Shown here one piece after another: positions 1-60,650 of a stretch of DNA of 60,650 nucleotides. Below the pieces are notes generated by a model that saw nothing but the letters and a program-made list of their open reading frames with translations, searched no databases and had not been told where the DNA came from. Within the stretch, counting starts at the first letter, position 1. Each line of letters starts with the position of its first letter. Made by a program: the position numbers and the translations under genes. The DNA comes from an uncultured bacterium (lineage in GTDB: Bacteria; UBA8481): contig CAZCME010000001.1 of NCBI GenBank assembly GCA_964499705.1, positions 447,243 to 507,892 of the forward strand, in the 5' to 3' direction.

Positions 1-1772
1 CCCGATCCATGCCGAACGACGGGATTCTCGAGGAAAAACCGCGAAAACTCGCCATCGGGATTCAATGCAACCGCCTCTTGAAACTCCCGGCGAGCCGCCT
101 CGGTCTCGCCCCGATCACGATGGAGCAGCCCCTGGTAATAGTGAATGTCGGCGTTATCGGGAGCCTCTTCGAGCGCCTTCCTGAAGAAGAGCATCGCTTT
201 TTCGTCATTACCGAGCGTGTGCTGGAGCCAGCCGCCGAGCGCAAGCTGGCTGGGCCTCGGTCTTGAACGATTAATCCGCATATTCCCCATTTCACCGGCC
301 AACCCGGGGACTGTCGAAAAGAAGTCGTCGATGTCCTTGATGCTGAGAAAGAAGCTTCTCTGCCTGCGGAGTCCGCTCATGTCCCAGTAGTTTTGGCTTT
401 CGAAAGACCGCCGCATCTCCGATTCCAAGGGGCGGCGACGACTGAATCTTCTGTAAGGCCCAATCTGTTGATCGAGTGAAGAGAGAGCTGTGCTGACGCG
501 GTAGTCAAAAAAGCTCCATACCTGCCACAGATGTTTGTACGCCTCGCCGTCATTTCCAAGTTCGAATTCGGAGACGGCTTTGCCGAGAAGAGCGGGAGCG
601 GAAATCACTTCGTTAACATACCAAATCCGCGTGTCGGTCCCGATTATCTCCTCCGAGATGGAAAGCGCGCGATCGAATGCTTCGCGAGCGCCTTCGGCCA
701 GACCTAGCTTGAGAAGTGAGTTGCCTCGCTGGCAGAAATAAGCAAACCTCGAGATGGTGTCAGAGCCTTTGAAGAAGCCGCTGGTCTCGATATCAGCCGC
801 CTCGGGTTCCGACTTGTACGGCCTGTCTACCACCGCGACCGAATTACCGGAACTGGAACTGGAGGGATCCCAGTCATACCAATAACCTTCCGGAGAGGGT
901 GAAGTGACCCAACGTTCGCCGTCGATCCAGTACTTGTACTGGTAGATCCCAGAACTCAGAACGACTGAGGTCTCCCACAGTCCATTGCCGTCGGGATCTT
1001 CCAGGGGCAGAGTGTGTTGATTCCAATTGTTGAACTCTCCGGCAAGATGCACGGAGACAGCGTGGGGTGCGAAGAGACGAAATGTATACCGGCCTGCCGC
1101 CAAGGTTGTCGGAGCTCGATGAAACTTCACGTTGCATATCGAACGACCATAGTCCAATGTTCGCTCGGCAAGCTCCAGATGCGAGAAAATCGGGTGAGAA
1201 TCCACCTCATACCAGCCGGAGGACACGTCCGGCATTTGAATGAACGCCTGAGAGTTGACCACGAATCGAAACCGGTACATTCCGGTCGGGAGCGCACGTT
1301 CTCCCCGCCATCGTTTTCCAACATGGTGAAGTGGAAACTCGTCGGGATCCCAATTATTGAAATCCCCTATGACGGATACACGCGTCGCGCCGATTATATC
1401 TTCTATCTGGAAAACGGCGTTTACGGAGGGGGCCGCCTCGTCGGGAACGAGAATCACGGAATTTCCATTCTTGATCGGCGCACTGGGATCGGTTACCCAG
1501 ATCCATTCATCCATCGGCCCGTCACCGTTCAATACGAACTTGTATTCGTATTCCCTGCCCGGTTCGAGATTCATCGTCGTTCGCCAGACGCCTGTCTCGA
1601 CGAGCGCCATCGGAACTTCCGGATTCCAGGAATTAAAGGTGCCTCGCAGAGCAACGATCCGGCCCGGTTTCACCTCGGAAATCGTTTCCCGGTATTCGAA
1701 TGTGACTTCAGTTGCGTGGGCATCGTGCGCGAGGAAAAGAAGAAATGTGAAAAGCAGGGCGGCTCGATTCAT
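1..1772 (-). CDS. Exported protein with three CBM48/AMPK-beta-like glycogen-binding domains and C-terminal TPR repeats (3' partial, runs off the window; not in the ORF track)
   Basis: Manual minus-strand translation from ATG at 1772 (ATGA overlap with the upstream stop) is open to position 3. Signal peptide MNRAALLFTFLLFLAHDAHA. Three E-set modules: VALRGTFNSWNP..GVWRTTMNLEPGREYEYKFV, VSVIGDFNNWDP..LPTGMYRFRFVV and VHLAGEFNNWNQ..GLWETSVVLSSGIYQYKYWIDG. TPR-like segment AMLFFRKALEEAPDNADIHYYQGLLHRDRGETEAARREFQEAVALNP. Confidence 0.85.
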   Translation of the reverse strand, partial: MNRAALLFTFLLFLAHDAHATEVTFEYRETISEVKPGRIVALRGTFNSWNPEVPMALVETGVWRTTMNLEPGREYEYKFVLNGDGPMDEWIWVTDPSAPIKNGNSVILVPDEAAPSVNAVFQIEDIIGATRVSVIGDFNNWDPDEFPLHHVGKRWRGERALPTGMYRFRFVVNSQAFIQMPDVSSGWYEVDSHPIFSHLELAERTLDYGRSICNVKFHRAPTTLAAGRYTFRLFAPHAVSVHLAGEFNNWNQHTLPLEDPDGNGLWETSVVLSSGIYQYKYWIDGERWVTSPSPEGYWYDWDPSSSSSGNSVAVVDRPYKSEPEAADIETSGFFKGSDTISRFAYFCQRGNSLLKLGLAEGAREAFDRALSISEEIIGTDTRIWYVNEVISAPALLGKAVSEFELGNDGEAYKHLWQVWSFFDYRVSTALSSLDQQIGPYRRFSRRRPLESEMRRSFESQNYWDMSGLRRQRSFFLSIKDIDDFFSTVPGLAGEMGNMRINRSRPRPSQLALGGWLQHTLGNDEKAMLFFRKALEEAPDNADIHYYQGLLHRDRGETEAARREFQEAVALNPDGEFSRFFLENPVVRHGS

Positions 1773-3505
1773 TCTTTCACCGTGATGACGGAGTTGAAGC
1801 CTCCGTAGCCATCCGGGAGCCGCTCGGGGTTTCCGGGGTCGGGAAACCATTCATCGTCCTGGATGAACTTGTAGGTATATCGACCGGGGCGAAGTGGCAC
1901 TCGAATTGTCCACTGTTCAGTCTGAGCATCGAATTGCATCGGCCATTTTTTCCAGTCGTTGAACTGGCCCGCGATATAGACACGACTGTCTTTGTCTTCG
2001 ACACGAACGGAGAAGACGATGGTCCCGCTCGATTCCCTGCCGATCGCAATTCCTGAATCCCTGTCGATCGCAATTCGCAGGGGCAGGCGCGGCCCCTCGA
2101 CGACAAATGTCTCACTGGTCGGAGCCGCTGATTTAAGAACATAGCTATCCCCTGAAACGAGATATTCGTACGGGTTGCCCCAGGGATCCTCCAGGATCAG
2201 GACGTCCGGCTCTTCAATGACGGAAGAGTAGTATTTGAACAGGACTCCAACATCCTCGAGGGGATTCGGCGTACTGGTGGCGCGAAATAACGTACGGGAG
2301 GCTTCCTCCAGGGTCTGCGGCAGTCGACCGCCATTGACCTCGCGATAGTCGCGGATCAGCCGTTCAAGGCCGCGCAGTTCCAGCTCGACGCGTTTCCTAA
2401 GCATGTTCGGGACGTGGATCCACCACTGCGCATCGCCCAACGCGCTGGAATCCTCGACGGTAAAAACCCAGGGCCAGCGCGAATCGGCTTGAATTGTCAA
2501 TGGATGTCCGAGCGGACTCTTCAAAAGGTCCTCGGGCATTCCCGATTCGACCAGCTCGCGAGCAGGCAGTTCCGGACATATTCTTCGGCTCTCCATCTCG
2601 TATCGCGCCCACCAGTACTCTATCGCCAGGTGTTTTACGAGTATGTGTTCACGAAGAGTTTCGACCGCAGCGTGTCTCAAATACCAATGATATTGATTGT
2701 TGCGGGATTCCGGCAACAGGCGATACCGGAAGTCGGATTCGTCAACGCTTCCGATGTTGATGGCTTCCGCCCAATGCTCGAACCAGGCCGCGATTTCGCG
2801 CCGCGTCTGGCCCGGTCCACCGAGGAGGCTGCGCGAGGGAATCTTTGCCCATTCGATCGCCTGCGTATCGGGGGAGGGAAGAAGCAGCGCGAGCGACCGG
2901 ATCAGGAAGTCGACCCGCGAATCCTCGAAGACGTCCTCGACGAAGAACGCCGGAAACTCCGCGCCGTTTCCTGAAAGCACGGCCGTTTTGAACGCGGCGT
3001 GAAGCTCGCCTGGCGTGCGGTAGGTTATTTTGCCGGGAGCATCACCGCCTCCTTCGGCGCCGCGCACACCGGACGTCGCGACCGGCGCAGAGAAGCCTGA
3101 AGCGCGCGGCATGCGACGAAGGATGGCGCCACGCATGCCGAGGCGCGAGAGTGGAAAATCGTACACACCCTGGAGCACATACGTCTCACCGCGCACCGAC
3201 TTCAGGACGACGCTCTCGGTCATGGCGATGTCGACGCGGGCCGAGTCGGGAAGGGTGGATGCGAATCGGATGCGTGTCCATCCTCGATCTGAAGAGAAGC
3301 GATAGTCGGGCGCTCCGTGGATCTCCACGACAATGAACGGGCCGCCGCTTCTCATCGTCAGCCCTTGCGCCATTGCCGCGGAAGCCAGAAAGAAGAGCAT
3401 CGCCGTAAAAAGTCCAGGCCGGAATGTGTGGATCTGTTTCATCTTCTGCCCCATTCGACGAATGTTTCCGCGTCCAGGTTCAAACGGCTCGAAAATATAT
3501 TTCAT
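1769..3505 (-). CDS. Exported protein with an internal GspG/T2SSG-like segment and a C-terminal CBM48-like glycogen-binding domain
   Basis: Signal-like LFTAMLFFLASAAMAQ (start may be the later MKQIH). Segment LERLIRDYREVNGGRLPQTLEE...DPWGNPYEY...YVLKSAAP resembles the pseudopilin G C-terminal motif. C-terminus VYIAGQFNDWKKWPM...WTIRVPLRPGRYTYKFIQDDEWFPDPGNP...DGYGGFNSVITV. ATGA overlaps at both ends. Confidence 0.75.
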   Translation of the reverse strand: MKYIFEPFEPGRGNIRRMGQKMKQIHTFRPGLFTAMLFFLASAAMAQGLTMRSGGPFIVVEIHGAPDYRFSSDRGWTRIRFASTLPDSARVDIAMTESVVLKSVRGETYVLQGVYDFPLSRLGMRGAILRRMPRASGFSAPVATSGVRGAEGGGDAPGKITYRTPGELHAAFKTAVLSGNGAEFPAFFVEDVFEDSRVDFLIRSLALLLPSPDTQAIEWAKIPSRSLLGGPGQTRREIAAWFEHWAEAINIGSVDESDFRYRLLPESRNNQYHWYLRHAAVETLREHILVKHLAIEYWWARYEMESRRICPELPARELVESGMPEDLLKSPLGHPLTIQADSRWPWVFTVEDSSALGDAQWWIHVPNMLRKRVELELRGLERLIRDYREVNGGRLPQTLEEASRTLFRATSTPNPLEDVGVLFKYYSSVIEEPDVLILEDPWGNPYEYLVSGDSYVLKSAAPTSETFVVEGPRLPLRIAIDRDSGIAIGRESSGTIVFSVRVEDKDSRVYIAGQFNDWKKWPMQFDAQTEQWTIRVPLRPGRYTYKFIQDDEWFPDPGNPERLPDGYGGFNSVITVKE

Positions 3506-4128
3506 GGATTGCCGGTCTCTCGGGCGCGCTGACGGAGTCGCTCCAGTCTCTCTGCCGCATCGTGATCCTGGGATCGATCGTCCGCCAGAGGATCTCGCGA
3601 GGAATTCGGAATCAGAGTGAACGTATCTTCCAGATCACCATGAATCGCCGTATCGCCCGGCGCGTCATGATGTACGGGGGCGGGGTGATCCCGGTGCGCG
3701 ACGCGAGACGAAGGCGCGAGCGCGCTGTCCGCGGATATTGTGTCCTCGGCAATTATCATGGGGGGCGTGTCGACTACTGGGACCGCGCTGATCGATGGCG
3801 ATGTTCCACGTTCCGGAGACGGCCGCGATCCAAGGCTCCAGTAGATCCCCGCCATGATGAGCAGTGAAGCCGCCAGTGCCCACGGGCGCCAGGAGGCGGG
3901 CGATCGCGCAGGTGAACGAAGCGCTTCACTCACGATACGACTTTTCAGAGCGGCCGGCCCCTTGATGTTCATTCCAGGAAGCGTCCGGGCAATCTCGCGC
4001 GCGGAGACCTCGTGCTCGCGACACGACGGGCATGAGCTCACATGCTCGGCAATCTGCGTCATCGCGACCGGGTCCAGTTCTCCTCCGACATATTCGTCGA
4101 GCCGATCGCGGACTTCCTCGCAATTCAT
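3502..4128 (-). CDS. Zinc-finger (zf-HC2/ZAS) transmembrane anti-sigma factor
   Basis: MNCEEVRDRLDEYVGGEL...HVSSCPSC (HxxxCxxC), one TM helix (WALAASLLIMAGIYW), directly downstream of an ECF sigma. Confidence 0.9.
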   Translation of the reverse strand: MNCEEVRDRLDEYVGGELDPVAMTQIAEHVSSCPSCREHEVSAREIARTLPGMNIKGPAALKSRIVSEALRSPARSPASWRPWALAASLLIMAGIYWSLGSRPSPERGTSPSISAVPVVDTPPMIIAEDTISADSALAPSSRVAHRDHPAPVHHDAPGDTAIHGDLEDTFTLIPNSSRDPLADDRSQDHDAAERLERLRQRARETGNP

Positions 4129-4769
4129 CGCGCCGCCGCCCTTCGCGCCATGACGAACTCGCGCATCTGCACTCTCGCGTGATGAAGGCGCGACTTCACG
4201 GTCCCCTCGGGAACTTCCAGGATGTCAGCCGCTTCCTCGATGGAATGTCCATCGATCGCAACGAGCTGAATCGCCGCGCGATGATCCTCCGAAAGATGCT
4301 GCAGGGCTTCCTCCAGGAGTCCCGAAAGTCCGGAGTCTTCGGGCGCGGAGGTCCGTAACGCCGCTTGGTCCGCCGCCCGCTCGAGATTCTCCGAGTCGTA
4401 AACGATCCTCAGCTTGTTTCGCTGCGCGCTGCGCATCGCGTCTCGTCCCACGTTGATCGCGATCCGGTAGAGCCAAGTGTCCGGACTGCAGTCGCCGCGA
4501 TACGCGGGCAATGCTCGCCAGGCTTTCAGATAGACCTCCTGTGTCAGATCCTCGATATCGTGTCGTCCCCAGAGCATTCTCGAAAGAAGAGAGAAGGTCC
4601 GGTCGAACGTCCTCTCGATGAAGGACTCGACCGCGCATCTTTCCCGCGCCACAAGCGCGTTCCTCTCGATTAGACGCCGGTCGTTTTCGCTGGGTTCAAT
4701 GGCCTGCATGAAGGCCGGAGTATAGTCGGAGAGACGTGCCGATGTCAGTCGCGTCATCATTCCGCTCAT
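4125..4769 (-). CDS. ECF-type RNA polymerase sigma-70 factor
   Basis: Region 2 EDLTQEVYLKAWRALPAYRG..TWLYRIAIN; region 4 EEAADILEVPEGTVKSRLHHAR. The true start may be later (MQAIEP). Confidence 0.92.
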   Translation of the reverse strand: MSGMMTRLTSARLSDYTPAFMQAIEPSENDRRLIERNALVARERCAVESFIERTFDRTFSLLSRMLWGRHDIEDLTQEVYLKAWRALPAYRGDCSPDTWLYRIAINVGRDAMRSAQRNKLRIVYDSENLERAADQAALRTSAPEDSGLSGLLEEALQHLSEDHRAAIQLVAIDGHSIEEAADILEVPEGTVKSRLHHARVQMREFVMARRAAAR

Positions 4770-4863
4770 ATGCGCCGTCGATCACGTAAATTCCGCGAGA
4801 TCTGCGTCGCTCAGGGAGATCCCCGACGTAATCGTTCGTCACATCCTTTAATCACGCAGGGCA

Positions 4864-4879
4864 GGGCACGGAAGATGCA
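4864..4879 (+). promoter_or_regulatory. Putative sigma54 (-24/-12) promoter of the GGDEF gene
   Basis: GGGCACGGAAGATGCA = GG-N10-GC with GGCACG core, ending 17 nt before ATG 4897. Confidence 0.5.
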
Positions 4880-4896
4880 CATGTATTGTTTGTACT

Positions 4897-5655
4897 ATGA
4901 AGACCGAGTGCAAATTCGCGATTTTCGGATTTCTCTGGGGAATTCCCATCCCGGTGGTGACCGTTCTTGTCGCACTCATGGCCACTGGAACACCGCTCAG
5001 TCTTGAAAGCATTGTCGCCGAATTTCACGCTCACCCGGTGCAATTCGTCTTCCTGGCTCATCCGCTTCTTTTTGCCATGGCACTTGCCTTCCTGGGGAGG
5101 CAGCGGGACCGTTCCGCGCAGATGCTGAAGCTCCTCGTGCAACGCCTCGAACACGATGCGCGATCCGACATGATGACGGGACTCCTGAATCATGCCACGT
5201 TCTGGAAGATGCTGGAGGCGGAGAGGGCGCGCCATATCAGGAAGAAGCCGGGCGCGGCGCGCGCGGATTCAATGTGCGTGCTCATGGTGGATATCGATTT
5301 CTTCAAGAAGGTGAACGATCAATGGGGTCACCTCGTCGGCGACGCGGTCCTCATACAGACCGCAAGTCTCATCCTCGCCCAGGTCCGTCCCTACGATCAT
5401 GTGGCCCGCTACGGCGGCGAGGAATTCGCGGTGATCCTGCCGGACACCACCGCGGAGGATGCCCGGCAGATCGCGGGGCGAATTCGCACGACCATCGAGG
5501 CTCACTTCTTTCCCAAAGAGATCCGGATCACGGTCTCGATCGGGCTGGCGCCTATGATGAATGGCGAGAGCGCGAATGAATTGATGGCCGGCGTGGACGC
5601 GGCACTCTACCAGGCGAAAAAATCAGGCCGGAATCAAGTCGTGTGCGCGTCCTGA
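4897..5655 (+). CDS. Membrane-anchored diguanylate cyclase (GGDEF domain)
   Basis: Two N-terminal TM helices; DMMTGLLN, DIDFFKKVNDQWGHLVGD, RPYD I-site followed by ARYGGEEF. Confidence 0.95.
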   Translation: MKTECKFAIFGFLWGIPIPVVTVLVALMATGTPLSLESIVAEFHAHPVQFVFLAHPLLFAMALAFLGRQRDRSAQMLKLLVQRLEHDARSDMMTGLLNHATFWKMLEAERARHIRKKPGAARADSMCVLMVDIDFFKKVNDQWGHLVGDAVLIQTASLILAQVRPYDHVARYGGEEFAVILPDTTAEDARQIAGRIRTTIEAHFFPKEIRITVSIGLAPMMNGESANELMAGVDAALYQAKKSGRNQVVCAS

Positions 5656-5656
5656 T

Positions 5657-7039
5657 TCATAGGGCAAAAGTGATCCGTGTGCCCTCTGCCCAATCTTCCC
5701 ACAAATAGGCTTCGTGCCGATTGTCCGCGATCGCGCGAAACGCATAACGGGCCTGCTCCTTGTAGAATTCGCAGAACGCGCCCCGTCCGTTAAGCGCGGC
5801 TCCATCGCTCCTGACCTCGGCAGGGCAGGGGGCTCCGCAGAAATGCCGGATGGCGCAGCTCCGGCATGGTTCGAAATTCTCGATGCGTCTCTCCGTGACC
5901 CGGCGGAACGCCGGACTCACGAGCACATCCTTCATTTCATCTTCGAAGAGATTACCTCCTCGGAATTCGTCCAGGCCGATGAACTCGCTGCAGGGGAAGA
6001 GATCGCCGTCCGGCGCCAGCGCGAAGAAGCATCGCCCGCCTCCGCACGGGGAGATGTCGCACATGAGCCTGCGGGCCGACGGCGCGATGATGGCGAGGAG
6101 AATATTCGCGAAGTTGGCCACGGGAAGTTTTCGACCCGTTTCGCGATAGAGCTCAAATGTGCGGTCCAGAGCCGCGAGATAGTGTCGCGAGGCGGTTGCG
6201 TCGGACGGCTTGACGCGGCGGGAACGATCGAGCGTGCACCGGACGACATTCAGCATGCAGGTCGGCACCTCCTTCGCATGGAAGAACTCCACAAGATCGA
6301 TCAATCTTTTCATGTTCCCCCGCGCCATCGTCGCGATGACGCTCCAGTGGGCATACCCGCGCAACTTGTCCATGGCGGATACCACCTGCTCATGGACCGG
6401 ACGGCCTGACCATGTCCGGCGCGTCCGGCTTCCGATGGACTCCGAGGCCGAATCGAGCGAAAGCCCGATGCTGACGCCGTGCGTGACGAGAAATTCCACC
6501 GTGCGATCATCCAGCAGCGTCGCATTCGTCTGGATGCCGAAGTGGAAATCGTTGCGGAAAGCGCTGATCCCCGTACTCACCGCATCGCGATTCAGGAGAG
6601 GCTCCGCGCCGTGAAAGATGATCTGCCCGCGTTCGCCGCGCGGCAGCGTCCGCGAGAAGTAACGCTTCAACCGCGAAAGCGCGTCCAGCAGTCGCTGCTC
6701 CGACATGTGAGACCCGTCCCGGCGCATCGCCTCCGGGATGTAGCAGTACGTGCAGTTCAGATTGCACCGCTCCGTGGGATTGAAGTACACGGCTGAAGGC
6801 CTCCGCGTGAAACGCAGCGAGTCCATCTCCTTTGCGAATTCGTCGGCCTTCCTGCGGTAGGCACGTTCCATCCGAACGCTCCGGAGTTCATCGTGCATCG
6901 TCTCGCGCGGCTCAAGCGCCCAGAAGGCCGTGTCCGGATCCACGATGCAATCGTATCGTTCATGGCCGATGGCGAAGGTCTCCCACGACGGCTCTGATCG
7001 CATACGCGCCTCCGCCGAAGAGCCCCGTCCTTCGTTCAC
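5657..7039 (-). CDS. cbpB: Peptide-modifying radical SAM/SPASM enzyme, CbpB-like
   Basis: CNLNCTYC motif; SPASM Cys clusters CDISPCGGGRCF..PCSEF and CRSCAIRHFCGAPCPAE..FCEFY; DPDTAFWAL N-terminal motif. Start placed at GTG 7039, overlapping the peptide gene stop; the ORF-track extension to 7336 runs through the riboswitch and is unlikely. Confidence 0.85.
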   Translation of the reverse strand: MNEGRGSSAEARMRSEPSWETFAIGHERYDCIVDPDTAFWALEPRETMHDELRSVRMERAYRRKADEFAKEMDSLRFTRRPSAVYFNPTERCNLNCTYCYIPEAMRRDGSHMSEQRLLDALSRLKRYFSRTLPRGERGQIIFHGAEPLLNRDAVSTGISAFRNDFHFGIQTNATLLDDRTVEFLVTHGVSIGLSLDSASESIGSRTRRTWSGRPVHEQVVSAMDKLRGYAHWSVIATMARGNMKRLIDLVEFFHAKEVPTCMLNVVRCTLDRSRRVKPSDATASRHYLAALDRTFELYRETGRKLPVANFANILLAIIAPSARRLMCDISPCGGGRCFFALAPDGDLFPCSEFIGLDEFRGGNLFEDEMKDVLVSPAFRRVTERRIENFEPCRSCAIRHFCGAPCPAEVRSDGAALNGRGAFCEFYKEQARYAFRAIADNRHEAYLWEDWAEGTRITFAL

Positions 7040-7176
7040 TTGCTCTTGGGTTTCATCAGGATGTAATGCGACAGTCCCGTGCCCTTGGCTTCGCAGGTCC
7101 TCCTGAACGCGATGACCTTCCCGCTCTTTACCGCTTTCTTCGCTCCGGTGCCGCTCCTCTTTCCGCTGGTCTTCAT
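7036..7176 (-). CDS. cbpA: Modified-peptide precursor, CbpA-like (46 aa)
   Basis: MKTSGKRSGTGAKKAVKSGKVIAFRRTCEAKGTGLSHYILMKPKSK. It has a strong RBS (AGGAAGGAG), the C..KGTGLSHYILM core typical of the family, and lies directly upstream of the rSAM gene. Confidence 0.85.
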   Translation of the reverse strand: MKTSGKRSGTGAKKAVKSGKVIAFRRTCEAKGTGLSHYILMKPKSK

Positions 7177-7212
7177 TTGTGTCTCCTTCCTGAAGCATCC
7201 TGTGCCCCAAAT

Positions 7213-7253
7213 AAAAAAGGGTTCCGACAAGCGCGCGCCTGTCGAAACCCTTT
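7213..7253 (-). terminator. Intrinsic terminator forming the riboswitch expression platform
   Basis: Minus strand AAAGGGTTTCGACAGGC-GCGC-GCTTGTCGGAACCC-TTTTTT, between the aptamer and cbpA. Confidence 0.85.
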
Positions 7254-7282
7254 GCCGTCGGATTCCTTCTTCCTTTTGCCTC

Positions 7283-7452
7283 AGCAGGTCTTCTGGCTTC
7301 CCTGTCCTTCCGGCGACCTTCCCGGCTCCATCTCATCGATGAAAACCAGTGGTCATGCGACTGCCGAAAAGTTCTCGCTCCTCGCGGAACGAGCCAGGGT
7401 TACAGCGGTGGGTCCGCCACGGAATGTCACCGTGTTCCGGGATGCTGAAACT
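7283..7452 (-). ncRNA. Cobalamin (B12) riboswitch
   Basis: Minus strand GGAACACGGTGACATTCCGTGGCGGACCCACCGCTGTAA...CCACTGG...CCGGGAAGG...AAGCCAGAAGACCTGCT (B12 box). The ends are approximate. Confidence 0.9.
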
Positions 7453-7458
7453 TGAGAA

Positions 7459-7487
7459 ATCATGAGCGGCTCTTGTGAGCATGTCAA
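7459..7487 (-). promoter_or_regulatory. Sigma70-type promoter for the riboswitch-cbpAB transcript
   Basis: TTGACA (7487-7482), 17-nt spacer, CATGAT (7464-7459), immediately 5' of the aptamer. Confidence 0.65.
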
Positions 7488-7535
7488 GCGGGGCACGATG
7501 AAAATGCGCGAGTCATTCCACAGCTCTGTAATATT

Positions 7536-7551
7536 CGGCACAGCATTTGCT
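7536..7551 (+). promoter_or_regulatory. Putative sigma54 promoter upstream of nrfHA
   Basis: CGGCACAGCATTTGCT = GG-N10-GC with TTGC. It overlaps an alternative sigma70-like TTCACA-17-TATTGT element. Confidence 0.55.
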
Positions 7552-7585
7552 TCACATTGCCGTATGCAATCTCTATTGTGCTTTC

Positions 7586-8050
7586 ATGCGCCCCGCGTAT
7601 AAATGGGCAATACGCCTCTTCTGTCTCCTGGCAGGTCTATGCACGGGCCTGGGCGGATACACGTTCTATTATGCCAAGGGTTATTCGTATCTCTCCAACG
7701 ATCCCAAGGCCTGCGTGAACTGCCATATCATGCGCGAGGAGTACGACGGGTGGCTGAAGTCCGGTCATCACGGCGTCGCCACGTGCAATGACTGCCATCT
7801 GCCCGCGCATGGGCTTTCGAAATGGATCATCAAGGCGGAAAACGGTTTCTGGCATTCGAAGAGCTTCACGCTGCAGGATTTTCACGAGCCGATCCGCGTG
7901 AGGCCGCATAATCTCCGGGTGATCCGGCAGAACTGCGTGCGGTGCCACATGGGACTTGTAAATCAGATTACGCCGCACGCCGGCGTCGATGAAGATGATG
8001 AGGGCTGCATCCGATGCCATAGAGGCGTCGGGCACGGAGCGAGGGAATGA
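7586..8050 (+). CDS. nrfH: Cytochrome c nitrite reductase small subunit (tetraheme quinol dehydrogenase)
   Basis: N-terminal TM; YAKGYSYLSNDPKACVNCHIM; four CXXCH motifs (CVNCH, CNDCH, CVRCH, CIRCH). Start taken at ATG 7586. Confidence 0.95.
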   Translation: MRPAYKWAIRLFCLLAGLCTGLGGYTFYYAKGYSYLSNDPKACVNCHIMREEYDGWLKSGHHGVATCNDCHLPAHGLSKWIIKAENGFWHSKSFTLQDFHEPIRVRPHNLRVIRQNCVRCHMGLVNQITPHAGVDEDDEGCIRCHRGVGHGARE

Positions 8051-8063
8051 GGAGGTGAGCGGG

Positions 8064-9509
8064 ATGTCAGGATCGGATCAGGCGAAGAACAGGGTGATGG
8101 CAATGCGAATCGGAGGCGGCATCGCGCTCGTCGCCGCGGCCACGGTCGCGATCATGCTCCTCCTGGAAAATATCGCCACGCGCCAGGAGGAAGCCCGCCA
8201 GGTCGTCTTCCGCGTTGTCGATATTGACGAATCGACCATCGATCCCGCCATCTGGGGCAAGAATTTCCCGCGCCAGTACGACGGCTATCTGCGAACGGTG
8301 GACCTGGAGAGAACCCGTCACGGCGGGAGCGAGGCCTTCCAGAAGCTCGATGAGGACGCGCGATGGCGCGAGCTTTTCCGCGGCTATGCCTTCGGCATTG
8401 ACTATCGCGAGGAGCGCGGCCACGCCTACATGCTCTCGGACCAGGAACAGACGGAGCGTGTCACGAAATTCAAGCAGCCCGGAGCCTGTCTCCATTGCCA
8501 CTCCTCGGTCATTCCCGCGTACCGGGATGCCGGCCGCAATGCCGGCGTTCCCGACGATCCGGCGCGGAGCGAGGAGCAGTTGATGAAGGGCTTCGAGCTC
8601 GTCAATGCGATGCGTTATTCCGACGCCCGCAAGCTCGTGCAGCACCCGATCGCCTGCGCCGACTGCCACGATCCCAATACGATGCAGCTCCGTGTTACCC
8701 GCCCCGGCTTCATCAACGGCATCCGCGCGCTCGCGGGAAGCTCCGATCCCGTGCCGCATCTTCCCAGCATCGAGCGTTGGCGGACGGGAAATCGCGCCCG
8801 CGTCTACGATCCGAATCGCGACGCGACGCGCCAGGAGATGCGGAGCTTCGTCTGCGGCCAGTGCCACGTCGAGTATTATTTCCTCGGCGACACCAAGCTG
8901 CTCACGTACCCGTGGTTCAACGGACTGAAGGTTCAGCAGATCGAGGCTTACTATGATGACGTCAAGCACAAGGACTGGATCCACACGACAGACAGCGCTC
9001 CGGTATTGAAGGCGCAGCACCCGGAGTTCGAGATGTGGAGCCAGGGCATACACGCGCGGAGCGGAGTCGCCTGCGCGGACTGCCACATGCCGTACAAGCG
9101 CGAAGGAGCCATCAAGATCAGCGATCACCATATCCGCAGTCCGCTGCTGAACATCTCCCGCGCCTGCCAGACGTGCCATAGTTTCCCCGAGAGCGAGATC
9201 AAGGCGCGCGCGGAACTCATCCAGGACCGAACGAAGGCCCTGATGATCCGGGCGGAAGAAGCGACCATCGACCTGATCGAGGCGGTGGTTGAAGCGAGAG
9301 CGTCCGGCGCTTCCGACGCCCAATTGGCCGACGCCCGCGCGCTCCATCGCAAGGCGCAGTGGCGCCTCGACTTTGTCGCGGCCGAGAACTCCATGGGCTT
9401 TCATGCGCCGCAGGAAGCCGCGCGCATTCTTGCGGAAGCGATCGATTATGCCCGGCAGGGTGAGGTGGAAGTGACGCGGCAAATGCTAGTGGCGGCGAAG
9501 AGAATGTAG
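8064..9509 (+). CDS. nrfA: Ammonia-forming pentaheme cytochrome c nitrite reductase (CXXCH-at-heme-1 variant)
   Basis: DYREERGHAY; heme motifs CLHCH, CADCH, CGQCHVEYYF, CADCH, CQTCH; LKAQHPEFE; AENSMGFHAP. GGAGG RBS 8 nt before ATG 8064. Confidence 0.95.
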   Translation: MSGSDQAKNRVMAMRIGGGIALVAAATVAIMLLLENIATRQEEARQVVFRVVDIDESTIDPAIWGKNFPRQYDGYLRTVDLERTRHGGSEAFQKLDEDARWRELFRGYAFGIDYREERGHAYMLSDQEQTERVTKFKQPGACLHCHSSVIPAYRDAGRNAGVPDDPARSEEQLMKGFELVNAMRYSDARKLVQHPIACADCHDPNTMQLRVTRPGFINGIRALAGSSDPVPHLPSIERWRTGNRARVYDPNRDATRQEMRSFVCGQCHVEYYFLGDTKLLTYPWFNGLKVQQIEAYYDDVKHKDWIHTTDSAPVLKAQHPEFEMWSQGIHARSGVACADCHMPYKREGAIKISDHHIRSPLLNISRACQTCHSFPESEIKARAELIQDRTKALMIRAEEATIDLIEAVVEARASGASDAQLADARALHRKAQWRLDFVAAENSMGFHAPQEAARILAEAIDYARQGEVEVTRQMLVAAKRM

Positions 9510-9587
9510 CCTTTGGGAAATCCCACATCCCAAATCCCAATGTTGTCCGCCGAAGGATGAAAATAGGATCTAGGACTTGAATGGCGC

Positions 9588-10952
9588 TTAGCTTTTTACA
9601 GCCTCTTCCTCGCCCTCCAGCTTTCGATACAGCGAGGACAATCCAATCCCCAGTTTCTCGGCCGCCGCCTTCTTGTCGCCTTCGCACTGTTCGATGACGC
9701 GGAGGATATGATCGCGCTCGAATTGCGAGACCGCCGATCTGAGGCTTCCCGACTCGGCCGTTTCTCCGGGATCGGGCATCGATCCGGGCAGATCGTCCAT
9801 CGTGATCTCCTCGCCTTCGCAGAGGATGACGGCGCGCTCGATGACGTTCTCCAGCTCGCGGACGTTTCCCTTCCAGGGGCCGGCCATCATCGCGCGGAGC
9901 GCGTCGGCGCGAATGCCGTGGATCGGTCTCCGCGATCGCGTGGCATAGCGATTGACGAAGTGCCGCGCCAGCACGGGTATGTCCTCCCGCCGCTCGCGCA
10001 GGGGAGGCATCCGGACTTCGAAGACGTGGACGCGATAGAAGAGATCTTCCCGGAAGCGTCCCGCCTTCACTTCATCCTCCAGGTTCCGGTTGGTCGCCGC
10101 GACGATGCGCGGTTCGCACCGGATCGGTCCGGGGGCTCCGACCGGGAGCACCTCTCCGGTATCGAGCGCGCGGAGGAGCTTCACCTGCATGGAAAGGGGC
10201 AGCTCGCCGATCTCGTCGAGGAAGAGCGTCCCGTTCTCGGCGACGCGGAAGAGCCCGTCCTTGTGAGCGATCGCGCCGGTGAAGGATCCCTTGCGGTGGC
10301 CGAAGAGCTCGGACTCCAGGAGGTTCTCGGGAATCGCTCCGCAGTTGACCGGCACGAAAGATCCTTCCCCGGGTTTCCCCGCGATGCTTCTCCGGTGGAT
10401 CTCCCGCGCGACGAGTTCCTTGCCGGTTCCGGACTCGCCGGTGATGAGGACCGTCGACGCGGTGCGCGCGACCTTCTCGACGAGCTTCTGAACATCCTTC
10501 ATCGCGGCGGATTCACCCAGCAGGCCCGGGAATTCTCCTTCGCGGGTATCGCGGGCGAGCGCCTCGGTCTGGCGCGTCAGCCTCGAGACCGACAGGACGC
10601 GCTCGATGCGCATCCGCAGCTCATCGAGGTTGCAGGGCTTCAGGATGTAGTCGACGGCCCCGCGCCGCATCGCCTCCACCGACGTCTCGATCGAACCGTG
10701 CGCCGTGATCATGATGACGGGCAGGGAAGGGACAAGATCGTGGATTTTTTCCAGCAGGGCGATGCCGTCCATCTTCGGCATGCGGATATCCGTGATGACG
10801 ACGTCATGGAGCGATTTGCGGAAGGCATCCCAGGCCGCGGCCCCGTCTCCGCACGTCTCGATTTCCCATCCGGCATCGCGGAGAATCTCGGCGGCGGCCT
10901 CGCGGAACGCGGCTTCGTCTTCGGCGATGAGGATATGGGGCGTTCGATTCAT
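9588..10952 (-). CDS. Sigma54-dependent response regulator (NtrC/AtoC family: REC-AAA+-Fis HTH)
   Basis: REC (ILIAEDE..DIRMPKMDG); GESGTGKE; ESELFGHRKGSFTGA; LFLDEIGE; WKGNVRELEN; HTH AAEKLGIGLSSLYRKL. Confidence 0.95.
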   Translation of the reverse strand: MNRTPHILIAEDEAAFREAAAEILRDAGWEIETCGDGAAAWDAFRKSLHDVVITDIRMPKMDGIALLEKIHDLVPSLPVIMITAHGSIETSVEAMRRGAVDYILKPCNLDELRMRIERVLSVSRLTRQTEALARDTREGEFPGLLGESAAMKDVQKLVEKVARTASTVLITGESGTGKELVAREIHRRSIAGKPGEGSFVPVNCGAIPENLLESELFGHRKGSFTGAIAHKDGLFRVAENGTLFLDEIGELPLSMQVKLLRALDTGEVLPVGAPGPIRCEPRIVAATNRNLEDEVKAGRFREDLFYRVHVFEVRMPPLRERREDIPVLARHFVNRYATRSRRPIHGIRADALRAMMAGPWKGNVRELENVIERAVILCEGEEITMDDLPGSMPDPGETAESGSLRSAVSQFERDHILRVIEQCEGDKKAAAEKLGIGLSSLYRKLEGEEEAVKS

Positions 10953-11049
10953 GAGAGCATCATCCGGAGTAAGGGGCGGCGGGTCAATATCGAATCCAAC
11001 TACAGGAGCTTATGGAGGGACAGGTGTCGATTCGTCGCGGAACAAAAGC

Positions 11050-11490
11050 TCATGCGGTCGGCTTTCCGCCCGTCTTCGTTTTTCTGCTCACCGCGTCATC
11101 CACAAGCCGGACAAGCTGCTCCATGTCGACCGGCTTCCTCAGGAATCCGTCGGCTTCGAAATGGAGCGCGCGCCAGACCTGGTGAATGTCGCCGTAGGCG
11201 GTGACGATGATGACGACGCGGTGGTCGCCGGTGCCGCGGAGAAGTTCGAGAAGATCGAGGCCTCCCGCATCGGGCATGCGGATGTCGGCGATGACGACGT
11301 CAGGATCGAAGGAGCGGATCTCCTTCATGGCGTCGCGGACGGAGCTGACGAAGTGGGCCTCGCACTCGGCATCGCGGAAATATTCCGCCACGGCTTCCGC
11401 GAACGGGGTTTCATCGTCGATGATGAGGATCCGCCGACGGGACGGGAGCGTCTCCTTCAGCCGTTGCTCCATGTGCGACCTGAGCGTCAT
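11050..11490 (-). CDS. Single-domain response regulator (receiver)
   Basis: RILIIDDE...DVVIADIRMPDAGG...IVTAYG...FLRKP. Start placed at ATG 11490, just after the upstream gene stop. Confidence 0.88.
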   Translation of the reverse strand: MTLRSHMEQRLKETLPSRRRILIIDDETPFAEAVAEYFRDAECEAHFVSSVRDAMKEIRSFDPDVVIADIRMPDAGGLDLLELLRGTGDHRVVIIVTAYGDIHQVWRALHFEADGFLRKPVDMEQLVRLVDDAVSRKTKTGGKPTA

Positions 11491-11498
11491 GATCGAGT

Positions 11499-12023
11499 TC
11501 AGGCCGTGCCGCTCGGGGCGACGAAAGAGGGAGCCGTGTCCTTGGCGATCTTGCGGGAGACGTTTTCCTTGCGCTGCTCGTATTCGAGCGTGATGAGTCG
11601 GACGCGCGCGCCGGAGAGCCGATTGCTGATCGTGCCGGAGAGGTTTTCGAAGACGCGCCATGCCAGCTCGGGGTGCCGCTTCATGCGCCAGCGCAATTCA
11701 TCGCCGTCGATGAGAATCACCTCGGATTCCTCCATCGCCGTGGCGGCCGCGGTGAATTCGTGGGGTGGAACCAGAGCGGACCATCCGAAGCATTCGCCCT
11801 TCCGGATGATCGCGACCGTGCCGTGATGGCCCGGCAATCGCATGGAGATCCGGACGCCTCCGGATTCGAGGTAATAGATGTCCTTCGCTGTCTCGTTTTC
11901 CTGGAAGATGAGCTTGCCGGCGGGGACGCGGACGCGGCGCACCACTTCCTGGAGTTCCCCGAGCGTCGCCGCATCCAGTCCGTGAAAGACGGGGATTTTT
12001 CCAAGAATGTCTGCTGAAATCAT
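11499..12023 (-). CDS. Stand-alone cyclic-nucleotide-binding (Crp/Fnr sensor-like) domain protein
   Basis: LGKIPVFHGL...IFQENETAKDIYYLESGGVRI...KGECFGWSALV...AAATAMEES; no HTH. AGGAGG RBS before ATG 12023. Confidence 0.85.
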   Translation of the reverse strand: MISADILGKIPVFHGLDAATLGELQEVVRRVRVPAGKLIFQENETAKDIYYLESGGVRISMRLPGHHGTVAIIRKGECFGWSALVPPHEFTAAATAMEESEVILIDGDELRWRMKRHPELAWRVFENLSGTISNRLSGARVRLITLEYEQRKENVSRKIAKDTAPSFVAPSGTA

Positions 12024-12051
12024 GAACCTGCCTCCTGTCACAAGGAGGTAG

Positions 12052-12067
12052 AGCAGAAAACGTGCCA
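12052..12067 (-). promoter_or_regulatory. Sigma54 (-24/-12) promoter for the cNMP-REC(-NtrC) genes
   Basis: Minus strand TGGCACGTTTTCTGCT, close to consensus TGGCACG-N4-TTGC, about 30 nt upstream of the start codon. Confidence 0.7.
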
Positions 12068-12241
12068 TCGCGATCCGGCGCGGCGGCAGGCCCTTCGCGG
12101 ACTGTGCGATGCAGTCTGTTCGCTTCCCGATGCGCGCATTTCAAGGAGTAAATGTGATCTGGCGGCCTTGGACGCGGTTTTCCGGCGGAAACCGGCGGCG
12201 ACCTGCTTCCCATACCTGAGAATCGGCGCTATCGTATTCTC

Positions 12242-13798
12242 ATGGGCTCGACCTTTTCTGCTCCGTCCGATCGCGACAGCATCGCTCTCCTCGAAGACGC
12301 GATGCGGTTCGTCGGCTTTACCGGCGACGACCTCGAAATTCTCCGCGGCCTCGCGCCGAAATTCCGTCCGCGATTCGCGGAGATGGCGGAGCTATTTTAC
12401 TCTTCGCTTCTCGCGCATCCCGGGGCGATGAGGGTTTTCTCCGGACCGGAACAGATCGAGCGCTTGAAGATCACGCTCATCCGGTGGGCGGAGGAACTCT
12501 TCACCGAAGAACGCGATGAAGCCTACGTGGTGAAGCGGCTCCGGATCGGAGCGGTGCATGTTTCGATCGATCTGGAGACCAAGTATATTCTCGGCGCCAT
12601 GGGGCTGGTCCGCGGTTTCCTTTCCGGAGCGGCGCGCCGCGGCCTGGCGGGCGAGGAAGCCAATGCCGCGATGGAATCCGTCAACCGCGCCTGCGACCTC
12701 GACATCATTCTCATGACCGAATCGTATCAGTTGAACACGCGCCTCCAGGACCTGGAGGAAGCCAACGATCGCCTGCGTCGCGTGCTGCAGCAGGCGCCGG
12801 TCGCGGTTTTTGTGTATGACGCGGGAGGTACGATCCGGGACTGGAATATCGCGTCCGAGAAACTCTACGGGTATGCCAGGCACGAGGCGGTCGGCGCCCA
12901 CATTCATGAATTGCTCGCCCTCCCCGCGGACAGGGATTTCGTGAAGGAACGTATTCGTCGCGTCTTCGAGGGCGTCTCCATAGGTCCGATGGAACAGGTG
13001 CATCTCGACAAGAAGGGGAGGCATCTGCGCCTGATTCTCGCTCATGCCGCGATTCGCGGCCCGCGCGGGATCGAGGAGGGAGTGGCGTTCGCGCTGGATC
13101 AGACCGAGATCGCGCAGTTACGCGAGAAGATGGTGGAACGGGAGAAGATCGCCGCCATGGGAACGCTGGCCGCCGGTCTCGCGCATGAAGTCGGCAACCC
13201 GCTCGCATCGATCTCCGCGATCTGCCAGCTCATCGAGAAGAAGGGCGACGACGGCAGGTTGAAGGAGCGCATCCGGACAGTCCGTGACGCGATCGACAGG
13301 ATCGATGTCATCGTCCGGCGCGTCCTGGAGTTCGCGCGCTCCAAGGGATCCTCGGATCATGAGTGTCTCGATCTCAAGGCCGCGGTCGCCGACGTCCTGA
13401 ACCTCGCGAGCATGGACCGAAGGGTGAAGAAGATGGAAGTAATGGAGCGGCTGCCCGAGAAACTTCCGGCCGTCCGCGTCCAGCGCACGGCGATGTCGCA
13501 GGTGCTCCTGAATCTCATTCTCAATTCCGCCGAAGCCTGTCGGGAAGGGGATCGGATCGAGATTCTCGCTGATGAGAATGACGGCGGCGTCAGTCTCATT
13601 ATTCAGGATAGCGGCCCCGGTTTCGCGGGCGAATCCCTGCACCGGGCGGTAGAGCCCTTCTACACGACGAAGGATTACGGATCCGGCCTCGGCCTTTCGA
13701 TCTCCTATTCGATCGTGGAGCGCGCGGGCGGGACATTGACGATTGCCAACGGGCCGGAAGGCGGCGCGCGCGTGGAGGTCTGGCTCCCTACGGCCTGA
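12242..13798 (+). CDS. Globin-coupled (protoglobin) PAS histidine kinase
   Basis: Globin domain FVGFTGDDLEIL...ELFYSSLLAHP...RLRIGAVHVSIDL; PAS domain (DWNIASEKLYGYARHEAVG); H-box AAGLAHEVGNPL; N, G1, F and G2 boxes (LILNSAEA, DSGPG, PFYTTK, GSGLGL). No TM segments. Confidence 0.92.
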   Translation: MGSTFSAPSDRDSIALLEDAMRFVGFTGDDLEILRGLAPKFRPRFAEMAELFYSSLLAHPGAMRVFSGPEQIERLKITLIRWAEELFTEERDEAYVVKRLRIGAVHVSIDLETKYILGAMGLVRGFLSGAARRGLAGEEANAAMESVNRACDLDIILMTESYQLNTRLQDLEEANDRLRRVLQQAPVAVFVYDAGGTIRDWNIASEKLYGYARHEAVGAHIHELLALPADRDFVKERIRRVFEGVSIGPMEQVHLDKKGRHLRLILAHAAIRGPRGIEEGVAFALDQTEIAQLREKMVEREKIAAMGTLAAGLAHEVGNPLASISAICQLIEKKGDDGRLKERIRTVRDAIDRIDVIVRRVLEFARSKGSSDHECLDLKAAVADVLNLASMDRRVKKMEVMERLPEKLPAVRVQRTAMSQVLLNLILNSAEACREGDRIEILADENDGGVSLIIQDSGPGFAGESLHRAVEPFYTTKDYGSGLGLSISYSIVERAGGTLTIANGPEGGARVEVWLPTA

Positions 13799-13816
13799 GC
13801 GCAGGGCCGGGACTCT

Positions 13817-13832
13817 CGGCACATCGATTGCA
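13817..13832 (+). promoter_or_regulatory. Putative sigma54 promoter upstream of the CDF transporter operon
   Basis: CGGCACATCGATTGCA = GG-N10-GC with TTGCA, in the 46-nt intergenic gap. Confidence 0.6.
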
Positions 13833-13844
13833 GTCATCTCTCTC

Positions 13845-14852
13845 ATGGATGCGACAACACCGACGGACCGCGAGATACGAGACGAGATGCAGCGCGCGAA
13901 GAGCCGTGCGGCGTCGCTCTCGGTCGCCGTCGGCCTTCTCCTTCTGGTCGTCAAGGTCGGAGCGTGGCTCATCACGGGTTCCGTGGCGATTCTTTCCGAC
14001 GCTCTGGAGTCGGTCGTTCACATCATCGCGGTGATCTTCACCGCTTATTCCGTTCGCCTCGCGTCGCGTCCCGCGGACCGGTCCCATCCTTACGGTCATG
14101 GAAAGGTGGAATATTTTTCTGCCGGCGTCGAAGGGCTGATGATCGTCATCGCCGCGATCGCGATCGTGTATCAGGCGACGATGGCTCTCCTGCGGGGCAG
14201 CACGCCCGCGGAACTCGAGGCCGGAACGCTCCTGACCGCCGTCGCCGCGCTCATCCTGGTGGCCCTCGGACGCCACATCATCGCGGTCGGGCGCCGCACC
14301 CGTTCGCTCGCGCTCGTCGCCGACGGTCAGCACATCCTGACTGATTCCTTCACCTCCTTCGGCGTCGTGGCCGGCCTCGCCGCCGTCTACGCGACGGGGT
14401 GGACAGTACTCGATCCGCTCATCGCGCTGGTCGTCGCCGCGAATATTCTCCATACCGGCGGCCACCTGATGCGCTCCGCTGTGGGCGGCCTCATGGACGA
14501 AGCCGACGCGCAGCTGCTGGGGGAACTGGCGCAATCCATGGAATCGCTCCGCACGGACGAATGCATCGACCTGCATCGGCTCCGCGCGTGGCGATCGAGC
14601 GATCTTGTACATGTCGATGCCCACCTCATGATCCCGAGGTATCGGACTGTCATGGAGGCGCATGAGTTGATGCACGACATGGAGTCGAAACTGAGGAAGA
14701 AGATGGGGCAGGAGATCCGGCTGCTTCTGCACCTGGATCCCTGCAGCTCGGAATTCTGTCCGGCCTGCGCCGTATCGGGATGTTCGTTGCGGACAGTACC
14801 GTTCAAGGCCCGTCCCGTCTGGGAGCTCGACGCGATCGTGGCGAGCGTATGA
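13845..14852 (+). CDS. Cation diffusion facilitator (FieF/YiiP-like) metal transporter with a Cys-rich tail
   Basis: SVAILSDALES, HPYGHGKVEYFS, ADGQHILTDS; C-terminal dimerisation domain ending HLDPCSSEFCPACAVSGC. Confidence 0.92.
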   Translation: MDATTPTDREIRDEMQRAKSRAASLSVAVGLLLLVVKVGAWLITGSVAILSDALESVVHIIAVIFTAYSVRLASRPADRSHPYGHGKVEYFSAGVEGLMIVIAAIAIVYQATMALLRGSTPAELEAGTLLTAVAALILVALGRHIIAVGRRTRSLALVADGQHILTDSFTSFGVVAGLAAVYATGWTVLDPLIALVVAANILHTGGHLMRSAVGGLMDEADAQLLGELAQSMESLRTDECIDLHRLRAWRSSDLVHVDAHLMIPRYRTVMEAHELMHDMESKLRKKMGQEIRLLLHLDPCSSEFCPACAVSGCSLRTVPFKARPVWELDAIVASV

Positions 14853-14877
14853 AGTGTATGAAAGGAGGCGATGAATC

Positions 14878-15246
14878 ATGACGGCAACCCTGGAGGAATA
14901 CAAATCCGCGGTACGACAGTTCGTGTGCGACAAGTGCGTCTGCTTCGAGGCGCAGAAGGGAAAACCGGAGCATTGCGCTCATGAAGCGTCCGGCGCCTGC
15001 CCGATCTTCGAGCATCTGCAGGAGGTCGTGGAGGTTGTGCGATCCGTGAAGAGCGAGGAACTGACGCCGTACATCGACGAACTCCGGCAGAAAGTCTGCT
15101 GCAAGTGCCGCCACCAGAACGCCGAAGGCTTCTGCGAGCTCCGCGACAGCGTCGCCCCGGTTCCCGCCTGGTGCATGCTGGATTCGTATATAAGCCTGGT
15201 TGTCAACGCCGTGGAGCGAGTGCAGGCCGGGGAGGCGGCGGCATGA
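14878..15246 (+). CDS. Small Cys-rich protein with an internally duplicated motif, function unknown
   Basis: AAGGAGG RBS; two similar halves, YKSAVRQFVCDKC..C..CPIFEHLQEVVEVV and YIDELRQKVCCKC..C..CMLDSYISLVVNAV. Confidence 0.8.
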   Translation: MTATLEEYKSAVRQFVCDKCVCFEAQKGKPEHCAHEASGACPIFEHLQEVVEVVRSVKSEELTPYIDELRQKVCCKCRHQNAEGFCELRDSVAPVPAWCMLDSYISLVVNAVERVQAGEAAA

Positions 15247-15304
15247 AGCACAGGCATTCCAACAAGCACGCCGCGGAAATTCAAGGAGTGAGAAGGAGGC
15301 CGTC

Positions 15305-15739
15305 ATGACGCGTTATACGGTTACAGGTGCGGTGATCATGATCCTGATCGGCACGGGGCTGTTGATATTCGGCGCATCGAGCGCGGAAGGAATCGTCTAC
15401 AAGACCGCCCGCGAAATTCGCGCCGAGTCCGACGCGACGCGCTCCTACCGCCTGACGGGTCATGCCAAGCGGGGTTCCATCGAGAAGATCCCGGCCGAGC
15501 GACGCGTCAACTTCGTCGTCATCGATCACGACAGCGCCGAGATGCGCGCGACCTACGCGGGAATCGTGCCCGACACGTTCAAGGACCGCGCGGAGGTCGT
15601 CCTCACGGGCCACTACGATCCCAAAAGGGATCTCTTCGTGGGCTCCGAACTGCTCGCCAAGTGCCCGTCGAAGTACCAGGGCCAGTACGACTCGACCGCG
15701 GCGGGGTTCAATCAGCCGGCGGGTGCGATGCCGCGCTGA
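15305..15739 (+). CDS. ccmE: Cytochrome c maturation heme chaperone, CxxxY variant
   Basis: N-terminal TM; YAGIVPDTFKDRAEVVLTG...SELLAKCPSKY; AGAAGGAGG RBS. Confidence 0.9.
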   Translation: MTRYTVTGAVIMILIGTGLLIFGASSAEGIVYKTAREIRAESDATRSYRLTGHAKRGSIEKIPAERRVNFVVIDHDSAEMRATYAGIVPDTFKDRAEVVLTGHYDPKRDLFVGSELLAKCPSKYQGQYDSTAAGFNQPAGAMPR

Positions 15740-15840
15740 CGAGCCGGAGAGAGGACGAGAATCCGGATCCGAGTATCCGAGGGAAGCCGGTACGGCGAGA
15801 TCATTTCCAAAAGGGAATCAGGACGCACTGGCGAAATACG

Positions 15841-15913
15841 CTCCCCGGGCAAGACTCGAACTTGCGACAACGCGGTTAACAGCCGCGTGCTCTACCGGCT
15901 GAGCTACCGGGGA
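15841..15913 (-). tRNA. tRNA-Asn(GTT)
   Basis: TCCCCGGTAGCTCAGCCGGTAGAGCACGCGGCT-GTT-AACCGCGTTGTCGCAAGTTCGAGTCTTGCCCGGGGAG; CCA not encoded. Confidence 0.97.
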
Positions 15914-16108
15914 AGGTGAAGCGGAATCATATCGGAGCATCGCCGTGGAGCCAACGAAAATTGAAAGTGCCGCGATGAGGAGATCCCTGGAAATAAATAT
16001 CGCGGAGCCGTGAAGCCGCGACATCGTCGAAAAAATCTTGTCGCTGGCATCGTCACGGCGATGTGACGGCCCGGGGCGCGGTTGCCCGCGCTCCGGGCAT
16101 CGCACTCT

Positions 16109-16705
16109 TTACTTCGTATAGCGGATCCGCACGGCGTCGAAGTGCACGGTCTTGTTGTCGCCCTCGACGACCAGCGCGAGATTGATCTCGCGGGTGTCGG
16201 TCCAGCCGGTGAGTTCGGCGAGGTCGAAGGTCTTCGATCCCGTCGCGGCTTCGCCGGTCACGATCTTCTTGTATTCGGCGTCCTTCCACGGATTCGGAGC
16301 GACACCGGCGCCCCAGGTGGAGCCGTCCACCTTGTCGACGACGACTTCGAGCATCGGGCCCTTGGAGAAATCGATGCCGGGGATTATGATGAGGGTCTTG
16401 CCCCAGACTTCCTTGCCGGACTCCGTCAGCATGCCCATGCCATCCTTGACCATGAGCGTGGCTCCGAGAGTTTTATCCTTCGCGGCGTCATAAAAGCCAT
16501 CCATCGAATCGAAGTTGTTTTCCCAGGCAAGCATGCCTTCCGGAGCCATCGCCGCCGTGTCCATCGCGGGTTCCGGCGCGGGCGCGGGAGCGACCGCCAT
16601 GGTGGTCGGCGGAGCCGCCGGAGCGGGAGGCTGGGAACCTCCGCAGGCCGCCAGTGAGAGCGCGGTCACGATGCCGATGCCGAGAGACTTCTTTGTTGCG
16701 TTCAT
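16109..16705 (-). CDS. Lipoprotein with a Pro/Ala linker and a beta-sandwich (carbohydrate-binding-like) domain
   Basis: Lipobox LSLAAC; PAPAAPPT linker; C-terminal ..KTVHFDAVRIRY, as in galactose-binding-like folds. Function inferred. Confidence 0.7.
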   Translation of the reverse strand: MNATKKSLGIGIVTALSLAACGGSQPPAPAAPPTTMAVAPAPAPEPAMDTAAMAPEGMLAWENNFDSMDGFYDAAKDKTLGATLMVKDGMGMLTESGKEVWGKTLIIIPGIDFSKGPMLEVVVDKVDGSTWGAGVAPNPWKDAEYKKIVTGEAATGSKTFDLAELTGWTDTREINLALVVEGDNKTVHFDAVRIRYTK

Positions 16706-16779
16706 GATTTCCTCCGTGAGCGCTTTTCGATTGCCGCGCTCGATTTTTTAGCGCGCTATTCAGTCGCAAACCGCGGCCC

Positions 16780-16809
16780 TTGTCAAGAGGGAGATCGGTC
16801 TTCTACAAT
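16780..16809 (+). promoter_or_regulatory. Sigma70-like promoter for the pilin gene
   Basis: TTGTCA-18-TACAAT, ending 8 nt before ATG 16818. The -35 lies in near-palindrome CTTGTCAAG, which gives TTGACA for the divergent lipoprotein gene. Confidence 0.45.
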
Positions 16810-16817
16810 GGGACGTC

Positions 16818-17333
16818 ATGCGCCGTGCGGGGATCAGGAGTTTAATCCGTTGTAAAGGCTTCACGCTCATTGAGTTACTTGTTGTGGTCACGATCATCGG
16901 TGTTCTGGCGGCGATCGCGCTGCCGCGGCTCCTCGGAGCCATCAAGACCGCGCGCGAAGGTCGAGCTCGCGGAAATCTGAGCGCGATACGGAAAGCGGTG
17001 CAGATGTATGCCGCCGATCATGCGGGAGCCTATCCCGCGAGACTGACGGATGTGGGACCCGGCGGGGGAAGTTCGACAACCGACGATACCATGATCCGCT
17101 ATTTTCCGGGCGGCATGATTCCCATCAATCCCATCGACGGCGAACTGAGCAGCGCCGCCCAGAATTTCGTCTGGAACCAGGCCAACTATGCGTCCGACTT
17201 TCCCGGTGGAATCAGCGTCATCGGCCCCGGCACCGACGGTTTCTGCTACTTCAACAAGGATGGCTGGGTCGCACTCAATTCCTCCAGCATCGCGACGAAC
17301 GGCAAGCCGTATTGCGACACCGAGACCTTCTGA
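16818..17333 (+). CDS. Type IV pilin/GspG-like pseudopilin
   Basis: Class III signal KG|FTLIELLVVVTIIGVLAAIALP with E5; NLSAIRKAVQMYAADHAGAYPARL; C-terminal Cys pair. Confidence 0.92.
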   Translation: MRRAGIRSLIRCKGFTLIELLVVVTIIGVLAAIALPRLLGAIKTAREGRARGNLSAIRKAVQMYAADHAGAYPARLTDVGPGGGSSTTDDTMIRYFPGGMIPINPIDGELSSAAQNFVWNQANYASDFPGGISVIGPGTDGFCYFNKDGWVALNSSSIATNGKPYCDTETF

Positions 17334-17390
17334 TTCCGCCTCGCCGGGTCCCGCGGCGCTGGCGGACGCCTCCCAGCCCGCCCCTTCGTC

Positions 17391-17419
17391 TTGACCTTTT
17401 GAACATGCTAATATCTAAT
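17391..17419 (+). promoter_or_regulatory. Sigma70-like promoter for the GH144 operon
   Basis: TTGACC-17-TCTAAT (also TGCTAATAT extended -10) in an AT-rich gap. Confidence 0.45.
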
Positions 17420-17435
17420 AGATGTAACCGCTTAC

Positions 17436-19469
17436 ATGGCCGATAAAGATCGAGTGTTCTCCGTCGGTGAGCCTTCCCGGTTCCGCCGGTTCGCGTTGCT
17501 CGCCGCCGGAGTGGTCGCGATGGCGTTCCTGGCGGCCGCTTACCTGGCCCGCTCGAGCCCCGGCCCCAGCCCCGGATCCGACCGCGACCGCGAGACCCTG
17601 TCGGGCGCTTCGAGCGAGGGATTCATACTGAACGACGAGGACAGGGTGCTGCTGGAAAAGATCGGCCGCGCGGGATTCGAGTATTTCTGGAACGAGGCCA
17701 ACCCGGATAATGGACTGGTGAAAGATCGCGCCCATAATTTCGAGCGGACTCCGGTGGACTATGCGCCCTGCTCGGTCGCGGCCGTCGGCTACGCACTCTC
17801 GTCGATCTGCGTCGCGATCGACAGAGGATGGATCGATCGCAAGGCGGGCTATGAGCGGATTCTCACGACGCTTCGATTCTTTCACAAGGTCCCCCACGTC
17901 CGCGGTTTCTTCTACCACTTTCTCGACATGAAAACGGGTCTCCGGACATGGAAATCGGAACTTTCGCCGATCGACTCCGTTCTCTTTCTTGCCGGCGCGC
18001 TTCATGCGGGGCGCTATTTCGAAGGAACGGAAATCGAGGAACTGGCGCAGGCGCTCTATGATCGCGTGGACTGGCCGTGGATGATGAACGGACGGCGGAC
18101 CCTGGCGATGGGATGGACACCGGAACAGGGCTTTATCGAGAATCACTGGGACCATTATTGCGAGGCCTCCATCATGTACTTCATGGCGATCGGTTCCCGC
18201 ACGCATCCGATCCCGGCGTCGGCCTGGGACGAGATCAGCAGGCCGATCGGCGGTTACGGCCATCATGTCTGCATCGCATCTCCGCCCCTGTTCACGCATC
18301 AGTATTCCCATACCTGGATCGATTTCAGGAACAAGTACGATGCCTATGCGGATTACTTCGAAAATTCGCGCCAGGCCACGCTTGCCAATCGCCAGTTCTG
18401 CATCGACTATGCGCATGTCTTCAAGACGTACAGTCCAAAATCGTGGGGCCTTACGGCATCGGAAGGTCCGGGCGGATACAAGGCCTACGGAGCCAAGCCT
18501 GGCCGGGCGCTCCATGACGGCACTATCGCGCCGACGGCCGCCCTGGGCTCGATCGTTTTCACGCCCCGTGAATCCCTGGATGTCGCCCGTTTTCTTCATG
18601 TGCATCGGCCCGAATTGTGGGGACAGTACGGATTCGTCGACTCCTATAACGACGATCGCTCCCTGTGGTACACCCGCGAGGTGATCGGCATCGACCAGGG
18701 AACGATCGTCCTGATGATCGAGAATTTTCTCTCCGGCTCCGTCTGGAAGAAATTCATGGAGATTCCGGAAATCAACGCGGGAATGACCGCCTGTGGATTT
18801 CAGGATGGCAGGAAGGTCTTCGACTACGACGAGAAAATTTACGATTATTTCGAATCCCGAATCGATTCCCGTCCGTTCGTGTCCATTCCGCGTTCCTCGA
18901 CCGCGATCACGATCGACGGGGATTCCAGCGACTGGTCAAGGTCCGGAGCCATCCGACTCACACCAAAGTCCAATCTCGAGATCGGCTCCATCGAGCGCGC
19001 CGCCGACGTCGAGGGTGATTTCCAGCTCGCCTACGACGACTCCTGCCTCTACATCCTCGCCGTTGTCCGGGATGATCAGTTCGTCAGCTTCCGCAAAGGC
19101 GAGAATATTCACTTCGACGACGGCCTTGAAATCTACATCGACCCGGGGAATGACGATCTCGCCTGGGGCAGTGAACAGGACTTCCAGATCGGCCTGACGC
19201 CGTCGGGACCTCGGGAATTGCCTCAGAAGTGGAGCTGGTTCCAGAACACGGACGGGGGCGACGAGATCCGTGTTGCATCTCAACTGCGAAGGCGTGATTA
19301 TCTCATCGAGGCCGCGCTTTCCTGGAAGTTCCTCCGCGTGAAACCGATGGCGGGAAAGAAGTTCGGCCTGACGATCGCTCTGAATGACCGCGACGCGTCG
19401 AATTTCGCGAAGCTGACGTGGTTCTTTCACGAGCCCGGAATCGTTCTGGGAAGGGCGGAGCTGGAATGA
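17436..19469 (+). CDS. Membrane-anchored glucoamylase-family (GH144-like, endo-beta-1,2-glucanase) hydrolase with a C-terminal CBM9-like domain
   Basis: N-terminal TM; GFFYHFLD, ELSPIDS, LYDRVDW, MGWTPE, PLFTHQYSH, WGLTASEGP, DGTIAPTAA, YGFVDSYN, IGIDQG. CBM9-like ITIDGDSSDW...AYDDSCLYILAVVRDD...DGLEIYID...IEAALSW. Confidence 0.88.
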   Translation: MADKDRVFSVGEPSRFRRFALLAAGVVAMAFLAAAYLARSSPGPSPGSDRDRETLSGASSEGFILNDEDRVLLEKIGRAGFEYFWNEANPDNGLVKDRAHNFERTPVDYAPCSVAAVGYALSSICVAIDRGWIDRKAGYERILTTLRFFHKVPHVRGFFYHFLDMKTGLRTWKSELSPIDSVLFLAGALHAGRYFEGTEIEELAQALYDRVDWPWMMNGRRTLAMGWTPEQGFIENHWDHYCEASIMYFMAIGSRTHPIPASAWDEISRPIGGYGHHVCIASPPLFTHQYSHTWIDFRNKYDAYADYFENSRQATLANRQFCIDYAHVFKTYSPKSWGLTASEGPGGYKAYGAKPGRALHDGTIAPTAALGSIVFTPRESLDVARFLHVHRPELWGQYGFVDSYNDDRSLWYTREVIGIDQGTIVLMIENFLSGSVWKKFMEIPEINAGMTACGFQDGRKVFDYDEKIYDYFESRIDSRPFVSIPRSSTAITIDGDSSDWSRSGAIRLTPKSNLEIGSIERAADVEGDFQLAYDDSCLYILAVVRDDQFVSFRKGENIHFDDGLEIYIDPGNDDLAWGSEQDFQIGLTPSGPRELPQKWSWFQNTDGGDEIRVASQLRRRDYLIEAALSWKFLRVKPMAGKKFGLTIALNDRDASNFAKLTWFFHEPGIVLGRAELE

Positions 19470-19480
19470 AAAAGATATTT

Positions 19481-19565
19481 ACCACGAACCACACGAACCA
19501 CACGAAAAAATGACATGACGCCAAAGATTCTAAATTTAGTTCGTGTGGTTAGTGTGGTTCGTGGT
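19481..19565. repeat. Inverted repeat (26-bp arms, 1 mismatch) built from 9-bp tandem units
   Basis: ACCACGAACCACACGAACCACACGAA (19481-19506) and TTCGTGTGGTTAGTGTGGTTCGTGGT (19540-19565). Confidence 0.9.
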
Positions 19566-20267
19566 TTAAATCATTTCGTTCCGACTTCCGCATGGATCCT
19601 TGTCCTTGTCATCTTGCTATCAGCTTGCGCGAAATCTGGACAGGACTCATCCTCCTCCGGCGCTGAACCCGGCGTCATGGAACATGTCCAGCCGACGGCG
19701 GTTTCCGACACGGAGGTTTTCGTGGACCAGATGGAGCAGATGCTTTCGGGTCCTGAAATACTGCTCGTGGACACCTTTAATAAGGGGGAAAAGCCGAACA
19801 AGCTGGGAGGGAATTACGGGGCGTGGAATCGCGATCCGCTGGACGCGTCGCAGGGCTGCCGCGAGGAATATTCGCTGGACAACCACGGGCCGGGACAGGG
19901 TTTCAGCGTCAAGCTGGTGTACGATGTCGAGTCGAAGAATCCGGCATATAACGGTTTCTGGATGAAATTGAACGAGGTCGATCTCACGGGTTACAAGGAG
20001 CTGAACTTCTTCATGAAAGGCGACACGGACGCCGGATTCACGTCGCGGCTGAAGGTGGAACTGAAAAACAGCATGATCGGCGAAAAGGGTGAAGTCGTCA
20101 TCGAGGATCTGAAGGAGAACTGGACGCGGTATCGCATCCCCCTGTCCCAGTTCGCGGCGCTCCAGGATTGGACAAAGATATCGGAGTTCGTTATCGTCTT
20201 CGACGACGAGCTGGCGATCAACAAGACGGGGGCGGTATATATCGATGACATTTATTTTGTCCGATGA
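19515..20267 (+). CDS. Lipoprotein with a CBM11/CIA30-like carbohydrate-binding domain
   Basis: Lipobox ILLSAC; LLVDTFN...KLVYDVESKNPAYNGFWMKL..DLTGYKELNFFMKG...WTRYRIPLSQF...GAVYIDDIYF. The start is uncertain because it overlaps a repeat. Confidence 0.8.
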   Translation: MTPKILNLVRVVSVVRGLNHFVPTSAWILVLVILLSACAKSGQDSSSSGAEPGVMEHVQPTAVSDTEVFVDQMEQMLSGPEILLVDTFNKGEKPNKLGGNYGAWNRDPLDASQGCREEYSLDNHGPGQGFSVKLVYDVESKNPAYNGFWMKLNEVDLTGYKELNFFMKGDTDAGFTSRLKVELKNSMIGEKGEVVIEDLKENWTRYRIPLSQFAALQDWTKISEFVIVFDDELAINKTGAVYIDDIYFVR

Positions 20268-20303
20268 TGGGAATCGCGACGGCGCGGAAAAGGGGAGAGC
20301 GTC

Positions 20304-21704
20304 ATGACTGAAAAGGTCGATGAACAAGCGGCCACCGCGGTTCCCTCGCGCACCGAGCGCCGGCGCCCTCGTCTCGTCACGATGCAGGTGGCTTTGCGGA
20401 TCGAGCTTCCGGGCGGGCTCGCCTTCGACGGCCATACGACGGGACTGAACGAAAATGGCGTCGGCGCGCGGGTCAATCTGGCGGAAGGAGAACTGCTCGC
20501 TTCGATCGAGGGGCAGAATGCCAGGATCATTCTGGATCTCCCTGAGAAACAATCGTTTCCCGTGCCTCTGGGAAAGGTGCTGCGCGTCGACGGCTCATGG
20601 GTGCCGGGCTTCCAGTATTTCCTGACGCTCCAGTTCGAAGGCATGACGCCCGAATTCGTCGCCTACCTCCGGCGTTTCATCCGGTGGCGCGAGCAAGAAT
20701 ATTTCACCACGTCGAAACCTCCTCGCCACTGGTACCTTTTTTCCACCTCGCTTCAGCAGCAATTCGGTCCGTTGACGACGCAGGAGGTCCGGCTGGCGCT
20801 GGCTCGGGGCGATCACGCCGGGGTCGATCTCATCTGGATGCCGGCGGAAGGGCAATGGTCGCCCTTCGATCACCACAAGTTCACGGAACTTTCCGCGGCC
20901 TCCGAGAAAGCGGACGCGGAAGCGGCGGCCGAATCAGTCAAGGCTTCGCTCCCGCGAGCAGGCGATGAGGATGCGCCGGCCGAGGCAACGGTACTCGGAG
21001 CCCAGGTCGCGGCGGCGCGCCGCAGGAAACTCCTCGTGGCCGCCTCAATCCTGCTGCTCCTGGCCGCGCTCGCTTTCGGATTCCAGCGGTCCGGCGGTCT
21101 CGGTCTCCTGAATTATGACGCCGCCAAGCTCTATAAGGAAGCTGTCCGGTACCGGAACGAGTCGAACTATTATCTCGCGGCGGACAAGTTCAAGGAGATC
21201 ATCCGCGACCATGCCGGTTCCTCCTGGGCCGCTCGTTCGAAGGCGCAGCTCGATCTCTGTCTCGTCGAGGTTCGCCGCAGCGAGGACCGAAAGAAAGCGG
21301 AGCGCCAGCTCCAGTTGCTCCAGAAGATTCCCGCCGAGAAGCAACGCCATCCGTATGTGCTGAATAATTTCGGGGACTGTTATTTTCGGATGGGTGACTA
21401 CACGAAAGCCCGCGAATATTTTCTTCGCGCGCTGGAAACCGATAAGACGCTCGACAAGACGCGGTATAATCTCGCCACCACATACCTTCGTCTGGGAGAT
21501 TTCGAGGTCGCGGAAAAGACGTTCGCGGAGGTGGGAGGCCGCATCGCGGAATTGCCGGAGTATCATTTCAACCGCGGCCTCGCGGTCTTAGCGCGCGGCC
21601 GCCGCGCCGACGCGCTTCAGCTGATGGACAACGCCCTGCGAATGGATCCGCAGAACGAAGTCCTCAAGTCGCAGATCGACGCCGTCATGAACCGGGGGAT
21701 TTGA
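20304..21704 (+). CDS. PilZ-like + GYF-like + TM + periplasmic TPR protein
   Basis: ERRRPRL...TTGLNENGVG (PilZ-like); WYLF...QQFGPLT..EV...DLIW...GQWSP (GYF_2-like); one TM; TPRs (VLNNFGDCYFRMGDYTKAREYFLRALE, YHFNRGLAVLARG). Confidence 0.75.
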   Translation: MTEKVDEQAATAVPSRTERRRPRLVTMQVALRIELPGGLAFDGHTTGLNENGVGARVNLAEGELLASIEGQNARIILDLPEKQSFPVPLGKVLRVDGSWVPGFQYFLTLQFEGMTPEFVAYLRRFIRWREQEYFTTSKPPRHWYLFSTSLQQQFGPLTTQEVRLALARGDHAGVDLIWMPAEGQWSPFDHHKFTELSAASEKADAEAAAESVKASLPRAGDEDAPAEATVLGAQVAAARRRKLLVAASILLLLAALAFGFQRSGGLGLLNYDAAKLYKEAVRYRNESNYYLAADKFKEIIRDHAGSSWAARSKAQLDLCLVEVRRSEDRKKAERQLQLLQKIPAEKQRHPYVLNNFGDCYFRMGDYTKAREYFLRALETDKTLDKTRYNLATTYLRLGDFEVAEKTFAEVGGRIAELPEYHFNRGLAVLARGRRADALQLMDNALRMDPQNEVLKSQIDAVMNRGI

Positions 21705-21705
21705 G

Positions 21706-22557
21706 ATGGCGCGCTCCGCCGCAAGGACCGGCCAAGTCGCGATCCGGCGCCGCTCGAAGATCGCGCCCATAATCGCCGGAGCCGTGCTGCTCATGGCCGG
21801 AGTCGCCGCCGGCCTGCTTTCGTTCACTTATGTCGACGATGCACTTCCCGAGAGAGCCCTCGTGGACTACGCGCTGCCGACGTTCGCGGATACCCTGCAG
21901 GGTGTCGACATCGGGCTGCAGGGACTGGAGCACGAGATCTTCATCGAGGAAGCGACGAATATCGATGTCATCCGGCAGCAGCTGAACACCCGGGCGGCGG
22001 ATCCGACCGATATAGATCCGCCTCCGCCCGGGGTTTTCCTCATCGATGATTTTGACAAGGACGGCGTGACGGAACGCGAATGGATCTGCCCGGTCGGGGG
22101 CTGGGTGAGCGACCCGACCGATCCGACGATCCGCTGCATCGAAGCCTATGATCCGCTGATCCGCTACGGCAGCAAAGGGTACTCCCTGAAACTCTGGTAC
22201 GATCTCGAATCGCCCAATCCGACTTTCGGCGGGCTCTGGATGCAATTGCGCTATGGTTCGTCAGCGACCATGGATCTCTCCTCCTACAAGAATCTCGTGC
22301 TCCTTATAAAAGGCACATCGACACCGCTCGGATTCACGACCCGGTTGAAACTGGAGATCAAGAACAAGGAAGAGGCCTCCACAGTCGTTCTCGACAACAT
22401 CACGCAACAGTGGAAGAAATTCGAGATCCCCCTGTCGACGTTCAGGGATATTTCCGACTGGTCGCGAATGACGGAGCTCGTCATCGTCCTGGAGCCGGAC
22501 ACGATCACGGACCGGGAGGGGATCATCTACATCGACGAGGTGCAGGTGGTGAAGTAA
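21706..22557 (+). CDS. Membrane-anchored CBM11/CIA30-like domain protein (paralogue of 19515-20267)
   Basis: N-terminal TM; FLIDDFD...SLKLWYDLESPNPTFGGLWMQL...DLSSYKNL...GFTTRLKLEIKN...WKKFEIPLSTF..SDWSRMTELVIV...GIIYIDEV. Confidence 0.8.
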   Translation: MARSAARTGQVAIRRRSKIAPIIAGAVLLMAGVAAGLLSFTYVDDALPERALVDYALPTFADTLQGVDIGLQGLEHEIFIEEATNIDVIRQQLNTRAADPTDIDPPPPGVFLIDDFDKDGVTEREWICPVGGWVSDPTDPTIRCIEAYDPLIRYGSKGYSLKLWYDLESPNPTFGGLWMQLRYGSSATMDLSSYKNLVLLIKGTSTPLGFTTRLKLEIKNKEEASTVVLDNITQQWKKFEIPLSTFRDISDWSRMTELVIVLEPDTITDREGIIYIDEVQVVK

Positions 22558-22566
22558 TATTTCGCC

Positions 22567-23013
22567 ATGCTGATATCCGTCATGATCGCTCCCGCCGTCC
22601 TGATTTCCGCGGCCGGTCTTCTCATCCTGGGCGTCAGCAATCGTTACGGCCGCATCAACGACAGGATCAGGAATTTCAACGAGCTCCTGCCCGACGCGAC
22701 CAGCGCTCAGGCGGAGGCTCTGCGGGAGGACCGCGCGCTCATGCTTGAACGAGCCCGGCGCTCCTGGCTGGCCTTGACTCTCCTGCACGGCGCCGTCCTC
22801 TCCTTCGTCGCGGAATCGTTCCTGCTGGGCGTCGGAGCCGCGTTGTCCCTGCCGCTGGCTCCGCTGGGCGACATTGTCCTTGTGCTCGGCGTGGTGCTCT
22901 TCGGCGCCGCATCGATCGCGCTCGTGACCGAAGCGACCATCGCCTTCGAATCGACCCGGCGGGAAATCATCCGCACGGACAATCAGATCAAGGCGCGCCT
23001 GACTTCGAATTGA
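22567..23013 (+). CDS. Small membrane protein, DUF2721-like
   Basis: MIAPAVLISAAGLLILGVSNRYGRINDRIR; three hydrophobic helices. Confidence 0.75.
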   Translation: MLISVMIAPAVLISAAGLLILGVSNRYGRINDRIRNFNELLPDATSAQAEALREDRALMLERARRSWLALTLLHGAVLSFVAESFLLGVGAALSLPLAPLGDIVLVLGVVLFGAASIALVTEATIAFESTRREIIRTDNQIKARLTSN

Positions 23014-24121
23014 TGCGAAGCGGATTCCCGAGCACGTCCTCGTAGATGCCGGAAAGCTGTTCCACCACGCGGTGAATGGAAAATTCCTCCGCTCGCGCCG
23101 CTCCTTTTTCCGCCCGGGCCCGCATGGCCTCCCTGTTTCCGAGCAGGGCTCCCAGGGCGCCGCAGAAATCTTCCTCTCGAACGAGCATCGCCGCTTCGCC
23201 GGGTCCCGAGATTTCGCGAGCGCCGGGTGTGTCCGTGGAAAGCACCGGAAGGCCCGCCTGCCAGGCTTCCAGCATGACGTTGGGAAACCCCTCCTCTTTG
23301 GAAGGAATGACGAGAATGTCGAAGTGCGCGAGCAGATTCCTCGCGTTGAGGATATTTCCGGGCGCGAACAGGGAGGCTTCCACACCCAATTCGCGGGCCA
23401 GAGCTTCGATGGCTGCCCGCTCGGGTCCCTCCCCTAGCAGCGTCAGCGAAGCGTCCGCACCGTTTTTTCGCGCATGCGCGAGAGCGCGGACGGACAGGGA
23501 GATGTTCTTCTCGGATCGGAGATGACCGAGGGTAATGATTCTCGGGCGAGGGAGCGCGGGCCAGTTTTCGGGCCAGGGCAGGGGAGGATCCGCCGGCGCG
23601 ATCCCTCCGTGCAGCACGCGGATCCTGTCCGCGGGAATCCTGTCGCGCGCGATGAGGATGTCACGCACGGGCGAGGAGACGGCGAGGACAAGGCTGGCAG
23701 AGGAGAGCATGAAGCGGTTGACGGATGCCTTCCATCCGGGACGGAGTATGTCGAGGCCCCGCTCGGATGCGATCCAGGGCACTCTTCTGCGGCGGGCGAG
23801 CTGAGCGGCGATCCAGTTCCCGCGCAGCAGGAAGGAGTGAATCAGGTGCGGCCGGAGGTGGCCGGCATAGGAATAAAGATCAGCCAGCCGGAGCGGATTG
23901 GAGCCAAATCGGAATTCCTCCGCCGCCAGTCCCTGCTCATGGAAGGAGCGGATGAGATCCTGCGTTCCGAATGTCGTGGCCAGGGAAAAACGAAACCGGT
24001 CCTTCGGCATGAAGCGCGCCAGGAGAGCCATGTTGCGTTCCGCTCCGCCCAGCTTGGAGTCGGGAGTCACGATGAGGATACGCCTGGGTTCCATTGTATG
24101 CATACGATTGCGCTCCCGCAT
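22988..24121 (-). CDS. Glycosyltransferase family 4
   Basis: GGAERNM; GHLRSEKN; PSKEEGFPNVMLEAWQAGLPVLST. The start may be ATG 24094 (MEPRRILIV). Confidence 0.92.
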   Translation of the reverse strand: MRERNRMHTMEPRRILIVTPDSKLGGAERNMALLARFMPKDRFRFSLATTFGTQDLIRSFHEQGLAAEEFRFGSNPLRLADLYSYAGHLRPHLIHSFLLRGNWIAAQLARRRRVPWIASERGLDILRPGWKASVNRFMLSSASLVLAVSSPVRDILIARDRIPADRIRVLHGGIAPADPPLPWPENWPALPRPRIITLGHLRSEKNISLSVRALAHARKNGADASLTLLGEGPERAAIEALARELGVEASLFAPGNILNARNLLAHFDILVIPSKEEGFPNVMLEAWQAGLPVLSTDTPGAREISGPGEAAMLVREEDFCGALGALLGNREAMRARAEKGAARAEEFSIHRVVEQLSGIYEDVLGNPLRINSKSGAP

Positions 24122-24159
24122 GGCGGGGCTCGCGGTGGATATTATCGGGTAAAAGAATC

Positions 24160-24187
24160 TTGACTACATCAATTGCATTGTTACGAT
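24160..24187 (+). promoter_or_regulatory. Sigma70 promoter for secG and probably the downstream pil genes
   Basis: TTGACT-16-TACGAT with an extended TG; the ATG follows 6 nt later. Confidence 0.55.
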
Positions 24188-24193
24188 GATCGC

Positions 24194-24595
24194 ATGACAC
24201 CTGTTGCGATTCTTGATTACCTGATCCTCATAGTTCACGTCATTGTGTGCGTGCTTCTCATCGGCATCGTGCTCATTCAAGGCGGTAAGGGCGCGTCCAT
24301 GTCGGCTTCTCTGGGAATGGGCGCCGCTTCGACCGCGTTCGGAGCGCGCACGGACACGTTCATGACGAAACTTACGAGCGGCGCGGCGATCACGTTCGTG
24401 GTGACATCTCTGGCGCTGACGTTTCTGAGCTCGAAGACCGGTTCGCTGTCGCAACAGATCACGGCGGAGCCGGTGCCGTCCGCCGCTGCCGGCGCGCAAC
24501 AGTCGGCGACGACGACCGCCCCGGAAACGGCGATAGCACCTGCTGGAACTTCGGAGGCCGCTTCGTCCGCATCGGAAACAGCCGCAGAAAATTGA
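24194..24595 (+). CDS. secG: Preprotein translocase subunit SecG
   Basis: HVIVCVLLIGIVLIQGGKGASMSASLG..STAFGAR..FMTKLT; two TMs and a low-complexity tail. Confidence 0.93.
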   Translation: MTPVAILDYLILIVHVIVCVLLIGIVLIQGGKGASMSASLGMGAASTAFGARTDTFMTKLTSGAAITFVVTSLALTFLSSKTGSLSQQITAEPVPSAAAGAQQSATTTAPETAIAPAGTSEAASSASETAAEN

Positions 24596-24633
24596 TCTTG
24601 AACTATCGCGCCTTAATCACCGCATAGGACACC

Positions 24634-27078
24634 ATGGCTAAATTCGGCAAGCTCGCGATTGACTTCGGGTCCAGCGCGATCAAGTTCATTCAGATCGGCG
24701 GCAAGCCGGATGCTCCGAAAATCGAGAAGATCGACAGGGCTGTCATCACGGCGGCCGCCGGAGAAAACGCCGATGTTTTTCCCAAGCAGGCCGTTTCCGC
24801 GGCGCTGAAAGAACTTATCGCTCGCAATAAACTCGGCAAGACGAAGAAAGTCGCCATCACGATTCCGGGACAGGCCGCCATCATCAGGACGGTCAAGATC
24901 CAGGAAGCGCCACCCGAGCGCATTGCTCAGATTGTCCGGTATGAAGCGGAACCGCTCGTGCCTTTCCCGCTCGACGAATGCGCCTTCGGTTACAAGGTCA
25001 TTCAGCATGTCAAGGGTGAAGGCGGCGCGGCCGGCTCGATGAAGGTTCTTCTCATCGCCGTCAAGAACGAGCGCATCAATGATTACGTCGAAGTATTGCG
25101 CGAAAACAACATCATTCCCGAACTGATCGAAGTGGCGCCTTATTCGAGCGCGAACGCATTCAAATCGGTTAATGCGACGGAAACGGACGCGGTCGCCCTC
25201 GTGGATTTCGGTCACGGAACAACGGATATATCCGTCATACGTAACGGCGAGATGGAATTCACGCGAGCCGCCACGGTTGCGGGGGTTTCGTTCACGCAGG
25301 CTCTTCAGTCGAAGCTGAATGTTTCACTCGATGAAGCGGAACGATTAAAGAGGACGAAGGTGAGAATCAGCACCGCGGCTCCGCAACGAGGAGCGCGAGG
25401 GCCTCAGGCCCGGCCTGGAATTCCAGCACCGGCCGGAGGGCCCCCCGCCCCGGCTGGACCTCCGGGTGCGCCACCACGTCCGATGGGGCCGGGTGGACCT
25501 CCATCTGCCGGCGGACCCGGTGGACCTCCGCCCATGCCGGCCGGACCCGGTGGACCTCCGCCCATGCCGGCCGGACCCGGTGGACCTCCGCCCATGNNNN
25601 NNNNNNNNNNNNNNNNNNNNNNNNNNNNNNNNNNNNNNNNNNNNNNNNNNNNNNNNNNNNNNNNNNNNNNNNNNNNNNNNNNNNNNNNNNNNNNNNGAGC
25701 ACCACCTCCGCCTGCCGGCCCGCCGCCCGCCGGTGGACCGCCGAAGCCGCCCGGCCCTGGAGCGCCACCAGCACCAAGCGGACTGATGGGCGCGAAGCCG
25801 CCTGGACCACCTCCCGCACCCGGCGGATTAATGGGCGCGAAGCCGCCTGGGGCCCCTCCTGCACCCGGCGGATTGATGGGCGCAAAGCCGCCTGGACCAC
25901 CTCCCGCACCCGGTGGACTAATGGGTGCGAAGCCGCCCGGTGCCCCTCCGGCAGCCGGTGGACTGATGGGCGCGAAGCCGCCCGGTGCCCCGCCCGCACC
26001 CGGTGGACTAATGGGTGCGAAGCCGCCTGCTCCGCCATCCCCGCCGCCACCACCTCCTCCACCATCCGGTGGTCAGGAGCCCAGTGCGGATCCGGGAGCT
26101 TCTGCAGGCGCGGAGGAGATGAGCACCATTGTTCAGCCACTGGCGGAGCGCATGCTCGCGGAAATCCGTCGTTCGCTCGAATACTTCTCATCCCAGGAAG
26201 ATGGTGTACCTGTGACGAGAATGTACATCACCGGTTCCGGCGCCAAGCTTTCCGGCCTCAAGGAGTTTCTGAGCGCGCGATTGAATCTGGAGATTGTCGA
26301 GCTGGATGCGTTCGGTATCGCGAAGTTGCCGTCGACGGGCGTGGAGGATCCATCCGCTTATCAGACGGTATATGGATTGGCGGTGCGGCTGCTCTCGCCC
26401 GCGGATGCGACCCTCAATCTGCTGCCCAGCAATCTGCTCGCGAGCCTCGCCGGCGAAGCCAAGAAAATCTGGGCGAAGTATGCGTCTATTCTCGGAATCG
26501 TGCTCATAGCCGAAGCGGGAGGATGGTGCTGGCTTAAATACGATCATCGAAAAACCAATGTGGAATTTCTCCGCGCGGAATACGAAGGCCCCGTCAAGCT
26601 CGGCACCAAGCCATTCACGATCGACGACAAGCCGGTCCTGCATAAGGAAGTGCTCGAACGCATCGCCGAGGTTCAGAAGCGCCGCGATCAGCTGGATGTC
26701 CGCTTCCAGGCCATTCACGAACTGGAGGTCACCAAGTACGATTGGATCGCGATCCTCCACGGGATCCAGCGCGTGATACCGGATAAGGCGTGGATCGCGG
26801 ACGCCGGATTCAGCCTCGGCTCCAGCGGCCTTGCTCTCAACATGAGGACGACTGAGGAGGACAATCCCCGGGTCATGTACAACAGCATCAACAACTCCCC
26901 CTTCCTCGAATGGGGCGGCGGCGGCATCAGCGTCAACCAGGTCGAGGAGCGTGGCCAGAAGATCTGGCAATGGTCCGTTCCCTTGAAGTTCAAGTTCCGT
27001 CCGGCGGGCGCCGCCGACGTCGATGAAAATGGCCAGCCGATCCACGCTTCGTTGCCCACGATCGAGAAGGAGGAGTAG
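24634..27078 (+). CDS. pilM: Type IV pilus PilM-PilN fusion with a long Pro/Gly-rich insertion (spans an assembly gap)
   Basis: PilM motifs LAIDFGSSAIK, LVDFGHGTTDI, SLDEAERLK, EIRRSLEYF, ITGSGAKLSGL. The frame continues into PilN-like TLNLLP, a TM, a coiled coil and DWIAILHGIQRVIPDKAWI. Length across the N gap is uncertain. Confidence 0.85.
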   Translation: MAKFGKLAIDFGSSAIKFIQIGGKPDAPKIEKIDRAVITAAAGENADVFPKQAVSAALKELIARNKLGKTKKVAITIPGQAAIIRTVKIQEAPPERIAQIVRYEAEPLVPFPLDECAFGYKVIQHVKGEGGAAGSMKVLLIAVKNERINDYVEVLRENNIIPELIEVAPYSSANAFKSVNATETDAVALVDFGHGTTDISVIRNGEMEFTRAATVAGVSFTQALQSKLNVSLDEAERLKRTKVRISTAAPQRGARGPQARPGIPAPAGGPPAPAGPPGAPPRPMGPGGPPSAGGPGGPPPMPAGPGGPPPMPAGPGGPPPMXXXXXXXXXXXXXXXXXXXXXXXXXXXXXXXXXXAPPPPAGPPPAGGPPKPPGPGAPPAPSGLMGAKPPGPPPAPGGLMGAKPPGAPPAPGGLMGAKPPGPPPAPGGLMGAKPPGAPPAAGGLMGAKPPGAPPAPGGLMGAKPPAPPSPPPPPPPPSGGQEPSADPGASAGAEEMSTIVQPLAERMLAEIRRSLEYFSSQEDGVPVTRMYITGSGAKLSGLKEFLSARLNLEIVELDAFGIAKLPSTGVEDPSAYQTVYGLAVRLLSPADATLNLLPSNLLASLAGEAKKIWAKYASILGIVLIAEAGGWCWLKYDHRKTNVEFLRAEYEGPVKLGTKPFTIDDKPVLHKEVLERIAEVQKRRDQLDVRFQAIHELEVTKYDWIAILHGIQRVIPDKAWIADAGFSLGSSGLALNMRTTEEDNPRVMYNSINNSPFLEWGGGGISVNQVEERGQKIWQWSVPLKFKFRPAGAADVDENGQPIHASLPTIEKEE
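25488..26030 (+). repeat. Coding tandem repeats within pilM: 30-bp units (GPGGPPPMPA) and six ~45-bp units (GLMGAKPPGxPPAxG)
   Basis: Repeated CCCGGTGGACCTCCGCCCATGCCGGCCGGA runs into the gap; six GGAYTRATGGGYGCRAAGCCG starts lie between about 25780 and 26030. Confidence 0.9.
25597..25696. other. Scaffold gap (100 N)
   Basis: Run of 100 Ns inside the tandem-repeat region; probably a placeholder for an unknown length. Confidence 0.99.
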
Positions 27079-27080
27079 CG

Positions 27081-27827
27081 ATGAACAAGAACATCGTGTA
27101 CGTCACGCTCCTCCTGGGCCTCGGCGGATACTTCGCCTACGACACGTATTATCCGGAGTATGTTAAATGGGAATCGGAGATCGAGGAGCTTCAGAAGAAG
27201 ATCGATACAGCCAAGCAGAATGCTCCGAAGCTTGCGGACCTCCGGAAGGACGAGCAGCAGCTCAAGTCCCGCCTGCGCGCTTCTCTGGCGCAATTGCCTT
27301 CAGGGGCGGAGCTGACCGACCTGATGGTCATGGTCATGCCGCTCCTCGAGGAATGCGGCATATCCTCGTCGCGCATCACGCAGAAGAGCGTGGACAATCC
27401 CCAGTTGCAGCAGGTGTATCGCGTTCATCCGATCAAGATCAGCGGCATCAAGGATCTGTCCATGCAGACCATCATAGAAGTGATGCACAAGATTCGGGAG
27501 TTCAAGCGTATCATTAATGCCAAGAGCGTCCGGATGCAGCGGACCGGGCCCGACCGCTACACGCTGGATATGGACCTCGAAACGTATTCGTATATCGAGA
27601 CGGAAGGCGAGGATCTGGGCCTCGAAGAGGAGCCCGTTCCCGAGGAAACGCCCGCGACCCCGGCGGCTGAGACGACGCCCGCGGAGACGGAAAGCAGCGG
27701 CGAAACACAGGCCGCGGCGCCGGTGACCACCGAGGACACGCAGACCGCCGACGCGGAAAATGCGACCGAAACGGAGCAGGCCGGAGCGCCGTCGGACACG
27801 GGCGCCACGGCCGAAGGAGCGCGCTGA
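27081..27827 (+). CDS. pilO: Type IV pilus assembly protein PilO
   Basis: N-terminal TM, coiled coil, LAQLPSGAELTDLM, YRVHPIKI, IREFKRIINA, LETYSY; acidic tail; position after pilMN. Confidence 0.82.
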   Translation: MNKNIVYVTLLLGLGGYFAYDTYYPEYVKWESEIEELQKKIDTAKQNAPKLADLRKDEQQLKSRLRASLAQLPSGAELTDLMVMVMPLLEECGISSSRITQKSVDNPQLQQVYRVHPIKISGIKDLSMQTIIEVMHKIREFKRIINAKSVRMQRTGPDRYTLDMDLETYSYIETEGEDLGLEEEPVPEETPATPAAETTPAETESSGETQAAAPVTTEDTQTADAENATETEQAGAPSDTGATAEGAR

Positions 27828-28510
27828 TGGCGATCGCGATGCCGAAGGTCGATCCGATGAAGTCGGGATTCGTGGTGCTCCTGCTGGCTGACCTGGCTCT
27901 GGGATATCCGGTGTATGAAACATTCTCCGCGGATCCGAAAAGCGAAATGAAACCGGTCACGGTCCAGGCCAAGCCTATCCAGCTCCCCGGCGGATCCGAT
28001 GCGGATACGGAACAGATGAAGACGGGATTTCCGCCACGGGAACTGCTCGGTTGGGATCCCTTCAAGATTCCCAAGGGAGTCGGACCGATTGTGGAAGGAG
28101 AATCGGAAGGCCAGGCCGTGGTTTCGACCGGACAACCCGTCCAGACGGATAACATCCGGCTCCACGGCATCATTAACTTCAACGGGCAGTATCGCGCGCT
28201 CGTTTCGGTCGGTGGTGGAGCATCCACAATTGCTCCGCAACAGGGCGGCCAGGGACAAGGCCAGGGCGCGGCGGGGGCCTCGACCGCATCGAGCCTGAAT
28301 CCTCCGGAGGAAGTTCGCAAGGGGATGATCCTGCCGGGCACGAGCGACATCAAGGCGGAGGACATCCGTCGTGACGGAATGCTCCTGACGCAACCGGGAT
28401 CGCTGCCGACATTCCTGCCTCTGACCGTGCCTGGATTATCTTCACCGAAGCCGTGGTTTCGCGCCGATGACGCCTTTTCCATTCGAGGCAGGCTCGAGCT
28501 GAACCGATAA
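27827..28510 (+). CDS. PilP-like protein
   Basis: WDPFKIP motif followed by IRLHGII...YRALV...VRKGMIL; position between pilO and the secretin genes. No lipobox Cys seen. Confidence 0.6.
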   Translation: MAIAMPKVDPMKSGFVVLLLADLALGYPVYETFSADPKSEMKPVTVQAKPIQLPGGSDADTEQMKTGFPPRELLGWDPFKIPKGVGPIVEGESEGQAVVSTGQPVQTDNIRLHGIINFNGQYRALVSVGGGASTIAPQQGGQGQGQGAAGASTASSLNPPEEVRKGMILPGTSDIKAEDIRRDGMLLTQPGSLPTFLPLTVPGLSSPKPWFRADDAFSIRGRLELNR

Positions 28511-28650
28511 GTGAGAAACTTGGAAATTTTCGTGGGATCGAACATTGAAACCCCGTATGATCCTGCGTCGGCCGGCGCCCTTGGTGACGTCGGCTTCTCG
28601 AATCCATTGAGGTGATCGCGCGTGCGTGAATATTCCGGAGGGGTAAAATC

Positions 28651-31600
28651 TTGATCGGTCTGCGCATGCGCTTGCGCGCGTCATCCTCGCCCTTTATCCG
28701 GCTTGTACCCGTGTTCTCGACATTGATCGTGCTCCTGGCGATGCTTCATGCGCCTGTCCAATCCCAGCAGCTCATCATCGAAGCTGGACCGGTTGCTTCC
28801 TTCGAAATCACGGCTCCGTCGATCGCGCGCGTCGGCGAGCGGATCGCGATCCGCGTCACGGCCCGGGACGCGGCCGGAAATATCGCGCGCACTTACGATA
28901 AATCCGGCGGCTCCGTCAATCTCAGCACGACTCCCGCGCCCTCGGGCGGTGAAGCCGTCGAGCCGAATCGTTTTGCGGCCTCCGCGTTTCGCGATGGAGT
29001 CCTGGACGCGACGGTCACGCTCATGCGCGCCGGGACATACGAGCTCCTTGTGGAGGATCCCGCCGCGCGCGTGTCCGCGAGGACGGGCCGGATCGACGTC
29101 AAGCCCGGCGAAGTCGCCTCCATCAGGGTGATGCCTCCGCAGGAAGCGCGCGTCGGCGAGGCATTCGACGTCGCCATCGAGCTGTATGATCGCTACGGAA
29201 ATTCGGTCTCGGACTACGACCGATCCGGATCGGAAGTGAGAATCAAACAGGGACTGGCCGGCAGCGTCGGGCGCTTCGAGCCCGCATCGGTATCTCCGTC
29301 GCTCTTCTCGCAGGGGCGAGCGACCGTTCGCGTGCGGTATTCCCAGGCTGAAAACGCGGTGATCCTTGTCGAGGCGGGGACGGCGCGCGGCGTGTCGAGC
29401 CCGGTCAATGTGCGCGCCGGAGAACTGGATCGCTTCATCGTGACGCTTCCCGCACGGAAGGTGATCGCGGGGGAACCTTTCGGGATTGTCGTCGAGGCGC
29501 GCGACGCGGGCGGCAACACGATCACCGATTATAACCGTGTCGGCGGCGTCGTTTCGCTCCGGTCGACCGGCACCGGCAATATCGAACCTTCCTCCTTGCC
29601 GCCCACTGCGTTTTCGTCGGGCATCGCCATGGTGAACGTGCGGTATAACATCACGGAGAAGATCGGGCTGATCGCGGAGGATCAGACGGGATCCAAGCGC
29701 GGCGAGAGCAGCGAGAAACTGGAAGTGGTCGGAGGCCGGCTCGGCCGGATCGAGATCGTTCCGGCGGAGAACGCCCGAGCCGGCGCGCCCCTGGCGGTGC
29801 AGGTTCTCGGCTATGACATCTTCGGCAATTTCATCCGCGACTACTCGGAACGGCACATGCGCATCATCGTTTCTTCCGCCGATGCCGCGCCGCTCGAAGC
29901 TCCCGTCGTCACCTCCTCATCCTTTCGAACCGGAGTCGCCATGATCACCGTGACGCCCGTCAAGGCGGGCATGCTCATCATCCAAGCGGTCGACGATGTT
30001 TCGGGCGCCGGCGGCCGGTCCGTTCCGGTGAGAGTCAAGTCCGGCGTCGTCGCGTCCTTCTCGATCCGTACGCCGCTGGCCGCCGTGGCTCACGAGCCTT
30101 TCGATGTGGAGGTGACGGCGCTCGACAGGTTCGGCAATGTCATCGATGATTACAACCGTGTCGGGGCCGGGGTCGTCGTGGACCGGCCGGGCCAGGGTGA
30201 AGTGTCGCCCGTATCGATTCCGCCGTCCGCTTTCGTGGACGGGACCGCGCGCGTGAACCTGACATACAACACGGCGGAAGAGATCACGCTTTCGATGACC
30301 GAGCAGGGCGGCACGGCGCGCGGCAAAAGCAATCCGCTCGTCGTGACGCATTCGGCTCCGAAGCGCTTCATCGTCAAGTCCGGCACGCATGCCGCCGCGG
30401 GAGATCCGTTCCGCGTGACGATCACGGCGGTGGACGATTTCGGCAATCCCGTCTCCACCTATTCCGCGCTCAATCGCACCGTGTCGTTGTACCTGGAAAA
30501 CGGCGATCCGGTCGCACCGCCGGTCTTTTCGTCCGCGACGTTCCGGCGCGGAATCGCGGAACTGGACGCGGTGTTTTTTCGAACGGGCGACGCGGTACTT
30601 GTCGCCGAGGAACTGGGCGGCGCCGTTTCTGGAAAGTCGGGCGTCGTGCGCGTGCTGCCCGGCCGCCCCTCCCAACTGATCGTGGCGGCCCCTGCTTCCG
30701 TCGAAGCGGGATCGCCCCTGGCCATCCGCATCGAGGTCAAGGACCGGCTCGGCAACCGCATTCGCGATTACTCGCCTGCGGCGGCGTCGCTGACGCTCAA
30801 GATCGTCTCCCCGAACGGCGAAGTGCTTCCCAATTATGTCTCGCTCGGCGACATATCGAGAATGGTATTCCGCGAAGGGGTAGCGGAACTCTCCGTGCTG
30901 CCCCGGCAGGTGGGAGCGATCGTGTTTGAAGTGGGCGACGAGATGATGAATATCGCGGGGCGGTCCCAGCCGGTGCGCGTCACATCCGGTCCCGTGGATC
31001 ACTTCAAGGTGGAGAGCCTGTCGCAGGGATCTCTGCGCGCGGGCGAACCTCTGAAACTGCGAGTCACGGCTCTCGATGCGTTCGGCAATCTGGTGACGCA
31101 GTACGGCCGGGATGGAAGCGGAGCGCGGCTGATGGCGCAGACGAAGTCGGGCGCAGGAATGGTGCCCGCGTCAGGAGTGTTCGTGCCCTCGACGATCCGG
31201 GGCGAAGCGTTCCATGAGGGTGTCGCGGAGATCTACGCGCTGTACGACAAGGCGGAAGCGGTCGACGTGCTCGTCGATCGGCTCGCGTCTGGCGCGACGG
31301 TCCGGCCTGAAGTCGTGGCCGCGGCGGCCACCGTGCGCGCCGGCGGCACGCTCATTTCCATCATCGGCAATTCTCCGCTCGCCATGGGCGACGCCCGTCG
31401 CCTGACGGAATCGCTCCTGGAGATGATGATCCCGGGCGCGATCCTCTCTTCCAAGGGAGTCGGCGTGTCGCGGCAGAGCGGCATCGTTTCGCTCGTCACG
31501 CTGTCCCAGACGGACGAAGGTGTCCGCGTGCTCATTCACGCCATGGGACCCGCGGTCATGCGCGCGGGCACGGATGCGAACCGCGTCGTCATCGATGTGG

Positions 31601-32307
31601 ATCCGGTGATCGCGGGGTCATCGAGCCGCCAGCCGGTCCTGGTTCCCGCCGAGGCATCCGGTTCGCCGCCGATCCGCCGGGATATCCCCACACTTCCCGC
31701 GCAGAACGCGGCTCCGGTGGCTCCGGTCGCTCCCGCCGCGAGCGCATCCCGCATGACGGATGTGGACCGGCTCGTCCGGGAGAATCGTTTCCCGGAGGCG
31801 CTTACGGTCGTGGACGAGCTGATCAGCGGAAATCCGAGCGACGCTTCGCTCCGTAATCTCCGTCGTCGTCTCGAAACGCTCACGAACATCATGAAGCAGC
31901 CTGCCGCTTCGGCGGCGCCGTCGCAGTCCATGTCGACCTCGACGAATCCCATGATGCCCGTGACCCCGATGGTGACAATGCCTCCTTCGCCCGAGGTGCC
32001 GGTACTCCCGATGATGCCGCAAAATCAATCTTTACAACCGCCTTCGCAGGCGATACAAATCCCAGACAAGTCTGTTCCAGCGGTTGTTCCGTCGCCCGTT
32101 CCGCCCGTCGCACCAACACCTCTTCCGGGCAAGCCTGAGGCTTCGGAGGACATGGTCGCGATGGAAGCGGCCGTTCGCGCCGGAAAGTATCGTGAGGCAT
32201 TGACGATATTGGACCGGCACATCGCGGCCAATCCGCAGGATTCCACCGCGGCAAGAATGAGAATACGAATTGAACAGATGATCAAAATATTGGACGGACA
32301 ACAGTGA
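28651..32307 (+). CDS. Large exported protein: 8 tandem Ig-like repeats, an AMIN-like domain, Pro-rich linkers and two TPR-like hairpins
   Basis: Signal peptide ..LHAPVQS; eight ~100-aa repeats F.I.AP..A.AGEPF.V.VTA.DxxGN...Y; C-terminal hairpins ENRFPEALTVVDELISGNPSD and AGKYREALTILDRHIAANPQD. The start may be ATG 28666. Confidence 0.82.
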   Translation: MIGLRMRLRASSSPFIRLVPVFSTLIVLLAMLHAPVQSQQLIIEAGPVASFEITAPSIARVGERIAIRVTARDAAGNIARTYDKSGGSVNLSTTPAPSGGEAVEPNRFAASAFRDGVLDATVTLMRAGTYELLVEDPAARVSARTGRIDVKPGEVASIRVMPPQEARVGEAFDVAIELYDRYGNSVSDYDRSGSEVRIKQGLAGSVGRFEPASVSPSLFSQGRATVRVRYSQAENAVILVEAGTARGVSSPVNVRAGELDRFIVTLPARKVIAGEPFGIVVEARDAGGNTITDYNRVGGVVSLRSTGTGNIEPSSLPPTAFSSGIAMVNVRYNITEKIGLIAEDQTGSKRGESSEKLEVVGGRLGRIEIVPAENARAGAPLAVQVLGYDIFGNFIRDYSERHMRIIVSSADAAPLEAPVVTSSSFRTGVAMITVTPVKAGMLIIQAVDDVSGAGGRSVPVRVKSGVVASFSIRTPLAAVAHEPFDVEVTALDRFGNVIDDYNRVGAGVVVDRPGQGEVSPVSIPPSAFVDGTARVNLTYNTAEEITLSMTEQGGTARGKSNPLVVTHSAPKRFIVKSGTHAAAGDPFRVTITAVDDFGNPVSTYSALNRTVSLYLENGDPVAPPVFSSATFRRGIAELDAVFFRTGDAVLVAEELGGAVSGKSGVVRVLPGRPSQLIVAAPASVEAGSPLAIRIEVKDRLGNRIRDYSPAAASLTLKIVSPNGEVLPNYVSLGDISRMVFREGVAELSVLPRQVGAIVFEVGDEMMNIAGRSQPVRVTSGPVDHFKVESLSQGSLRAGEPLKLRVTALDAFGNLVTQYGRDGSGARLMAQTKSGAGMVPASGVFVPSTIRGEAFHEGVAEIYALYDKAEAVDVLVDRLASGATVRPEVVAAAATVRAGGTLISIIGNSPLAMGDARRLTESLLEMMIPGAILSSKGVGVSRQSGIVSLVTLSQTDEGVRVLIHAMGPAVMRAGTDANRVVIDVDPVIAGSSSRQPVLVPAEASGSPPIRRDIPTLPAQNAAPVAPVAPAASASRMTDVDRLVRENRFPEALTVVDELISGNPSDASLRNLRRRLETLTNIMKQPAASAAPSQSMSTSTNPMMPVTPMVTMPPSPEVPVLPMMPQNQSLQPPSQAIQIPDKSVPAVVPSPVPPVAPTPLPGKPEASEDMVAMEAAVRAGKYREALTILDRHIAANPQDSTAARMRIRIEQMIKILDGQQ

Positions 32308-35300
32308 TAAAAAGCGGCAAGCGCAAGTCATTCTTCATCCTTCACACTTCCACCTTCATCCTTGCCTTATTGTGCCTGGGATTTTTCAGCGGGGACGCTC
32401 AGTCCCAGACGGCTCAGCAGGCCCAGGCGAATCCCGCCCTGGAACAGGCCGCTCTTTATTTCGCGCTCGGTTCCTTCGACGCGGCCGAAGCGGAAGTGCG
32501 GCGTTTTCTCTCGATGTATCCGGATCATGCGAGAAAAGGGGAGGCGATCAGCCTGCTGGCGGAGATCCGGATCGAGAAGGAGCGATCGAGAATCACGGCC
32601 ACCGCTCCTGACGTCTCAGGCTCCAGGGAAAATGTCCAGCCCGACAGGAACACAGGCGGCGCCACGCCGAAGGTTCTCGATCCCGCGATCCTTTCGTCTC
32701 CGCGCACCGAAGCTCCGGTCAAGTGGGAGAAGCAATTCCCGGGCGAACCATCGCAATTCCGGAAGGATGGCATCTATGCCGTCACGGCGAATGGCGAGGG
32801 ACCTCGCTCCACCATTCGCATTCTCTTCTCCGGCACCGGCGATGTTTCGTTCAGGCGGACCGGCTCGTCGCTGCTGATCGAGGTGGCCGGAGTCGCCGAT
32901 GCGTTGCCGCGCGGCAATATCGACCTGCCGGGCGGAGGCGCGACGCGGATCCGCCACGTGCAGGCGTCCACGGAACCTCTGGTGTCGAGAATCTCGATCG
33001 ACCTGAAGAGCGCGGAAGTGAAGGCGACGGTCACGCCGGCGGGTGAGGAGATCGTCGTCGAGATCGAGGATATCTCCAGCTCGACCGATCAGGCCGCGCC
33101 CCAGGGCGGGCTTTATCGGTCGCCGATTCCGTCGGATCGATACCGCGTCGACATCCTCGGCGGCAACTTCCAGCGAGCGCTCGTCGCGGACGGCTTGACG
33201 GAAGCCCTCGTCGTCAAGGTCGTGGATCGCTCCACCAACGCGCCCGTCGCGAACGCGACCGTGGAATTCTTCACGGTCAACGAGGGGATGAAACTTTCGG
33301 ACAAGTCCATGATGACCGGCCCCGCGGGTTCTGCTTCGACGAGGGTGACCCTGGACCAGGTCGCGGGCCGCAAGATCGTGACCGCGCGTGTCATGGGAAC
33401 GCCCGCCGAAGTTTCGTTCGAATTGTACGCATTGCCCCGGCCTCCGGACTCGATCCGGAAGGTATCCGGAGAAGACGCCAAGGTGAGGACGCGCCAGACC
33501 GTGGCGACGCCGCTTGTAGCCGTGGTGCAGGACATCTATGGAAATCCGGTGCCGGGCGTGGCCGTGGAGTGGGATTACATTTCCGGCGGCGGCAAGATCG
33601 ACGCGGACGTCGAGGCGCTGGGATCGCAGACGAAGATCGAGACCGACAAGGACGGCCGCGTCACGCTGAGGCAGTGGACGACGGGCGCGCAGGCGGGGGA
33701 ACACAGGATCCAGGCGTCGTTCACGTCGGGCGAGATCACGAAGTACGCTCAATTCTCGATCAACGTTGATCCCCAGCTTGTCTCCATGGACTTCTACCAG
33801 ACTTCCGTGCCCGAGATACTCCGGTTCCTCGGTCGGATCGCGAACTGGAACCTCGTTCTCTCCGACGGCGTCTCCAAGTTGATCGAGGCCGACGCCATGA
33901 TCACGGTCCATCTCGAGAATGTGCCGATCGACGACGCGCTCGACAAGATCCTCGCGACGAAGAAGCTGGCGCGGATCGAGGAACCGGACGGATCGATCAA
34001 GATCATGACCTTCATCGAGGCGCAGACGCGGGGCCAGTCGGTCATCACGGACCCGTCCCAGCTCGATGTGCTCCCGCAGGACATGGTGCGGACCGTCGTC
34101 CTCAACATCGCCCCGCGTTCAGACTTCGGAGCGACGGTGGGATCGATCCAGCCCCTGATGACGGAGCAGGGCAAGATCATCTCCGACCCGGCGAGCCGCA
34201 AGGTGGTCGTGACGGATTATGTTTCCGTGATTCGCCGCATCCGAGACATTCTTGTCGAGTTCGAGAAGGCGGAAGACCGGCGGATCCTGACGTTTGAGAA
34301 TCTCAATTTCGAGGCGGAGCAGCTCAAGGCGTTCATGACGCAGCAGCTCCCCCCCGAAGTGAAGACGCTCTACATGGGCCGCACCGCCGTGCTCCTGGGT
34401 CCGACCACGGCGATCGACCGTATCGAGAATATCCTGCGCGCTCTCGATACGAACGAAGGCATCATCCGCCCGGGCGACGAAGTGCAGGGCAAGCAATTCG
34501 AGATCATCCCGCTCCGGTCGCAGAAAGCGACGGAGCTCGCCGGGATTCTCCTGTCCGTCTTCACGACGAACCAGCGCGCCCAGCAGCTTCTCTCCAGCGT
34601 GAACGTGAACGTCCGCGAGGAGCGAGTGACGAACACGACGACGACGGCCGGCACGACGGGCCAGGCGGCGCAGACAACGCAGACGGCGGCCGAACCTCGA
34701 AGCGCCGCGTCGCAGGCGACGAACCTGCTCGGTAAAGCGTTCCAGCAGATCCAGGAGGAAGTGCGGATCGTCGCGGAGCCGCGCACGAATTCGCTGATTC
34801 TGTATGGACTGGCGAGCGATCTGGCGATCGTCAAGCAGGTCATCCAGCGCCTCGATTCGATCGATCTCGCGACCGAGGAACTTTCCCGCGACAAGGTCAA
34901 GATCATTCAGCTCCAGTTCCGCAGTTCCGCCGAGGTACTGACGGCTCTGCGGCAGATCATGAATCTCGAAGGCACGGCCACGACGGATGTAAATCCGGCC
35001 ATGGGATGGTGGAATTATTGGTACACGGGAGGCGTTACAACAACATCGGTGGGCGCGTCCAACACGGCTACTCAACTCGGAGTGGCAGGAACATTCACGG
35101 AGACGCAGCCGCTTCCCTTGAAAATATTCGATATTGCCGATCCGAATCTCATCATCATCGTGGGCGGCGATTCCAAGCAGCGACTGCTGGCGACGACCCT
35201 GATCGACGATCTCGACCAGGCTGTGACGAGGACGGGAAATTATCTCCAGCTGTATTCCATGAACCACGTCCTTCCCAGCGAATTCAACAAGCTGCTGGAG

Positions 35301-38300
35301 AAGACGGTCATCAACGACGTGGGAATGAACGATGCCGACTTCTATCTCTGGTGGTATTTCGGCCGCGCGCGGAGAACATCCGAAGTGCGGCGCATACCGA
35401 TCGACGCCTCCAAGCTGCTCCTCGTCTGGGCGCGCCGTGAAGTGCATCAGCAGATTTCCGATCTCCGGGACAAGATCGACAACGAGAATTACGCGAAGAT
35501 CTCCGACATGGTCGTGAAAGGCTATTCGGTCAAGCACGCGGATGTGTACACCGTCGCCCAGATTCTGACGCGGAATACGTTGAATCAGAGCGAGGACATC
35601 ACCGACGAATTTCTCTTCGTCGACAAGCTCGACAGCCGCATCGTCGTTTGGGCGCGCGAGGGCAGCCACGCCAAGATCGAGAAGATGCTGCCGCAGGTCG
35701 ACCGCCCCGAGCTCCGCTTCGACCCGCTTCTGAAATACGAGATCTACGAGTTCCAGAACATCTCGGTCGCGGAGGTCATCGGCGTGACGACGGCGGCGGA
35801 GCGGGACATCGTCCAGGACGCCGCGGGCTTCGGGCAGGCGGCCGCCACGACCGTCACTTCGAAGACCATCCTGCAACTCATCGCGGAGCCGCTGGGAACG
35901 GATCCTGGCCGCGGCATCTATCCGTCGATCACGGGCAATTTCATCCTGGTCTGGGGCCCGAACGGGCCGGTGGACAGGTCGATCGAGTTTGCCAAGCAGA
36001 TCGACCGCCGTTGGGAGAAGACAAAGATCGTCGTGAAGACGTACGAGATCAAGTACGGCGATCCGAAGACCGTAGCCAATTTCATCAACGCATCGATCTT
36101 CTCGGCCGCGACAGGCGGGGCCGCTGCGGCGGGCGCGGGTCAGGCCGCGGCTCCACCTTCCACCGAATTTCTTGTTCATGATGCGGCATCGCCGAAAAGG
36201 CTCCATATCTGGGCGCTTCCGGCTACTCATGATCGGATCAGGGGATACCTCTCCACGATCGATACCACGGCCTTCAGCTTCTCGAACTTCAAGATCTTCC
36301 GCGTCCCGGGCCTCTCGCCGAACGCCGCGGAGGAGATCATCAAGGGCGTGGCGCCCTCCGCGACGCTCTTCCAGGTCGGGGATCTCTGGATCATCATCGC
36401 CGATGTAGGTCCGCTCCAGAAGGTGGAAGAACTGATGCGGGCGATCACGAGGCCTGACACGGAGCCCATGACGATCCGCTACCTTCAGCTCTCCCGGTTG
36501 ACGACGCAAGATATCGTGCCGATTCTCGGACCGCGCTTCGGCATCACGATCGGCACGGAGGAATTCTCGGGCCGGTCGATCTTCACCATCAACAATGAGG
36601 AGGAGCTGAGGCGCTACGAGTCCTTCAGGAACGCGCAGCGATCACGGTCGCCGTTGACGGTTCTCGTCATGGAACGCCACAACATGCTCATCCTGATCGG
36701 CGACGAGATCTACGTGAAGCAGTGCGAGGATTTCGTCGGCGAGGTCGAGAACTCGACATCCGGGCGGCCGCGACTCGTGAGATTGCGCTATGTGGCTCCG
36801 CTCGTCTTTGCCGCCACCCTGAAGGAAATCTACCCGAATCTTCGGACATTCGACATCGGCCGCAACGATGCGATCGTCGTGATGGAGCAGGACGATACCG
36901 GCAAGGTCAACGCGCTCCTGCATATCATCGATCGTTCGCCCCGGGAAGGGGACACGGTCCCCGTGTACGAGATCGTCCAACTGAGGAATCGCGCCGCGAA
37001 CGAGGTCCAGACGGCAATCACGACACTTCTGACGAGCATCGGCACGTCGAGCGGCCGGTCCAATACGCCGCTGACTCTCTACGCGATCCAGGACGCCAAT
37101 GCTCTCGTTCTGACCGGCGGCAACCAGGAAGAACGAAACCTTGCCCGCAGAATCGCCATCGACATGGATTCGGAACCGTACAGGCAGAACAACTACATCC
37201 TTCTGTACACGTTCAAATATATTCTCCCGACGGAATTCGACAATTTTCTAGTCGCGACGATTGTCGACGAGCGGACGGAGCGTATCACGACGGGAACCGC
37301 GACGGCGGAAGAGGGCCGCACGACGATCACGCAGACGATCACGAACGCGAAGCGCATCCCCATCGATTCCCTGAAGCTTTTGATGGTCCGGACGACACGC
37401 GAGATCCATCAGCAGATCAGCGACCTCATCGCGCTCGTCGATACCGCGGGCTTCGGCGAAAAGCTCGAGTTGCGGCAGAGATATTACAATGTCAAGAATG
37501 CGTCGCTGGACGTGATCGCGAACATCATTCAGCGCCAGACGCTCAATCAGCACTCCGGAATCGCGGACGAATTCGTCATCATCGACCGCCAGAACCGCCG
37601 GCTCGCCATATGGGCCCGCGAAGGCGCCCACACGAAGATCGAGCGGCTGCTGCCGGTCTACGACAAGACCGAAGTGCAGTTCGATCCCGACGATGAGTTC
37701 GATTCGTACGTTCTGCAATATGTGTCCTTGCCGATTCTCCAGCAGGGAATTCAGATCATCGAGCAGATCCAGACGATTCTGGGACCCGGGCGCGTCGTTT
37801 ATTCCTCGGGCGGCGCCGCCGGCAACTTTGTCCTGATGTGGGGCAACCGCGCGGCTCTCAGTCGCGCCAAGGAGACGCTCCGCCGCCTCGACATGGCGGT
37901 GAAGGATCAGGTCGGCGGTGAATCCAACGTGCGGTTCGTGGAGATCCACAATCGGCCGGTCACGGAACTCATGGCGGAATTGAAGGGTCTCTACGGCCTC
38001 AATACCAACATGATCCCGATGAGCCGCGCCGACGGAAGCCCGAAGAACGGGCTCATGCTCTTCGTTCCTCACGCGCTCCTGGGGCCGATCCTGAAGACGA
38101 TCGAGGCGCTCGATACCACCACGCCGGTCATGATCGTTCCGGTGGCGCGGCGTAGTCCCACGGATCTCGCCGATCTGTTGACGATCCAGTACCCGGAGCT
38201 CAGCATCACGGCGTTCACGACTCCAAGCGCCCTGCTGTTGCGCGGATCGGCTCGTCGGCTCGCCGATGCGAAGCGTTTGATCGAGCAGCTGGACACGACG

Positions 38301-41300
38301 GGTTTCATCCGCATGTTCACACTGCAGGTGGCTCCGCCCGCCGAAGTCATGGCGAGCCTGCAGCTGATGTTCCCCGGAGTGCTCTTCGTCGCGATTGCGG
38401 ATAACCAGCTTGTGTACGCCAGGGCGGGCAACGAGGCGACCATGGCGCAGATCGAAAGCGCGGTGAAGGCCCTCGATGCGCTGGATGTGGAGATGATCGA
38501 GATCATGAAGGCGGACGACGACGGCATCTCCGATGTTCTCCGTCCCGCTTTCCCGTCGCTCCTCATCGAATACCAGCACCAGGGCCCCATGCACACCTAC
38601 ATGGTCCTGAAGGGCGCCCGCAACCTGATTGCGCAGGCCAAGGAATTGATCAAGAGGATGGAGAACATCGACGCGCACATCGTTCGCCTGGCGTATCGCA
38701 CTCCCTTGGAGATCTCCAATCAGATCGCCATCATCTACCAGGATCTGTCGATCGGACTATTTCCCGTGGCGGGGATAAACGCGATCGGTTTCATCGCGAC
38801 TCCCGAGAAGGCCAAGCTCGTGAAGGACCTCATCCGGACGCTGGATACGCCCGCGACAATCGCCTACTACCAGTTGAAATACATGTCCACCGCCGACCTG
38901 CTGCCGGCGATCACGGCGACGGTGACCAACGTGATCACGACCGAGATCACGTCTCCGGTTGTCTACGGAAACACCTGGATGATCTTCACCGGTGATCGCG
39001 GTCCCGTGCAGGATGCGGTGAATGTCGCGACCATGCTCGACACGGTCACGCCCACGATCATCCTCTCGCCGAAAATCCAGACGAGCGCCCAGATGACCAC
39101 AACCTTGTTGGCCGCCATACCGAATCTGCGCGTTCTCGCGTTCACGGGAACGGCGGGCGGGGACTACATCCTGGTCACCGGATCGCAGTCGCTGATTCGA
39201 GAAGCGAAGAAGATCTTCGCGGAGATCGACACGGAACTCCCGACCCGGATCTTCCGCTCCTCCTATCTTCACACCCAGCCTGATCTCCTGAACGTCATCA
39301 CCAGCCTCTTCCGCGATATCCGGACGATTTCGCTCGGAACGTCGGCGGGCGGCGGGTTCGAGATGGTGCTCGCAACGGGTCCGCAGTCCCGTCTGGACGA
39401 GCTGGCCCGGTTCTGGGCCACGGTGGATACCCCGGGCCGGATGGTCCCGTACTGGCCCGTGAATCGACCTCTTGCGGATCTGCTGACGCCCCTGGGCGAG
39501 CTCATGCCTCATGTCGGACGGATCGCCGTCGCCAGCGCCACCGGCATCGCGCCGGATGTCGTCATGCTCTATGGCGATGCTCCGCGTGTTGAAGAAGCGC
39601 TCGACTTCCTCCGGAAGATCGACGTCGCCGGCGATGTGAAGCTCCTCGCCTACGGTCGTCTTGCCGCCGCGGATGCCTCGGCGCTGGTGGCCGCCTATTT
39701 TCCCGCGATCACGCTCCAGTCGCTCTCCAACGGCAGCATCCTCGCGGTCGCGGGCAACAAGCAGGTGCTGCAAGCCGCGGAGAAACTTCTTTCGGAGATT
39801 GAGAATGGGCTCCACTGGCGCATCGTTCCCCTGATCCGCATGACAGCTGTACAGGCGGAGGCGCTCGTGACCGATCTCTTCGGATCCGTCCGCGTCACGC
39901 AGCTTCCCGCCGGCAACGGCGTCGTGCTCGTCGGCACCGAGGTGAACCTCGCGGAAGCCATCGATATGCTCCGGCGCATCGACCAGCGCGAAGTGACGCT
40001 CATCCCGATCAAGGAAGCCGACCTCGCGACGCTGGCCCAGGCCGCGACGGCGTTCTTCCCGGAGGCTCAGATTTCGCAGATGGCCACGATCAACTCGCTG
40101 GCGATTTCCGCCGACACGGCCATGGTCGCCGCCATCAGGAAATTCATCGAGAGCGTCGACAAGGAGCGCCACACCGCGATCCGGCCGCTGAAGTACTACG
40201 ACCCGACGACATCCGGCGAGCTCGGCGAACTGACGACGACACTGCAGTCCTACCTCTCGGCTGACGGAACGATCTTTTTCGACCGGCAGTCGAACGCCTA
40301 CGTGATGTCGGACGGCATCGCGAAGCTGGAGAAAGCGCTGAAAGTGCTCGACGATCTCGATCGCGCTCCCCCCCAATTCATCATCGAGGCCGTGATCGCG
40401 GAAGTGAGCATCAGCGACGCCAAGAACCTCGGCTTCTCCTGGTCATACAGGCCCGACCTGACGGCTGTCGGGCTGGCGCCTCCGGCGCTCCTGACCATCC
40501 CGGCGTCCGGCGGATCGAACGCGGACTTCGGAGGCTCGGGAACGTTCACGCTCGGACTCGCGCGCGATAATCTGCAGGCGACCCTTTCCGCGCTCCTGTC
40601 CAAAAACGACGCCCGGATCGTCGCGACGCCGAAGATCGTCACCAGAAACAACGTCACCGGCGAAGTCAGGCTCCAGCAGAGCTTCCCCGTGACGACGACG
40701 AATCCCGGCACAGCGACCACGGCGCCCTCGACCACCGTCACGTTCCAGCCCGTCCCGACGACGTTGCGGGTGACGCCGTCGTCCTCGTGGAATTCCGACG
40801 CGATCCGGATGACGGTCGCGGCCGACATCAGCGTGCCCGGCGCCGCCACGACGACGGGCGCCGTCCCGGTCTCCTCGCGGATCGTCAACACGACGGTCGA
40901 CATGCGGGATGGCCAGACGCTCATCATCGGCGGGCTCATGCAGAAGAACAAGACGGAGGCCGTCTCCAAGATCCCGATTCTCGGAGACATACCAGGCATC
41001 GGAAATATCTTCAAGTCCACGACGACCGGCGAGGAGAATCGCGAGGTTCTCATCTTCCTTTCTCCGCGCGTCATCTATCCGCAGACGCACGATCTGCAGA
41101 TGGAGGAAGAGCTGAATCGATACAAGTATCTTGTCAACTTCCCCGTGGACTGGTCCGGCCGCCGCTGGCTCATCAACAACCAGCAGCGCTCGCCCGGACT
41201 GCGGCAGCAGATGAACCAGGGCAGCAATTTCATCCTGCAGCCGCCGGGAACTCCCGCGCCTTCGACGCCACCGCCGCCGGCGCCCGTCGTTCCGCCCGCC

Positions 41301-42452
41301 GAAGGGCGATCGTCGATGGCTCCCGCGACGACGAGCATGCCGCCGTCCTACATCGCCCCGATGATTGCTCCGAGCGCACCCGCTCCGCAACCGACCTACA
41401 CGCCGGCTCCTCAGCCGGTATCGGAGCCGGCCTTCCTCGGCGGCGTTACGACGACATGGAATATCAACACGGCGACGGCCGCCGAATTGAAGATGATTCC
41501 CGACATGCCGCCGCACGTGGCTCAACTGATCGTCGCCTACCGCAATGCGAATGGTTCGTTCCAGACGTTGAACGATCTTCTGAATGTCCCGGGGATGACA
41601 CCGGACATACTCGAACGATCCCGCAAATACCTGCGGATGACTTCCGAGACGACGATGGTCGCGCCGACACCGCCCGCGGCGAACATGCCGCCCGCGCCCA
41701 TGACGATCACGCCCATGGCCTCATCGAACCTGGTGAACATCAACACGGCCGGCGTGGCGGAGCTGATGACGCTGCCGGGACTGACCGAAGCGAACGCGCG
41801 GATGATACTCGCCTATCGCGGCACGTACGGTTCATTCTCCACGCCCGATCAATTGATCGACGTCCCGGGCATCACGCCGACGATGTATGGCGCCATCCGC
41901 GACAGGGTGACCGTGTCCAGCGCTCCGCCGCCGTCCTATGCGCCCCAGCCGTCCTACACGCCCCAGCCATCCGCGATGCCGAGCGCCTATTCGCAACCGA
42001 TGTCCGGACCCGTCAACATCAACACCGCCGACGAAGTGGCGCTCATGCAGATCGGATTTTCGGAGCAGAACGCGAAGTTGATCGTCGCATGGAGAAGCAG
42101 CTACGGATTCTTCACTTCGATCGACGAGCTTCTCGATGTTCCATCGATCACGAGCGACATACTCGATCCGATCCGGCCCTGGCTGACGATCGGCGGAGGT
42201 TCCGCTCCCGCGGCGCCGGCGCCCGCGCCTTCCTCCTACACGCCGCCCGCTCCGAGCGGAAACCTGGTGAACGTTAACACGGCGGACGAAGTGACGCTCA
42301 TGCAGCTGGGATTATCCGAGCAGAATGCGAAGCTGATCGTGGCATGGAGGAACAGTTACGGCCCGTTCAATACCCTGGAGGAATTGCTGGACGTGCCGTC
42401 GATAACGCAGGAAATATTCGACCGGGTCCGGAACCGCCTGACTCTCCGGTAA
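32304..42452 (+). CDS. Giant outer-membrane secretin (PilQ/GspD family, 3382 aa) with AMIN, 2 Ig-like, STN, ~28 N-domains, secretin core and 4 ComEA-like HhH domains
   Basis: Signal peptide; STN (VSMDFYQTSVPEILRFL..ITVHLENVPIDDALDKIL); repeated NolW/N-domains ending ..I..LD. Core motifs LDRAPPQFIIEAVIAEVS, ATPKIVTRNN, DGQTLIIGGL, KIPILGDIPGIGNIFKS, EVLIFLSPRVI. Four (V/W)N(I/V)NTA...A.(L/M)I(V/L)A(Y/W)R...G.F....L..VP units. Confidence 0.92.
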   Translation: MIKSGKRKSFFILHTSTFILALLCLGFFSGDAQSQTAQQAQANPALEQAALYFALGSFDAAEAEVRRFLSMYPDHARKGEAISLLAEIRIEKERSRITATAPDVSGSRENVQPDRNTGGATPKVLDPAILSSPRTEAPVKWEKQFPGEPSQFRKDGIYAVTANGEGPRSTIRILFSGTGDVSFRRTGSSLLIEVAGVADALPRGNIDLPGGGATRIRHVQASTEPLVSRISIDLKSAEVKATVTPAGEEIVVEIEDISSSTDQAAPQGGLYRSPIPSDRYRVDILGGNFQRALVADGLTEALVVKVVDRSTNAPVANATVEFFTVNEGMKLSDKSMMTGPAGSASTRVTLDQVAGRKIVTARVMGTPAEVSFELYALPRPPDSIRKVSGEDAKVRTRQTVATPLVAVVQDIYGNPVPGVAVEWDYISGGGKIDADVEALGSQTKIETDKDGRVTLRQWTTGAQAGEHRIQASFTSGEITKYAQFSINVDPQLVSMDFYQTSVPEILRFLGRIANWNLVLSDGVSKLIEADAMITVHLENVPIDDALDKILATKKLARIEEPDGSIKIMTFIEAQTRGQSVITDPSQLDVLPQDMVRTVVLNIAPRSDFGATVGSIQPLMTEQGKIISDPASRKVVVTDYVSVIRRIRDILVEFEKAEDRRILTFENLNFEAEQLKAFMTQQLPPEVKTLYMGRTAVLLGPTTAIDRIENILRALDTNEGIIRPGDEVQGKQFEIIPLRSQKATELAGILLSVFTTNQRAQQLLSSVNVNVREERVTNTTTTAGTTGQAAQTTQTAAEPRSAASQATNLLGKAFQQIQEEVRIVAEPRTNSLILYGLASDLAIVKQVIQRLDSIDLATEELSRDKVKIIQLQFRSSAEVLTALRQIMNLEGTATTDVNPAMGWWNYWYTGGVTTTSVGASNTATQLGVAGTFTETQPLPLKIFDIADPNLIIIVGGDSKQRLLATTLIDDLDQAVTRTGNYLQLYSMNHVLPSEFNKLLEKTVINDVGMNDADFYLWWYFGRARRTSEVRRIPIDASKLLLVWARREVHQQISDLRDKIDNENYAKISDMVVKGYSVKHADVYTVAQILTRNTLNQSEDITDEFLFVDKLDSRIVVWAREGSHAKIEKMLPQVDRPELRFDPLLKYEIYEFQNISVAEVIGVTTAAERDIVQDAAGFGQAAATTVTSKTILQLIAEPLGTDPGRGIYPSITGNFILVWGPNGPVDRSIEFAKQIDRRWEKTKIVVKTYEIKYGDPKTVANFINASIFSAATGGAAAAGAGQAAAPPSTEFLVHDAASPKRLHIWALPATHDRIRGYLSTIDTTAFSFSNFKIFRVPGLSPNAAEEIIKGVAPSATLFQVGDLWIIIADVGPLQKVEELMRAITRPDTEPMTIRYLQLSRLTTQDIVPILGPRFGITIGTEEFSGRSIFTINNEEELRRYESFRNAQRSRSPLTVLVMERHNMLILIGDEIYVKQCEDFVGEVENSTSGRPRLVRLRYVAPLVFAATLKEIYPNLRTFDIGRNDAIVVMEQDDTGKVNALLHIIDRSPREGDTVPVYEIVQLRNRAANEVQTAITTLLTSIGTSSGRSNTPLTLYAIQDANALVLTGGNQEERNLARRIAIDMDSEPYRQNNYILLYTFKYILPTEFDNFLVATIVDERTERITTGTATAEEGRTTITQTITNAKRIPIDSLKLLMVRTTREIHQQISDLIALVDTAGFGEKLELRQRYYNVKNASLDVIANIIQRQTLNQHSGIADEFVIIDRQNRRLAIWAREGAHTKIERLLPVYDKTEVQFDPDDEFDSYVLQYVSLPILQQGIQIIEQIQTILGPGRVVYSSGGAAGNFVLMWGNRAALSRAKETLRRLDMAVKDQVGGESNVRFVEIHNRPVTELMAELKGLYGLNTNMIPMSRADGSPKNGLMLFVPHALLGPILKTIEALDTTTPVMIVPVARRSPTDLADLLTIQYPELSITAFTTPSALLLRGSARRLADAKRLIEQLDTTGFIRMFTLQVAPPAEVMASLQLMFPGVLFVAIADNQLVYARAGNEATMAQIESAVKALDALDVEMIEIMKADDDGISDVLRPAFPSLLIEYQHQGPMHTYMVLKGARNLIAQAKELIKRMENIDAHIVRLAYRTPLEISNQIAIIYQDLSIGLFPVAGINAIGFIATPEKAKLVKDLIRTLDTPATIAYYQLKYMSTADLLPAITATVTNVITTEITSPVVYGNTWMIFTGDRGPVQDAVNVATMLDTVTPTIILSPKIQTSAQMTTTLLAAIPNLRVLAFTGTAGGDYILVTGSQSLIREAKKIFAEIDTELPTRIFRSSYLHTQPDLLNVITSLFRDIRTISLGTSAGGGFEMVLATGPQSRLDELARFWATVDTPGRMVPYWPVNRPLADLLTPLGELMPHVGRIAVASATGIAPDVVMLYGDAPRVEEALDFLRKIDVAGDVKLLAYGRLAAADASALVAAYFPAITLQSLSNGSILAVAGNKQVLQAAEKLLSEIENGLHWRIVPLIRMTAVQAEALVTDLFGSVRVTQLPAGNGVVLVGTEVNLAEAIDMLRRIDQREVTLIPIKEADLATLAQAATAFFPEAQISQMATINSLAISADTAMVAAIRKFIESVDKERHTAIRPLKYYDPTTSGELGELTTTLQSYLSADGTIFFDRQSNAYVMSDGIAKLEKALKVLDDLDRAPPQFIIEAVIAEVSISDAKNLGFSWSYRPDLTAVGLAPPALLTIPASGGSNADFGGSGTFTLGLARDNLQATLSALLSKNDARIVATPKIVTRNNVTGEVRLQQSFPVTTTNPGTATTAPSTTVTFQPVPTTLRVTPSSSWNSDAIRMTVAADISVPGAATTTGAVPVSSRIVNTTVDMRDGQTLIIGGLMQKNKTEAVSKIPILGDIPGIGNIFKSTTTGEENREVLIFLSPRVIYPQTHDLQMEEELNRYKYLVNFPVDWSGRRWLINNQQRSPGLRQQMNQGSNFILQPPGTPAPSTPPPPAPVVPPAEGRSSMAPATTSMPPSYIAPMIAPSAPAPQPTYTPAPQPVSEPAFLGGVTTTWNINTATAAELKMIPDMPPHVAQLIVAYRNANGSFQTLNDLLNVPGMTPDILERSRKYLRMTSETTMVAPTPPAANMPPAPMTITPMASSNLVNINTAGVAELMTLPGLTEANARMILAYRGTYGSFSTPDQLIDVPGITPTMYGAIRDRVTVSSAPPPSYAPQPSYTPQPSAMPSAYSQPMSGPVNINTADEVALMQIGFSEQNAKLIVAWRSSYGFFTSIDELLDVPSITSDILDPIRPWLTIGGGSAPAAPAPAPSSYTPPAPSGNLVNVNTADEVTLMQLGLSEQNAKLIVAWRNSYGPFNTLEELLDVPSITQEIFDRVRNRLTLR

Positions 42453-42530
42453 CACATCATCCGCATCCGGCAATCGCCGAATCTCATCCCGTTCATTCAG
42501 GTCTTCAAGAATCCGGCGGAAATATAATCC

Positions 42531-42659
42531 TGCGGCGGAGTGGATTTGCCTTCGTTCGTCGGCATCCTGCCTCCTCGCTTCGGCCCGGGGCGAACGCTTC
42601 TCGCGGCATCCTGCCGCTCGGTCCCCGCAGGGGACACGGCGTACGCCCTTCAAATCCAC
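42531..42659. repeat. Duplicated tRNA-Leu 3' end plus a REP-like hairpin module
   Basis: TGCGGCGGAGTGGATTTG (42531-42548) matches tRNA 42710-42727 at 17/18. Inverted GTGGATTTG/CAAATCCAC ends enclose two GGCATCCTGCC copies. Confidence 0.7.
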
Positions 42660-42675
42660 GAGACCCGACAAAGAG

Positions 42676-42706
42676 AAAAGGCCCCCGCTTCGCAGGGGCC
42701 TTTTTT
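42676..42706. terminator. Bidirectional intrinsic terminator between the secretin operon and tRNA-Leu
   Basis: AAAAGGCCCC-cgcttcgca-GGGGCCTTTTTT. Confidence 0.85.
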
Positions 42707-42709
42707 CTC

Positions 42710-42793
42710 TGCAGCGGAGTGGATTTGAACCACCACGGTATTGCTACCGCCAGCCCCTCAAGCTGGTGCGTCTGCCAGTTCCGCCACCGCTGC
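42710..42793 (-). tRNA. tRNA-Leu(GAG)
   Basis: GCAGCGGTGGCGGAACTGGCAGACGCACCAGCTT-GAG-GGGCTGG, long variable arm, GGTTCAAATCC T-arm; CCA not encoded. Confidence 0.96.
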
Positions 42794-43025
42794 GTTTGAG
42801 GAATGGGACGCTAACAATACTTCACGAAAAATTATCCCACAATATCTAATCGCATGCGCGTTTCTACTTCTGCCGGGGACGAGAATACAGCTATTTCACT
42901 TGCCAAGAATTGGCCCATATGAGATGCTCTATTCCTTCTTTGTGGGCAAATTCACAAGATGAGCAGAGGGCTCTGAGAGCCCTTGCAAGCACGAATTCCG
43001 GTTTTCTGGAAAAGGATGGTCCCTC

Positions 43026-44207
43026 ATGAGTATTTCCATTGCGAAGCGCATGGCGGCCGTCGGAGCTTCTCCGACGCTGACGATAACGGCGAAGGCGAAA
43101 GCCATGCAGGCGGAGGGGAAGAATATCGTCAGCTTCGGGGCGGGCGAGCCGGATTTTGACACGCCGGAGCCGGTCAAGGCGGCATGTATCGAAGCCCTGC
43201 AGAAGGGCTTCACCAAATACACCGCGGCCGGAGGCATACCGGAGCTCCGGAAAGCCATCTCCGAAAAATTGAAGCGCGATAACGGATTGGATTACAAGCC
43301 GACCGATGTCATCGTCACCTGCGGCGCCAAGCATGCGCTCTACGCGGCGATCCTCTGCATCATCGACGACGGAGACGAGGCCATCGTACCCGTGCCGTAC
43401 TGGGTGACGTATCCTGAGCAGGTGCGGATGGCCGGCGGAACGCCTGTGTTTGTCGAGACGCATGAGAAGGACGAGTTCAAGCTCCGGCCGGAAGCGATCG
43501 AGAAGGCGCTCACGCCCCGCACGCGGGCGATCATCCTGAGTTCGCCCTGCAATCCGACGGGCGCGGTCATGGGCAGGGCCGATCTGGAAGCCATCGCGGC
43601 GCTGGCGCGGGATCGCGGCATCGTCGTCATCTCCGATGAGATCTACGAGCCGATGATCTACGACGGACGAAAGCACTTCTCGATCGCGGCTCTTCCGGGA
43701 ATGCGGGAACTGACGATCGTCGTGAACGGAGCATCCAAGGGATTTTCCATGACCGGCTGGCGCATCGGCTATGCGGCGGGGCCGTCGCATGTCATCACGG
43801 CGATGGAAGCTCAGGTGAGCCATTCGACATCGAACGTCACGTCCTTTGCCCAGAAGGGCGCGGTCGCCGCGTATTCCCTCGCTCCGGATGTCGTCGCCAC
43901 GATGGTCAGGGCATTCGACGAAAGGCGCGTGGAGATCACAAATCTCCTGAACGACATTCCCGGTTTCCGTTGCCTGAAACCGGGCGGCGCCTTCTATGTT
44001 TTTCCGAATGTCGAGGGGACTTACGGCGAGCATGGCGGCGTTAATATCCGTTCGAGCGAGGAGTTGACAAATTATCTCCTGGAAAAAGCTCACGTCGCCG
44101 TCGTGCACGGCGAAGCCTTCGGTGCGCCCGGATTCCTCCGCCTTTCCTACGCGACGTCGATCGAGAACATCCGCGAGGGCGTCAAGCGCATCAAGGCCGC
44201 GCTGTGA
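43026..44207 (+). CDS. aspC: PLP-dependent aminotransferase class I/II (aspartate aminotransferase)
   Basis: GAGEPDFDTP, SPCNPTG, SDEIYE, NGASKGFSMTGWRIGY, GAFYVF, LRLSYA. Confidence 0.92.
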   Translation: MSISIAKRMAAVGASPTLTITAKAKAMQAEGKNIVSFGAGEPDFDTPEPVKAACIEALQKGFTKYTAAGGIPELRKAISEKLKRDNGLDYKPTDVIVTCGAKHALYAAILCIIDDGDEAIVPVPYWVTYPEQVRMAGGTPVFVETHEKDEFKLRPEAIEKALTPRTRAIILSSPCNPTGAVMGRADLEAIAALARDRGIVVISDEIYEPMIYDGRKHFSIAALPGMRELTIVVNGASKGFSMTGWRIGYAAGPSHVITAMEAQVSHSTSNVTSFAQKGAVAAYSLAPDVVATMVRAFDERRVEITNLLNDIPGFRCLKPGGAFYVFPNVEGTYGEHGGVNIRSSEELTNYLLEKAHVAVVHGEAFGAPGFLRLSYATSIENIREGVKRIKAAL

Positions 44208-44268
44208 AGCGCGCTTGCGGCCGCTGCATGCAGGGGGTACCGAAGCAACCTTCCTCGGAGGCCGCTCC

Positions 44269-44631
44269 GTGATCTCACCCTGGTGGGGCATACTTTGTCT
44301 CGTGATCGTCGCGCTCCTTGTGGGTGCCGCGGCCATCCTGATCGGGAAACTTTTCCGTCCCCGCCATGCTACCGATGTTAAGCTCGAACCCTACGAATGC
44401 GGCATCGACCCCGTCGGCGATGCGCGGGATCGCATCCCCGTCCGCTATTACACGACGGCCATGCTGTTTCTGCTCTTCGATGCCGAGGCGATCTTTCTCT
44501 GGCCGTGGGCCGTGGCATTCAAGTCGGAGGGATTTTTCTTCCTGATGGAGGCGCTGGTCTTCATCGTCGTCGTCGGAGTTGGTTATGCGTATGCCTGGCG
44601 GCGCGGAGCCTTCGAGTGGACGACGCACTGA
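44269..44631 (+). CDS. nuoA: NADH-quinone oxidoreductase subunit A
   Basis: [37 protein letters not shown] start after GGAGG. Confidence 0.95.
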
Positions 44632-45146
44632 CCCGGCACGAGGCTCGCCCGGGCCGGGCCGGCCTGGACGCCGCCGTCCGCGAATACGCGCGCGATCTGG
44701 CGGGACGCCTCGGCGCGGACTCGTACGACCGCGGCATTATTGTCGCGCCGGAGCTCCTCACGGACACGGTTCGCAGGCTGCGCGCCGAGGAGAACTTCGA
44801 TTACCTGAGGGACATCACGGCCGTCGACTGGCTGGGCAGGAGAAATGTTCACGGAACGACGACGAAGCGATTCGATCTCTGCTACCAGTTCACGGGCGCT
44901 CGCGCGAAGGCATCCCTGACCTTGAAGACCCATGTCGATCCCGGGGAATCGATCGAGAGCCTTGTCCCCCTGTTTCCGTCCGCGGAATTTCTCGAGCGGG
45001 AAGTATTCGATCTCTTCGGGATTGTCTTCCGGAATCATCCCGATCTGCGCCGCATTCTCCTGTCCGACGATTGGGAGGGCCATCCGCTGCGAAAGGATTA
45101 TCCCGTTTCGGGATACGACATGTGGGATTGGCGGGCGCATCGATGA
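44616..45146 (+). CDS. nuoC: NADH-quinone oxidoreductase subunit C
   Basis: [43 protein letters not shown] start inferred from a GGAG RBS. Confidence 0.92.
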
Positions 45147-46360
45147 GAGTGCAAATCCCGGATCCCAAATCCCATATTCCAGCGGATAAGAAAACCATGA
45201 CGCTCCAGATGGGACCGCAGCACCCCTCGACGCATGGCGTGCTGCGGCTCGAGCTGGAAGTCGAAGGCGAGTATGTCGCCGCCATCAAGCCCCACATCGG
45301 CTATCTCCATCGCTGCGCCGAGAAGCTGGGCGAGCGCGACCGGTATGTCCAGGCGATCCCGCACACGGACCGGATGGATTATGTCTCCGCCATGTCCCAG
45401 AATCTCGCGTACTGCGAAGCGGTCGAAGCGCTTCTCGGCCTCGAAATTCCGCTCCGTGCCAGGCTTCTCCGCGTGCTGCTCTGCGAACTGCAGCGCATCG
45501 CGTCGCACCAGGTCTGGCTCGGCACGCACGCGCTCGACCTTGGAGCCATGACGCCTCTGCTGTATTGCCTGAAGGACCGCGAGGAGATCCAGGATCTGTT
45601 CGAGGAAGCCTCCGGCGCGCGCCTCACCTATTCGTACATCCGCATCGGCGGTTTTCATACGCCTCCCTCGGAGCGCTTCTATACCTGGGCTCGAACTCTG
45701 GTGGACGACCTGCCGCGGCGCATCGAGATGTACGAAAGGCTGCTCACATCGAATCCGATCTTCATCGGCCGCCTCAAGGGCGTCGGCGTCATCACGGCGA
45801 AGGATGCCCTGGCCTGGGGCCTCTCGGGCCCGCCGCTCCGCGCGTCCGGAATCGCCCGGGACCTGCGCGTGGATGAGCCCTGCGCGGCATACGACCTCAT
45901 CACGCCAAGGGTGAAGACGCGCGCGGAAGGCGATTGCTACGCGAGATATCTCGTCCGGATGGAGGAAATGCACGAGTCGGTCCGTCTCTGCAAGCTTGCC
46001 CTGGACGCCTTGCGAGACGCTCCTCCCGGTCCGCTCGTCGCCGACGACGATCTCGTCATTCCTCCGCCGAAGGAAGACATCTACAGGGACATGGCCGCGA
46101 TGATCCGGCACTGGATCATCGCGATCAGAGGATTCAAGGTTCCCGCGGGGGAGATCTATCGCGCCGTGGAGACGCCGCGCGGAGAGTTGGGCGTGTTCAT
46201 CGTCTCCGACGGATCCGAGCAGCCGTTCCGCATTCACTATCGGAGCCCATGCTTTGTGAACCTCGGAGCCCTGAATCACATGGCGCGCGGAGCGTTGTTG
46301 TCCGACCTGGTGGCCATTGTCGGCTCGCTGGATTTTGTCCTCGGGGAAATCGATCGATGA
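45143..46360 (+). CDS. nuoD: NADH-quinone oxidoreductase subunit D
   Basis: [42 protein letters not shown]. Confidence 0.97.
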
Positions 46361-46929
46361 GCATCGTCGAGCGAGCCCGGGAGGGCAAGGCGAGCCTGAC
46401 GGATCCGGCGGACGCGGTCCGCGCGATGCAGGAAGGCCCTACCGCGGCGCAGGTGTCGGCGGCCGCCAAAAAACTCGAACCCAGGATCGCCGACCTGTTG
46501 ACGCGTTATCTCGAACCGCGCGCGGCGCTCCTGCCCGTCCTGCATCTCTACCAGCATGAATTCGGCTGGATCCCGCTGCGGGTCCAGCGCGAGATCGCTT
46601 TCCGGCTCTCGATCGCTCCGGCCGATGTCTCGCGCGTCGTCTCCTTCTACACGCTTTTTCATTCCAAGCCTTGCGGCAGGCATGTGGTCATGGTCTGCGG
46701 GACGCTCTCGTGCGAGCTGGCGGGATGCAACAAGGTCCTTCGCGCATTGAAGGATGTTCTCGGCGTCGACCCGCACGAGACGACCCCGGACGGTCTCTTC
46801 ACCGTGCAGCGCGTGGAATGCCTGGGTTGGTGCGACAAGGCTCCGGTCGTTCAGGTGAACGACGGGGATTTCATGGAGCATGTCACTCCGGAGAAGATCA
46901 AGGCGGAGGTGAAACGGATCCGTGGCTGA
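46357..46929 (+). CDS. nuoE: NADH-quinone oxidoreductase subunit E
   Basis: VSFYTLF; CGTLSC...ECLGWCDKAPV [2Fe-2S] motif. Confidence 0.95.
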   Translation: MSIVERAREGKASLTDPADAVRAMQEGPTAAQVSAAAKKLEPRIADLLTRYLEPRAALLPVLHLYQHEFGWIPLRVQREIAFRLSIAPADVSRVVSFYTLFHSKPCGRHVVMVCGTLSCELAGCNKVLRALKDVLGVDPHETTPDGLFTVQRVECLGWCDKAPVVQVNDGDFMEHVTPEKIKAEVKRIRG

Positions 46930-48151
46930 ACTCGTCCTTTCGAGGAATTTTTCGCTGGGCCATCCGGCCACGCTCGCCGAGTACGGCGGTTATCGAGCGT
47001 GGGAGAAGGCGCGCGCCATGGAGCCGAAGCAGGTCCTGGAGACGGTCAAGGCGGCGACGCTGCAGGGGCGGGGAGGCGCGGGCTTTCCGGCGGGTATGAA
47101 ATGGGAGTTCGCGGCCAACGCTCCGGGCAAGCCCAAGTTCCTGGTCTGCAATGCCGACGAGTCGGAGCCCGGCACGTTCAAGGACGTCCAGATCATGGAG
47201 CGCGATCCGCATCTCCTGATCGAAGGAATGGCCTGCGCGGCCAGGGCCATAGGAGCGGAGACGGGCTATATCTACATCCGCGGTGAGTTTGTGAGAGCCG
47301 CGCGCATTCTCGAGGCGGCGATCGACGAGGCGAGGGAGATCATCGCCCCGTTCCGGCTTTTCGTTCATCGCGGGGCGGGCGCGTACATCTGCGGAGAAGA
47401 GACCGCGCTCCTGGAATCGCTGGAAGGTAAAGTCGGCGAACCGCGCTTCAAACCGCCCTTTCCGGTGACGCATGGCCTGTGGCAGAAACCGACGGTGGTG
47501 AACAATGTCGAGACGCTCTCGTGCGTCGCGCCGATCATCGAGCGTGGAGTGGACTGGTGGAAGAGCCTCGGGACGGCCAACAGCGCGGGCCCGAAGCTCT
47601 TCTGCGTTTCGGGCGACGTCGTGAAGCCCTGCTTCCTGGAAGCGCCGATGGGAATCACGCTCCGGGAGCTCATCTTCGAGCACGCCGGAGGTCCGAAGCC
47701 GGGGAGGAAAGTCCAGGCGGTCTTTCCCGGCGGTTCGTCGGCGCCGCCGCTGACCGGTGACGAACTCGACATTCCCATGGATTTCAAATCGCTCGACGCG
47801 AAAAAGTCGATGCTCGGTTCGGCCGGCGTGATCGTCGTCGACGACTCGCGCTGCATGGTCGACGTGGCCCGGAACATCATCCACTTTTACGCCCACGAAT
47901 CGTGCGGCAAATGCACGCCATGCCGCGACGGCAACGAAATGGTTCACACCATGCTGCGGGATATGCTCGACGGCAAGGCCACGCAGAAGACGATCGACTA
48001 CTTCACGTACATGTCGAAGCGCGTCTTCGACGACTGCTTCTGCGCGCTCGCCAAGGGCTCCATGTGGGCTTTCGGAACCATCCTCAACAAGTGGCGCGAC
48101 GATTTCATTCTCCATCTCGAAGGCAAGGGCTGCGGCCGGGAGCGGATGTAG
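46922..48151 (+). CDS. nuoF: NADH-quinone oxidoreductase subunit F
   Basis: GRGGAGFPAG, NADESEPGTFKD, GAGAYICGEETAL, HESCGKCTPCRDG...FCAL. Confidence 0.97.
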   Translation: MAELVLSRNFSLGHPATLAEYGGYRAWEKARAMEPKQVLETVKAATLQGRGGAGFPAGMKWEFAANAPGKPKFLVCNADESEPGTFKDVQIMERDPHLLIEGMACAARAIGAETGYIYIRGEFVRAARILEAAIDEAREIIAPFRLFVHRGAGAYICGEETALLESLEGKVGEPRFKPPFPVTHGLWQKPTVVNNVETLSCVAPIIERGVDWWKSLGTANSAGPKLFCVSGDVVKPCFLEAPMGITLRELIFEHAGGPKPGRKVQAVFPGGSSAPPLTGDELDIPMDFKSLDAKKSMLGSAGVIVVDDSRCMVDVARNIIHFYAHESCGKCTPCRDGNEMVHTMLRDMLDGKATQKTIDYFTYMSKRVFDDCFCALAKGSMWAFGTILNKWRDDFILHLEGKGCGRERM

Positions 48152-48152
48152 T

Positions 48153-48276
48153 GGGGACATTCTCCAACATTCCAACATTGCTAATAATGGACTTAGGGAA
48201 AGTGGGTCTAAAACGATTTAATCAGGAAATTTGCAAGTCAAGTATTCTGAATGTTGGAATGTTGGAGAATGTCCCC
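48153..48276. mobile_element. MITE/REP-like element with perfect 27-bp terminal inverted repeats between nuoF and nuoG
   Basis: GGGGACATTCTCCAACATTCCAACATT (48153-48179) and its exact reverse complement (48250-48276) around a 70-nt AT-rich core. Mobility is inferred. Confidence 0.65.
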
Positions 48277-48278
48277 CA

Positions 48279-50243
48279 ATGATCATTACGATCAACGACC
48301 GCGTCATCGAGGTACCGGAGGGAACCCTGATCCTCGAAGCCGCTCAGAAGATGGGGCTCACCGTGCCGCACTTCTGCTATCACCCTCGCCTGAAGCCGAT
48401 CGCGGCCTGCCGGCTATGCCTGGTCGAGGTTGCCGGAATGCGCGGGCTCCAGCCGTCCTGCGCCACGCCGTTGAAGGAAGGAATGATCGTGCGGACGGAT
48501 TCGCCTCCGTCGCTCGAATCACACCGGGAGGTTCTTGATCTCGTGCTGGAGCATCATCCGCTGGATTGTCCGAAGTGCGAAGCGGCGGGCCGGTGCCAGC
48601 TCGAAGATTTCACATACGAATTCGGTCCGCATCGTGTTTCGAATTACCAGCCGCCGGGACTTTCAGGATTCGACTACGAGGAGACGCCCTGGAGCCCACT
48701 CATCAAGTTCGATCCGTTCAAATGCGTGGAATGCACGCGATGCATCCGCGTCTGCGACGAAATTCATGACTGTCACGCGCTTACGGCCGTGAACCGCGGC
48801 CACCAGTTCCTCATAGCCCCCTTCGGGAACGGGCCGTTGAACTGCGATTTCTGCGGATCGTGCGCGTCGGTGTGTCCGACCGGAGCCATCGAGCAGCAGC
48901 CGGCGCAGTTCTGGAAGAAGGATTGGGAATACATCCGGCGCGAGGCGATCTGCGACGGTTGCGCCCACGGCTGCACGGTGATCCTGAAGACATGGGACGA
49001 GCGGATCGCGAAGGTCGACGACGATTGGACGGTCGGGATCAATCGCGCCAATCTCTGCGCGCGGGGCCGCTTTGGATTCGACATTGTGGAATCCGAAAAG
49101 CGTGTCCGGACTCCGCTCCTGCGGAAAAACGGGAAGCTGGAGCCGGCCACCTGGGACGAGGCTCTCACGGCCGCGGCGGAGATGTTAGCGAACGGCACAC
49201 AGGTCGAGGGGCATGCATCGGGTTATTTGTCGGTGGAGGATCTTTACGCGTTTTCGCGACTCCTCCATCATATCAAGGGAGCGAAGTTCACGGATTCGCG
49301 GGACGGGGACGTCACGAGGGCGATCGCGTCGAAGATCGGCTGTTTCGGAAGCACAGTTGATTTCGACCAGTTCGCCGGATTCGACCGCGTGGCCGTCATC
49401 GAGATGGATGTCGAGCGGATCGATTACGTGGCGCAGATCGACGCGGCATCGGCCGGCCGGAAGAAGGAGCTGATCGCGATCGGCAGGATCGGATCGCGGC
49501 TGAAGAAGAATACCGCGAAACAGATGCCGCTCACGCCCGGATCGGTCGCGGCTTGCGGACCGAGGACGCTCTTCGTCGCCGATGCGGAGCGGGTGGAGGA
49601 GGCGATTCTTTCCGCGATCCTGAAGGTCATGGCGAAAGAAGAGAATGCTTGCGGCCTGATGCTTCTCGCGTCGCAGGTGAACAGCCGCAGCCTCGGGCCG
49701 CTCGGATTCTCCGCGTGCCCCGACGCCGGCCAGGGAACAGGCGCGCCGGTTCCGGGTCCGGCGTATCTGAATGTGAAGGGCCCCGATGGAGCCCGGGTCA
49801 TCATCGCGGCGCCTTTTCTCGAGGGGCGGGCCCTGGATGCGGATGTCGTCTTTCCGTCCGCGCTCGCGTATGAGAAGCCCGGAACCTACGTCAACAGCGA
49901 GGGGCGCGCGCAATTCTCGGCGGGAGCGGTCCGCCCGCAAGGCGAGGCATGGCCGGACGCGGCGATCTGGGCCCGGCTCGGAAAACTGTTGGGGGCGGAA
50001 ATTCCGCAGACGCCGCGCGAGATGATCGCCGCGGCGATGGAGCTGGCTCCGTCGCTGGCCGACCGCAGGGGTCGCGTTAGAAATATCGAGCCGCCGACGA
50101 AGATCGGCGCGACCCGTCTTCCGCTTTACGCCAAGCACGATGGACTCTTCCTCCGGCATTCCAAGTGGACCCGGATGATGACGGAACACCTGGCCGCCAC
50201 GAAGGACTTCGCGCCATGGCCGCGGGAAACGGATGAAGGTTGA
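48279..50243 (+). CDS. nuoG: NADH-quinone oxidoreductase subunit G
   Basis: PHFCYHPRL..ACRLCLVE..PSC; HPLDCPKCEAAGRCQL; CVECTRCIRVC; CDFCGSCASVCP; CDGCAHGC..LCARGRF. Start ATG 48279. Confidence 0.93.
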   Translation: MIITINDRVIEVPEGTLILEAAQKMGLTVPHFCYHPRLKPIAACRLCLVEVAGMRGLQPSCATPLKEGMIVRTDSPPSLESHREVLDLVLEHHPLDCPKCEAAGRCQLEDFTYEFGPHRVSNYQPPGLSGFDYEETPWSPLIKFDPFKCVECTRCIRVCDEIHDCHALTAVNRGHQFLIAPFGNGPLNCDFCGSCASVCPTGAIEQQPAQFWKKDWEYIRREAICDGCAHGCTVILKTWDERIAKVDDDWTVGINRANLCARGRFGFDIVESEKRVRTPLLRKNGKLEPATWDEALTAAAEMLANGTQVEGHASGYLSVEDLYAFSRLLHHIKGAKFTDSRDGDVTRAIASKIGCFGSTVDFDQFAGFDRVAVIEMDVERIDYVAQIDAASAGRKKELIAIGRIGSRLKKNTAKQMPLTPGSVAACGPRTLFVADAERVEEAILSAILKVMAKEENACGLMLLASQVNSRSLGPLGFSACPDAGQGTGAPVPGPAYLNVKGPDGARVIIAAPFLEGRALDADVVFPSALAYEKPGTYVNSEGRAQFSAGAVRPQGEAWPDAAIWARLGKLLGAEIPQTPREMIAAAMELAPSLADRRGRVRNIEPPTKIGATRLPLYAKHDGLFLRHSKWTRMMTEHLAATKDFAPWPRETDEG

Positions 50244-50317
50244 ATCATGAAAGTTGAATTCTTGACGAGCCAATCTCGAAGGGAAATCTTGATCCTTGCG
50301 GATCGGGACCTCGCCTC

Positions 50318-51391
50318 ATGATCGCGACCATCCTCAAGGTGCTCATCCTTGTCGGCATACTTCAGTTCTGCGTCGCCTATATCGTCTGGGTCGAGCGAAA
50401 AGTCATTGCGCGGATGCAGTCGCGATTGGGTCCGAACCGCGTCGGGTTCGGTGTTCTCTCGACGCTGCCCTTCGTCGGAGGGCTCTTCGGTTTCGCGCGC
50501 CACTCCTCTCTTTTCGGCCTGGGGCAGCCGATCGCGGACGGCGTGAAGCTCTTCCTGAAGGAGGACATCGAGCCGCGGGGCGTCGACATCTGGACATATC
50601 GGGCGGCTCCGGTCCTGGCGCTTCTCCCGGCATTCGTCGGTTTCGCCGTGATCCCGTTCGGGCCGGACCTGGTGATCGCCGGGACATCGATTCGCTCGCA
50701 GATCTCCGAGTTGAATGTCGGTCTTATCTTCCTCCTCGCTCTCGGTTCGCTCGGCACATACGGCGTCGCGCTCGCAGGCTGGTCGTCCAACTCGAAATAC
50801 TCGATGATGGGATCTCTGCGGGCGATGGCGCAGCTCGTTTCCTATGAGCTCCCGATGGGCCTGGCGCTTCTCTCGATCGTCCTCCTGTCAGGGTCCATGT
50901 CCCTGAACGGCATCCAGTCCGCGCAGGCCGGCTCCTGGTGGTATGCCTTCCAGCAGCCGATCGCCTTCGTCATTGCTCTCATCTGCGCGATCGCGGAAGC
51001 GAACCGGTCGCCGTTCGATCTTGCGGAGGCGGAATCGGAGCTGGTGGCCGGATTCCACACGGAATATTCCGGCATGAAGTTCGCGCTCTTCTTTCTCGCG
51101 GAATACGCGCACATGTTCCTGGGAGGATCCATTCTCGCCACGCTCTTTTTCGGCGGCTGGAGCGTGCCCTTTCTCCCGCCCGCGTCGACGCCCTGGATCC
51201 TCGGCGTCGCGTCGTTCGCCGCGAAGGTTCTCGCCTTCATGCTCTTCTGCATCTGGCTCCGCGCGACCTTGCCGCGTTTCCGGTACGACCAGCTCATGAA
51301 TTTCGCCTGGAAAGTCCTGACGCCCCTGGCAGCCCTCAACCTTGTCGCGACCGCGATCATCAGCAGGATCGTCGGAATGAGGGTCGGATGA
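50318..51391 (+). CDS. nuoH: NADH-quinone oxidoreductase subunit H
   Basis: ERKVIARMQSRLGPNRVG, QPIADGVKLFLKE, NRSPFDLAEAESELVAGFHTEYS, RFRYDQLM. Confidence 0.97.
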   Translation: MIATILKVLILVGILQFCVAYIVWVERKVIARMQSRLGPNRVGFGVLSTLPFVGGLFGFARHSSLFGLGQPIADGVKLFLKEDIEPRGVDIWTYRAAPVLALLPAFVGFAVIPFGPDLVIAGTSIRSQISELNVGLIFLLALGSLGTYGVALAGWSSNSKYSMMGSLRAMAQLVSYELPMGLALLSIVLLSGSMSLNGIQSAQAGSWWYAFQQPIAFVIALICAIAEANRSPFDLAEAESELVAGFHTEYSGMKFALFFLAEYAHMFLGGSILATLFFGGWSVPFLPPASTPWILGVASFAAKVLAFMLFCIWLRATLPRFRYDQLMNFAWKVLTPLAALNLVATAIISRIVGMRVG

Positions 51392-52074
51392 CCGGCGGCA
51401 TCCGGGCCATCTTCACGGGGATGGCGCTGACCTTCCGGGAACTATTCGTCCGGCCCGTGACGGTGCAGTATCCGGAAATCAAGCCCTTCACGGGAACAAG
51501 GTGGCGCGGCGTGCACGGTCTCTTTTTCACGGAAAACCTGAAGGAGGAGCTGTGCGTTTCGTGTCATCTCTGCGCTCGCGTCTGCCCCGCGGTCTGCATC
51601 GAGATGGAAGGCCATCATGAGCCGGACGGGCCGAAGAAGCTTCACAAGTTCGATGTCGACCTGGGCCGATGCATCTACTGCGGCTACTGCGAGGAGGTCT
51701 GCCCCGTGGATGCGATTCGGCTCACGACATCGAACGATTATTCCTCGCGCCTGAGAAGCAATCTGGTCCTGCACAAGGAGGATCTTCTTTCCGTCGGACA
51801 ATCCGCGATGACGCGCGGGGAAAACGGCGCCCTGGGAATTCGCGGCGATGAGCCCGCGGGCAGCGCCGACGCGAGCCGCGTCTATCCGGAATGGCTCAAC
51901 AGGAAGGCGCGTTTCGAGTCGGAGCGGATCGACCTTCGTCTCCCGCTGGGGCCGTCGCAGAAAACGCTCCAGGATCCGCTGAAATGTTTTCCGGACAATG
52001 ACGCCATGACGGCGCCGCCGCAACCGAAGCCGGACGAGCCGCCTGTGTCTCCATCCGCGGCGACGAAGAAATAG
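51388..52074 (+). CDS. nuoI: NADH-quinone oxidoreductase subunit I (with C-terminal extension)
   Basis: VTVQYPE; CVSCHLCARVCP and CIYCGYCEEVCP. Confidence 0.95.
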   Translation: MTGGIRAIFTGMALTFRELFVRPVTVQYPEIKPFTGTRWRGVHGLFFTENLKEELCVSCHLCARVCPAVCIEMEGHHEPDGPKKLHKFDVDLGRCIYCGYCEEVCPVDAIRLTTSNDYSSRLRSNLVLHKEDLLSVGQSAMTRGENGALGIRGDEPAGSADASRVYPEWLNRKARFESERIDLRLPLGPSQKTLQDPLKCFPDNDAMTAPPQPKPDEPPVSPSAATKK

Positions 52075-52078
52075 TCCG

Positions 52079-52579
52079 ATGCGCGTCCAAGCCTACTATT
52101 TATTCGCCTCGCTGGCCTGTCTCTTCGGGATGTTCGCGATCACACGCCGCAATCCGATTCATTCCGCGATCATGCTCGTCTGCTCGCTCCTATCACTGGC
52201 GATCGTTTATCTCGTCCTGGGTGCCGTATTCCTGGCGATGGCGCAGGTCTTCGTTTACGCGGGCGCCATCATGGTGCTTTTCATCTTCGTCATCATGCTT
52301 GCGGGCACGCAACCGAACACCATCAGTGTCCGCGCCAGGAATGGCTATTTCTGGGGAATCGGCATGGCCGGCCTGGTCGGGCTGGCGTTCGCCATTGTCC
52401 TCTCCGTCAAGAATGGCGGCATCATCGCGTTTCGCGATCTCTCGGTAGAGGAACTGGCCGTGGCGCTGATCGGCACCGGCGGAACCTACGGTGAACACGC
52501 CTTCGCATTCGAACTCGGCTCGGTGCTTGTGCTGCTTTCCATCGTGGCGGCGGTGCTCCTGACACGGAAGCGCGCATGA
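52079..52579 (+). CDS. nuoJ: NADH-quinone oxidoreductase subunit J
   Basis: RNPIHSA, QVFVYAGAIMVLFIFVIML, FELGSVLVL. Confidence 0.95.
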   Translation: MRVQAYYLFASLACLFGMFAITRRNPIHSAIMLVCSLLSLAIVYLVLGAVFLAMAQVFVYAGAIMVLFIFVIMLAGTQPNTISVRARNGYFWGIGMAGLVGLAFAIVLSVKNGGIIAFRDLSVEELAVALIGTGGTYGEHAFAFELGSVLVLLSIVAAVLLTRKRA

Positions 52580-52884
52580 TCCCCGCCGATCACTCCATGG
52601 TCGTCTCGGTCATTCTCTTCTGCACCGGTCTGGCCGGCGTCCTGACACGCAGGAATCTCCTGATCGTCTTCGTCTCCGTGGAGCTGATGCTGAACGCGGT
52701 GAACCTGAATGTCATCGCCTCCGGAAGGCTGGAAGGAATGAATGCGGCGTCGGCCGATTCCATCGCCCTGTTCGTCATACTCCTGGCCGCCTGCGAGGTC
52801 GCGATCGGGCTCGGTATCCTCGTCGGACTCTTCCGCATCGCGGGGACGCTCTCGATCGACGAGATCGCGGAGCTGAAGGAATGA
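52576..52884 (+). CDS. nuoK: NADH-quinone oxidoreductase subunit K
   Basis: RRNLLIVFVSVELMLNAVNLN, AACEVAIGL. Confidence 0.95.
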   Translation: MIPADHSMVVSVILFCTGLAGVLTRRNLLIVFVSVELMLNAVNLNVIASGRLEGMNAASADSIALFVILLAACEVAIGLGILVGLFRIAGTLSIDEIAELKE

Positions 52885-54743
52885 GCTGCTGCGGCCCGGC
52901 GGCCTGCGCCACGGAGGAGGCGAACTGCGCCCTTCTCTGGGTGCCGCTCCTGCCGATCCTGGGCGCCCTCATCTGCGCCTTTATCGGAAATCGCGTCCCG
53001 AAGCTCACCGGCTGGATCGCGACGGCGGCGGTCTTTCTTTCCTTCCTCACGGCGGCTCCCATCGCCTGGAACGCGCTCCACGGCATGCCTTCCTCGGTTG
53101 TCGCGTGGCAGTTCATTAAATCCGAGAACCTGAACGTCTCCATCTCCTTCATGGTCGATGCCCTGACGGGAGTGATGCTCTTCGTGGTGCTGGGCGTCGG
53201 CACGCTCATTCATCTTTTCTCCATCGAATACATGGCTCACGACAGAAGCGTCGCGCGCTATTTCGCCTACCTCAACATGTTCATCGCCTTCATGCTCCTC
53301 CTTATCCTCGGCGACAATCTCTTCCTTCTCTTCGTCGGATGGGAAGGCGTGGGCCTGGCGTCGTACTGCCTGATCGGATTCTGGTACGACAAGGAGGCGC
53401 CGCCGAAGGCGGGCATGAAAGCGTTCCTTGTCAATCGGATAGGCGATCTCGGTTTTCTCATGGGCCTGCTGCTGCTGGCGTATCACACGGGCTCCGCGAG
53501 CTTCGCCGACATTGCGCGCGCGACGCCGGAACTGGTGGCGACGACCGTGCCCTTCCTCGGGCACAACATGGCCCTGACGACCGTCGTGGCGGGACTATTG
53601 TTTCTTGGAGCCTGCGGCAAGTCCGCCCAGTTTCCGCTCCACGTCTGGCTTCCCGACGCGATGGAAGGTCCGACGCCCGTATCCGCGCTCATCCACGCCG
53701 CGACGATGGTGACAGCCGGCGTTTACATGACGGCGCGGCTGGACGTCATTTTCGCGGAGGCGGTGACCGTCCGGGAGCTCATGCTGATCGTCGCGGTGAT
53801 CACGTCCCTCGGCGCGGCGGCGGCCGCTCTCGCGCAGACCGATCTGAAGCGGATACTGGCCTACTCGACGATCAGCCAACTTGGTTACATGATGGCGGGC
53901 GTCGCGGCCGGCGCGCGAGAGGCCGCCGTCTTTCATCTGGCAACGCATGCCGTCTTCAAGGCGCTCCTGTTTCTATCCGCCGGTTCGATCATGCATGCGC
54001 TTTCAGGCGAACTCGACATCCGGAAGATGGGAGGGCTCTTTCGGCGGATTCCCGCGACGTCGACGATGCTCGTCATCGGAGCCCTGGGATTGGCGGGATG
54101 TCCCTTCCTGGCGGGATTCTATTCGAAGGACCTCATCATCGTTGAAGTGGCGGAGCATCATCCGGCCGCCGCGGCGCTCCTGATTCTCGGAGCATTGCTG
54201 ACGGCCTTCTATTCCGCGCGGATGGTGATGGTGGCGCTCTTCGGATCCGATCGGCTTGATCGCCATGCGGCGGATCATTGCCATGAGTCGGGGATGGTCG
54301 TTCTCATACCGCTGGCTCTCCTGGCGGGAGCCACATTCATCGTCGGGAAAATTCACATTCCGGAGATGCTGGGCCTGGAGCACCACCCGCATGTAACCTG
54401 GGCGGCGACAGGCGCGCTGGTTGCCGCTCTGGGCGGCATGATCGCCGGAGCCCTGTATTATCGCGGCCGTGTTCCCGGAGAATCCGCGGTATCGAAATTC
54501 GCGAAGTCCGGATTCGGGCTCGACGCCCTTTACGATCGTCTCTTCATCCGCCCCCTGCTGGCGCTGGCGAAATGGTCGCGCGATATCGTGGATGCGGTCT
54601 TCATCGACTCCGTGGCGCAGGGCCTGGCCAACATGACCCTGGCGATAGGGGAGTCCATGCGTTCGTTCCAATCGGGTAATCTCGGGACGTATCTCTGCTA
54701 CATGGCGGGCGGGCTCGCTATGATCCTGTGGGTGATCAGGTGA
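52881..54743 (+). CDS. nuoL: NADH-quinone oxidoreductase subunit L
   Basis: GWEGVGLASYCLIGFW, NRIGD, GKSAQFPLHVWLPDAMEGPTPVSALIHAATMVTAG. Confidence 0.97.
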   Translation: MSCCGPAACATEEANCALLWVPLLPILGALICAFIGNRVPKLTGWIATAAVFLSFLTAAPIAWNALHGMPSSVVAWQFIKSENLNVSISFMVDALTGVMLFVVLGVGTLIHLFSIEYMAHDRSVARYFAYLNMFIAFMLLLILGDNLFLLFVGWEGVGLASYCLIGFWYDKEAPPKAGMKAFLVNRIGDLGFLMGLLLLAYHTGSASFADIARATPELVATTVPFLGHNMALTTVVAGLLFLGACGKSAQFPLHVWLPDAMEGPTPVSALIHAATMVTAGVYMTARLDVIFAEAVTVRELMLIVAVITSLGAAAAALAQTDLKRILAYSTISQLGYMMAGVAAGAREAAVFHLATHAVFKALLFLSAGSIMHALSGELDIRKMGGLFRRIPATSTMLVIGALGLAGCPFLAGFYSKDLIIVEVAEHHPAAAALLILGALLTAFYSARMVMVALFGSDRLDRHAADHCHESGMVVLIPLALLAGATFIVGKIHIPEMLGLEHHPHVTWAATGALVAALGGMIAGALYYRGRVPGESAVSKFAKSGFGLDALYDRLFIRPLLALAKWSRDIVDAVFIDSVAQGLANMTLAIGESMRSFQSGNLGTYLCYMAGGLAMILWVIR

Positions 54744-54768
54744 AAAGCATGAGGGATGTAGAAATCCG

Positions 54769-56307
54769 ATGACCGGCGATCTTGCACGGCTGGTGCTGTT
54801 GATTCCGATCCTCACCATCGTCGCGCTCCTTTTCCTCAAGGGAAGAGCGGAGATCGCCAAGGCGCTGTCGCTCGTCTCCGGCATCGCTTCGCTCGTGGTC
54901 GTCACGTTTCTCGGTTTCCAGATCGAACCGGCCTGCATAACGGTCGCGCATCGATCATGGATACCCGCCTTCGGAGTTCAGTTCCACCTCGGGCTCGATC
55001 CGGTCGGATTCGCGATGCTCTGGATCACGGCATTCTCCACCTTGCTGGGGGTCGCGGCGTCCATCAGGGAGATGAATCCGAAGTCCCAAGGGGCAACCCG
55101 GGTCGTATTCCACTTCATCCTGCTCTTTGTGATCCAGGGCGCGCTGTACGGAGTCTTCATGGCGCGCGACCTGGTGCTCTTCTTCATCGCCTACGAAATC
55201 GTTCTCATTCCCATGTATCTGCTGATCCTCCTCTGGGGCGGCAAGAAGCGCGTCTACGCTTCGTTCAAGTTCCTGCTCTTCACGATGTTCGGCTCCCTGC
55301 CGATGCTCATGGCGATCGCCTACATAGGGTATTTCACCGCGTACAAGACGGGGATGCCGGTCTTCGACATGGATCAGGTGAGAGCCATGGGCCTGGAATC
55401 GTGGACGGCCGAGATTCTCCTGAAGTTTCCCTTTTTCGAGCACGTCGCGGTGAAAGTTTCCTCGATGCTCTTCGCCGGGTTCGCGCTCGCGTTTCTCGTC
55501 AAGATTCCTCTCTGGCCGCTCCACACATGGCTGCCCGACGCGCACACCGAGGCGCCGACGGCGGGCTCTATCGTGCTGGCGGGAGTGCTGTTGAAGATGG
55601 GCGCATACGGACTCGCCGCGGTCGCGATCCCGCTCTTCCCCGCGACGGCCATGAAGGCGCGTCCGATCCTCGAAGTGTTCGCGCTCTGCGGGATCATTCT
55701 CGGAGCCCTGGCCTCGCTGGCGCAGACGGACGCGAAGCGCCTGGTCGCGTATTCCTCGGTCTCGCACATGGGTTTCGTCGTGCTGGGGCTCTTTTCGTTC
55801 ACGACGGAGGGATGGCTCGGGGCCGTCATGCAGATGATGGCGCACGGCGTTTCGACGGGAGCGCTCTTCTATTTCGTGGGAGCGTTGTATCGGCGGAGGC
55901 ATGATCGGGAGCTGGCTTCCTTCGGAGGACTCTCGACCCTGGCTCCGGCGATGGCCGGCTGGTCGGCGATCGCCGTCTTCTCCTCGACGGCGCTTCCCGG
56001 CACGGCCGGTTTCGCGGCGGAGCTGATGATCCTCTTCGGCGTCTTCAGCGGCAAACCCGTTCTCGCCGCCCTCGCGGGCACCGCCGTGATCCTTTCCGCC
56101 GCCTACATGTTGAAATTCTTCAAGCAGATCGCCTTCGGCGAACCCACCCGGGAATTCCGCGACTCATGGGACGGCATGAAGACCGATGAAATCCTCGCGC
56201 TCGCCGCGTGCGGCTTGATCCTCATCGTTGTCGGCGTTGCGCCCTGGCACACGGTCTATCGCTGGCTCGATCCGGGTGTCGCGATCCTGTTGCAGGCTTT
56301 GCGATGA
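54769..56307 (+). CDS. nuoM: NADH-quinone oxidoreductase subunit M
   Basis: VKIPLWPLHTWLPDAHTEAPTAGS..LLKMG, KRLVAYSSVSHMG. Confidence 0.97.
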   Translation: MTGDLARLVLLIPILTIVALLFLKGRAEIAKALSLVSGIASLVVVTFLGFQIEPACITVAHRSWIPAFGVQFHLGLDPVGFAMLWITAFSTLLGVAASIREMNPKSQGATRVVFHFILLFVIQGALYGVFMARDLVLFFIAYEIVLIPMYLLILLWGGKKRVYASFKFLLFTMFGSLPMLMAIAYIGYFTAYKTGMPVFDMDQVRAMGLESWTAEILLKFPFFEHVAVKVSSMLFAGFALAFLVKIPLWPLHTWLPDAHTEAPTAGSIVLAGVLLKMGAYGLAAVAIPLFPATAMKARPILEVFALCGIILGALASLAQTDAKRLVAYSSVSHMGFVVLGLFSFTTEGWLGAVMQMMAHGVSTGALFYFVGALYRRRHDRELASFGGLSTLAPAMAGWSAIAVFSSTALPGTAGFAAELMILFGVFSGKPVLAALAGTAVILSAAYMLKFFKQIAFGEPTREFRDSWDGMKTDEILALAACGLILIVVGVAPWHTVYRWLDPGVAILLQALR

Positions 56308-57779
56308 CGGGCCTCGTGGAGGATTCCTCCGTGGTCGCCATCCTGCCGGAACTCATCGTTCTCGCCGCGGCGCTCCTGCTGATGATCGCCGATTTCATCG
56401 TCCCGAGGCAGCGGGAGAGATTTCCGCTTCTGGCCGCGGCGGCCGCCTGCGTGGCGCTCTTGCAGTCCGTCTTCATGCTGGAGGGACCTTACTCGGCGGT
56501 CTTCGGCGGCGCGGCCGTCGTCGATATCTGGACCGGAGCATTCCGCATCATCTCGTACTTGTCAGCGATGCTGTCGCTCCTGCTTCTGATGAGGAATCGC
56601 GCGGGCGATGTCGGCTCCGCGTGGCCGGGGGACTCGGGCGAATTATCCATACTCATCCTCCTCTCCAGCATCGGAGTCTCCGTGATGGCCGCATCGCGGG
56701 ATCTCCTCGTGACGGTGATCGCCCTGGAAATCATGTCGCTGGCCGTCTACCCGATCATCGCGCTGCCGAGGAGGAAGGCGAACCAGGAAGCGGCCGTGAA
56801 GTATTTCCTGATGGGATCCGTCGCTTCCGCGATCATGCTCTTCGGCATGTCTTTCCTCTTCCGGGATGTCGGGACGACGCGCTACATGGCTCTTCCGCAG
56901 GCGGATCAATTCAAGCTGATCGGGATGACGCTCTTTGCGATGGGGCTCTTCTTCAAGATGGCCGCCGTTCCTTTTCACTCATGGCTTCCGGACGTCTATG
57001 AGACGACGCCGTCGCAGGCGGGCGGATTCATGGCGGCGGCACTGAAGGCGGCCGCGTTCGCCGCGCTCGGTCGTTTCCTCGTCTTCACCCTGCCCAACGA
57101 ACCCCTGACGATCAAGATCTATATCGCGCTCTCCGTGGCGACGATGCTGATGGGAAACACGGCGGCTCTCCTGCAGACAAACCTCGGTCGACTCTGGGGC
57201 TACTCCGCTCTCGCGCACACCGGATTTCTCCTGATGGGAATCGCGGCATCCGCGCAGCAGCGATCCGCGAACGGACTGGGCGCCGTCGTCGTCTACCTCT
57301 TCGCGTATGTTCCGGCGGCGATCGGTATATTCGCGCTGCTGGGGATCGGGGAAAGGGAAGCGGAGATCGCGGGCCGGACCAACCAGGACGCCGGGCGGAA
57401 CCTGACGGATCTAAACGGGCTCTTCCGGCGTTGTCCCGCGTCGGCCGTCGCCCTGACGATCCTGATGGCGTCCCTGGCGGGAATACCGCCCACGGCGGGT
57501 TTCTGGGGCAAGCTGGAGATCTTCGTCGCATCTTTCGACGCGGGCCATCTCGGCCTTCTCGGCGTGGCGCTCCTGAATTCGCTCTTTGCCGCCTATTACT
57601 ACGTGCGCGTCATCCGGGAGGCCTTTACCGACGCCTCGTATGAGAAGGGGCCGGTTCCGTCGGGAATTAAATACGTCCTCGTTCTCTGCTCGATCATCAT
57701 CCTCGCATCCGGTATACTCCCCGATGTGATGATGCGCATAGCGAAAGCTGCGGCGATTTCACTGGGACATTCCTTGTGA
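56304..57779 (+). CDS. nuoN: NADH-quinone oxidoreductase subunit N
   Basis: EAAVKYFLMG, FKMAAVPFHSWLPDVYE, SLAGIPPTAGFWGK; ATGA overlap with nuoM. Confidence 0.96.
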   Translation: MTGLVEDSSVVAILPELIVLAAALLLMIADFIVPRQRERFPLLAAAAACVALLQSVFMLEGPYSAVFGGAAVVDIWTGAFRIISYLSAMLSLLLLMRNRAGDVGSAWPGDSGELSILILLSSIGVSVMAASRDLLVTVIALEIMSLAVYPIIALPRRKANQEAAVKYFLMGSVASAIMLFGMSFLFRDVGTTRYMALPQADQFKLIGMTLFAMGLFFKMAAVPFHSWLPDVYETTPSQAGGFMAAALKAAAFAALGRFLVFTLPNEPLTIKIYIALSVATMLMGNTAALLQTNLGRLWGYSALAHTGFLLMGIAASAQQRSANGLGAVVVYLFAYVPAAIGIFALLGIGEREAEIAGRTNQDAGRNLTDLNGLFRRCPASAVALTILMASLAGIPPTAGFWGKLEIFVASFDAGHLGLLGVALLNSLFAAYYYVRVIREAFTDASYEKGPVPSGIKYVLVLCSIIILASGILPDVMMRIAKAAAISLGHSL

Positions 57780-58792
57780 CACCCGGCATATTTCCACATG
57801 AGGTCACGGCGAATTCCACGAACAAGAAGGACTTCGCCGCGATCCTGGAACCCATATCACTGGAAATGGAGCTCCTGCATCACGTCATTTCGGGGTTCGT
57901 CCAGATGGCGTCGTCGACCTATTTCCCGGAAGTCGACGATCTGTGCCGAGGTGGCAAGAGGCTGCGCGCGGCGATCTGCATCGCCATGGCGAAGGCCTTC
58001 ACGAGCGACGAGGAGCGGCTTCGGAAGGCCATCGAGCTCGCGGCCTACGTCGAAGGCATCCACCTGACGTCCCTGCTGCATGACGACGTGATCGACAACG
58101 CGTCGGAGCGGCGCGGCATCCAGACGCTGCATCGCCGCTACGGGCGCACGGGCGCCATCCTGGCGGGAGACCTGCTGTATGTGAAGATCTTCCATCGGCT
58201 TCTCGAGCTGGAACAACCCGCCGCGATGCGCGTCATCGTGCAGGGAGTCATCGAGATGGTGGAAGGGGAGACATGGCAGACGATCGGAGCTGTGACCGGA
58301 AGGGAGCCGTCGATCGAGGATTATCTCGGCGGCATCGCGAAGAAGACGGCCGCGTTCATCCGGGCCGCCGCGGAAGGCGGAGCGCTGCTGGGCTCGCCGG
58401 AGCTTTCCGACTCGCAACGAGCCGCCGTCCGGATGTTCGGCCATGATTTCGGGATGGCCTTCCAGATCGTCGACGACATTCTCGATTGGACGGCCGATCC
58501 CGAGCTGCTGGGGAAGGAGCTCCTCGCCGACATCAAATCATCGAAGCTGACCCTGCCGCTCCTTCTGTTCATCGAGGACGACGCCGCGTCCGCCCGGGGT
58601 TTCATCGCGAGAGCGGCCGACGGAGCGATCCTGCCGCTGTCGACCGAAATCTCGCGCCGAGGCTACCTGCATCGCTCGTATCGGATCGCGGAGCGATACG
58701 CCGAATCGGCCGGGAAATCCCTGGATCTGATCGACGGCCGCGTCGATGTGCTCCGGGACCTGGTGAAGTTCACCTTGAGCCGATGTTTTTAG
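57776..58792 (+). CDS. Long-chain polyprenyl diphosphate synthase (IspB/HepT-like)
   Basis: GGKRLR, SLLHDDVID..RRG, KKTA, AFQIVDDILD. Confidence 0.93.
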   Translation: MTPGIFPHEVTANSTNKKDFAAILEPISLEMELLHHVISGFVQMASSTYFPEVDDLCRGGKRLRAAICIAMAKAFTSDEERLRKAIELAAYVEGIHLTSLLHDDVIDNASERRGIQTLHRRYGRTGAILAGDLLYVKIFHRLLELEQPAAMRVIVQGVIEMVEGETWQTIGAVTGREPSIEDYLGGIAKKTAAFIRAAAEGGALLGSPELSDSQRAAVRMFGHDFGMAFQIVDDILDWTADPELLGKELLADIKSSKLTLPLLLFIEDDAASARGFIARAADGAILPLSTEISRRGYLHRSYRIAERYAESAGKSLDLIDGRVDVLRDLVKFTLSRCF

Positions 58793-58806
58793 GGCGGAGA
58801 TGATTG

Positions 58807-58880
58807 CCGCAGAGACACAGGGGAACGGACGAGTGAAAAGCCCGTTGTATTCTTTTCAAGGGGGCTCAGTGCCTCCGTGG
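58807..58880. repeat. Degenerate inverted repeat at the gene junction
   Basis: CCGCAGAGACACAGGG ... CTCAGTGCCTCCGTGG; pairs mostly as RNA with G-U pairs. Confidence 0.5.
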
Positions 58881-58912
58881 AGTCTCCGCAAACCGGCCCG
58901 TTCTTCTCTTCG

Positions 58913-60001
58913 ATGACTCTTTATCTCTACGAAACTTCCGCCGATCTCGCTCCGCTCGATCTGCTTCGCCATCAGTCGGAGCTCCTTGTCGGTGCCATGA
59001 CACTGGCCGAACGCGCCGCGCTGCGGACGGGTTCCGTGCCGCTCCTCATCATGAAGGCAAGGCCGGCGCCTCTCGAAGGGGGAACGAGTTCCCGTGACGC
59101 GGGGCTGTATCTGCCGGCGAATGTGATCCTGGAGACGAACGTCGGGGAATCGGGCCGGGAGGAAGCGGGATACTGCGGGGAACGTCTGGCCTGGCTGCGC
59201 CTTCAGGCCGAGCGCGCCGCAGAGTTCGATCCGCGGGACCCGGAGAAATGCGCGATGGGTCTTCCATGCATTGAGTGCCCGGCGCTTTTTATCGACCATC
59301 CCTGGGACATCATCCGCCATCAGCCGCGATTGCTGGCGGAGGATTGCCGGACGCGGACACCGCTGCCCGGCGAACTCGCCGCACGGATCGCGCCATCGGC
59401 CGTGCTCGACGAATCCGCCGGCAAGGTCATCGTCGAGAGCGGAGCCGTGATCGAGCCGTTCGCCTACATTGTCGGCCCGGCCTGGATCGGCCGGAACGCG
59501 ATAGTGAAGGCGCATGCGGCGATCCGGCAGAGCATCATAGGCGAGGGCAGCCGCATCGGCGGCGAATTGAGCCACTCGACGATTTTTCCGCATTCCAACA
59601 AGCAGCACGATGGATTTCTCGGCCAGAGCGTCGTCGGATCGTGGGTGAATATCGGAGCGGGCGCGACGGGATCGAATCTGAAGAACACGTATGGCGAAAT
59701 CCGGATCGACGGAGAGGGAACAGGAATGAACTACCTCGGGCAGATCGTCGGCGATCATGTGAAGATCGGCATTCAGGCCGTCCTGGATACGGGATCCATC
59801 TACGGTATCTGCTCGAATATCTTCGCGTCGGGAGCCCCTTCCCCGAAGCGGATCGGCAACTTCGATTTCGCCGGCCGTCCGGCCGCGGTCGATGCCATCA
59901 TCCGGACGGCGAAGATCATGATGGCCCGCCGCGGCATGGAACTTTCCGCCTCCATGGAAACGCTGATGAGGGCTTATGGAAGTTGCCAGGACGAAGGATG
60001 A
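58913..60001 (+). CDS. GlmU-like putative sugar nucleotidyltransferase/hexapeptide acyltransferase
   Basis: LAPLDLLR..ELLVGAMTLAE N-terminus; left-handed beta-helix repeats; GGELSHSTI..SNKQHDGFLGQSVVGSWVNIGAGATGSNLKNTYG. Confidence 0.8.
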   Translation: MTLYLYETSADLAPLDLLRHQSELLVGAMTLAERAALRTGSVPLLIMKARPAPLEGGTSSRDAGLYLPANVILETNVGESGREEAGYCGERLAWLRLQAERAAEFDPRDPEKCAMGLPCIECPALFIDHPWDIIRHQPRLLAEDCRTRTPLPGELAARIAPSAVLDESAGKVIVESGAVIEPFAYIVGPAWIGRNAIVKAHAAIRQSIIGEGSRIGGELSHSTIFPHSNKQHDGFLGQSVVGSWVNIGAGATGSNLKNTYGEIRIDGEGTGMNYLGQIVGDHVKIGIQAVLDTGSIYGICSNIFASGAPSPKRIGNFDFAGRPAAVDAIIRTAKIMMARRGMELSASMETLMRAYGSCQDEG

Positions 60002-60048
60002 AAAATGCGGGATGAAGTTGCAAGCGTTCCTCTTCAACTTTTCTTTCC

Positions 60049-60534
60049 ATGCGCGCCGTAATCCAGCGAGTCCTGTCCGCGTGCGTTCGCGTTGACGGTG
60101 AAGTGGCAGGATCCATAGGCCGGGGAATACTCCTGCTGGCGGGATGCGAGAAAGGGGATACGAACGGGGACTACGAGTGGATCGCGTCCAAGGTTGTGAA
60201 CCTCCGCATCTTCCCGTCGGACCTGCCCGACGGCGGTCATTTCGAGAAATCGCTCCTCGATCTTCGTGCGGAAGGCTTCGGCAAGGAAGGCGACGCCGCC
60301 ATTCTCGCGGTCAGCCAGTTCACGCTCCTGGGCGACGCCAGAAAGGGGAGACGACCATCGTTTGCGGACGCGATGCCTGTCGAGGAAGCGAAGTCGGCGT
60401 TCGAGAATTTTCTCGGAGCGCTGCGTGAAACAGGCGTGCCCGTGGCCACGGGAGTATTCCAGGCGATGATGGAAGTGGAGTCGGTCAACCACGGCCCGGT
60501 GACGATCATCCTGGATTCGCGGAAACGGCTTTGA
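60049..60534 (+). CDS. dtd: D-aminoacyl-tRNA deacylase
   Basis: MRAVIQRV, NLRIF, SQFTL, KGRRPSF, GVFQAMMEV..NHGPVT. Confidence 0.97.
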   Translation: MRAVIQRVLSACVRVDGEVAGSIGRGILLLAGCEKGDTNGDYEWIASKVVNLRIFPSDLPDGGHFEKSLLDLRAEGFGKEGDAAILAVSQFTLLGDARKGRRPSFADAMPVEEAKSAFENFLGALRETGVPVATGVFQAMMEVESVNHGPVTIILDSRKRL

Positions 60535-60650
60535 TTTACCGGCCGCGTTCTTGATGTTTGAGTTCGGCGACTTGCAGGAGTCCGGTGATTTATTTGTGTC
60601 AACGCAAAGTAGAAAGTTCCGCTTTTCTGCAAGGTAGAAAGGTCCGCCTC

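Follow-up and report, generated by a model that had tools for sequence, protein, structure and literature searches.

One open frame of 3382 aa with a GTG start (gene P0001, 32304..42452, + strand) encodes a secretin about five times as long as is usual for outer-membrane channel proteins of this type. All positions are those of the window, i.e. the whole stretch of 60,650 nucleotides that was analysed. From the N-terminus onwards, the protein consists of a signal peptide, TPR-like helices, a beta-sandwich, two Big_1 domains, an N0/STN domain, 28 units of the Secretin_N type, the secretin core and four HhH domains. This domain make-up, the intact frame, the conservation throughout the lineage and the operon shared with PilM and PilO are shown here. 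On balance, the gene product is probably a working secretin of the outer membrane, from the GspD/PilQ superfamily, in which N0 and about 28 stacked N-domains would form a long conduit and to which four ComEA-type HhH domains are added. The original prediction had placed a 3382-aa secretin here, in agreement with the single open frame.

Array of Secretin_N-type units

The array (U1-U28, residues 592-2691, 34077..40376, +) was delimited by our own parse together with Pfam, profiles and AlphaFold2. The topology of a unit is beta-alpha-beta-beta-alpha. Units U3-U16 are 60-128 aa long; nine units, U3-U5, U7, U8, U10, U12 and U13 among them, measure 75-128 aa, reaching at least 75 aa because of insertions, and some of the linkers between units are long. 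Units U17-U28 are regular (59-70 aa, with U17-U27 at 59-66 aa) and abut with almost no linkers.

The parse returned the number of tandem N-domains that had been predicted (about 28), although the support is uneven. Pfam Secretin_N matches the whole protein with 181.1 bits (cut-off 28.2) in 8 stretches. When the units are scored singly, nine of the 28 match this family at E ≤ 0.01, 15 at E ≤ 1 and two above the curated cut-off, while 13 are without a Secretin_N match and no other family recurs. [quoted passage not shown] In a leave-one-out profile analysis, 27 of 28 units were recovered at E ≤ 4e-4, with U1 at 0.012. Searched against the PDB, the 28-unit profile matches secretins in 15 of 15 cases at E ≤ 0.01 (GspD 5wq7 at 1.3e-17), and shuffled or reversed proteins, used as a control, gave 0-1 matches. 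Secretins also rank first (2.4e-6) for a profile built from the 13 Pfam-negative units and account for all seven of its matches at E ≤ 0.02. The weakest units are U7, U8 and U10, with hhalign values of 68, 44 and 30%, respectively. Based on these sequence profiles and models, the unit count is firm for 15 (Pfam E ≤ 0.01 or AlphaFold2 fold) and probable for all 28.

The middle of the array is variable. A module of three units, U5-U7 (residues ~923-1234, 35070..36005, +), is duplicated as U13-U15 (residues ~1574-1863, ~37023-37892, +) at ~40% protein identity, as revealed by BLAST of fragments; self-BLAST of the whole secretin returned the identity match alone. Residues ~750-2285 are only 22-25% identical to relatives, compared to 52-74% identity at the ends of the protein, and collinearity of this region is lost even in the closest relative. 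As judged from these alignments, the mid-array evolves via gain, loss and duplication of units and is reshuffled between relatives, and the length of the tube therefore appears adjustable.

Secretins are known to have two to six periplasmic rings. Thermus PilQ has six, N0-N5; PMC5745081 describes it as exceptionally long and as 'one of the largest', which is in line with the predicted presence here of far more N-domains than in any characterised secretin. As described in parts of PMC5745081 and PMC4463427, extra beta-alpha-beta-beta-alpha N-domains lengthen the channel of Thermus thermophilus PilQ, as they would in the giant secretin, its six rings are all stacked in situ and the same channel is used for the pilus and for DNA uptake. 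The channel is ~35 nm long (PMC4463427, in part) and the six rings cross most of a wide periplasm (PMC5745081, in part). Thermus PilQ has 6 rings in 757 aa, compared to ~29 predicted rings in 3382 aa, and is without Ig domains and fused ComEA domains; its kinship to the giant secretin is known at the superfamily level.

By analogy, it is plausible that the N-domains stack into one very long tube. The giant secretin would assemble as a 12-15-mer, like other secretins, with each N-domain layer forming one ring and N0 and the 28 units stacked on each other. The resulting tube would measure very roughly 85-145 nm, since 3-5 nm per ring is assumed, scaled from the 35-nm Thermus channel (secretin plus six rings). 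It would run from the outer membrane as far as the PilMNO platform, bridging an unusually wide periplasm, the width of which is assumed, and would guide a type IV filament. A complex prediction with four copies of U24-U26 gave scores of 0.22 and 0.30 relative to a mark of 0.42, which speaks neither for nor against ring formation.

The same protein may also be built without a rigid stack of 28 rings, which we consider unlikely. The array would then serve as a tether or sheath that is flexible, telescoping or disordered in part, or would pack differently, e.g. folded back or in concentric layers, and would keep the outer-membrane pore tied to the inner-membrane platform while the distance between them varies. 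Rapid gain, loss and reshuffling of units would be tolerated in the middle of such an array, and the nine units with insertions and the long linkers would fit it as well. In solved secretins, moreover, order is often poor in the outer N rings. The low AlphaFold2 confidence that U15, U16 and some stretches of U21 and U22 received points in the same direction, but low pLDDT coincides with regions of poor alignment and is therefore weak evidence of disorder. On the other hand, U17-U28 are as regular and nearly linker-free as stacked rings would be, and the stacking of all six Thermus rings in situ also argues for a tube.

N-terminal region and N0

The N-terminus resembles a signal peptide (residues 1-43, low pLDDT) and is followed by three TPR-like helices (residues 46-100; together 32304..32603, +) in the AlphaFold2 model, with a Pfam TPR_14 match at E 0.004. 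Next comes a modelled beta-sandwich (residues 140-255, 32721..33068, +) that is possibly AMIN-like, although a Pfam search for AMIN in the giant secretin was negative. If this domain bound peptidoglycan like AMIN, a straight tube would place it next to the inner membrane, which would be odd. Two Big_1 or intimin-like Ig domains follow (residues 280-489, 33141..33770, +; Pfam Big_1 41 bits in 2 stretches, AlphaFold2 pLDDT ~86-94). The best Foldseek match to the N-terminal model is M. xanthus PilQ (3jc8_Q, E 4e-13), and intimin D0-D1 is among the matches.

An N0/STN domain (residues 491-577, 33774..34034, +) is predicted ahead of the array by Pfam STN, TIGR02515, AlphaFold2 and Foldseek, close to the predicted position of ~33775-34010. 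Its Pfam STN score is below the cut-off (E 1.1e-5, 25.5 bits, cut-off 28.4). It also matches the start of the PilQ model TIGR02515 (E 5.4e-9, 35.5 bits) and is modelled at a pLDDT of ~80-87. The N0-U1-U2 model resembles the XcpQ N0-N1-N2 crystal structures (Foldseek E ~5e-10).

Secretin core and C-terminal HhH tail

The core, a beta-barrel with a C-terminal helix (residues 2692-2950, 40377..41153, +), was delimited by Pfam, AlphaFold2 and Foldseek. Pfam Secretin (PF00263) matches residues 2763-2924 (40590-41075) with 131.4 bits (cut-off 27.5) over profile positions 1-168 of 169, and AlphaFold2 places the barrel at model residues 895-1128. A core at ~40363-41075 had been predicted; its end coincides with the Pfam match, whereas at 40363 the last N unit is just ending and the Pfam match starts at 40590. 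A domain count by Pfam, proposed earlier as a check, thus yields Secretin and Secretin_N above their cut-offs and STN below it.

Foldseek with the core and N units retrieves GspD, PulD, XcpQ, InvG and PilQ structures at E 2e-27 to 2e-12, GspD 5zdh being the best. There are 51 PDB matches at E ≤ 1e-3, and all but one among the matches listed are secretins, the exception being 9o5a_D (KICSTOR-GATOR1) with a probability of 0.23. Based on core, N-domains and N0, in both sequence and model comparisons, the protein belongs to the secretin superfamily. With respect to the subfamily, the core scores 158.1 bits (3e-46) for TIGR02517 (GspD) and 129.1 bits for TIGR02515 (PilQ), below the respective curated cut-offs of 351.35 and 284.35; since neither is reached, the scores are not decisive between GspD and PilQ.

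The core is followed by Pro/Ala-rich linkers and four ComEA-type HhH domains (41181..42449, +), located at 41460-41636, 41724-41912, 42009-42188 and 42261-42443 (all +). Pfam HHH_3 (PF12836) matches with 210.9 bits (cut-off 27) and TIGR00426 (ComEA HhH region) with 153 bits (cut-off 53.1), each in 4 stretches, while the full-length comEA model TIGR01259 is narrowly missed (144.7 versus 152.35 bits). Judging by these family matches, the four domains are putatively DNA-binding. They had been overlooked in the original prediction, as had the two Big_1 domains and an upstream 1218-aa gene with Ig repeats.

ComEA is a stand-alone, membrane-anchored periplasmic DNA-binding protein, whereas here the HhH domain is fused to the secretin, present fourfold and carried on Pro-rich tethers. 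Free ComEA holds incoming DNA in competent bacteria. Likewise, each channel would have 48-60 tethered HhH domains with which to retain incoming DNA close to its outer-membrane end. In known secretins, however, the C-terminus is found on the periplasmic side, external to the barrel. The HhH domains would then be outside the tube, away from DNA travelling inside it, which speaks to some degree against this role.

Operon and genome context

PilM and PilO share an operon with the giant secretin, in which stops and starts overlap or abut. The first of these genes (24634..27078, +) encodes PilM (TIGR01175 163 bits, cut-off 133), to which a Pro-rich linker joins a membrane-anchored C-terminal half; only the position of this half is PilN-like. 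The linker is interrupted by a 100-N gap at 25597-25696; in the relative G003, the fusion is an uninterrupted frame of 834 aa. Of the predicted PilMN, the PilM part was confirmed, whereas the PilN half gave no Pfam match at E ≤ 0.1 and was not recognised by NCBIfam. PilO (27081..27827, +; Pfam 48.3 bits, cut-off 22) is present as predicted. The 227-aa protein at the pilP position (27827..28510, +) had been called PilP-like, but it has no matches in Pfam or NCBIfam, and a language-model (Atlas) score of 0.89 to GspC-type clusters is the sole lead. Directly upstream of the secretin, a 1218-aa secreted protein with about ten Ig-like repeats and a C-terminal TPR is encoded (28651..32307, +), and the end of its frame overlaps the GTG start of the secretin by 4 nt (GTGA). 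Large ORFs occupy the same slot in G003 and G004. A terminator-like hairpin (42676-42704, - strand) and a tRNA-Leu(gag) (42710-42793, - strand) mark the end of the operon. Genes for a glucoamylase and carbohydrate-binding modules were observed upstream of the giant secretin.

The order pilM...pilO...secretin is that of the type IVa PilQ operons of M. xanthus and P. aeruginosa. In contrast to these, which contain pilN and pilP, the operon has an extra 1218-aa gene inserted and no recognisable PilN or PilP, and the secretin carries two Ig domains and a TPR-like element before N0. A complete type IV filament machine, as had been suggested, was not found at this locus: the operon is without an ATPase, and all 20 T2SSE matches over the cut-off in the genome lie elsewhere, the nearest on the same contig at ~155 kb. 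A second pilM/pilO locus on another contig has an ordinary 881-aa secretin and adjacent ATPases, and the giant secretin is therefore not the sole candidate for the pilus channel. A gene with a prepilin motif is located at 16818-17333. The ComEC (Competence) family has 4 matches at 3 loci in the genome, which makes DNA uptake plausible.

Alternatively, the protein might be the channel of a secretion system, for type II-like protein secretion or polymer or slime export, with the PilM/PilO-type partners as its platform. Both the top subfamily score of the core and the top Foldseek matches are to GspD. GspD (E. coli, V. cholerae) is the best structural and profile match to the core and the N-domains, but it has 4 N-domains (N0-N3) compared to ~29 and the giant secretin is without gsp neighbours. 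In a quick FastTree phylogeny of 276 secretin cores, which is provisional, the core falls within a set of 33 ordinary secretins of 484-974 aa, with an SH-like support of 86; among these neighbours as listed, NCBI labels one as GspD and JGI labels several as general secretion pathway protein D. The glucoamylase and carbohydrate-binding-module genes would also suit secretion, and slime is exported by secretins in cyanobacteria and myxobacteria according to PMC12475490. Nevertheless, this alternative is quite improbable. In the operon, the secretin is accompanied by PilO and by a PilM that scores above the TIGR01175 cut-off, and a Pfam scan of the 14 neighbouring ORFs found none of GspC, E, F, G, L and M. 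Furthermore, the N0 region fits the PilQ model, the N-terminal model has M. xanthus PilQ as its top structural match, the ComEA-type domains indicate DNA rather than exoproteins, and the higher GspD score carries little weight as no curated subfamily cut-off is met.

Assembly and relatives

The secretin gene is real, as follows from its intact frame, its diverged repeats and its conservation in the lineage, on which grounds a pseudogene or a repeat-expansion artefact was rejected. The frame has no stops across 10.1 kb. The N-domain repeats are at most ~45% identical at the protein level and the DNA repeats within the array do not exceed 25 nt, so the array is free of long DNA repeats that could mislead an assembler. 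Positions 31000-43500 are tiled at 99+% identity with 0 indels by short public contigs, which come from 2 studies (4 runs). An artefact, be it chimerism of the contig, expansion of a repeat or read-through of a decaying gene, is thus extremely improbable, even though the host genome is a 45-contig assembly with a 100-N gap in the neighbouring pilM, the full gene is not covered by any one public contig and one run has an odd joint from 38360 to 42009 that is supported on one side by 23 letters only.

The architecture is conserved. A giant secretin with an HhH tail is present in all five genomes of the small phylum, and PilM is found on the secretin contig in three of the four relatives. Open secretin frames of 2797 and 2818 aa occur in relatives. 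Six further long relatives in databases (2267-3242 aa) all have PF12836. A metagenome scan gave 65 loci, of which only one (L101) is a true family member, the others being Ig-domain proteins or ordinary secretins. The HhH tail is absent from all 22 long matches outside this family, and among 113 shorter matches Secretin and HHH_3 occur together only in two contig-cut fragments of the family itself.

The 3382-aa secretin is not the longest. In Phycisphaerae (Planctomycetota), secretins of ~3000-5010 aa are found, with those of 4000-5000 aa being widespread; one of 4596 aa (P0033) has 42 Pfam Secretin_N stretches and one secretin core, and in an isolate genome a PilM-like gene lies upstream of such a secretin. 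These proteins show the same kind of N-domain expansion, but they are longer, are without the HhH tail and have 25-29% core identity to the protein described here. They are placed apart from the 3382-aa secretin's family in the tree, and the expansions therefore look independent; a single shared origin is contradicted by this provisional tree. That comparably long secretins might be widespread and already characterised had been raised with the original prediction; they are widespread, and no paper on giant secretins was found in the literature search (subscription journals and supplements were outside the search). Neither was any found on a secretin-ComEA fusion, nor on type IV pili of Hydrogenedentes for the host lineage, and the words secretin, pilus, pili, PilQ and competence are all absent from the Hydrogenedentota genome papers examined.

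Biological meaning

The ring module seems open to almost limitless multiplication, as suggested by a conserved secretin with ~29 predicted rings and by another lineage in which 42 or more are predicted. In a bolder and somewhat doubtful reading, the number of N-domains would act as a molecular ruler of envelope width, the host phylum would have a Planctomycete-like periplasm of ~100 nm, the channel would be a DNA-harvesting port and the giants of Phycisphaerae (42+ rings) would have a separate origin. The 28-ring secretin would then let a type IV filament machine operate across the ~100-nm periplasm, and its crown of 48-60 tethered ComEA domains would make it a dedicated port for harvesting DNA. 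Planctomycetota have an enlarged periplasm (PMC11958385, in part). If the rings stack, few trans-envelope protein tubes proposed so far would be as long as the giant secretin, which would account for the working of pili, DNA uptake or secretion across a greatly widened periplasm, a question that is open for Planctomycetota. The secretin-ComEA fusion, which was not seen outside the giant secretin's own family in our searches, may offer a handle on the passage of DNA from the outer-membrane pore to the periplasm. If the ruler reading is true, N-domain counts in genomes would predict the periplasm width of uncultured bacteria.

Gene, operon and assembly

The giant secretin gene (window 32304-42452, + strand) consists of one open frame of 3382 codons with a GTG start, leaving the 3382-aa ORF of the original prediction intact. 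This GTG shares four bases with the stop codon of the preceding gene and, further 5', pilM(N), pilO and a 227-aa gene each abut or overlap the next. About 225 nt 3' of the gene, a terminator-like hairpin and a tRNA-Leu gene are found on the opposite strand. Because of these upstream overlaps and the downstream hairpin and tRNA-Leu, the giant secretin is considered the last gene of the operon.

A chimeric assembly, the concern raised with the prediction, is not indicated by public contigs from four runs in two studies, which cover positions 31000-43500 with 99+% identity and zero insertions or deletions. These contigs are short, with no single one across the whole gene, and one of the studies is possibly the window's source. 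In one run, an odd joint, weakly supported, was observed among these contigs. The array DNA has no repeats longer than 25 nt, and its strongest internal match, a three-unit module (residues ~923-1234 versus 1574-1863), has about 40% protein identity. The repeats are old.

Domain composition

A Pfam search with the whole 3382-aa protein identified Secretin (residues 2763-2924, 131.4 bits), eight stretches of Secretin_N (181.1 bits), four of HHH_3 (210.9 bits) and two of Big_1 (41 bits), together with a weak match to STN. The four C-terminal units score 153 bits with the NCBIfam ComEA helix-hairpin-helix (HhH) model TIGR00426 (cut-off 53.1). An AlphaFold2 model of residues 1-722, based on nine family sequences (mean pLDDT 75.9), contains an N-terminal signal region (low confidence), three TPR-like helices (residues 46-100), a beta-sandwich (140-255), two Ig domains (280-489), an N0 domain (491-575) and, C-terminal to N0, two beta-alpha-beta-beta-alpha units. 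In the PDB it best matches the M. xanthus PilQ model, the Ig domains of intimin and crystal structures of XcpQ N0-N1-N2. The model of residues 1797-2960 (mean pLDDT 67.9) shows the secretin barrel and a C-terminal helix. Foldseek returned 51 PDB matches at E<=1e-3 for this part, with GspD first (2e-27), and the rows listed are all secretins except 9o5a_D (probability 0.23). The composition of the protein is established from this parts list. It belongs to the secretin superfamily, but differs from both PilQ and GspD in scoring below the curated cut-offs of both models, and from ComEA in having its four HhH units fused to a secretin.

Number of N-domains

As predicted from the sequence (about 28 N-domains), 28 units (U1-U28) were parsed between residues 592 and 2691. 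U17-U28 are regular (59-70 aa) and abutting, while U3-U16 measure 60-128 aa, many with insertions. When searched singly with Pfam Secretin_N, nine of the 28 units match at E<=0.01 (U1, U3, U4, U12, U17, U18, U26, U27 and U28), six at E between 0.01 and 1 (U6, U7, U8, U10, U13 and U20) and 13 give no match; the curated cut-off is passed by U3 and U17 only. The AlphaFold2 count covers the 16 units U1, U2 and U15-U28, and 12 of these 16 fold as a complete beta-alpha-beta-beta-alpha unit with pLDDT ~70-90 (U1, U2, U17-U20 and U23-U28), including five that are Pfam-negative (U2, U19, U23, U24 and U25). U21 and U22 are partially folded, and U15 and U16 have a pLDDT below 50.

A leave-one-out profile, built each time without the unit under test and without its duplicated counterpart, recovers 27 of the 28 units at E<=4e-4, followed by U1 at 0.012. 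Using hhalign, a profile of the AlphaFold2-supported units and their family homologues was compared to the 18 other units, giving a probability of >=90% for 11, 79-85% for U3, U4, U9 and U14, and the lowest values for U7 (68%), U8 (44%) and U10 (30%). The 28-unit profile detects 15-23 units in each of seven full-length members of the family and 14-45 in unrelated giant secretins, against 0-1 matches when the sequences of 30 proteins were shuffled or reversed. Against PDB sequences it retrieves secretin N-domains only (15/15 at E<=0.01), and the highest-ranking matches to a profile made from the 13 units without a Pfam match are Deinococcus PilQ (2.4e-6) and E. coli GspD (5.9e-6). The best count is therefore 28 N-domains, with 15 of them firm and the greatest doubt attached to U7, U8 and U10.

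Family members and array turnover

A giant secretin gene with the HhH tail is present in all five genomes available for the phylum, and NCBI labels two members of the phylum Hydrogenedentota or Hydrogenedentes. The complete frames of the relatives encode 2797 and 2818 aa, and two more are truncated by contig ends. Among 5.8 billion proteins, a search set to lengths of 1860-5919 aa gave 28 long relatives, six of which (2267-3242 aa) carry the HhH tail. One further family member, of 2526 aa, came from a scan of 1.84 billion representatives. None of the family members found is longer than the window's protein.

The termini share 52-74% identity with three full-length same-family proteins (P0008, P0009 and P0006) and 31-41% with two more distant ones (P0007 and P0012), whereas residues ~750-2285 show 22-25% identity and are non-collinear even with the closest relative. 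An alignment with P0006 points to U8-U11 as additional units in the window's protein. The conserved termini, the diverged, non-collinear middle and the extra U8-U11 point to an array remodelled by unit gain, loss and duplication with both ends retained. The insertions of U4 and U5 (residues ~900-1030; window 35000-35100 and 35200-35500) contain W/Y/F runs and are unusually Trp- and Tyr-rich, and the U5-U6 module has residues that are invariant in 9/9 aligned family members. These features hint at a specific binding site midway along the array.

Giant secretins of the Phycisphaerae

The remaining 22 of the 28 long relatives (2068-5010 aa) are without the HhH tail. When genomes were scanned with an alignment of these 22, at least 600 stretches matched, at least 474 of which encode relatives, and 78 of the 80 loci kept belong to genomes that carry the label Phycisphaerae, Phycisphaerales, Phycisphaeraceae or Planctomycetota. 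One of these proteins (P0033, 4596 aa) has 42 Pfam Secretin_N stretches. The sole isolate among the 80 loci, Phycisphaerales ac7, has a PilM-like gene upstream of its giant secretin. Its giant region (L050, 2881-16417) reads as two ORFs of 1428 and 2935 aa instead of one; the gene may truly be split, or a frameshift or sequencing error may be the cause.

In a quick, provisional FastTree of 276 secretin cores, the window's family forms one group that nests, with an SH-like support of 86, within 33 secretins of ordinary size (484-974 aa), with no other giants among its nearest 47 rows. On this tree, the giant state would need at least two to five origins. Secretins longer than 2000 aa, the subject of a search suggested with the prediction, are widespread in Phycisphaerae. 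Neither giant secretins nor a secretin-ComEA fusion were described in the literature searched, which took in the topic of pili in Hydrogenedentes and genome papers on Hydrogenedentota, with subscription journals and supplements outside the search. Outside the window's family, the fusion is absent among 113 shorter and 22 long matches, in searches that scored only candidates sharing most words.

Neighbouring and type IV filament genes

The predicted PilM and PilO neighbours are both present in the operon. PilM (TIGR01175, 163 bits against a cut-off of 133) is joined via a Pro-rich linker to a second half that is membrane-anchored. In the window, this fusion is read across an arbitrary-length gap in the linker, written as 100 N (25597-25696); the equivalent in a relative's genome (G003) is an unbroken frame of 834 aa. 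A PilP-like identity of the next neighbour is not supported, since the 227-aa protein at this position (P0005, window 27827-28510) has no family match and a GspC-like language-model score of 0.89 as its sole lead. Its nearest language-model clusters are Planctomycetota hypothetical proteins (score 0.92), which may connect the machine of this lineage with those of Planctomycetes. Between this gene and the secretin, a 1218-aa secreted protein (window 28651-32307, + strand) is encoded with about ten Ig-like repeats, a weak AMIN-like match and a C-terminal TPR. Large ORFs occupy the same position in two relatives (G003 and G004), and the protein may act as a strut in the periplasm or help to assemble the giant secretin.

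In type IVa pili, the pilMNOPQ operon usually lies apart from the ATPase genes. The window contains no ATPase, so a complete type IV filament machine at this locus was not borne out. The 4.7-Mb genome has 20 T2SSE ATPase matches above cut-off, six secretin genes, 26 prepilin-motif matches, 16 HHH_3 matches and four ComEC-family matches at three loci, a very large type IV filament repertoire for its size. A second pilM/pilO locus adjoins an 881-aa secretin and ATPases. Elsewhere in the window, a prepilin-motif gene (16818-17333), one of the 26 matches, is followed directly at 17436-20267 by a CBM9-containing glucoamylase and a protein that weakly matches CBM_11. A 593-aa ORF (44579-46360) has an NADH dehydrogenase 49-kDa (NuoD) domain in its C-terminal half only (residues 320-593) and may be a NuoC-NuoD fusion opening a nuo cluster.

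Proposed function

The extreme N-domain expansion and the secretin-ComEA fusion are the new features of this protein. The C-terminus of a secretin is located outside the barrel, so the HhH domains would lie outside the tube, a difficulty for a DNA-capture model. Likewise, the N-terminal beta-sandwich would be at the inner-membrane end of the tube, a second difficulty. By analogy with ComEA (PMC3879209), the tail suggests DNA capture.

If it assembles like secretins of solved structure, the pore would be made of 12-15 subunits, with one ring per N-domain layer; 29 rings of 3-5 nm each would then give a tube of ~85-145 nm. In Thermus, the secretin and six rings form a ~35-nm channel across most of a wide periplasm (PMC4463427 and PMC5745081), and an enlarged periplasm is described for Planctomycetota (PMC11958385). 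The occurrence of the larger giants in Planctomycetota fits the idea that ring number may act as a ruler for the envelope, a reading under which the window's own lineage would have a widened periplasm as well.

Follow-up and report, generated by a model that had tools for sequence, protein, structure and literature searches.

Much is known about secretins and about ComEA, the periplasmic or membrane-anchored DNA receptor of competence, and the ratchet model of DNA uptake assumes that ComEA diffuses freely. To our knowledge, the two have always been studied as separate proteins. Domains of the helix-hairpin-helix (HhH) type are also found outside the cytoplasm in the minor pseudopilin GspK/XcpX and in PsbU, an extrinsic protein of photosystem II, and we know of no DNA binding by either of these modules. 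In the sections of PMC9747964 drawn on here, the ComEA fold is described as a compact four-helix (HhH)2 with a loop in place of the connector helix. Experiments reported in that paper and in PMC3879209, likewise drawn on in part, assign DNA binding to the G-h-G hairpin and to the Lys preceding a conserved Ala. In V. cholerae ComEA, K63A lowered transformation ~250-fold, the K63E, K62/63A, G60V and G60E variants abolished function and G60A was tolerated (PMC3879209), and the K164A variant of B. subtilis ComEA lost more than 2 logs (PMC9747964).

The window analysed here, a stretch of 60,650 nucleotides, comes from an uncultivated Hydrogenedentota bacterium, and it encodes a 3382-residue outer-membrane pore protein whose GTG start shares 4 nt with the stop of the upstream gene. 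We know of no cultured member of the Hydrogenedentota with a described envelope. From its N-terminus, the protein is composed of a signal peptide, Ig domains, ~27 N-domain repeats (an approximate count obtained with an iterated self-profile), a secretin barrel, an S-domain-like helix, a Pro-rich spacer and four HHH_3 domains (Table 1). A second Big_1 stretch follows the best one, Secretin_N (PF03958) matches the whole protein with an E-value of 4e-54, and a profile scan for AMIN gave E 0.14 at the N-terminus, too weak for the domain to be claimed here; two distant fused members, P0094 (4.4e-7) and P0124 (3.5e-6), match it significantly.

The barrel PF00263 and the N-domains are shared with PilQ and GspD secretins, including the S-domain-bearing GspD and PulD, but the present protein is four to five times longer, and its ~27 N-domain repeats imply an unusually long trans-envelope conduit. 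It ranks among the largest secretins in this analysis. The AF2 model of the barrel (pLDDT 81.5) aligned to solved T2SS, T3SS and PilQ secretins with Z scores of 12.6-15.1. By NCBIfam bits over residues 2559-2990, the barrel region is closer to GspD (TIGR02517, 200.9 bits, cut-off 351.35) than to PilQ (TIGR02515, 170.1 bits, cut-off 284.35), neither cut-off being reached. Its pilM/N-pilO operon setting is that of PilQ. The secretin is the last gene of a pilM/N-pilO-x-Ig/TPR-secretin operon whose order is common to genomes G001 and G002, where the Ig/TPR gene is also syntenic. The G001 homologue of the PilM fusion matches PilN as well, and profile searches found no family match for the 227-aa protein in the pilP position.

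Table 1. Features of the operon and of the giant secretin, in window coordinates.
Feature	Position (nt)	Strand	Evidence and properties
PilM fused to a long C-terminal part, 814 aa	24634..27078	+	PilM_2 E 3.3e-40; TIGR01175 163 bits (cut-off 133)
PilO, 248 aa	27081..27827	+	PF04350 E 1.5e-12
Conserved 227-aa protein in pilP position	27827..28510	+	37% identity to syntenic G002 gene
1218-aa Ig-repeat protein, C-terminal TPR	28651..32307	+	Adjoins and overlaps secretin 5' end
Giant secretin gene, 3382 aa	32304..42452	+	Single open frame; GTG start
Best Big_1 (bacterial Ig-like) stretch, residues 293-367	33180..33404	+	Pfam E 2.1e-10, 2 stretches
~27 secretin N-domain-like repeats, residues 575-2691	34026..40376	+	Iterated self-profile; Pfam Secretin_N
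Secretin beta-barrel domain, residues 2763-2924	40590..41075	+	PF00263 E 3.2e-38
S-domain-like helix, residues 2926-2943, HDLQMEEELNRYKYL...	41079..41132	+	AF2 model helix 368-385
Spacer to unit 1	41133..41453	+	Mostly Pro/Ala/Ser/Thr-rich; predicted disordered, pLDDT <50
HhH unit 1, residues 3051-3112	41454..41639	+	HHH_3 69.0 bits; hairpins IPDMP, VPGMT; charge +1, pI 8.1
HhH unit 2, residues 3143-3204	41730..41915	+	HHH_3 63.1 bits; hairpins LPGLT, VPGIT; charge -1, pI 4.9
HhH unit 3, residues 3236-3297	42009..42194	+	HHH_3 49.0 bits; hairpins IGFS, VPSIT; charge -5, pI 4.05
HhH unit 4, residues 3321-3382 (C-terminus)	42264..42449	+	HHH_3 56.4 bits; hairpins LGLS, VPSIT; charge -2, pI 4.8

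A preliminary description of this DNA had proposed four ~60-aa HhH units at the secretin C-terminus. All four were recovered within 0-5 nt of where it placed them, and the peptide that it quoted as an example is unit 2, letter for letter. With the N-[IV]-N-T-A motif as the anchor for the unit borders and each unit scanned singly, the scores are 49-69 bits per unit against an HHH_3 (PF12836) cut-off of 27 bits, well beyond what chance would give, and four stretches were likewise returned with the whole secretin (E 1.9e-63) and with its C-terminal 383 aa alone (E 7.5e-67). TIGR00426 also matched in 4 stretches (157 bits, cut-off 53.1). The comEA protein model TIGR01259 stayed below its cut-off of 152.35 even when summed over the four repeats (149.1 bits). 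In the AF2 model of the tail, four domains of 4 helices each (pLDDT 80-92) are separated by linkers with pLDDT <50, the overall pTM being 0.22; these Pro/Ser/Tyr linkers are 30, 31 and 23 aa long and contain 23-30% Pro. The units are thus modelled as ComEA-type (HhH)2 folds on disordered linkers, in the manner of beads on a string. The best structural match was G. stearothermophilus ComEA (8dss_B, rmsd 1.4 A over 66 columns, 36% identity), followed by 2duy (TMt 0.80), and PsbU chains were also among the matches. Foldseek E-values are weak (best 3.2e-3) for this query, which has 454 residues, several domains and disordered linkers, and rmsd and TM-score per domain were therefore used instead. 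The compact four-helix (HhH)2 was found in all four units by AF2 and Foldseek, and by sequence and predicted fold they are true ComEA-type HHH_3 domains. Like ComEA, the tail is extracytoplasmic and associated with machinery of the type IV pilus kind; unlike this small free protein, it consists of four copies covalently fused to the pore protein.

The fusion is present in 5/5 genomes examined in the phylum. Among 1.84 billion representatives, the fusion was found in 13 of the best 150 matches; all 13 are giant secretins or pieces of them, and those that carry a name are Hydrogenedentota. The same secretin with its four-unit tail lies in one frame in 4 other genomes, so that the fusion is no assembly artefact, and both the order and the number of units are conserved in relatives. 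Distant, shorter members carry 3 units (P0022, 2267 aa) or 2 (P0094, 2228 aa; P0124, 1925 aa), and giant secretins of other lineages (2001-4950 aa) have zero. The idea that each HhH unit serves as a strut for rings of the N-domain column, their number scaling with it, was rejected in that form: members of the close family have 17-27 repeats and always four units. The giant PilQ-like secretin has, in this tail, a C-terminal appendage specific to its lineage, a new arrangement of known parts. NCBI labels such tails only as 'helix-hairpin-helix domain-containing protein'. No description of a secretin-HhH fusion was found in the literature searched, and in the main text of two Hydrogenedentota genome papers the terms pili, pilus, secretin, competence and ComEA do not occur.

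Across 5 genomes, identity is 55-70% in the HhH units, with 0-1% gaps and unit 2 the most conserved (70%), against 25-34% identity and 18-21% gaps for the linkers. In a tree of units from 7 proteins, the copies of unit 1 group into one clade and those of unit 2 into another, both with 99% SH-aLRT support, which makes each of these units orthologous across species. The best-conserved piece of the tail is the S-domain-like helix (84% pairwise identity over residues 2929-2960), which starts directly past the last barrel strand in the AF2 model and occupies the position of the S-domain in T2SS secretins bearing one. It is followed by a spacer with 34% identity and 21% gaps (residues 2961-3050), in the first part of which the model places a weak helix of low confidence (positions 405-414). 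The Pfam secretin domain and unit 1 are 126 aa apart, of which the Pro-rich spacer itself makes up ~100 residues. In structure comparisons, the aligned range extends to model positions 394-418 for T2SS secretin chains and ends at 368-372 for PilQ chains; the alignments behind this placement are range overlaps at an rmsd of 7-9 A. They suggest that the tail begins past the S-domain-like helix outside the barrel, rather than in the lumen where DNA would pass. By homology to solved secretins, it would exit the barrel outer wall on the periplasmic side, and a pore of 13-15 subunits would carry ~52-60 HhH domains. None of the solved secretins among the structural matches listed shows a comparable tail of ~440 residues past the S-like helix.

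The hairpins themselves differ from those of ComEA. As noticed in the preliminary description, the first hairpins are altered (PDMPPHVA, PGLTEANA and GFSEQNA in units 1-3) and units 3-4 are acidic; the first hairpin of unit 4 reads GLSEQNA. G-h-G is kept in 0/8 hairpins of the tail and the Lys column before the conserved Ala reads V/N/N/N, unit 1 ipdmpphVa aligning to lpgigpaKa of the ComEA chains. Acidic residues flank both hairpins, units 2-4 are net acidic and unit 1 has a net charge of +1; ComEA, by comparison, has both G-h-G and the DNA-contact Lys. The loss extends to the whole family. Among 51 secretin-fused units, taken from the hmmsearch alignment of 15 fused proteins (the domain table gives 50), G-h-G was found in 0/51 first and 0/51 second hairpins, compared with 178/291 and 186/291 (~62%) in other HHH_3 units, and K/R before the conserved Ala in 3/51 compared with 76/291. 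The 291 units used for comparison are non-secretin HHH_3 units of the same match list, picked by likeness to the tail, and not a curated ComEA set. A loss of G-h-G common to all 51 fused units indicates selection and not drift. Within the genome, at least one intact G-h-G occurs in 7/12 other HHH_3 domains and in 0/4 secretin units. Net charge was rejected as a discriminator, given that these 12 domains span only -3 to +3.

What stands in place of the lost residues is also conserved. The second-Gly position of hairpin 2 is Thr in 39/51 fused units, the residue two positions further is Glu/Asp in 37/51 (most often Lys in the other units), and the residue after the conserved Ala is R/K in 38/51. 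The resulting signature consists of [P/x]-G-h-[T/S] and then an acidic residue, and of N-A-[R/K]-[L/M]-I, and these new hairpin surface residues are maintained across deeply diverged fused members. Such conservation of the residues that took over points to a change of function and not to decay. This family motif (G-h-T/S with an acidic residue; N-A-R/K) could serve as a simple annotation marker for such tails.

Our preferred reading, to which we give a tentative probability of roughly 45%, is that the tail units are predicted to be re-purposed tethers that do not bind DNA, because the phosphate-gripping signature of ComEA is replaced family-wide by another conserved one. Together with the separate orthology of units 1 and 2, this switch points to flexible, position-specific tethers for a non-DNA partner, putatively a protein or an envelope component. 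Such tethers might keep the very long conduit across the periplasm in place or in order, or bring factors to it, in a working mode parallel to that of the GspK and PsbU HhH modules. If the units do not bind DNA, they would show the ComEA fold put to use for binding proteins in the periplasm, and HhH domains would then have, with GspK and PsbU, three extracytoplasmic roles that do not involve DNA.

The likeness to GspK and PsbU is a proposed working mode and not family membership. The whole tail matches T2SSK (E 8.7e-18) and PsbU (E 5.2e-7) weakly. Per unit, T2SSK (PF03934) gave 27.9, 22.3, 16.2 and 19.5 bits, with only unit 1 above the cut-off of 24.2, GspK NF037980 gave 53.2 bits (cut-off 130), and for PsbU (PF06514, cut-off 24.5) the best single unit reached 16.0 bits, the 30.0 bits of the whole tail arising only as a sum. 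Moreover, the secretin tail lacks the pilin N-terminus of GspK. As an observation that speaks against tethers, each unit resembles ComEA-type HHH_3 by sequence much more than it resembles T2SSK (16-28 bits) or PsbU (at most 16 bits).

The principal alternative is the one put forward in the preliminary description, namely a built-in ratchet. According to it, the four HhH units would bind incoming periplasmic DNA non-specifically, and the ~50-60 tethered sites of each pore would together form a local Brownian ratchet or a sink for DNA that serves transformation or nutrition. Part of its basis was borne out: the units are of ComEA type by HMM and fold, the secretin resides in a pilM/N-pilO operon, and the genome contains three Competence-domain (ComEC-like) genes and DprA, as well as stand-alone two-domain ComEA-like proteins with intact GIG/GVG hairpins, so that the lack of uptake genes that would have spoken against it was not observed. 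That extracytoplasmic DNA handling matters to this organism is further suggested by its many HHH_3 proteins, among them a secreted-type SNase-HHH_3 nuclease. Weak single sites could be offset by multivalency. An atypical DNA contact is also conceivable, given the basic residue kept after the conserved Ala in units 2-4 (R, K, K) and the Arg kept at the position equivalent to B. subtilis K199, and a Ser in place of Gly in the first hairpin of units 3-4 does not necessarily abolish function, since G60A is tolerated in V. cholerae ComEA. The DNA-gripping part of the claim found no support, however. All eight hairpins lack G-h-G, the key Lys is replaced throughout, the hairpin flanks are acidic and the net charges neutral to negative (Table 1). 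In ComEA, the K63E and G60V/E changes abolish function (PMC3879209). In addition, the tail probably starts on the barrel outer wall, and the divergence of units 1, 2 and 3/4 according to position is unexpected for generic DNA avidity. The genome, moreover, already encodes stand-alone ComEA-like proteins, a redundancy that would favour tethers. A ratchet at the channel is thus not supported, and we regard DNA binding of this kind as unlikely, though deserving of consideration.

Slightly more doubtful still is a working pore-tethered DNA handler, in which, despite the lost G-h-G/Lys signature, the ~50-60 atypical, acidic HhH modules on Pro-rich leashes would bind DNA or hand it over along the ~27-ring N-domain conduit, maybe with the other HHH_3-tailed envelope proteins of the genome (the SNase nuclease, TPR/coiled-coil proteins and a receptor adenylate cyclase). 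If true, a ComEA function would be built into the secretin, and extracytoplasmic DNA capture or feeding would be a hallmark of this uncultivated lineage. Were the units to bind DNA, they would offer a natural test of whether a receptor tethered at the pore can replace diffusion.

Compared with these possibilities, it is quite improbable that the C-terminus lies outside the cell, where an HhH fringe round the pore mouth would capture extracellular DNA or another ligand, or mediate adhesion. PMC4453517 reports that, on intact cells, Strep tags at the C-terminus could be labelled in two T4P secretins (BfpB and P. aeruginosa PilQ) but not in T2S and T3S secretins, and long extended Pro-rich spacers would fit such an external fringe. 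Against this reading, the conserved post-strand helix falls in the S-domain range of the T2SS class, whose C-termini were not surface-exposed in that paper. The barrel is likewise nearer GspD than PilQ, with neither cut-off passed, and the DNA-binding signature is lost here too. There is equally little to recommend relics, or inert bulky beads without a specific ligand that act as an entropic spacer or steric fence round the pore: the AF2 model has no fixed inter-domain packing and the canonical functional residues are gone, but the units are far better conserved than the linkers and almost free of indels, units 1 and 2 are orthologous across the 7 proteins, and the new hairpin surface is retained in deeply diverged members.

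Among solved structures, the best sequence match to the tail is the N-terminal tandem HhH of EEPD1 (PDB 9yi2, E 3.3e-17), which covers units 2-3 and the linker between them. EEPD1 has the same G-h-T / G-h-S type of hairpin (lpgvtravarsiveyr, rglsekmalsivdfr) but, unlike the secretin tail, it is eukaryotic, cytoplasmic or membrane-associated, and fused to an EEP nuclease-fold domain.

The giant secretin is read in one frame whose GTG start shares 4 nt with the stop of the gene upstream, and it begins with what resembles a signal peptide. Pfam searches of the whole protein returned two Big_1 stretches, Secretin_N (E 4e-54), a Secretin domain at residues 2763-2924 (E 3.2e-38) and HHH_3 in four stretches (E 1.9e-63). 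The N-domain-like repeats preceding the barrel are more numerous than the 17-23 counted in relatives by the same iterated self-profile. If they are stacked as rings, as in known secretins, they would form a periplasmic conduit several times the length of that of model bacteria.

Features of the giant secretin and its operon in the window (HHH_3 scores from units scanned singly)
Feature	Window position (nt)	Strand	Residues	Evidence or remark
PilM fusion, 814 aa	24634-27078	+		PilM_2 E 3.3e-40; TIGR01175 163 bits vs cut-off 133
PilO	upstream of giant secretin	+		
227-aa protein, conserved	upstream of giant secretin	+		no family match
Ig/TPR protein, 1218 aa	28651-32307	+		directly upstream of secretin; stop overlaps secretin start
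Giant secretin ORF	32304-42452	+	3382 aa	single unbroken frame; HhH units at its 3' end
N-domain-like repeat array	34026-40376	+	575-2691	~27 repeats, iterated self-profile, count approximate
HhH unit 1	41454-41639	+	3051-3112	HHH_3 69.0 bits
HhH unit 2	41730-41915	+	3143-3204	HHH_3 63.1 bits
HhH unit 3	42009-42194	+	3236-3297	HHH_3 49.0 bits
HhH unit 4	42264-42449	+	3321-3382	HHH_3 56.4 bits

The preliminary description had placed four ComEA-like helix-hairpin-helix (HhH) units at the C-terminus of the secretin, with boundaries that proved right to within a few bases. Their identity was borne out by HHH_3, for which every unit exceeds the single-unit cut-off of 27 bits, and by TIGR00426, the NCBIfam model of the ComEA HhH repeat, on which the tail reaches 157 bits (cut-off 53.1). 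Single units reach only 16-28 bits with T2SSK and at most 16 bits with PsbU. An AlphaFold2 model of the tail, built on an alignment of tails from five genomes (A1), contains four separate four-helix domains (pLDDT 80-92). Every linker has a pLDDT below 50 and the pTM is 0.22, so that the tail is predicted to resemble beads on a string without fixed packing. The closest structural neighbour of this model is ComEA of G. stearothermophilus (8dss_B; rmsd 1.4 A over 66 columns, 36% identity). Other close neighbours are the HhH domain of Tex, KIF22 and many PsbU chains, and the ComEA-related protein 2duy of T. thermophilus gives a TMt of 0.80. In sequence, EEPD1 rather than ComEA is the top match among solved structures, through its tandem HhH domains (9yi2_A, E 3.3e-17). 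The match covers window positions 41724-42257 (residues 142-319 of the tail query P0002), and G-h-T and G-h-S hairpins (h, hydrophobic) are common to both.

The hairpins of the units are altered, as had been noted early: the G-h-G signature typical of ComEA hairpins and the Lys are replaced (PDMPP..., GLTEANA, GFSEQNA, GLSEQNA). In V. cholerae ComEA, K63A lowered transformation about 250-fold, K63E, K62/63A, G60V and G60E abolished function, and G60A was tolerated (PMC3879209). K164 of B. subtilis, the equivalent of K63, is described as 'at least as well conserved as the HhH signature residues', and the substitutions K164A and K199A each led to a loss of over 2 logs (PMC9747964). In a phmmer alignment, the sole HhH1 Lys of two ComEA chains (lpgigpaKana, sgvgpsKaea) lies opposite Val in unit 1, and units 2-4 carry Asn at this position in the same register. 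The second-Gly position is occupied by P, T, S and S in hairpin 1 of units 1-4, and by T in hairpin 2 of all four.

This pattern extends to the whole family. HHH_3 units were aligned to a profile of the units, 51 of them from 15 secretin-fused proteins or fragments (P0023 and P0025, which lack a secretin part, being counted by similarity only) and 291 from 80 other proteins, a set chosen by similarity to the tail and thus expected to be biased towards it rather than away. G-h-G was absent from the fused units in both hairpins (0/51 each), whereas 178 of the 291 other units had it in hairpin 1 and 186 in hairpin 2. A Lys or Arg before the conserved Ala occurred in 3/51 against 76/291 units, and within the three residues after hairpin 1 in 6/51 against 124/291. 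Instead, other residues are conserved. Thr takes the second-Gly position of hairpin 2 in 39/51 fused units, and two residues further on Glu or Asp is found in 37/51, where the other units most often have Lys. Asn precedes the conserved Ala in 21/51 and Arg or Lys follows it in 38/51. The most distant fused members have the same pattern (PGLN, PELN, PNMT, QGLS, PGIT). Our main argument is that this family-wide replacement of G-h-G and Lys by other conserved residues suggests a DNA-gripping face rebuilt for another role. The reading that we tentatively prefer, with a probability of about 0.45, is that the units are re-purposed tethers which do not bind DNA and would hold a non-DNA partner in the periplasm, at the outside of a very long secretin conduit.

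The preliminary description had proposed a built-in ratchet in which the tail units would bind incoming DNA. The fold and family are indeed those of ComEA, a basic residue still follows the conserved Ala, Arg is kept in the K199 position, and Ser for Gly in the hairpin might be tolerated. Moreover, low net charge makes no contrast, as 12 other HHH_3 domains of the organism carry only -3 to +3. Nevertheless, with no G-h-G in any fused unit and the Lys replaced, the sequence evidence leans against a ratchet, which we consider rather unlikely.

The genome of the window (4.67 Mb) does contain uptake genes: three Competence-domain (ComEC-like) proteins, one with an N-terminal GYF_2, one DprA, and, as candidates for a stand-alone ComEA, two adjacent genes with two HHH_3 domains each (GIG/GVG hairpins in 3 of the 4 domains). 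One two-domain ComEA-like protein of the organism is encoded at G000:C2:337809-338516. The lack of such genes, named early as an argument against a ratchet, therefore does not apply. HHH_3 is expanded in this genome, with 16 domain matches that include an SNase-HHH_3 nuclease, TPR/coiled-coil proteins and an Ig-like protein ending in HHH_3. The nuclease homologue L041 (G000:C2:151082-151852), of the staphylococcal type, starts with a signal-peptide-like stretch and ends in an HHH_3 domain; two ComEC-like genes of this contig are some 9-16 kb away from it. Another protein, L044 (G000:C14:40941-44540, minus strand), has HHH_3 twice at its N-terminus, one copy having a canonical GIGAAKA hairpin, in combination with HAMP, a domain of the adenylate/guanylate cyclase type and GYF_2; this receptor-type layout could make it an extracytoplasmic DNA sensor. 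The genome further has six secretin loci, and 20 of its matches to T2SSE-family ATPases exceed the cut-off.

Where the proposed tethers would sit depends on how the tail leaves the barrel. A second model, of residues 2559-2990 (alignment A2 of 44 sequences, pLDDT 81.5), contains two N-domains, the barrel and, right after its last strand, a helix (model residues 368-385). This helix, HDLQMEEELNRYKYL..., is the best-conserved stretch of the tail (84% identity). In VIA comparisons, T2SS secretins with an S-domain (GspD 5zdh and 5wq9, PulD 6hcg, EpsD 6i1y) aligned out to model residues 411-418, and the alignment of all three PilQ structures ended at residues 368-372. A likeness of the helix to the S-domain is suggestive and no proof, since the alignment is known by its range ends alone and the rmsd is 7-9 A. 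S-domains line the outer wall of the secretin barrel at its periplasmic face, which would place the start of the tail outside the lumen, in the periplasm. By contrast, labelling of intact cells reached the C-terminal Strep tags of BfpB and of PilQ from P. aeruginosa but not those of T2S and T3S secretins (PMC4453517). This counts against a periplasmic tail and favours a surface-exposed crown around the pore; we hold the periplasm to be the probable location and such a crown to be very unlikely. A spacer without ligand is likewise improbable; among five genomes the units share 55-70% identity with 0-1% gaps and the linkers 25-34% with 18-21% gaps, so that the domains are under constraint and the linkers free to drift. 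According to entry titles, the solved pores compared are 14- and 15-mers (PilQ) and a 13-mer (RcpA), and by analogy one pore would carry some 52-60 HhH domains.

With the NCBIfam models of PilQ and GspD alike the barrel scores under the cut-off, and the giant secretin is PilQ-like by context, not by membership. The order and sizes of the pil operon genes recur in two relatives (G001 and G002), a PilN match was found in the PilM fusion of G001, and the operon holds the sole strong PilM_2 match of the window's genome. The PilM fusion has a long C-terminal part, with a low-complexity stretch (residues 377-461) that matches Nucleoporin_FG, and resembles the Amuc_1101 PilM-like family (162 bits, under the cut-off of 650). 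The 1218-aa protein, with Ig/filamin repeats and a C-terminal TPR, keeps its position in both relatives and is possibly a pilotin-like or accessory partner. About 5 kb upstream of the operon (window 16818-19469) lie a 171-aa protein with a prepilin-type N-methylation motif and, after it, a glucoamylase-like protein with CBM9. A protoglobin-PAS-histidine kinase fusion is encoded at 12242-13798.

The anatomy of the tail is solid, and no description of a secretin-HhH fusion was found in the literature searched (main texts); this architecture would surprise a specialist of pili or competence. A word-index search with the secretin-plus-tail region as query gave 15 proteins. Five of them combine Secretin and HHH_3 (2492-3242 aa, 48-74% identity; one named Candidatus Hydrogenedentota), and in the other 10, giant secretins of 2001-4950 aa, HHH_3 is absent. 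Searching with the tail alone for longer proteins returned three matches: a fragment with the window's own sequence, an incomplete secretin from Hydrogenedentes and a Lactamase_B+HHH_3 protein. When 1.84 billion representatives were searched exhaustively, 51,483 matched at E <= 0.001, and architecture was assessed for the best 150 (25 Pfam-scanned, 7 with precomputed Pfam, the rest judged by the part of the query matched). The fusion recurs in 13 of these 150: P0018 (a fragment of the window itself), P0003-P0007, P0019, P0021, P0022, P0024, P0094, P0124 and P0132. Apart from fragments, all of them are 1925 aa or longer, and they have 4, 3 or 2 HHH_3 domains each; AMIN domains are significant in P0094 and P0124, and the named members are Hydrogenedentota or plain 'bacterium'. 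The fused form occurs in all five genomes of the phylum examined, the window's own included, and a pattern scan of species-representative genomes found none beyond the same four relatives.

When 28 units taken from 7 proteins are placed in a tree, the copies of unit 1 form one clade and those of unit 2 another (99% SH-aLRT each), so that the four-unit layout is older than the divergence of these genomes. Units 3 and 4 are intermixed in a common clade, in which the copies of the window and of P0003 group together (90%), and this suggests concerted evolution or recent duplication. Units 3 and 4 (window 42009-42449) also co-vary by lineage: the two share AKLIVAWR in the window and in P0003, and V/IKLI(I/L)AYR in P0004, P0006 and P0007, a pattern that points to gene conversion or a common ligand.
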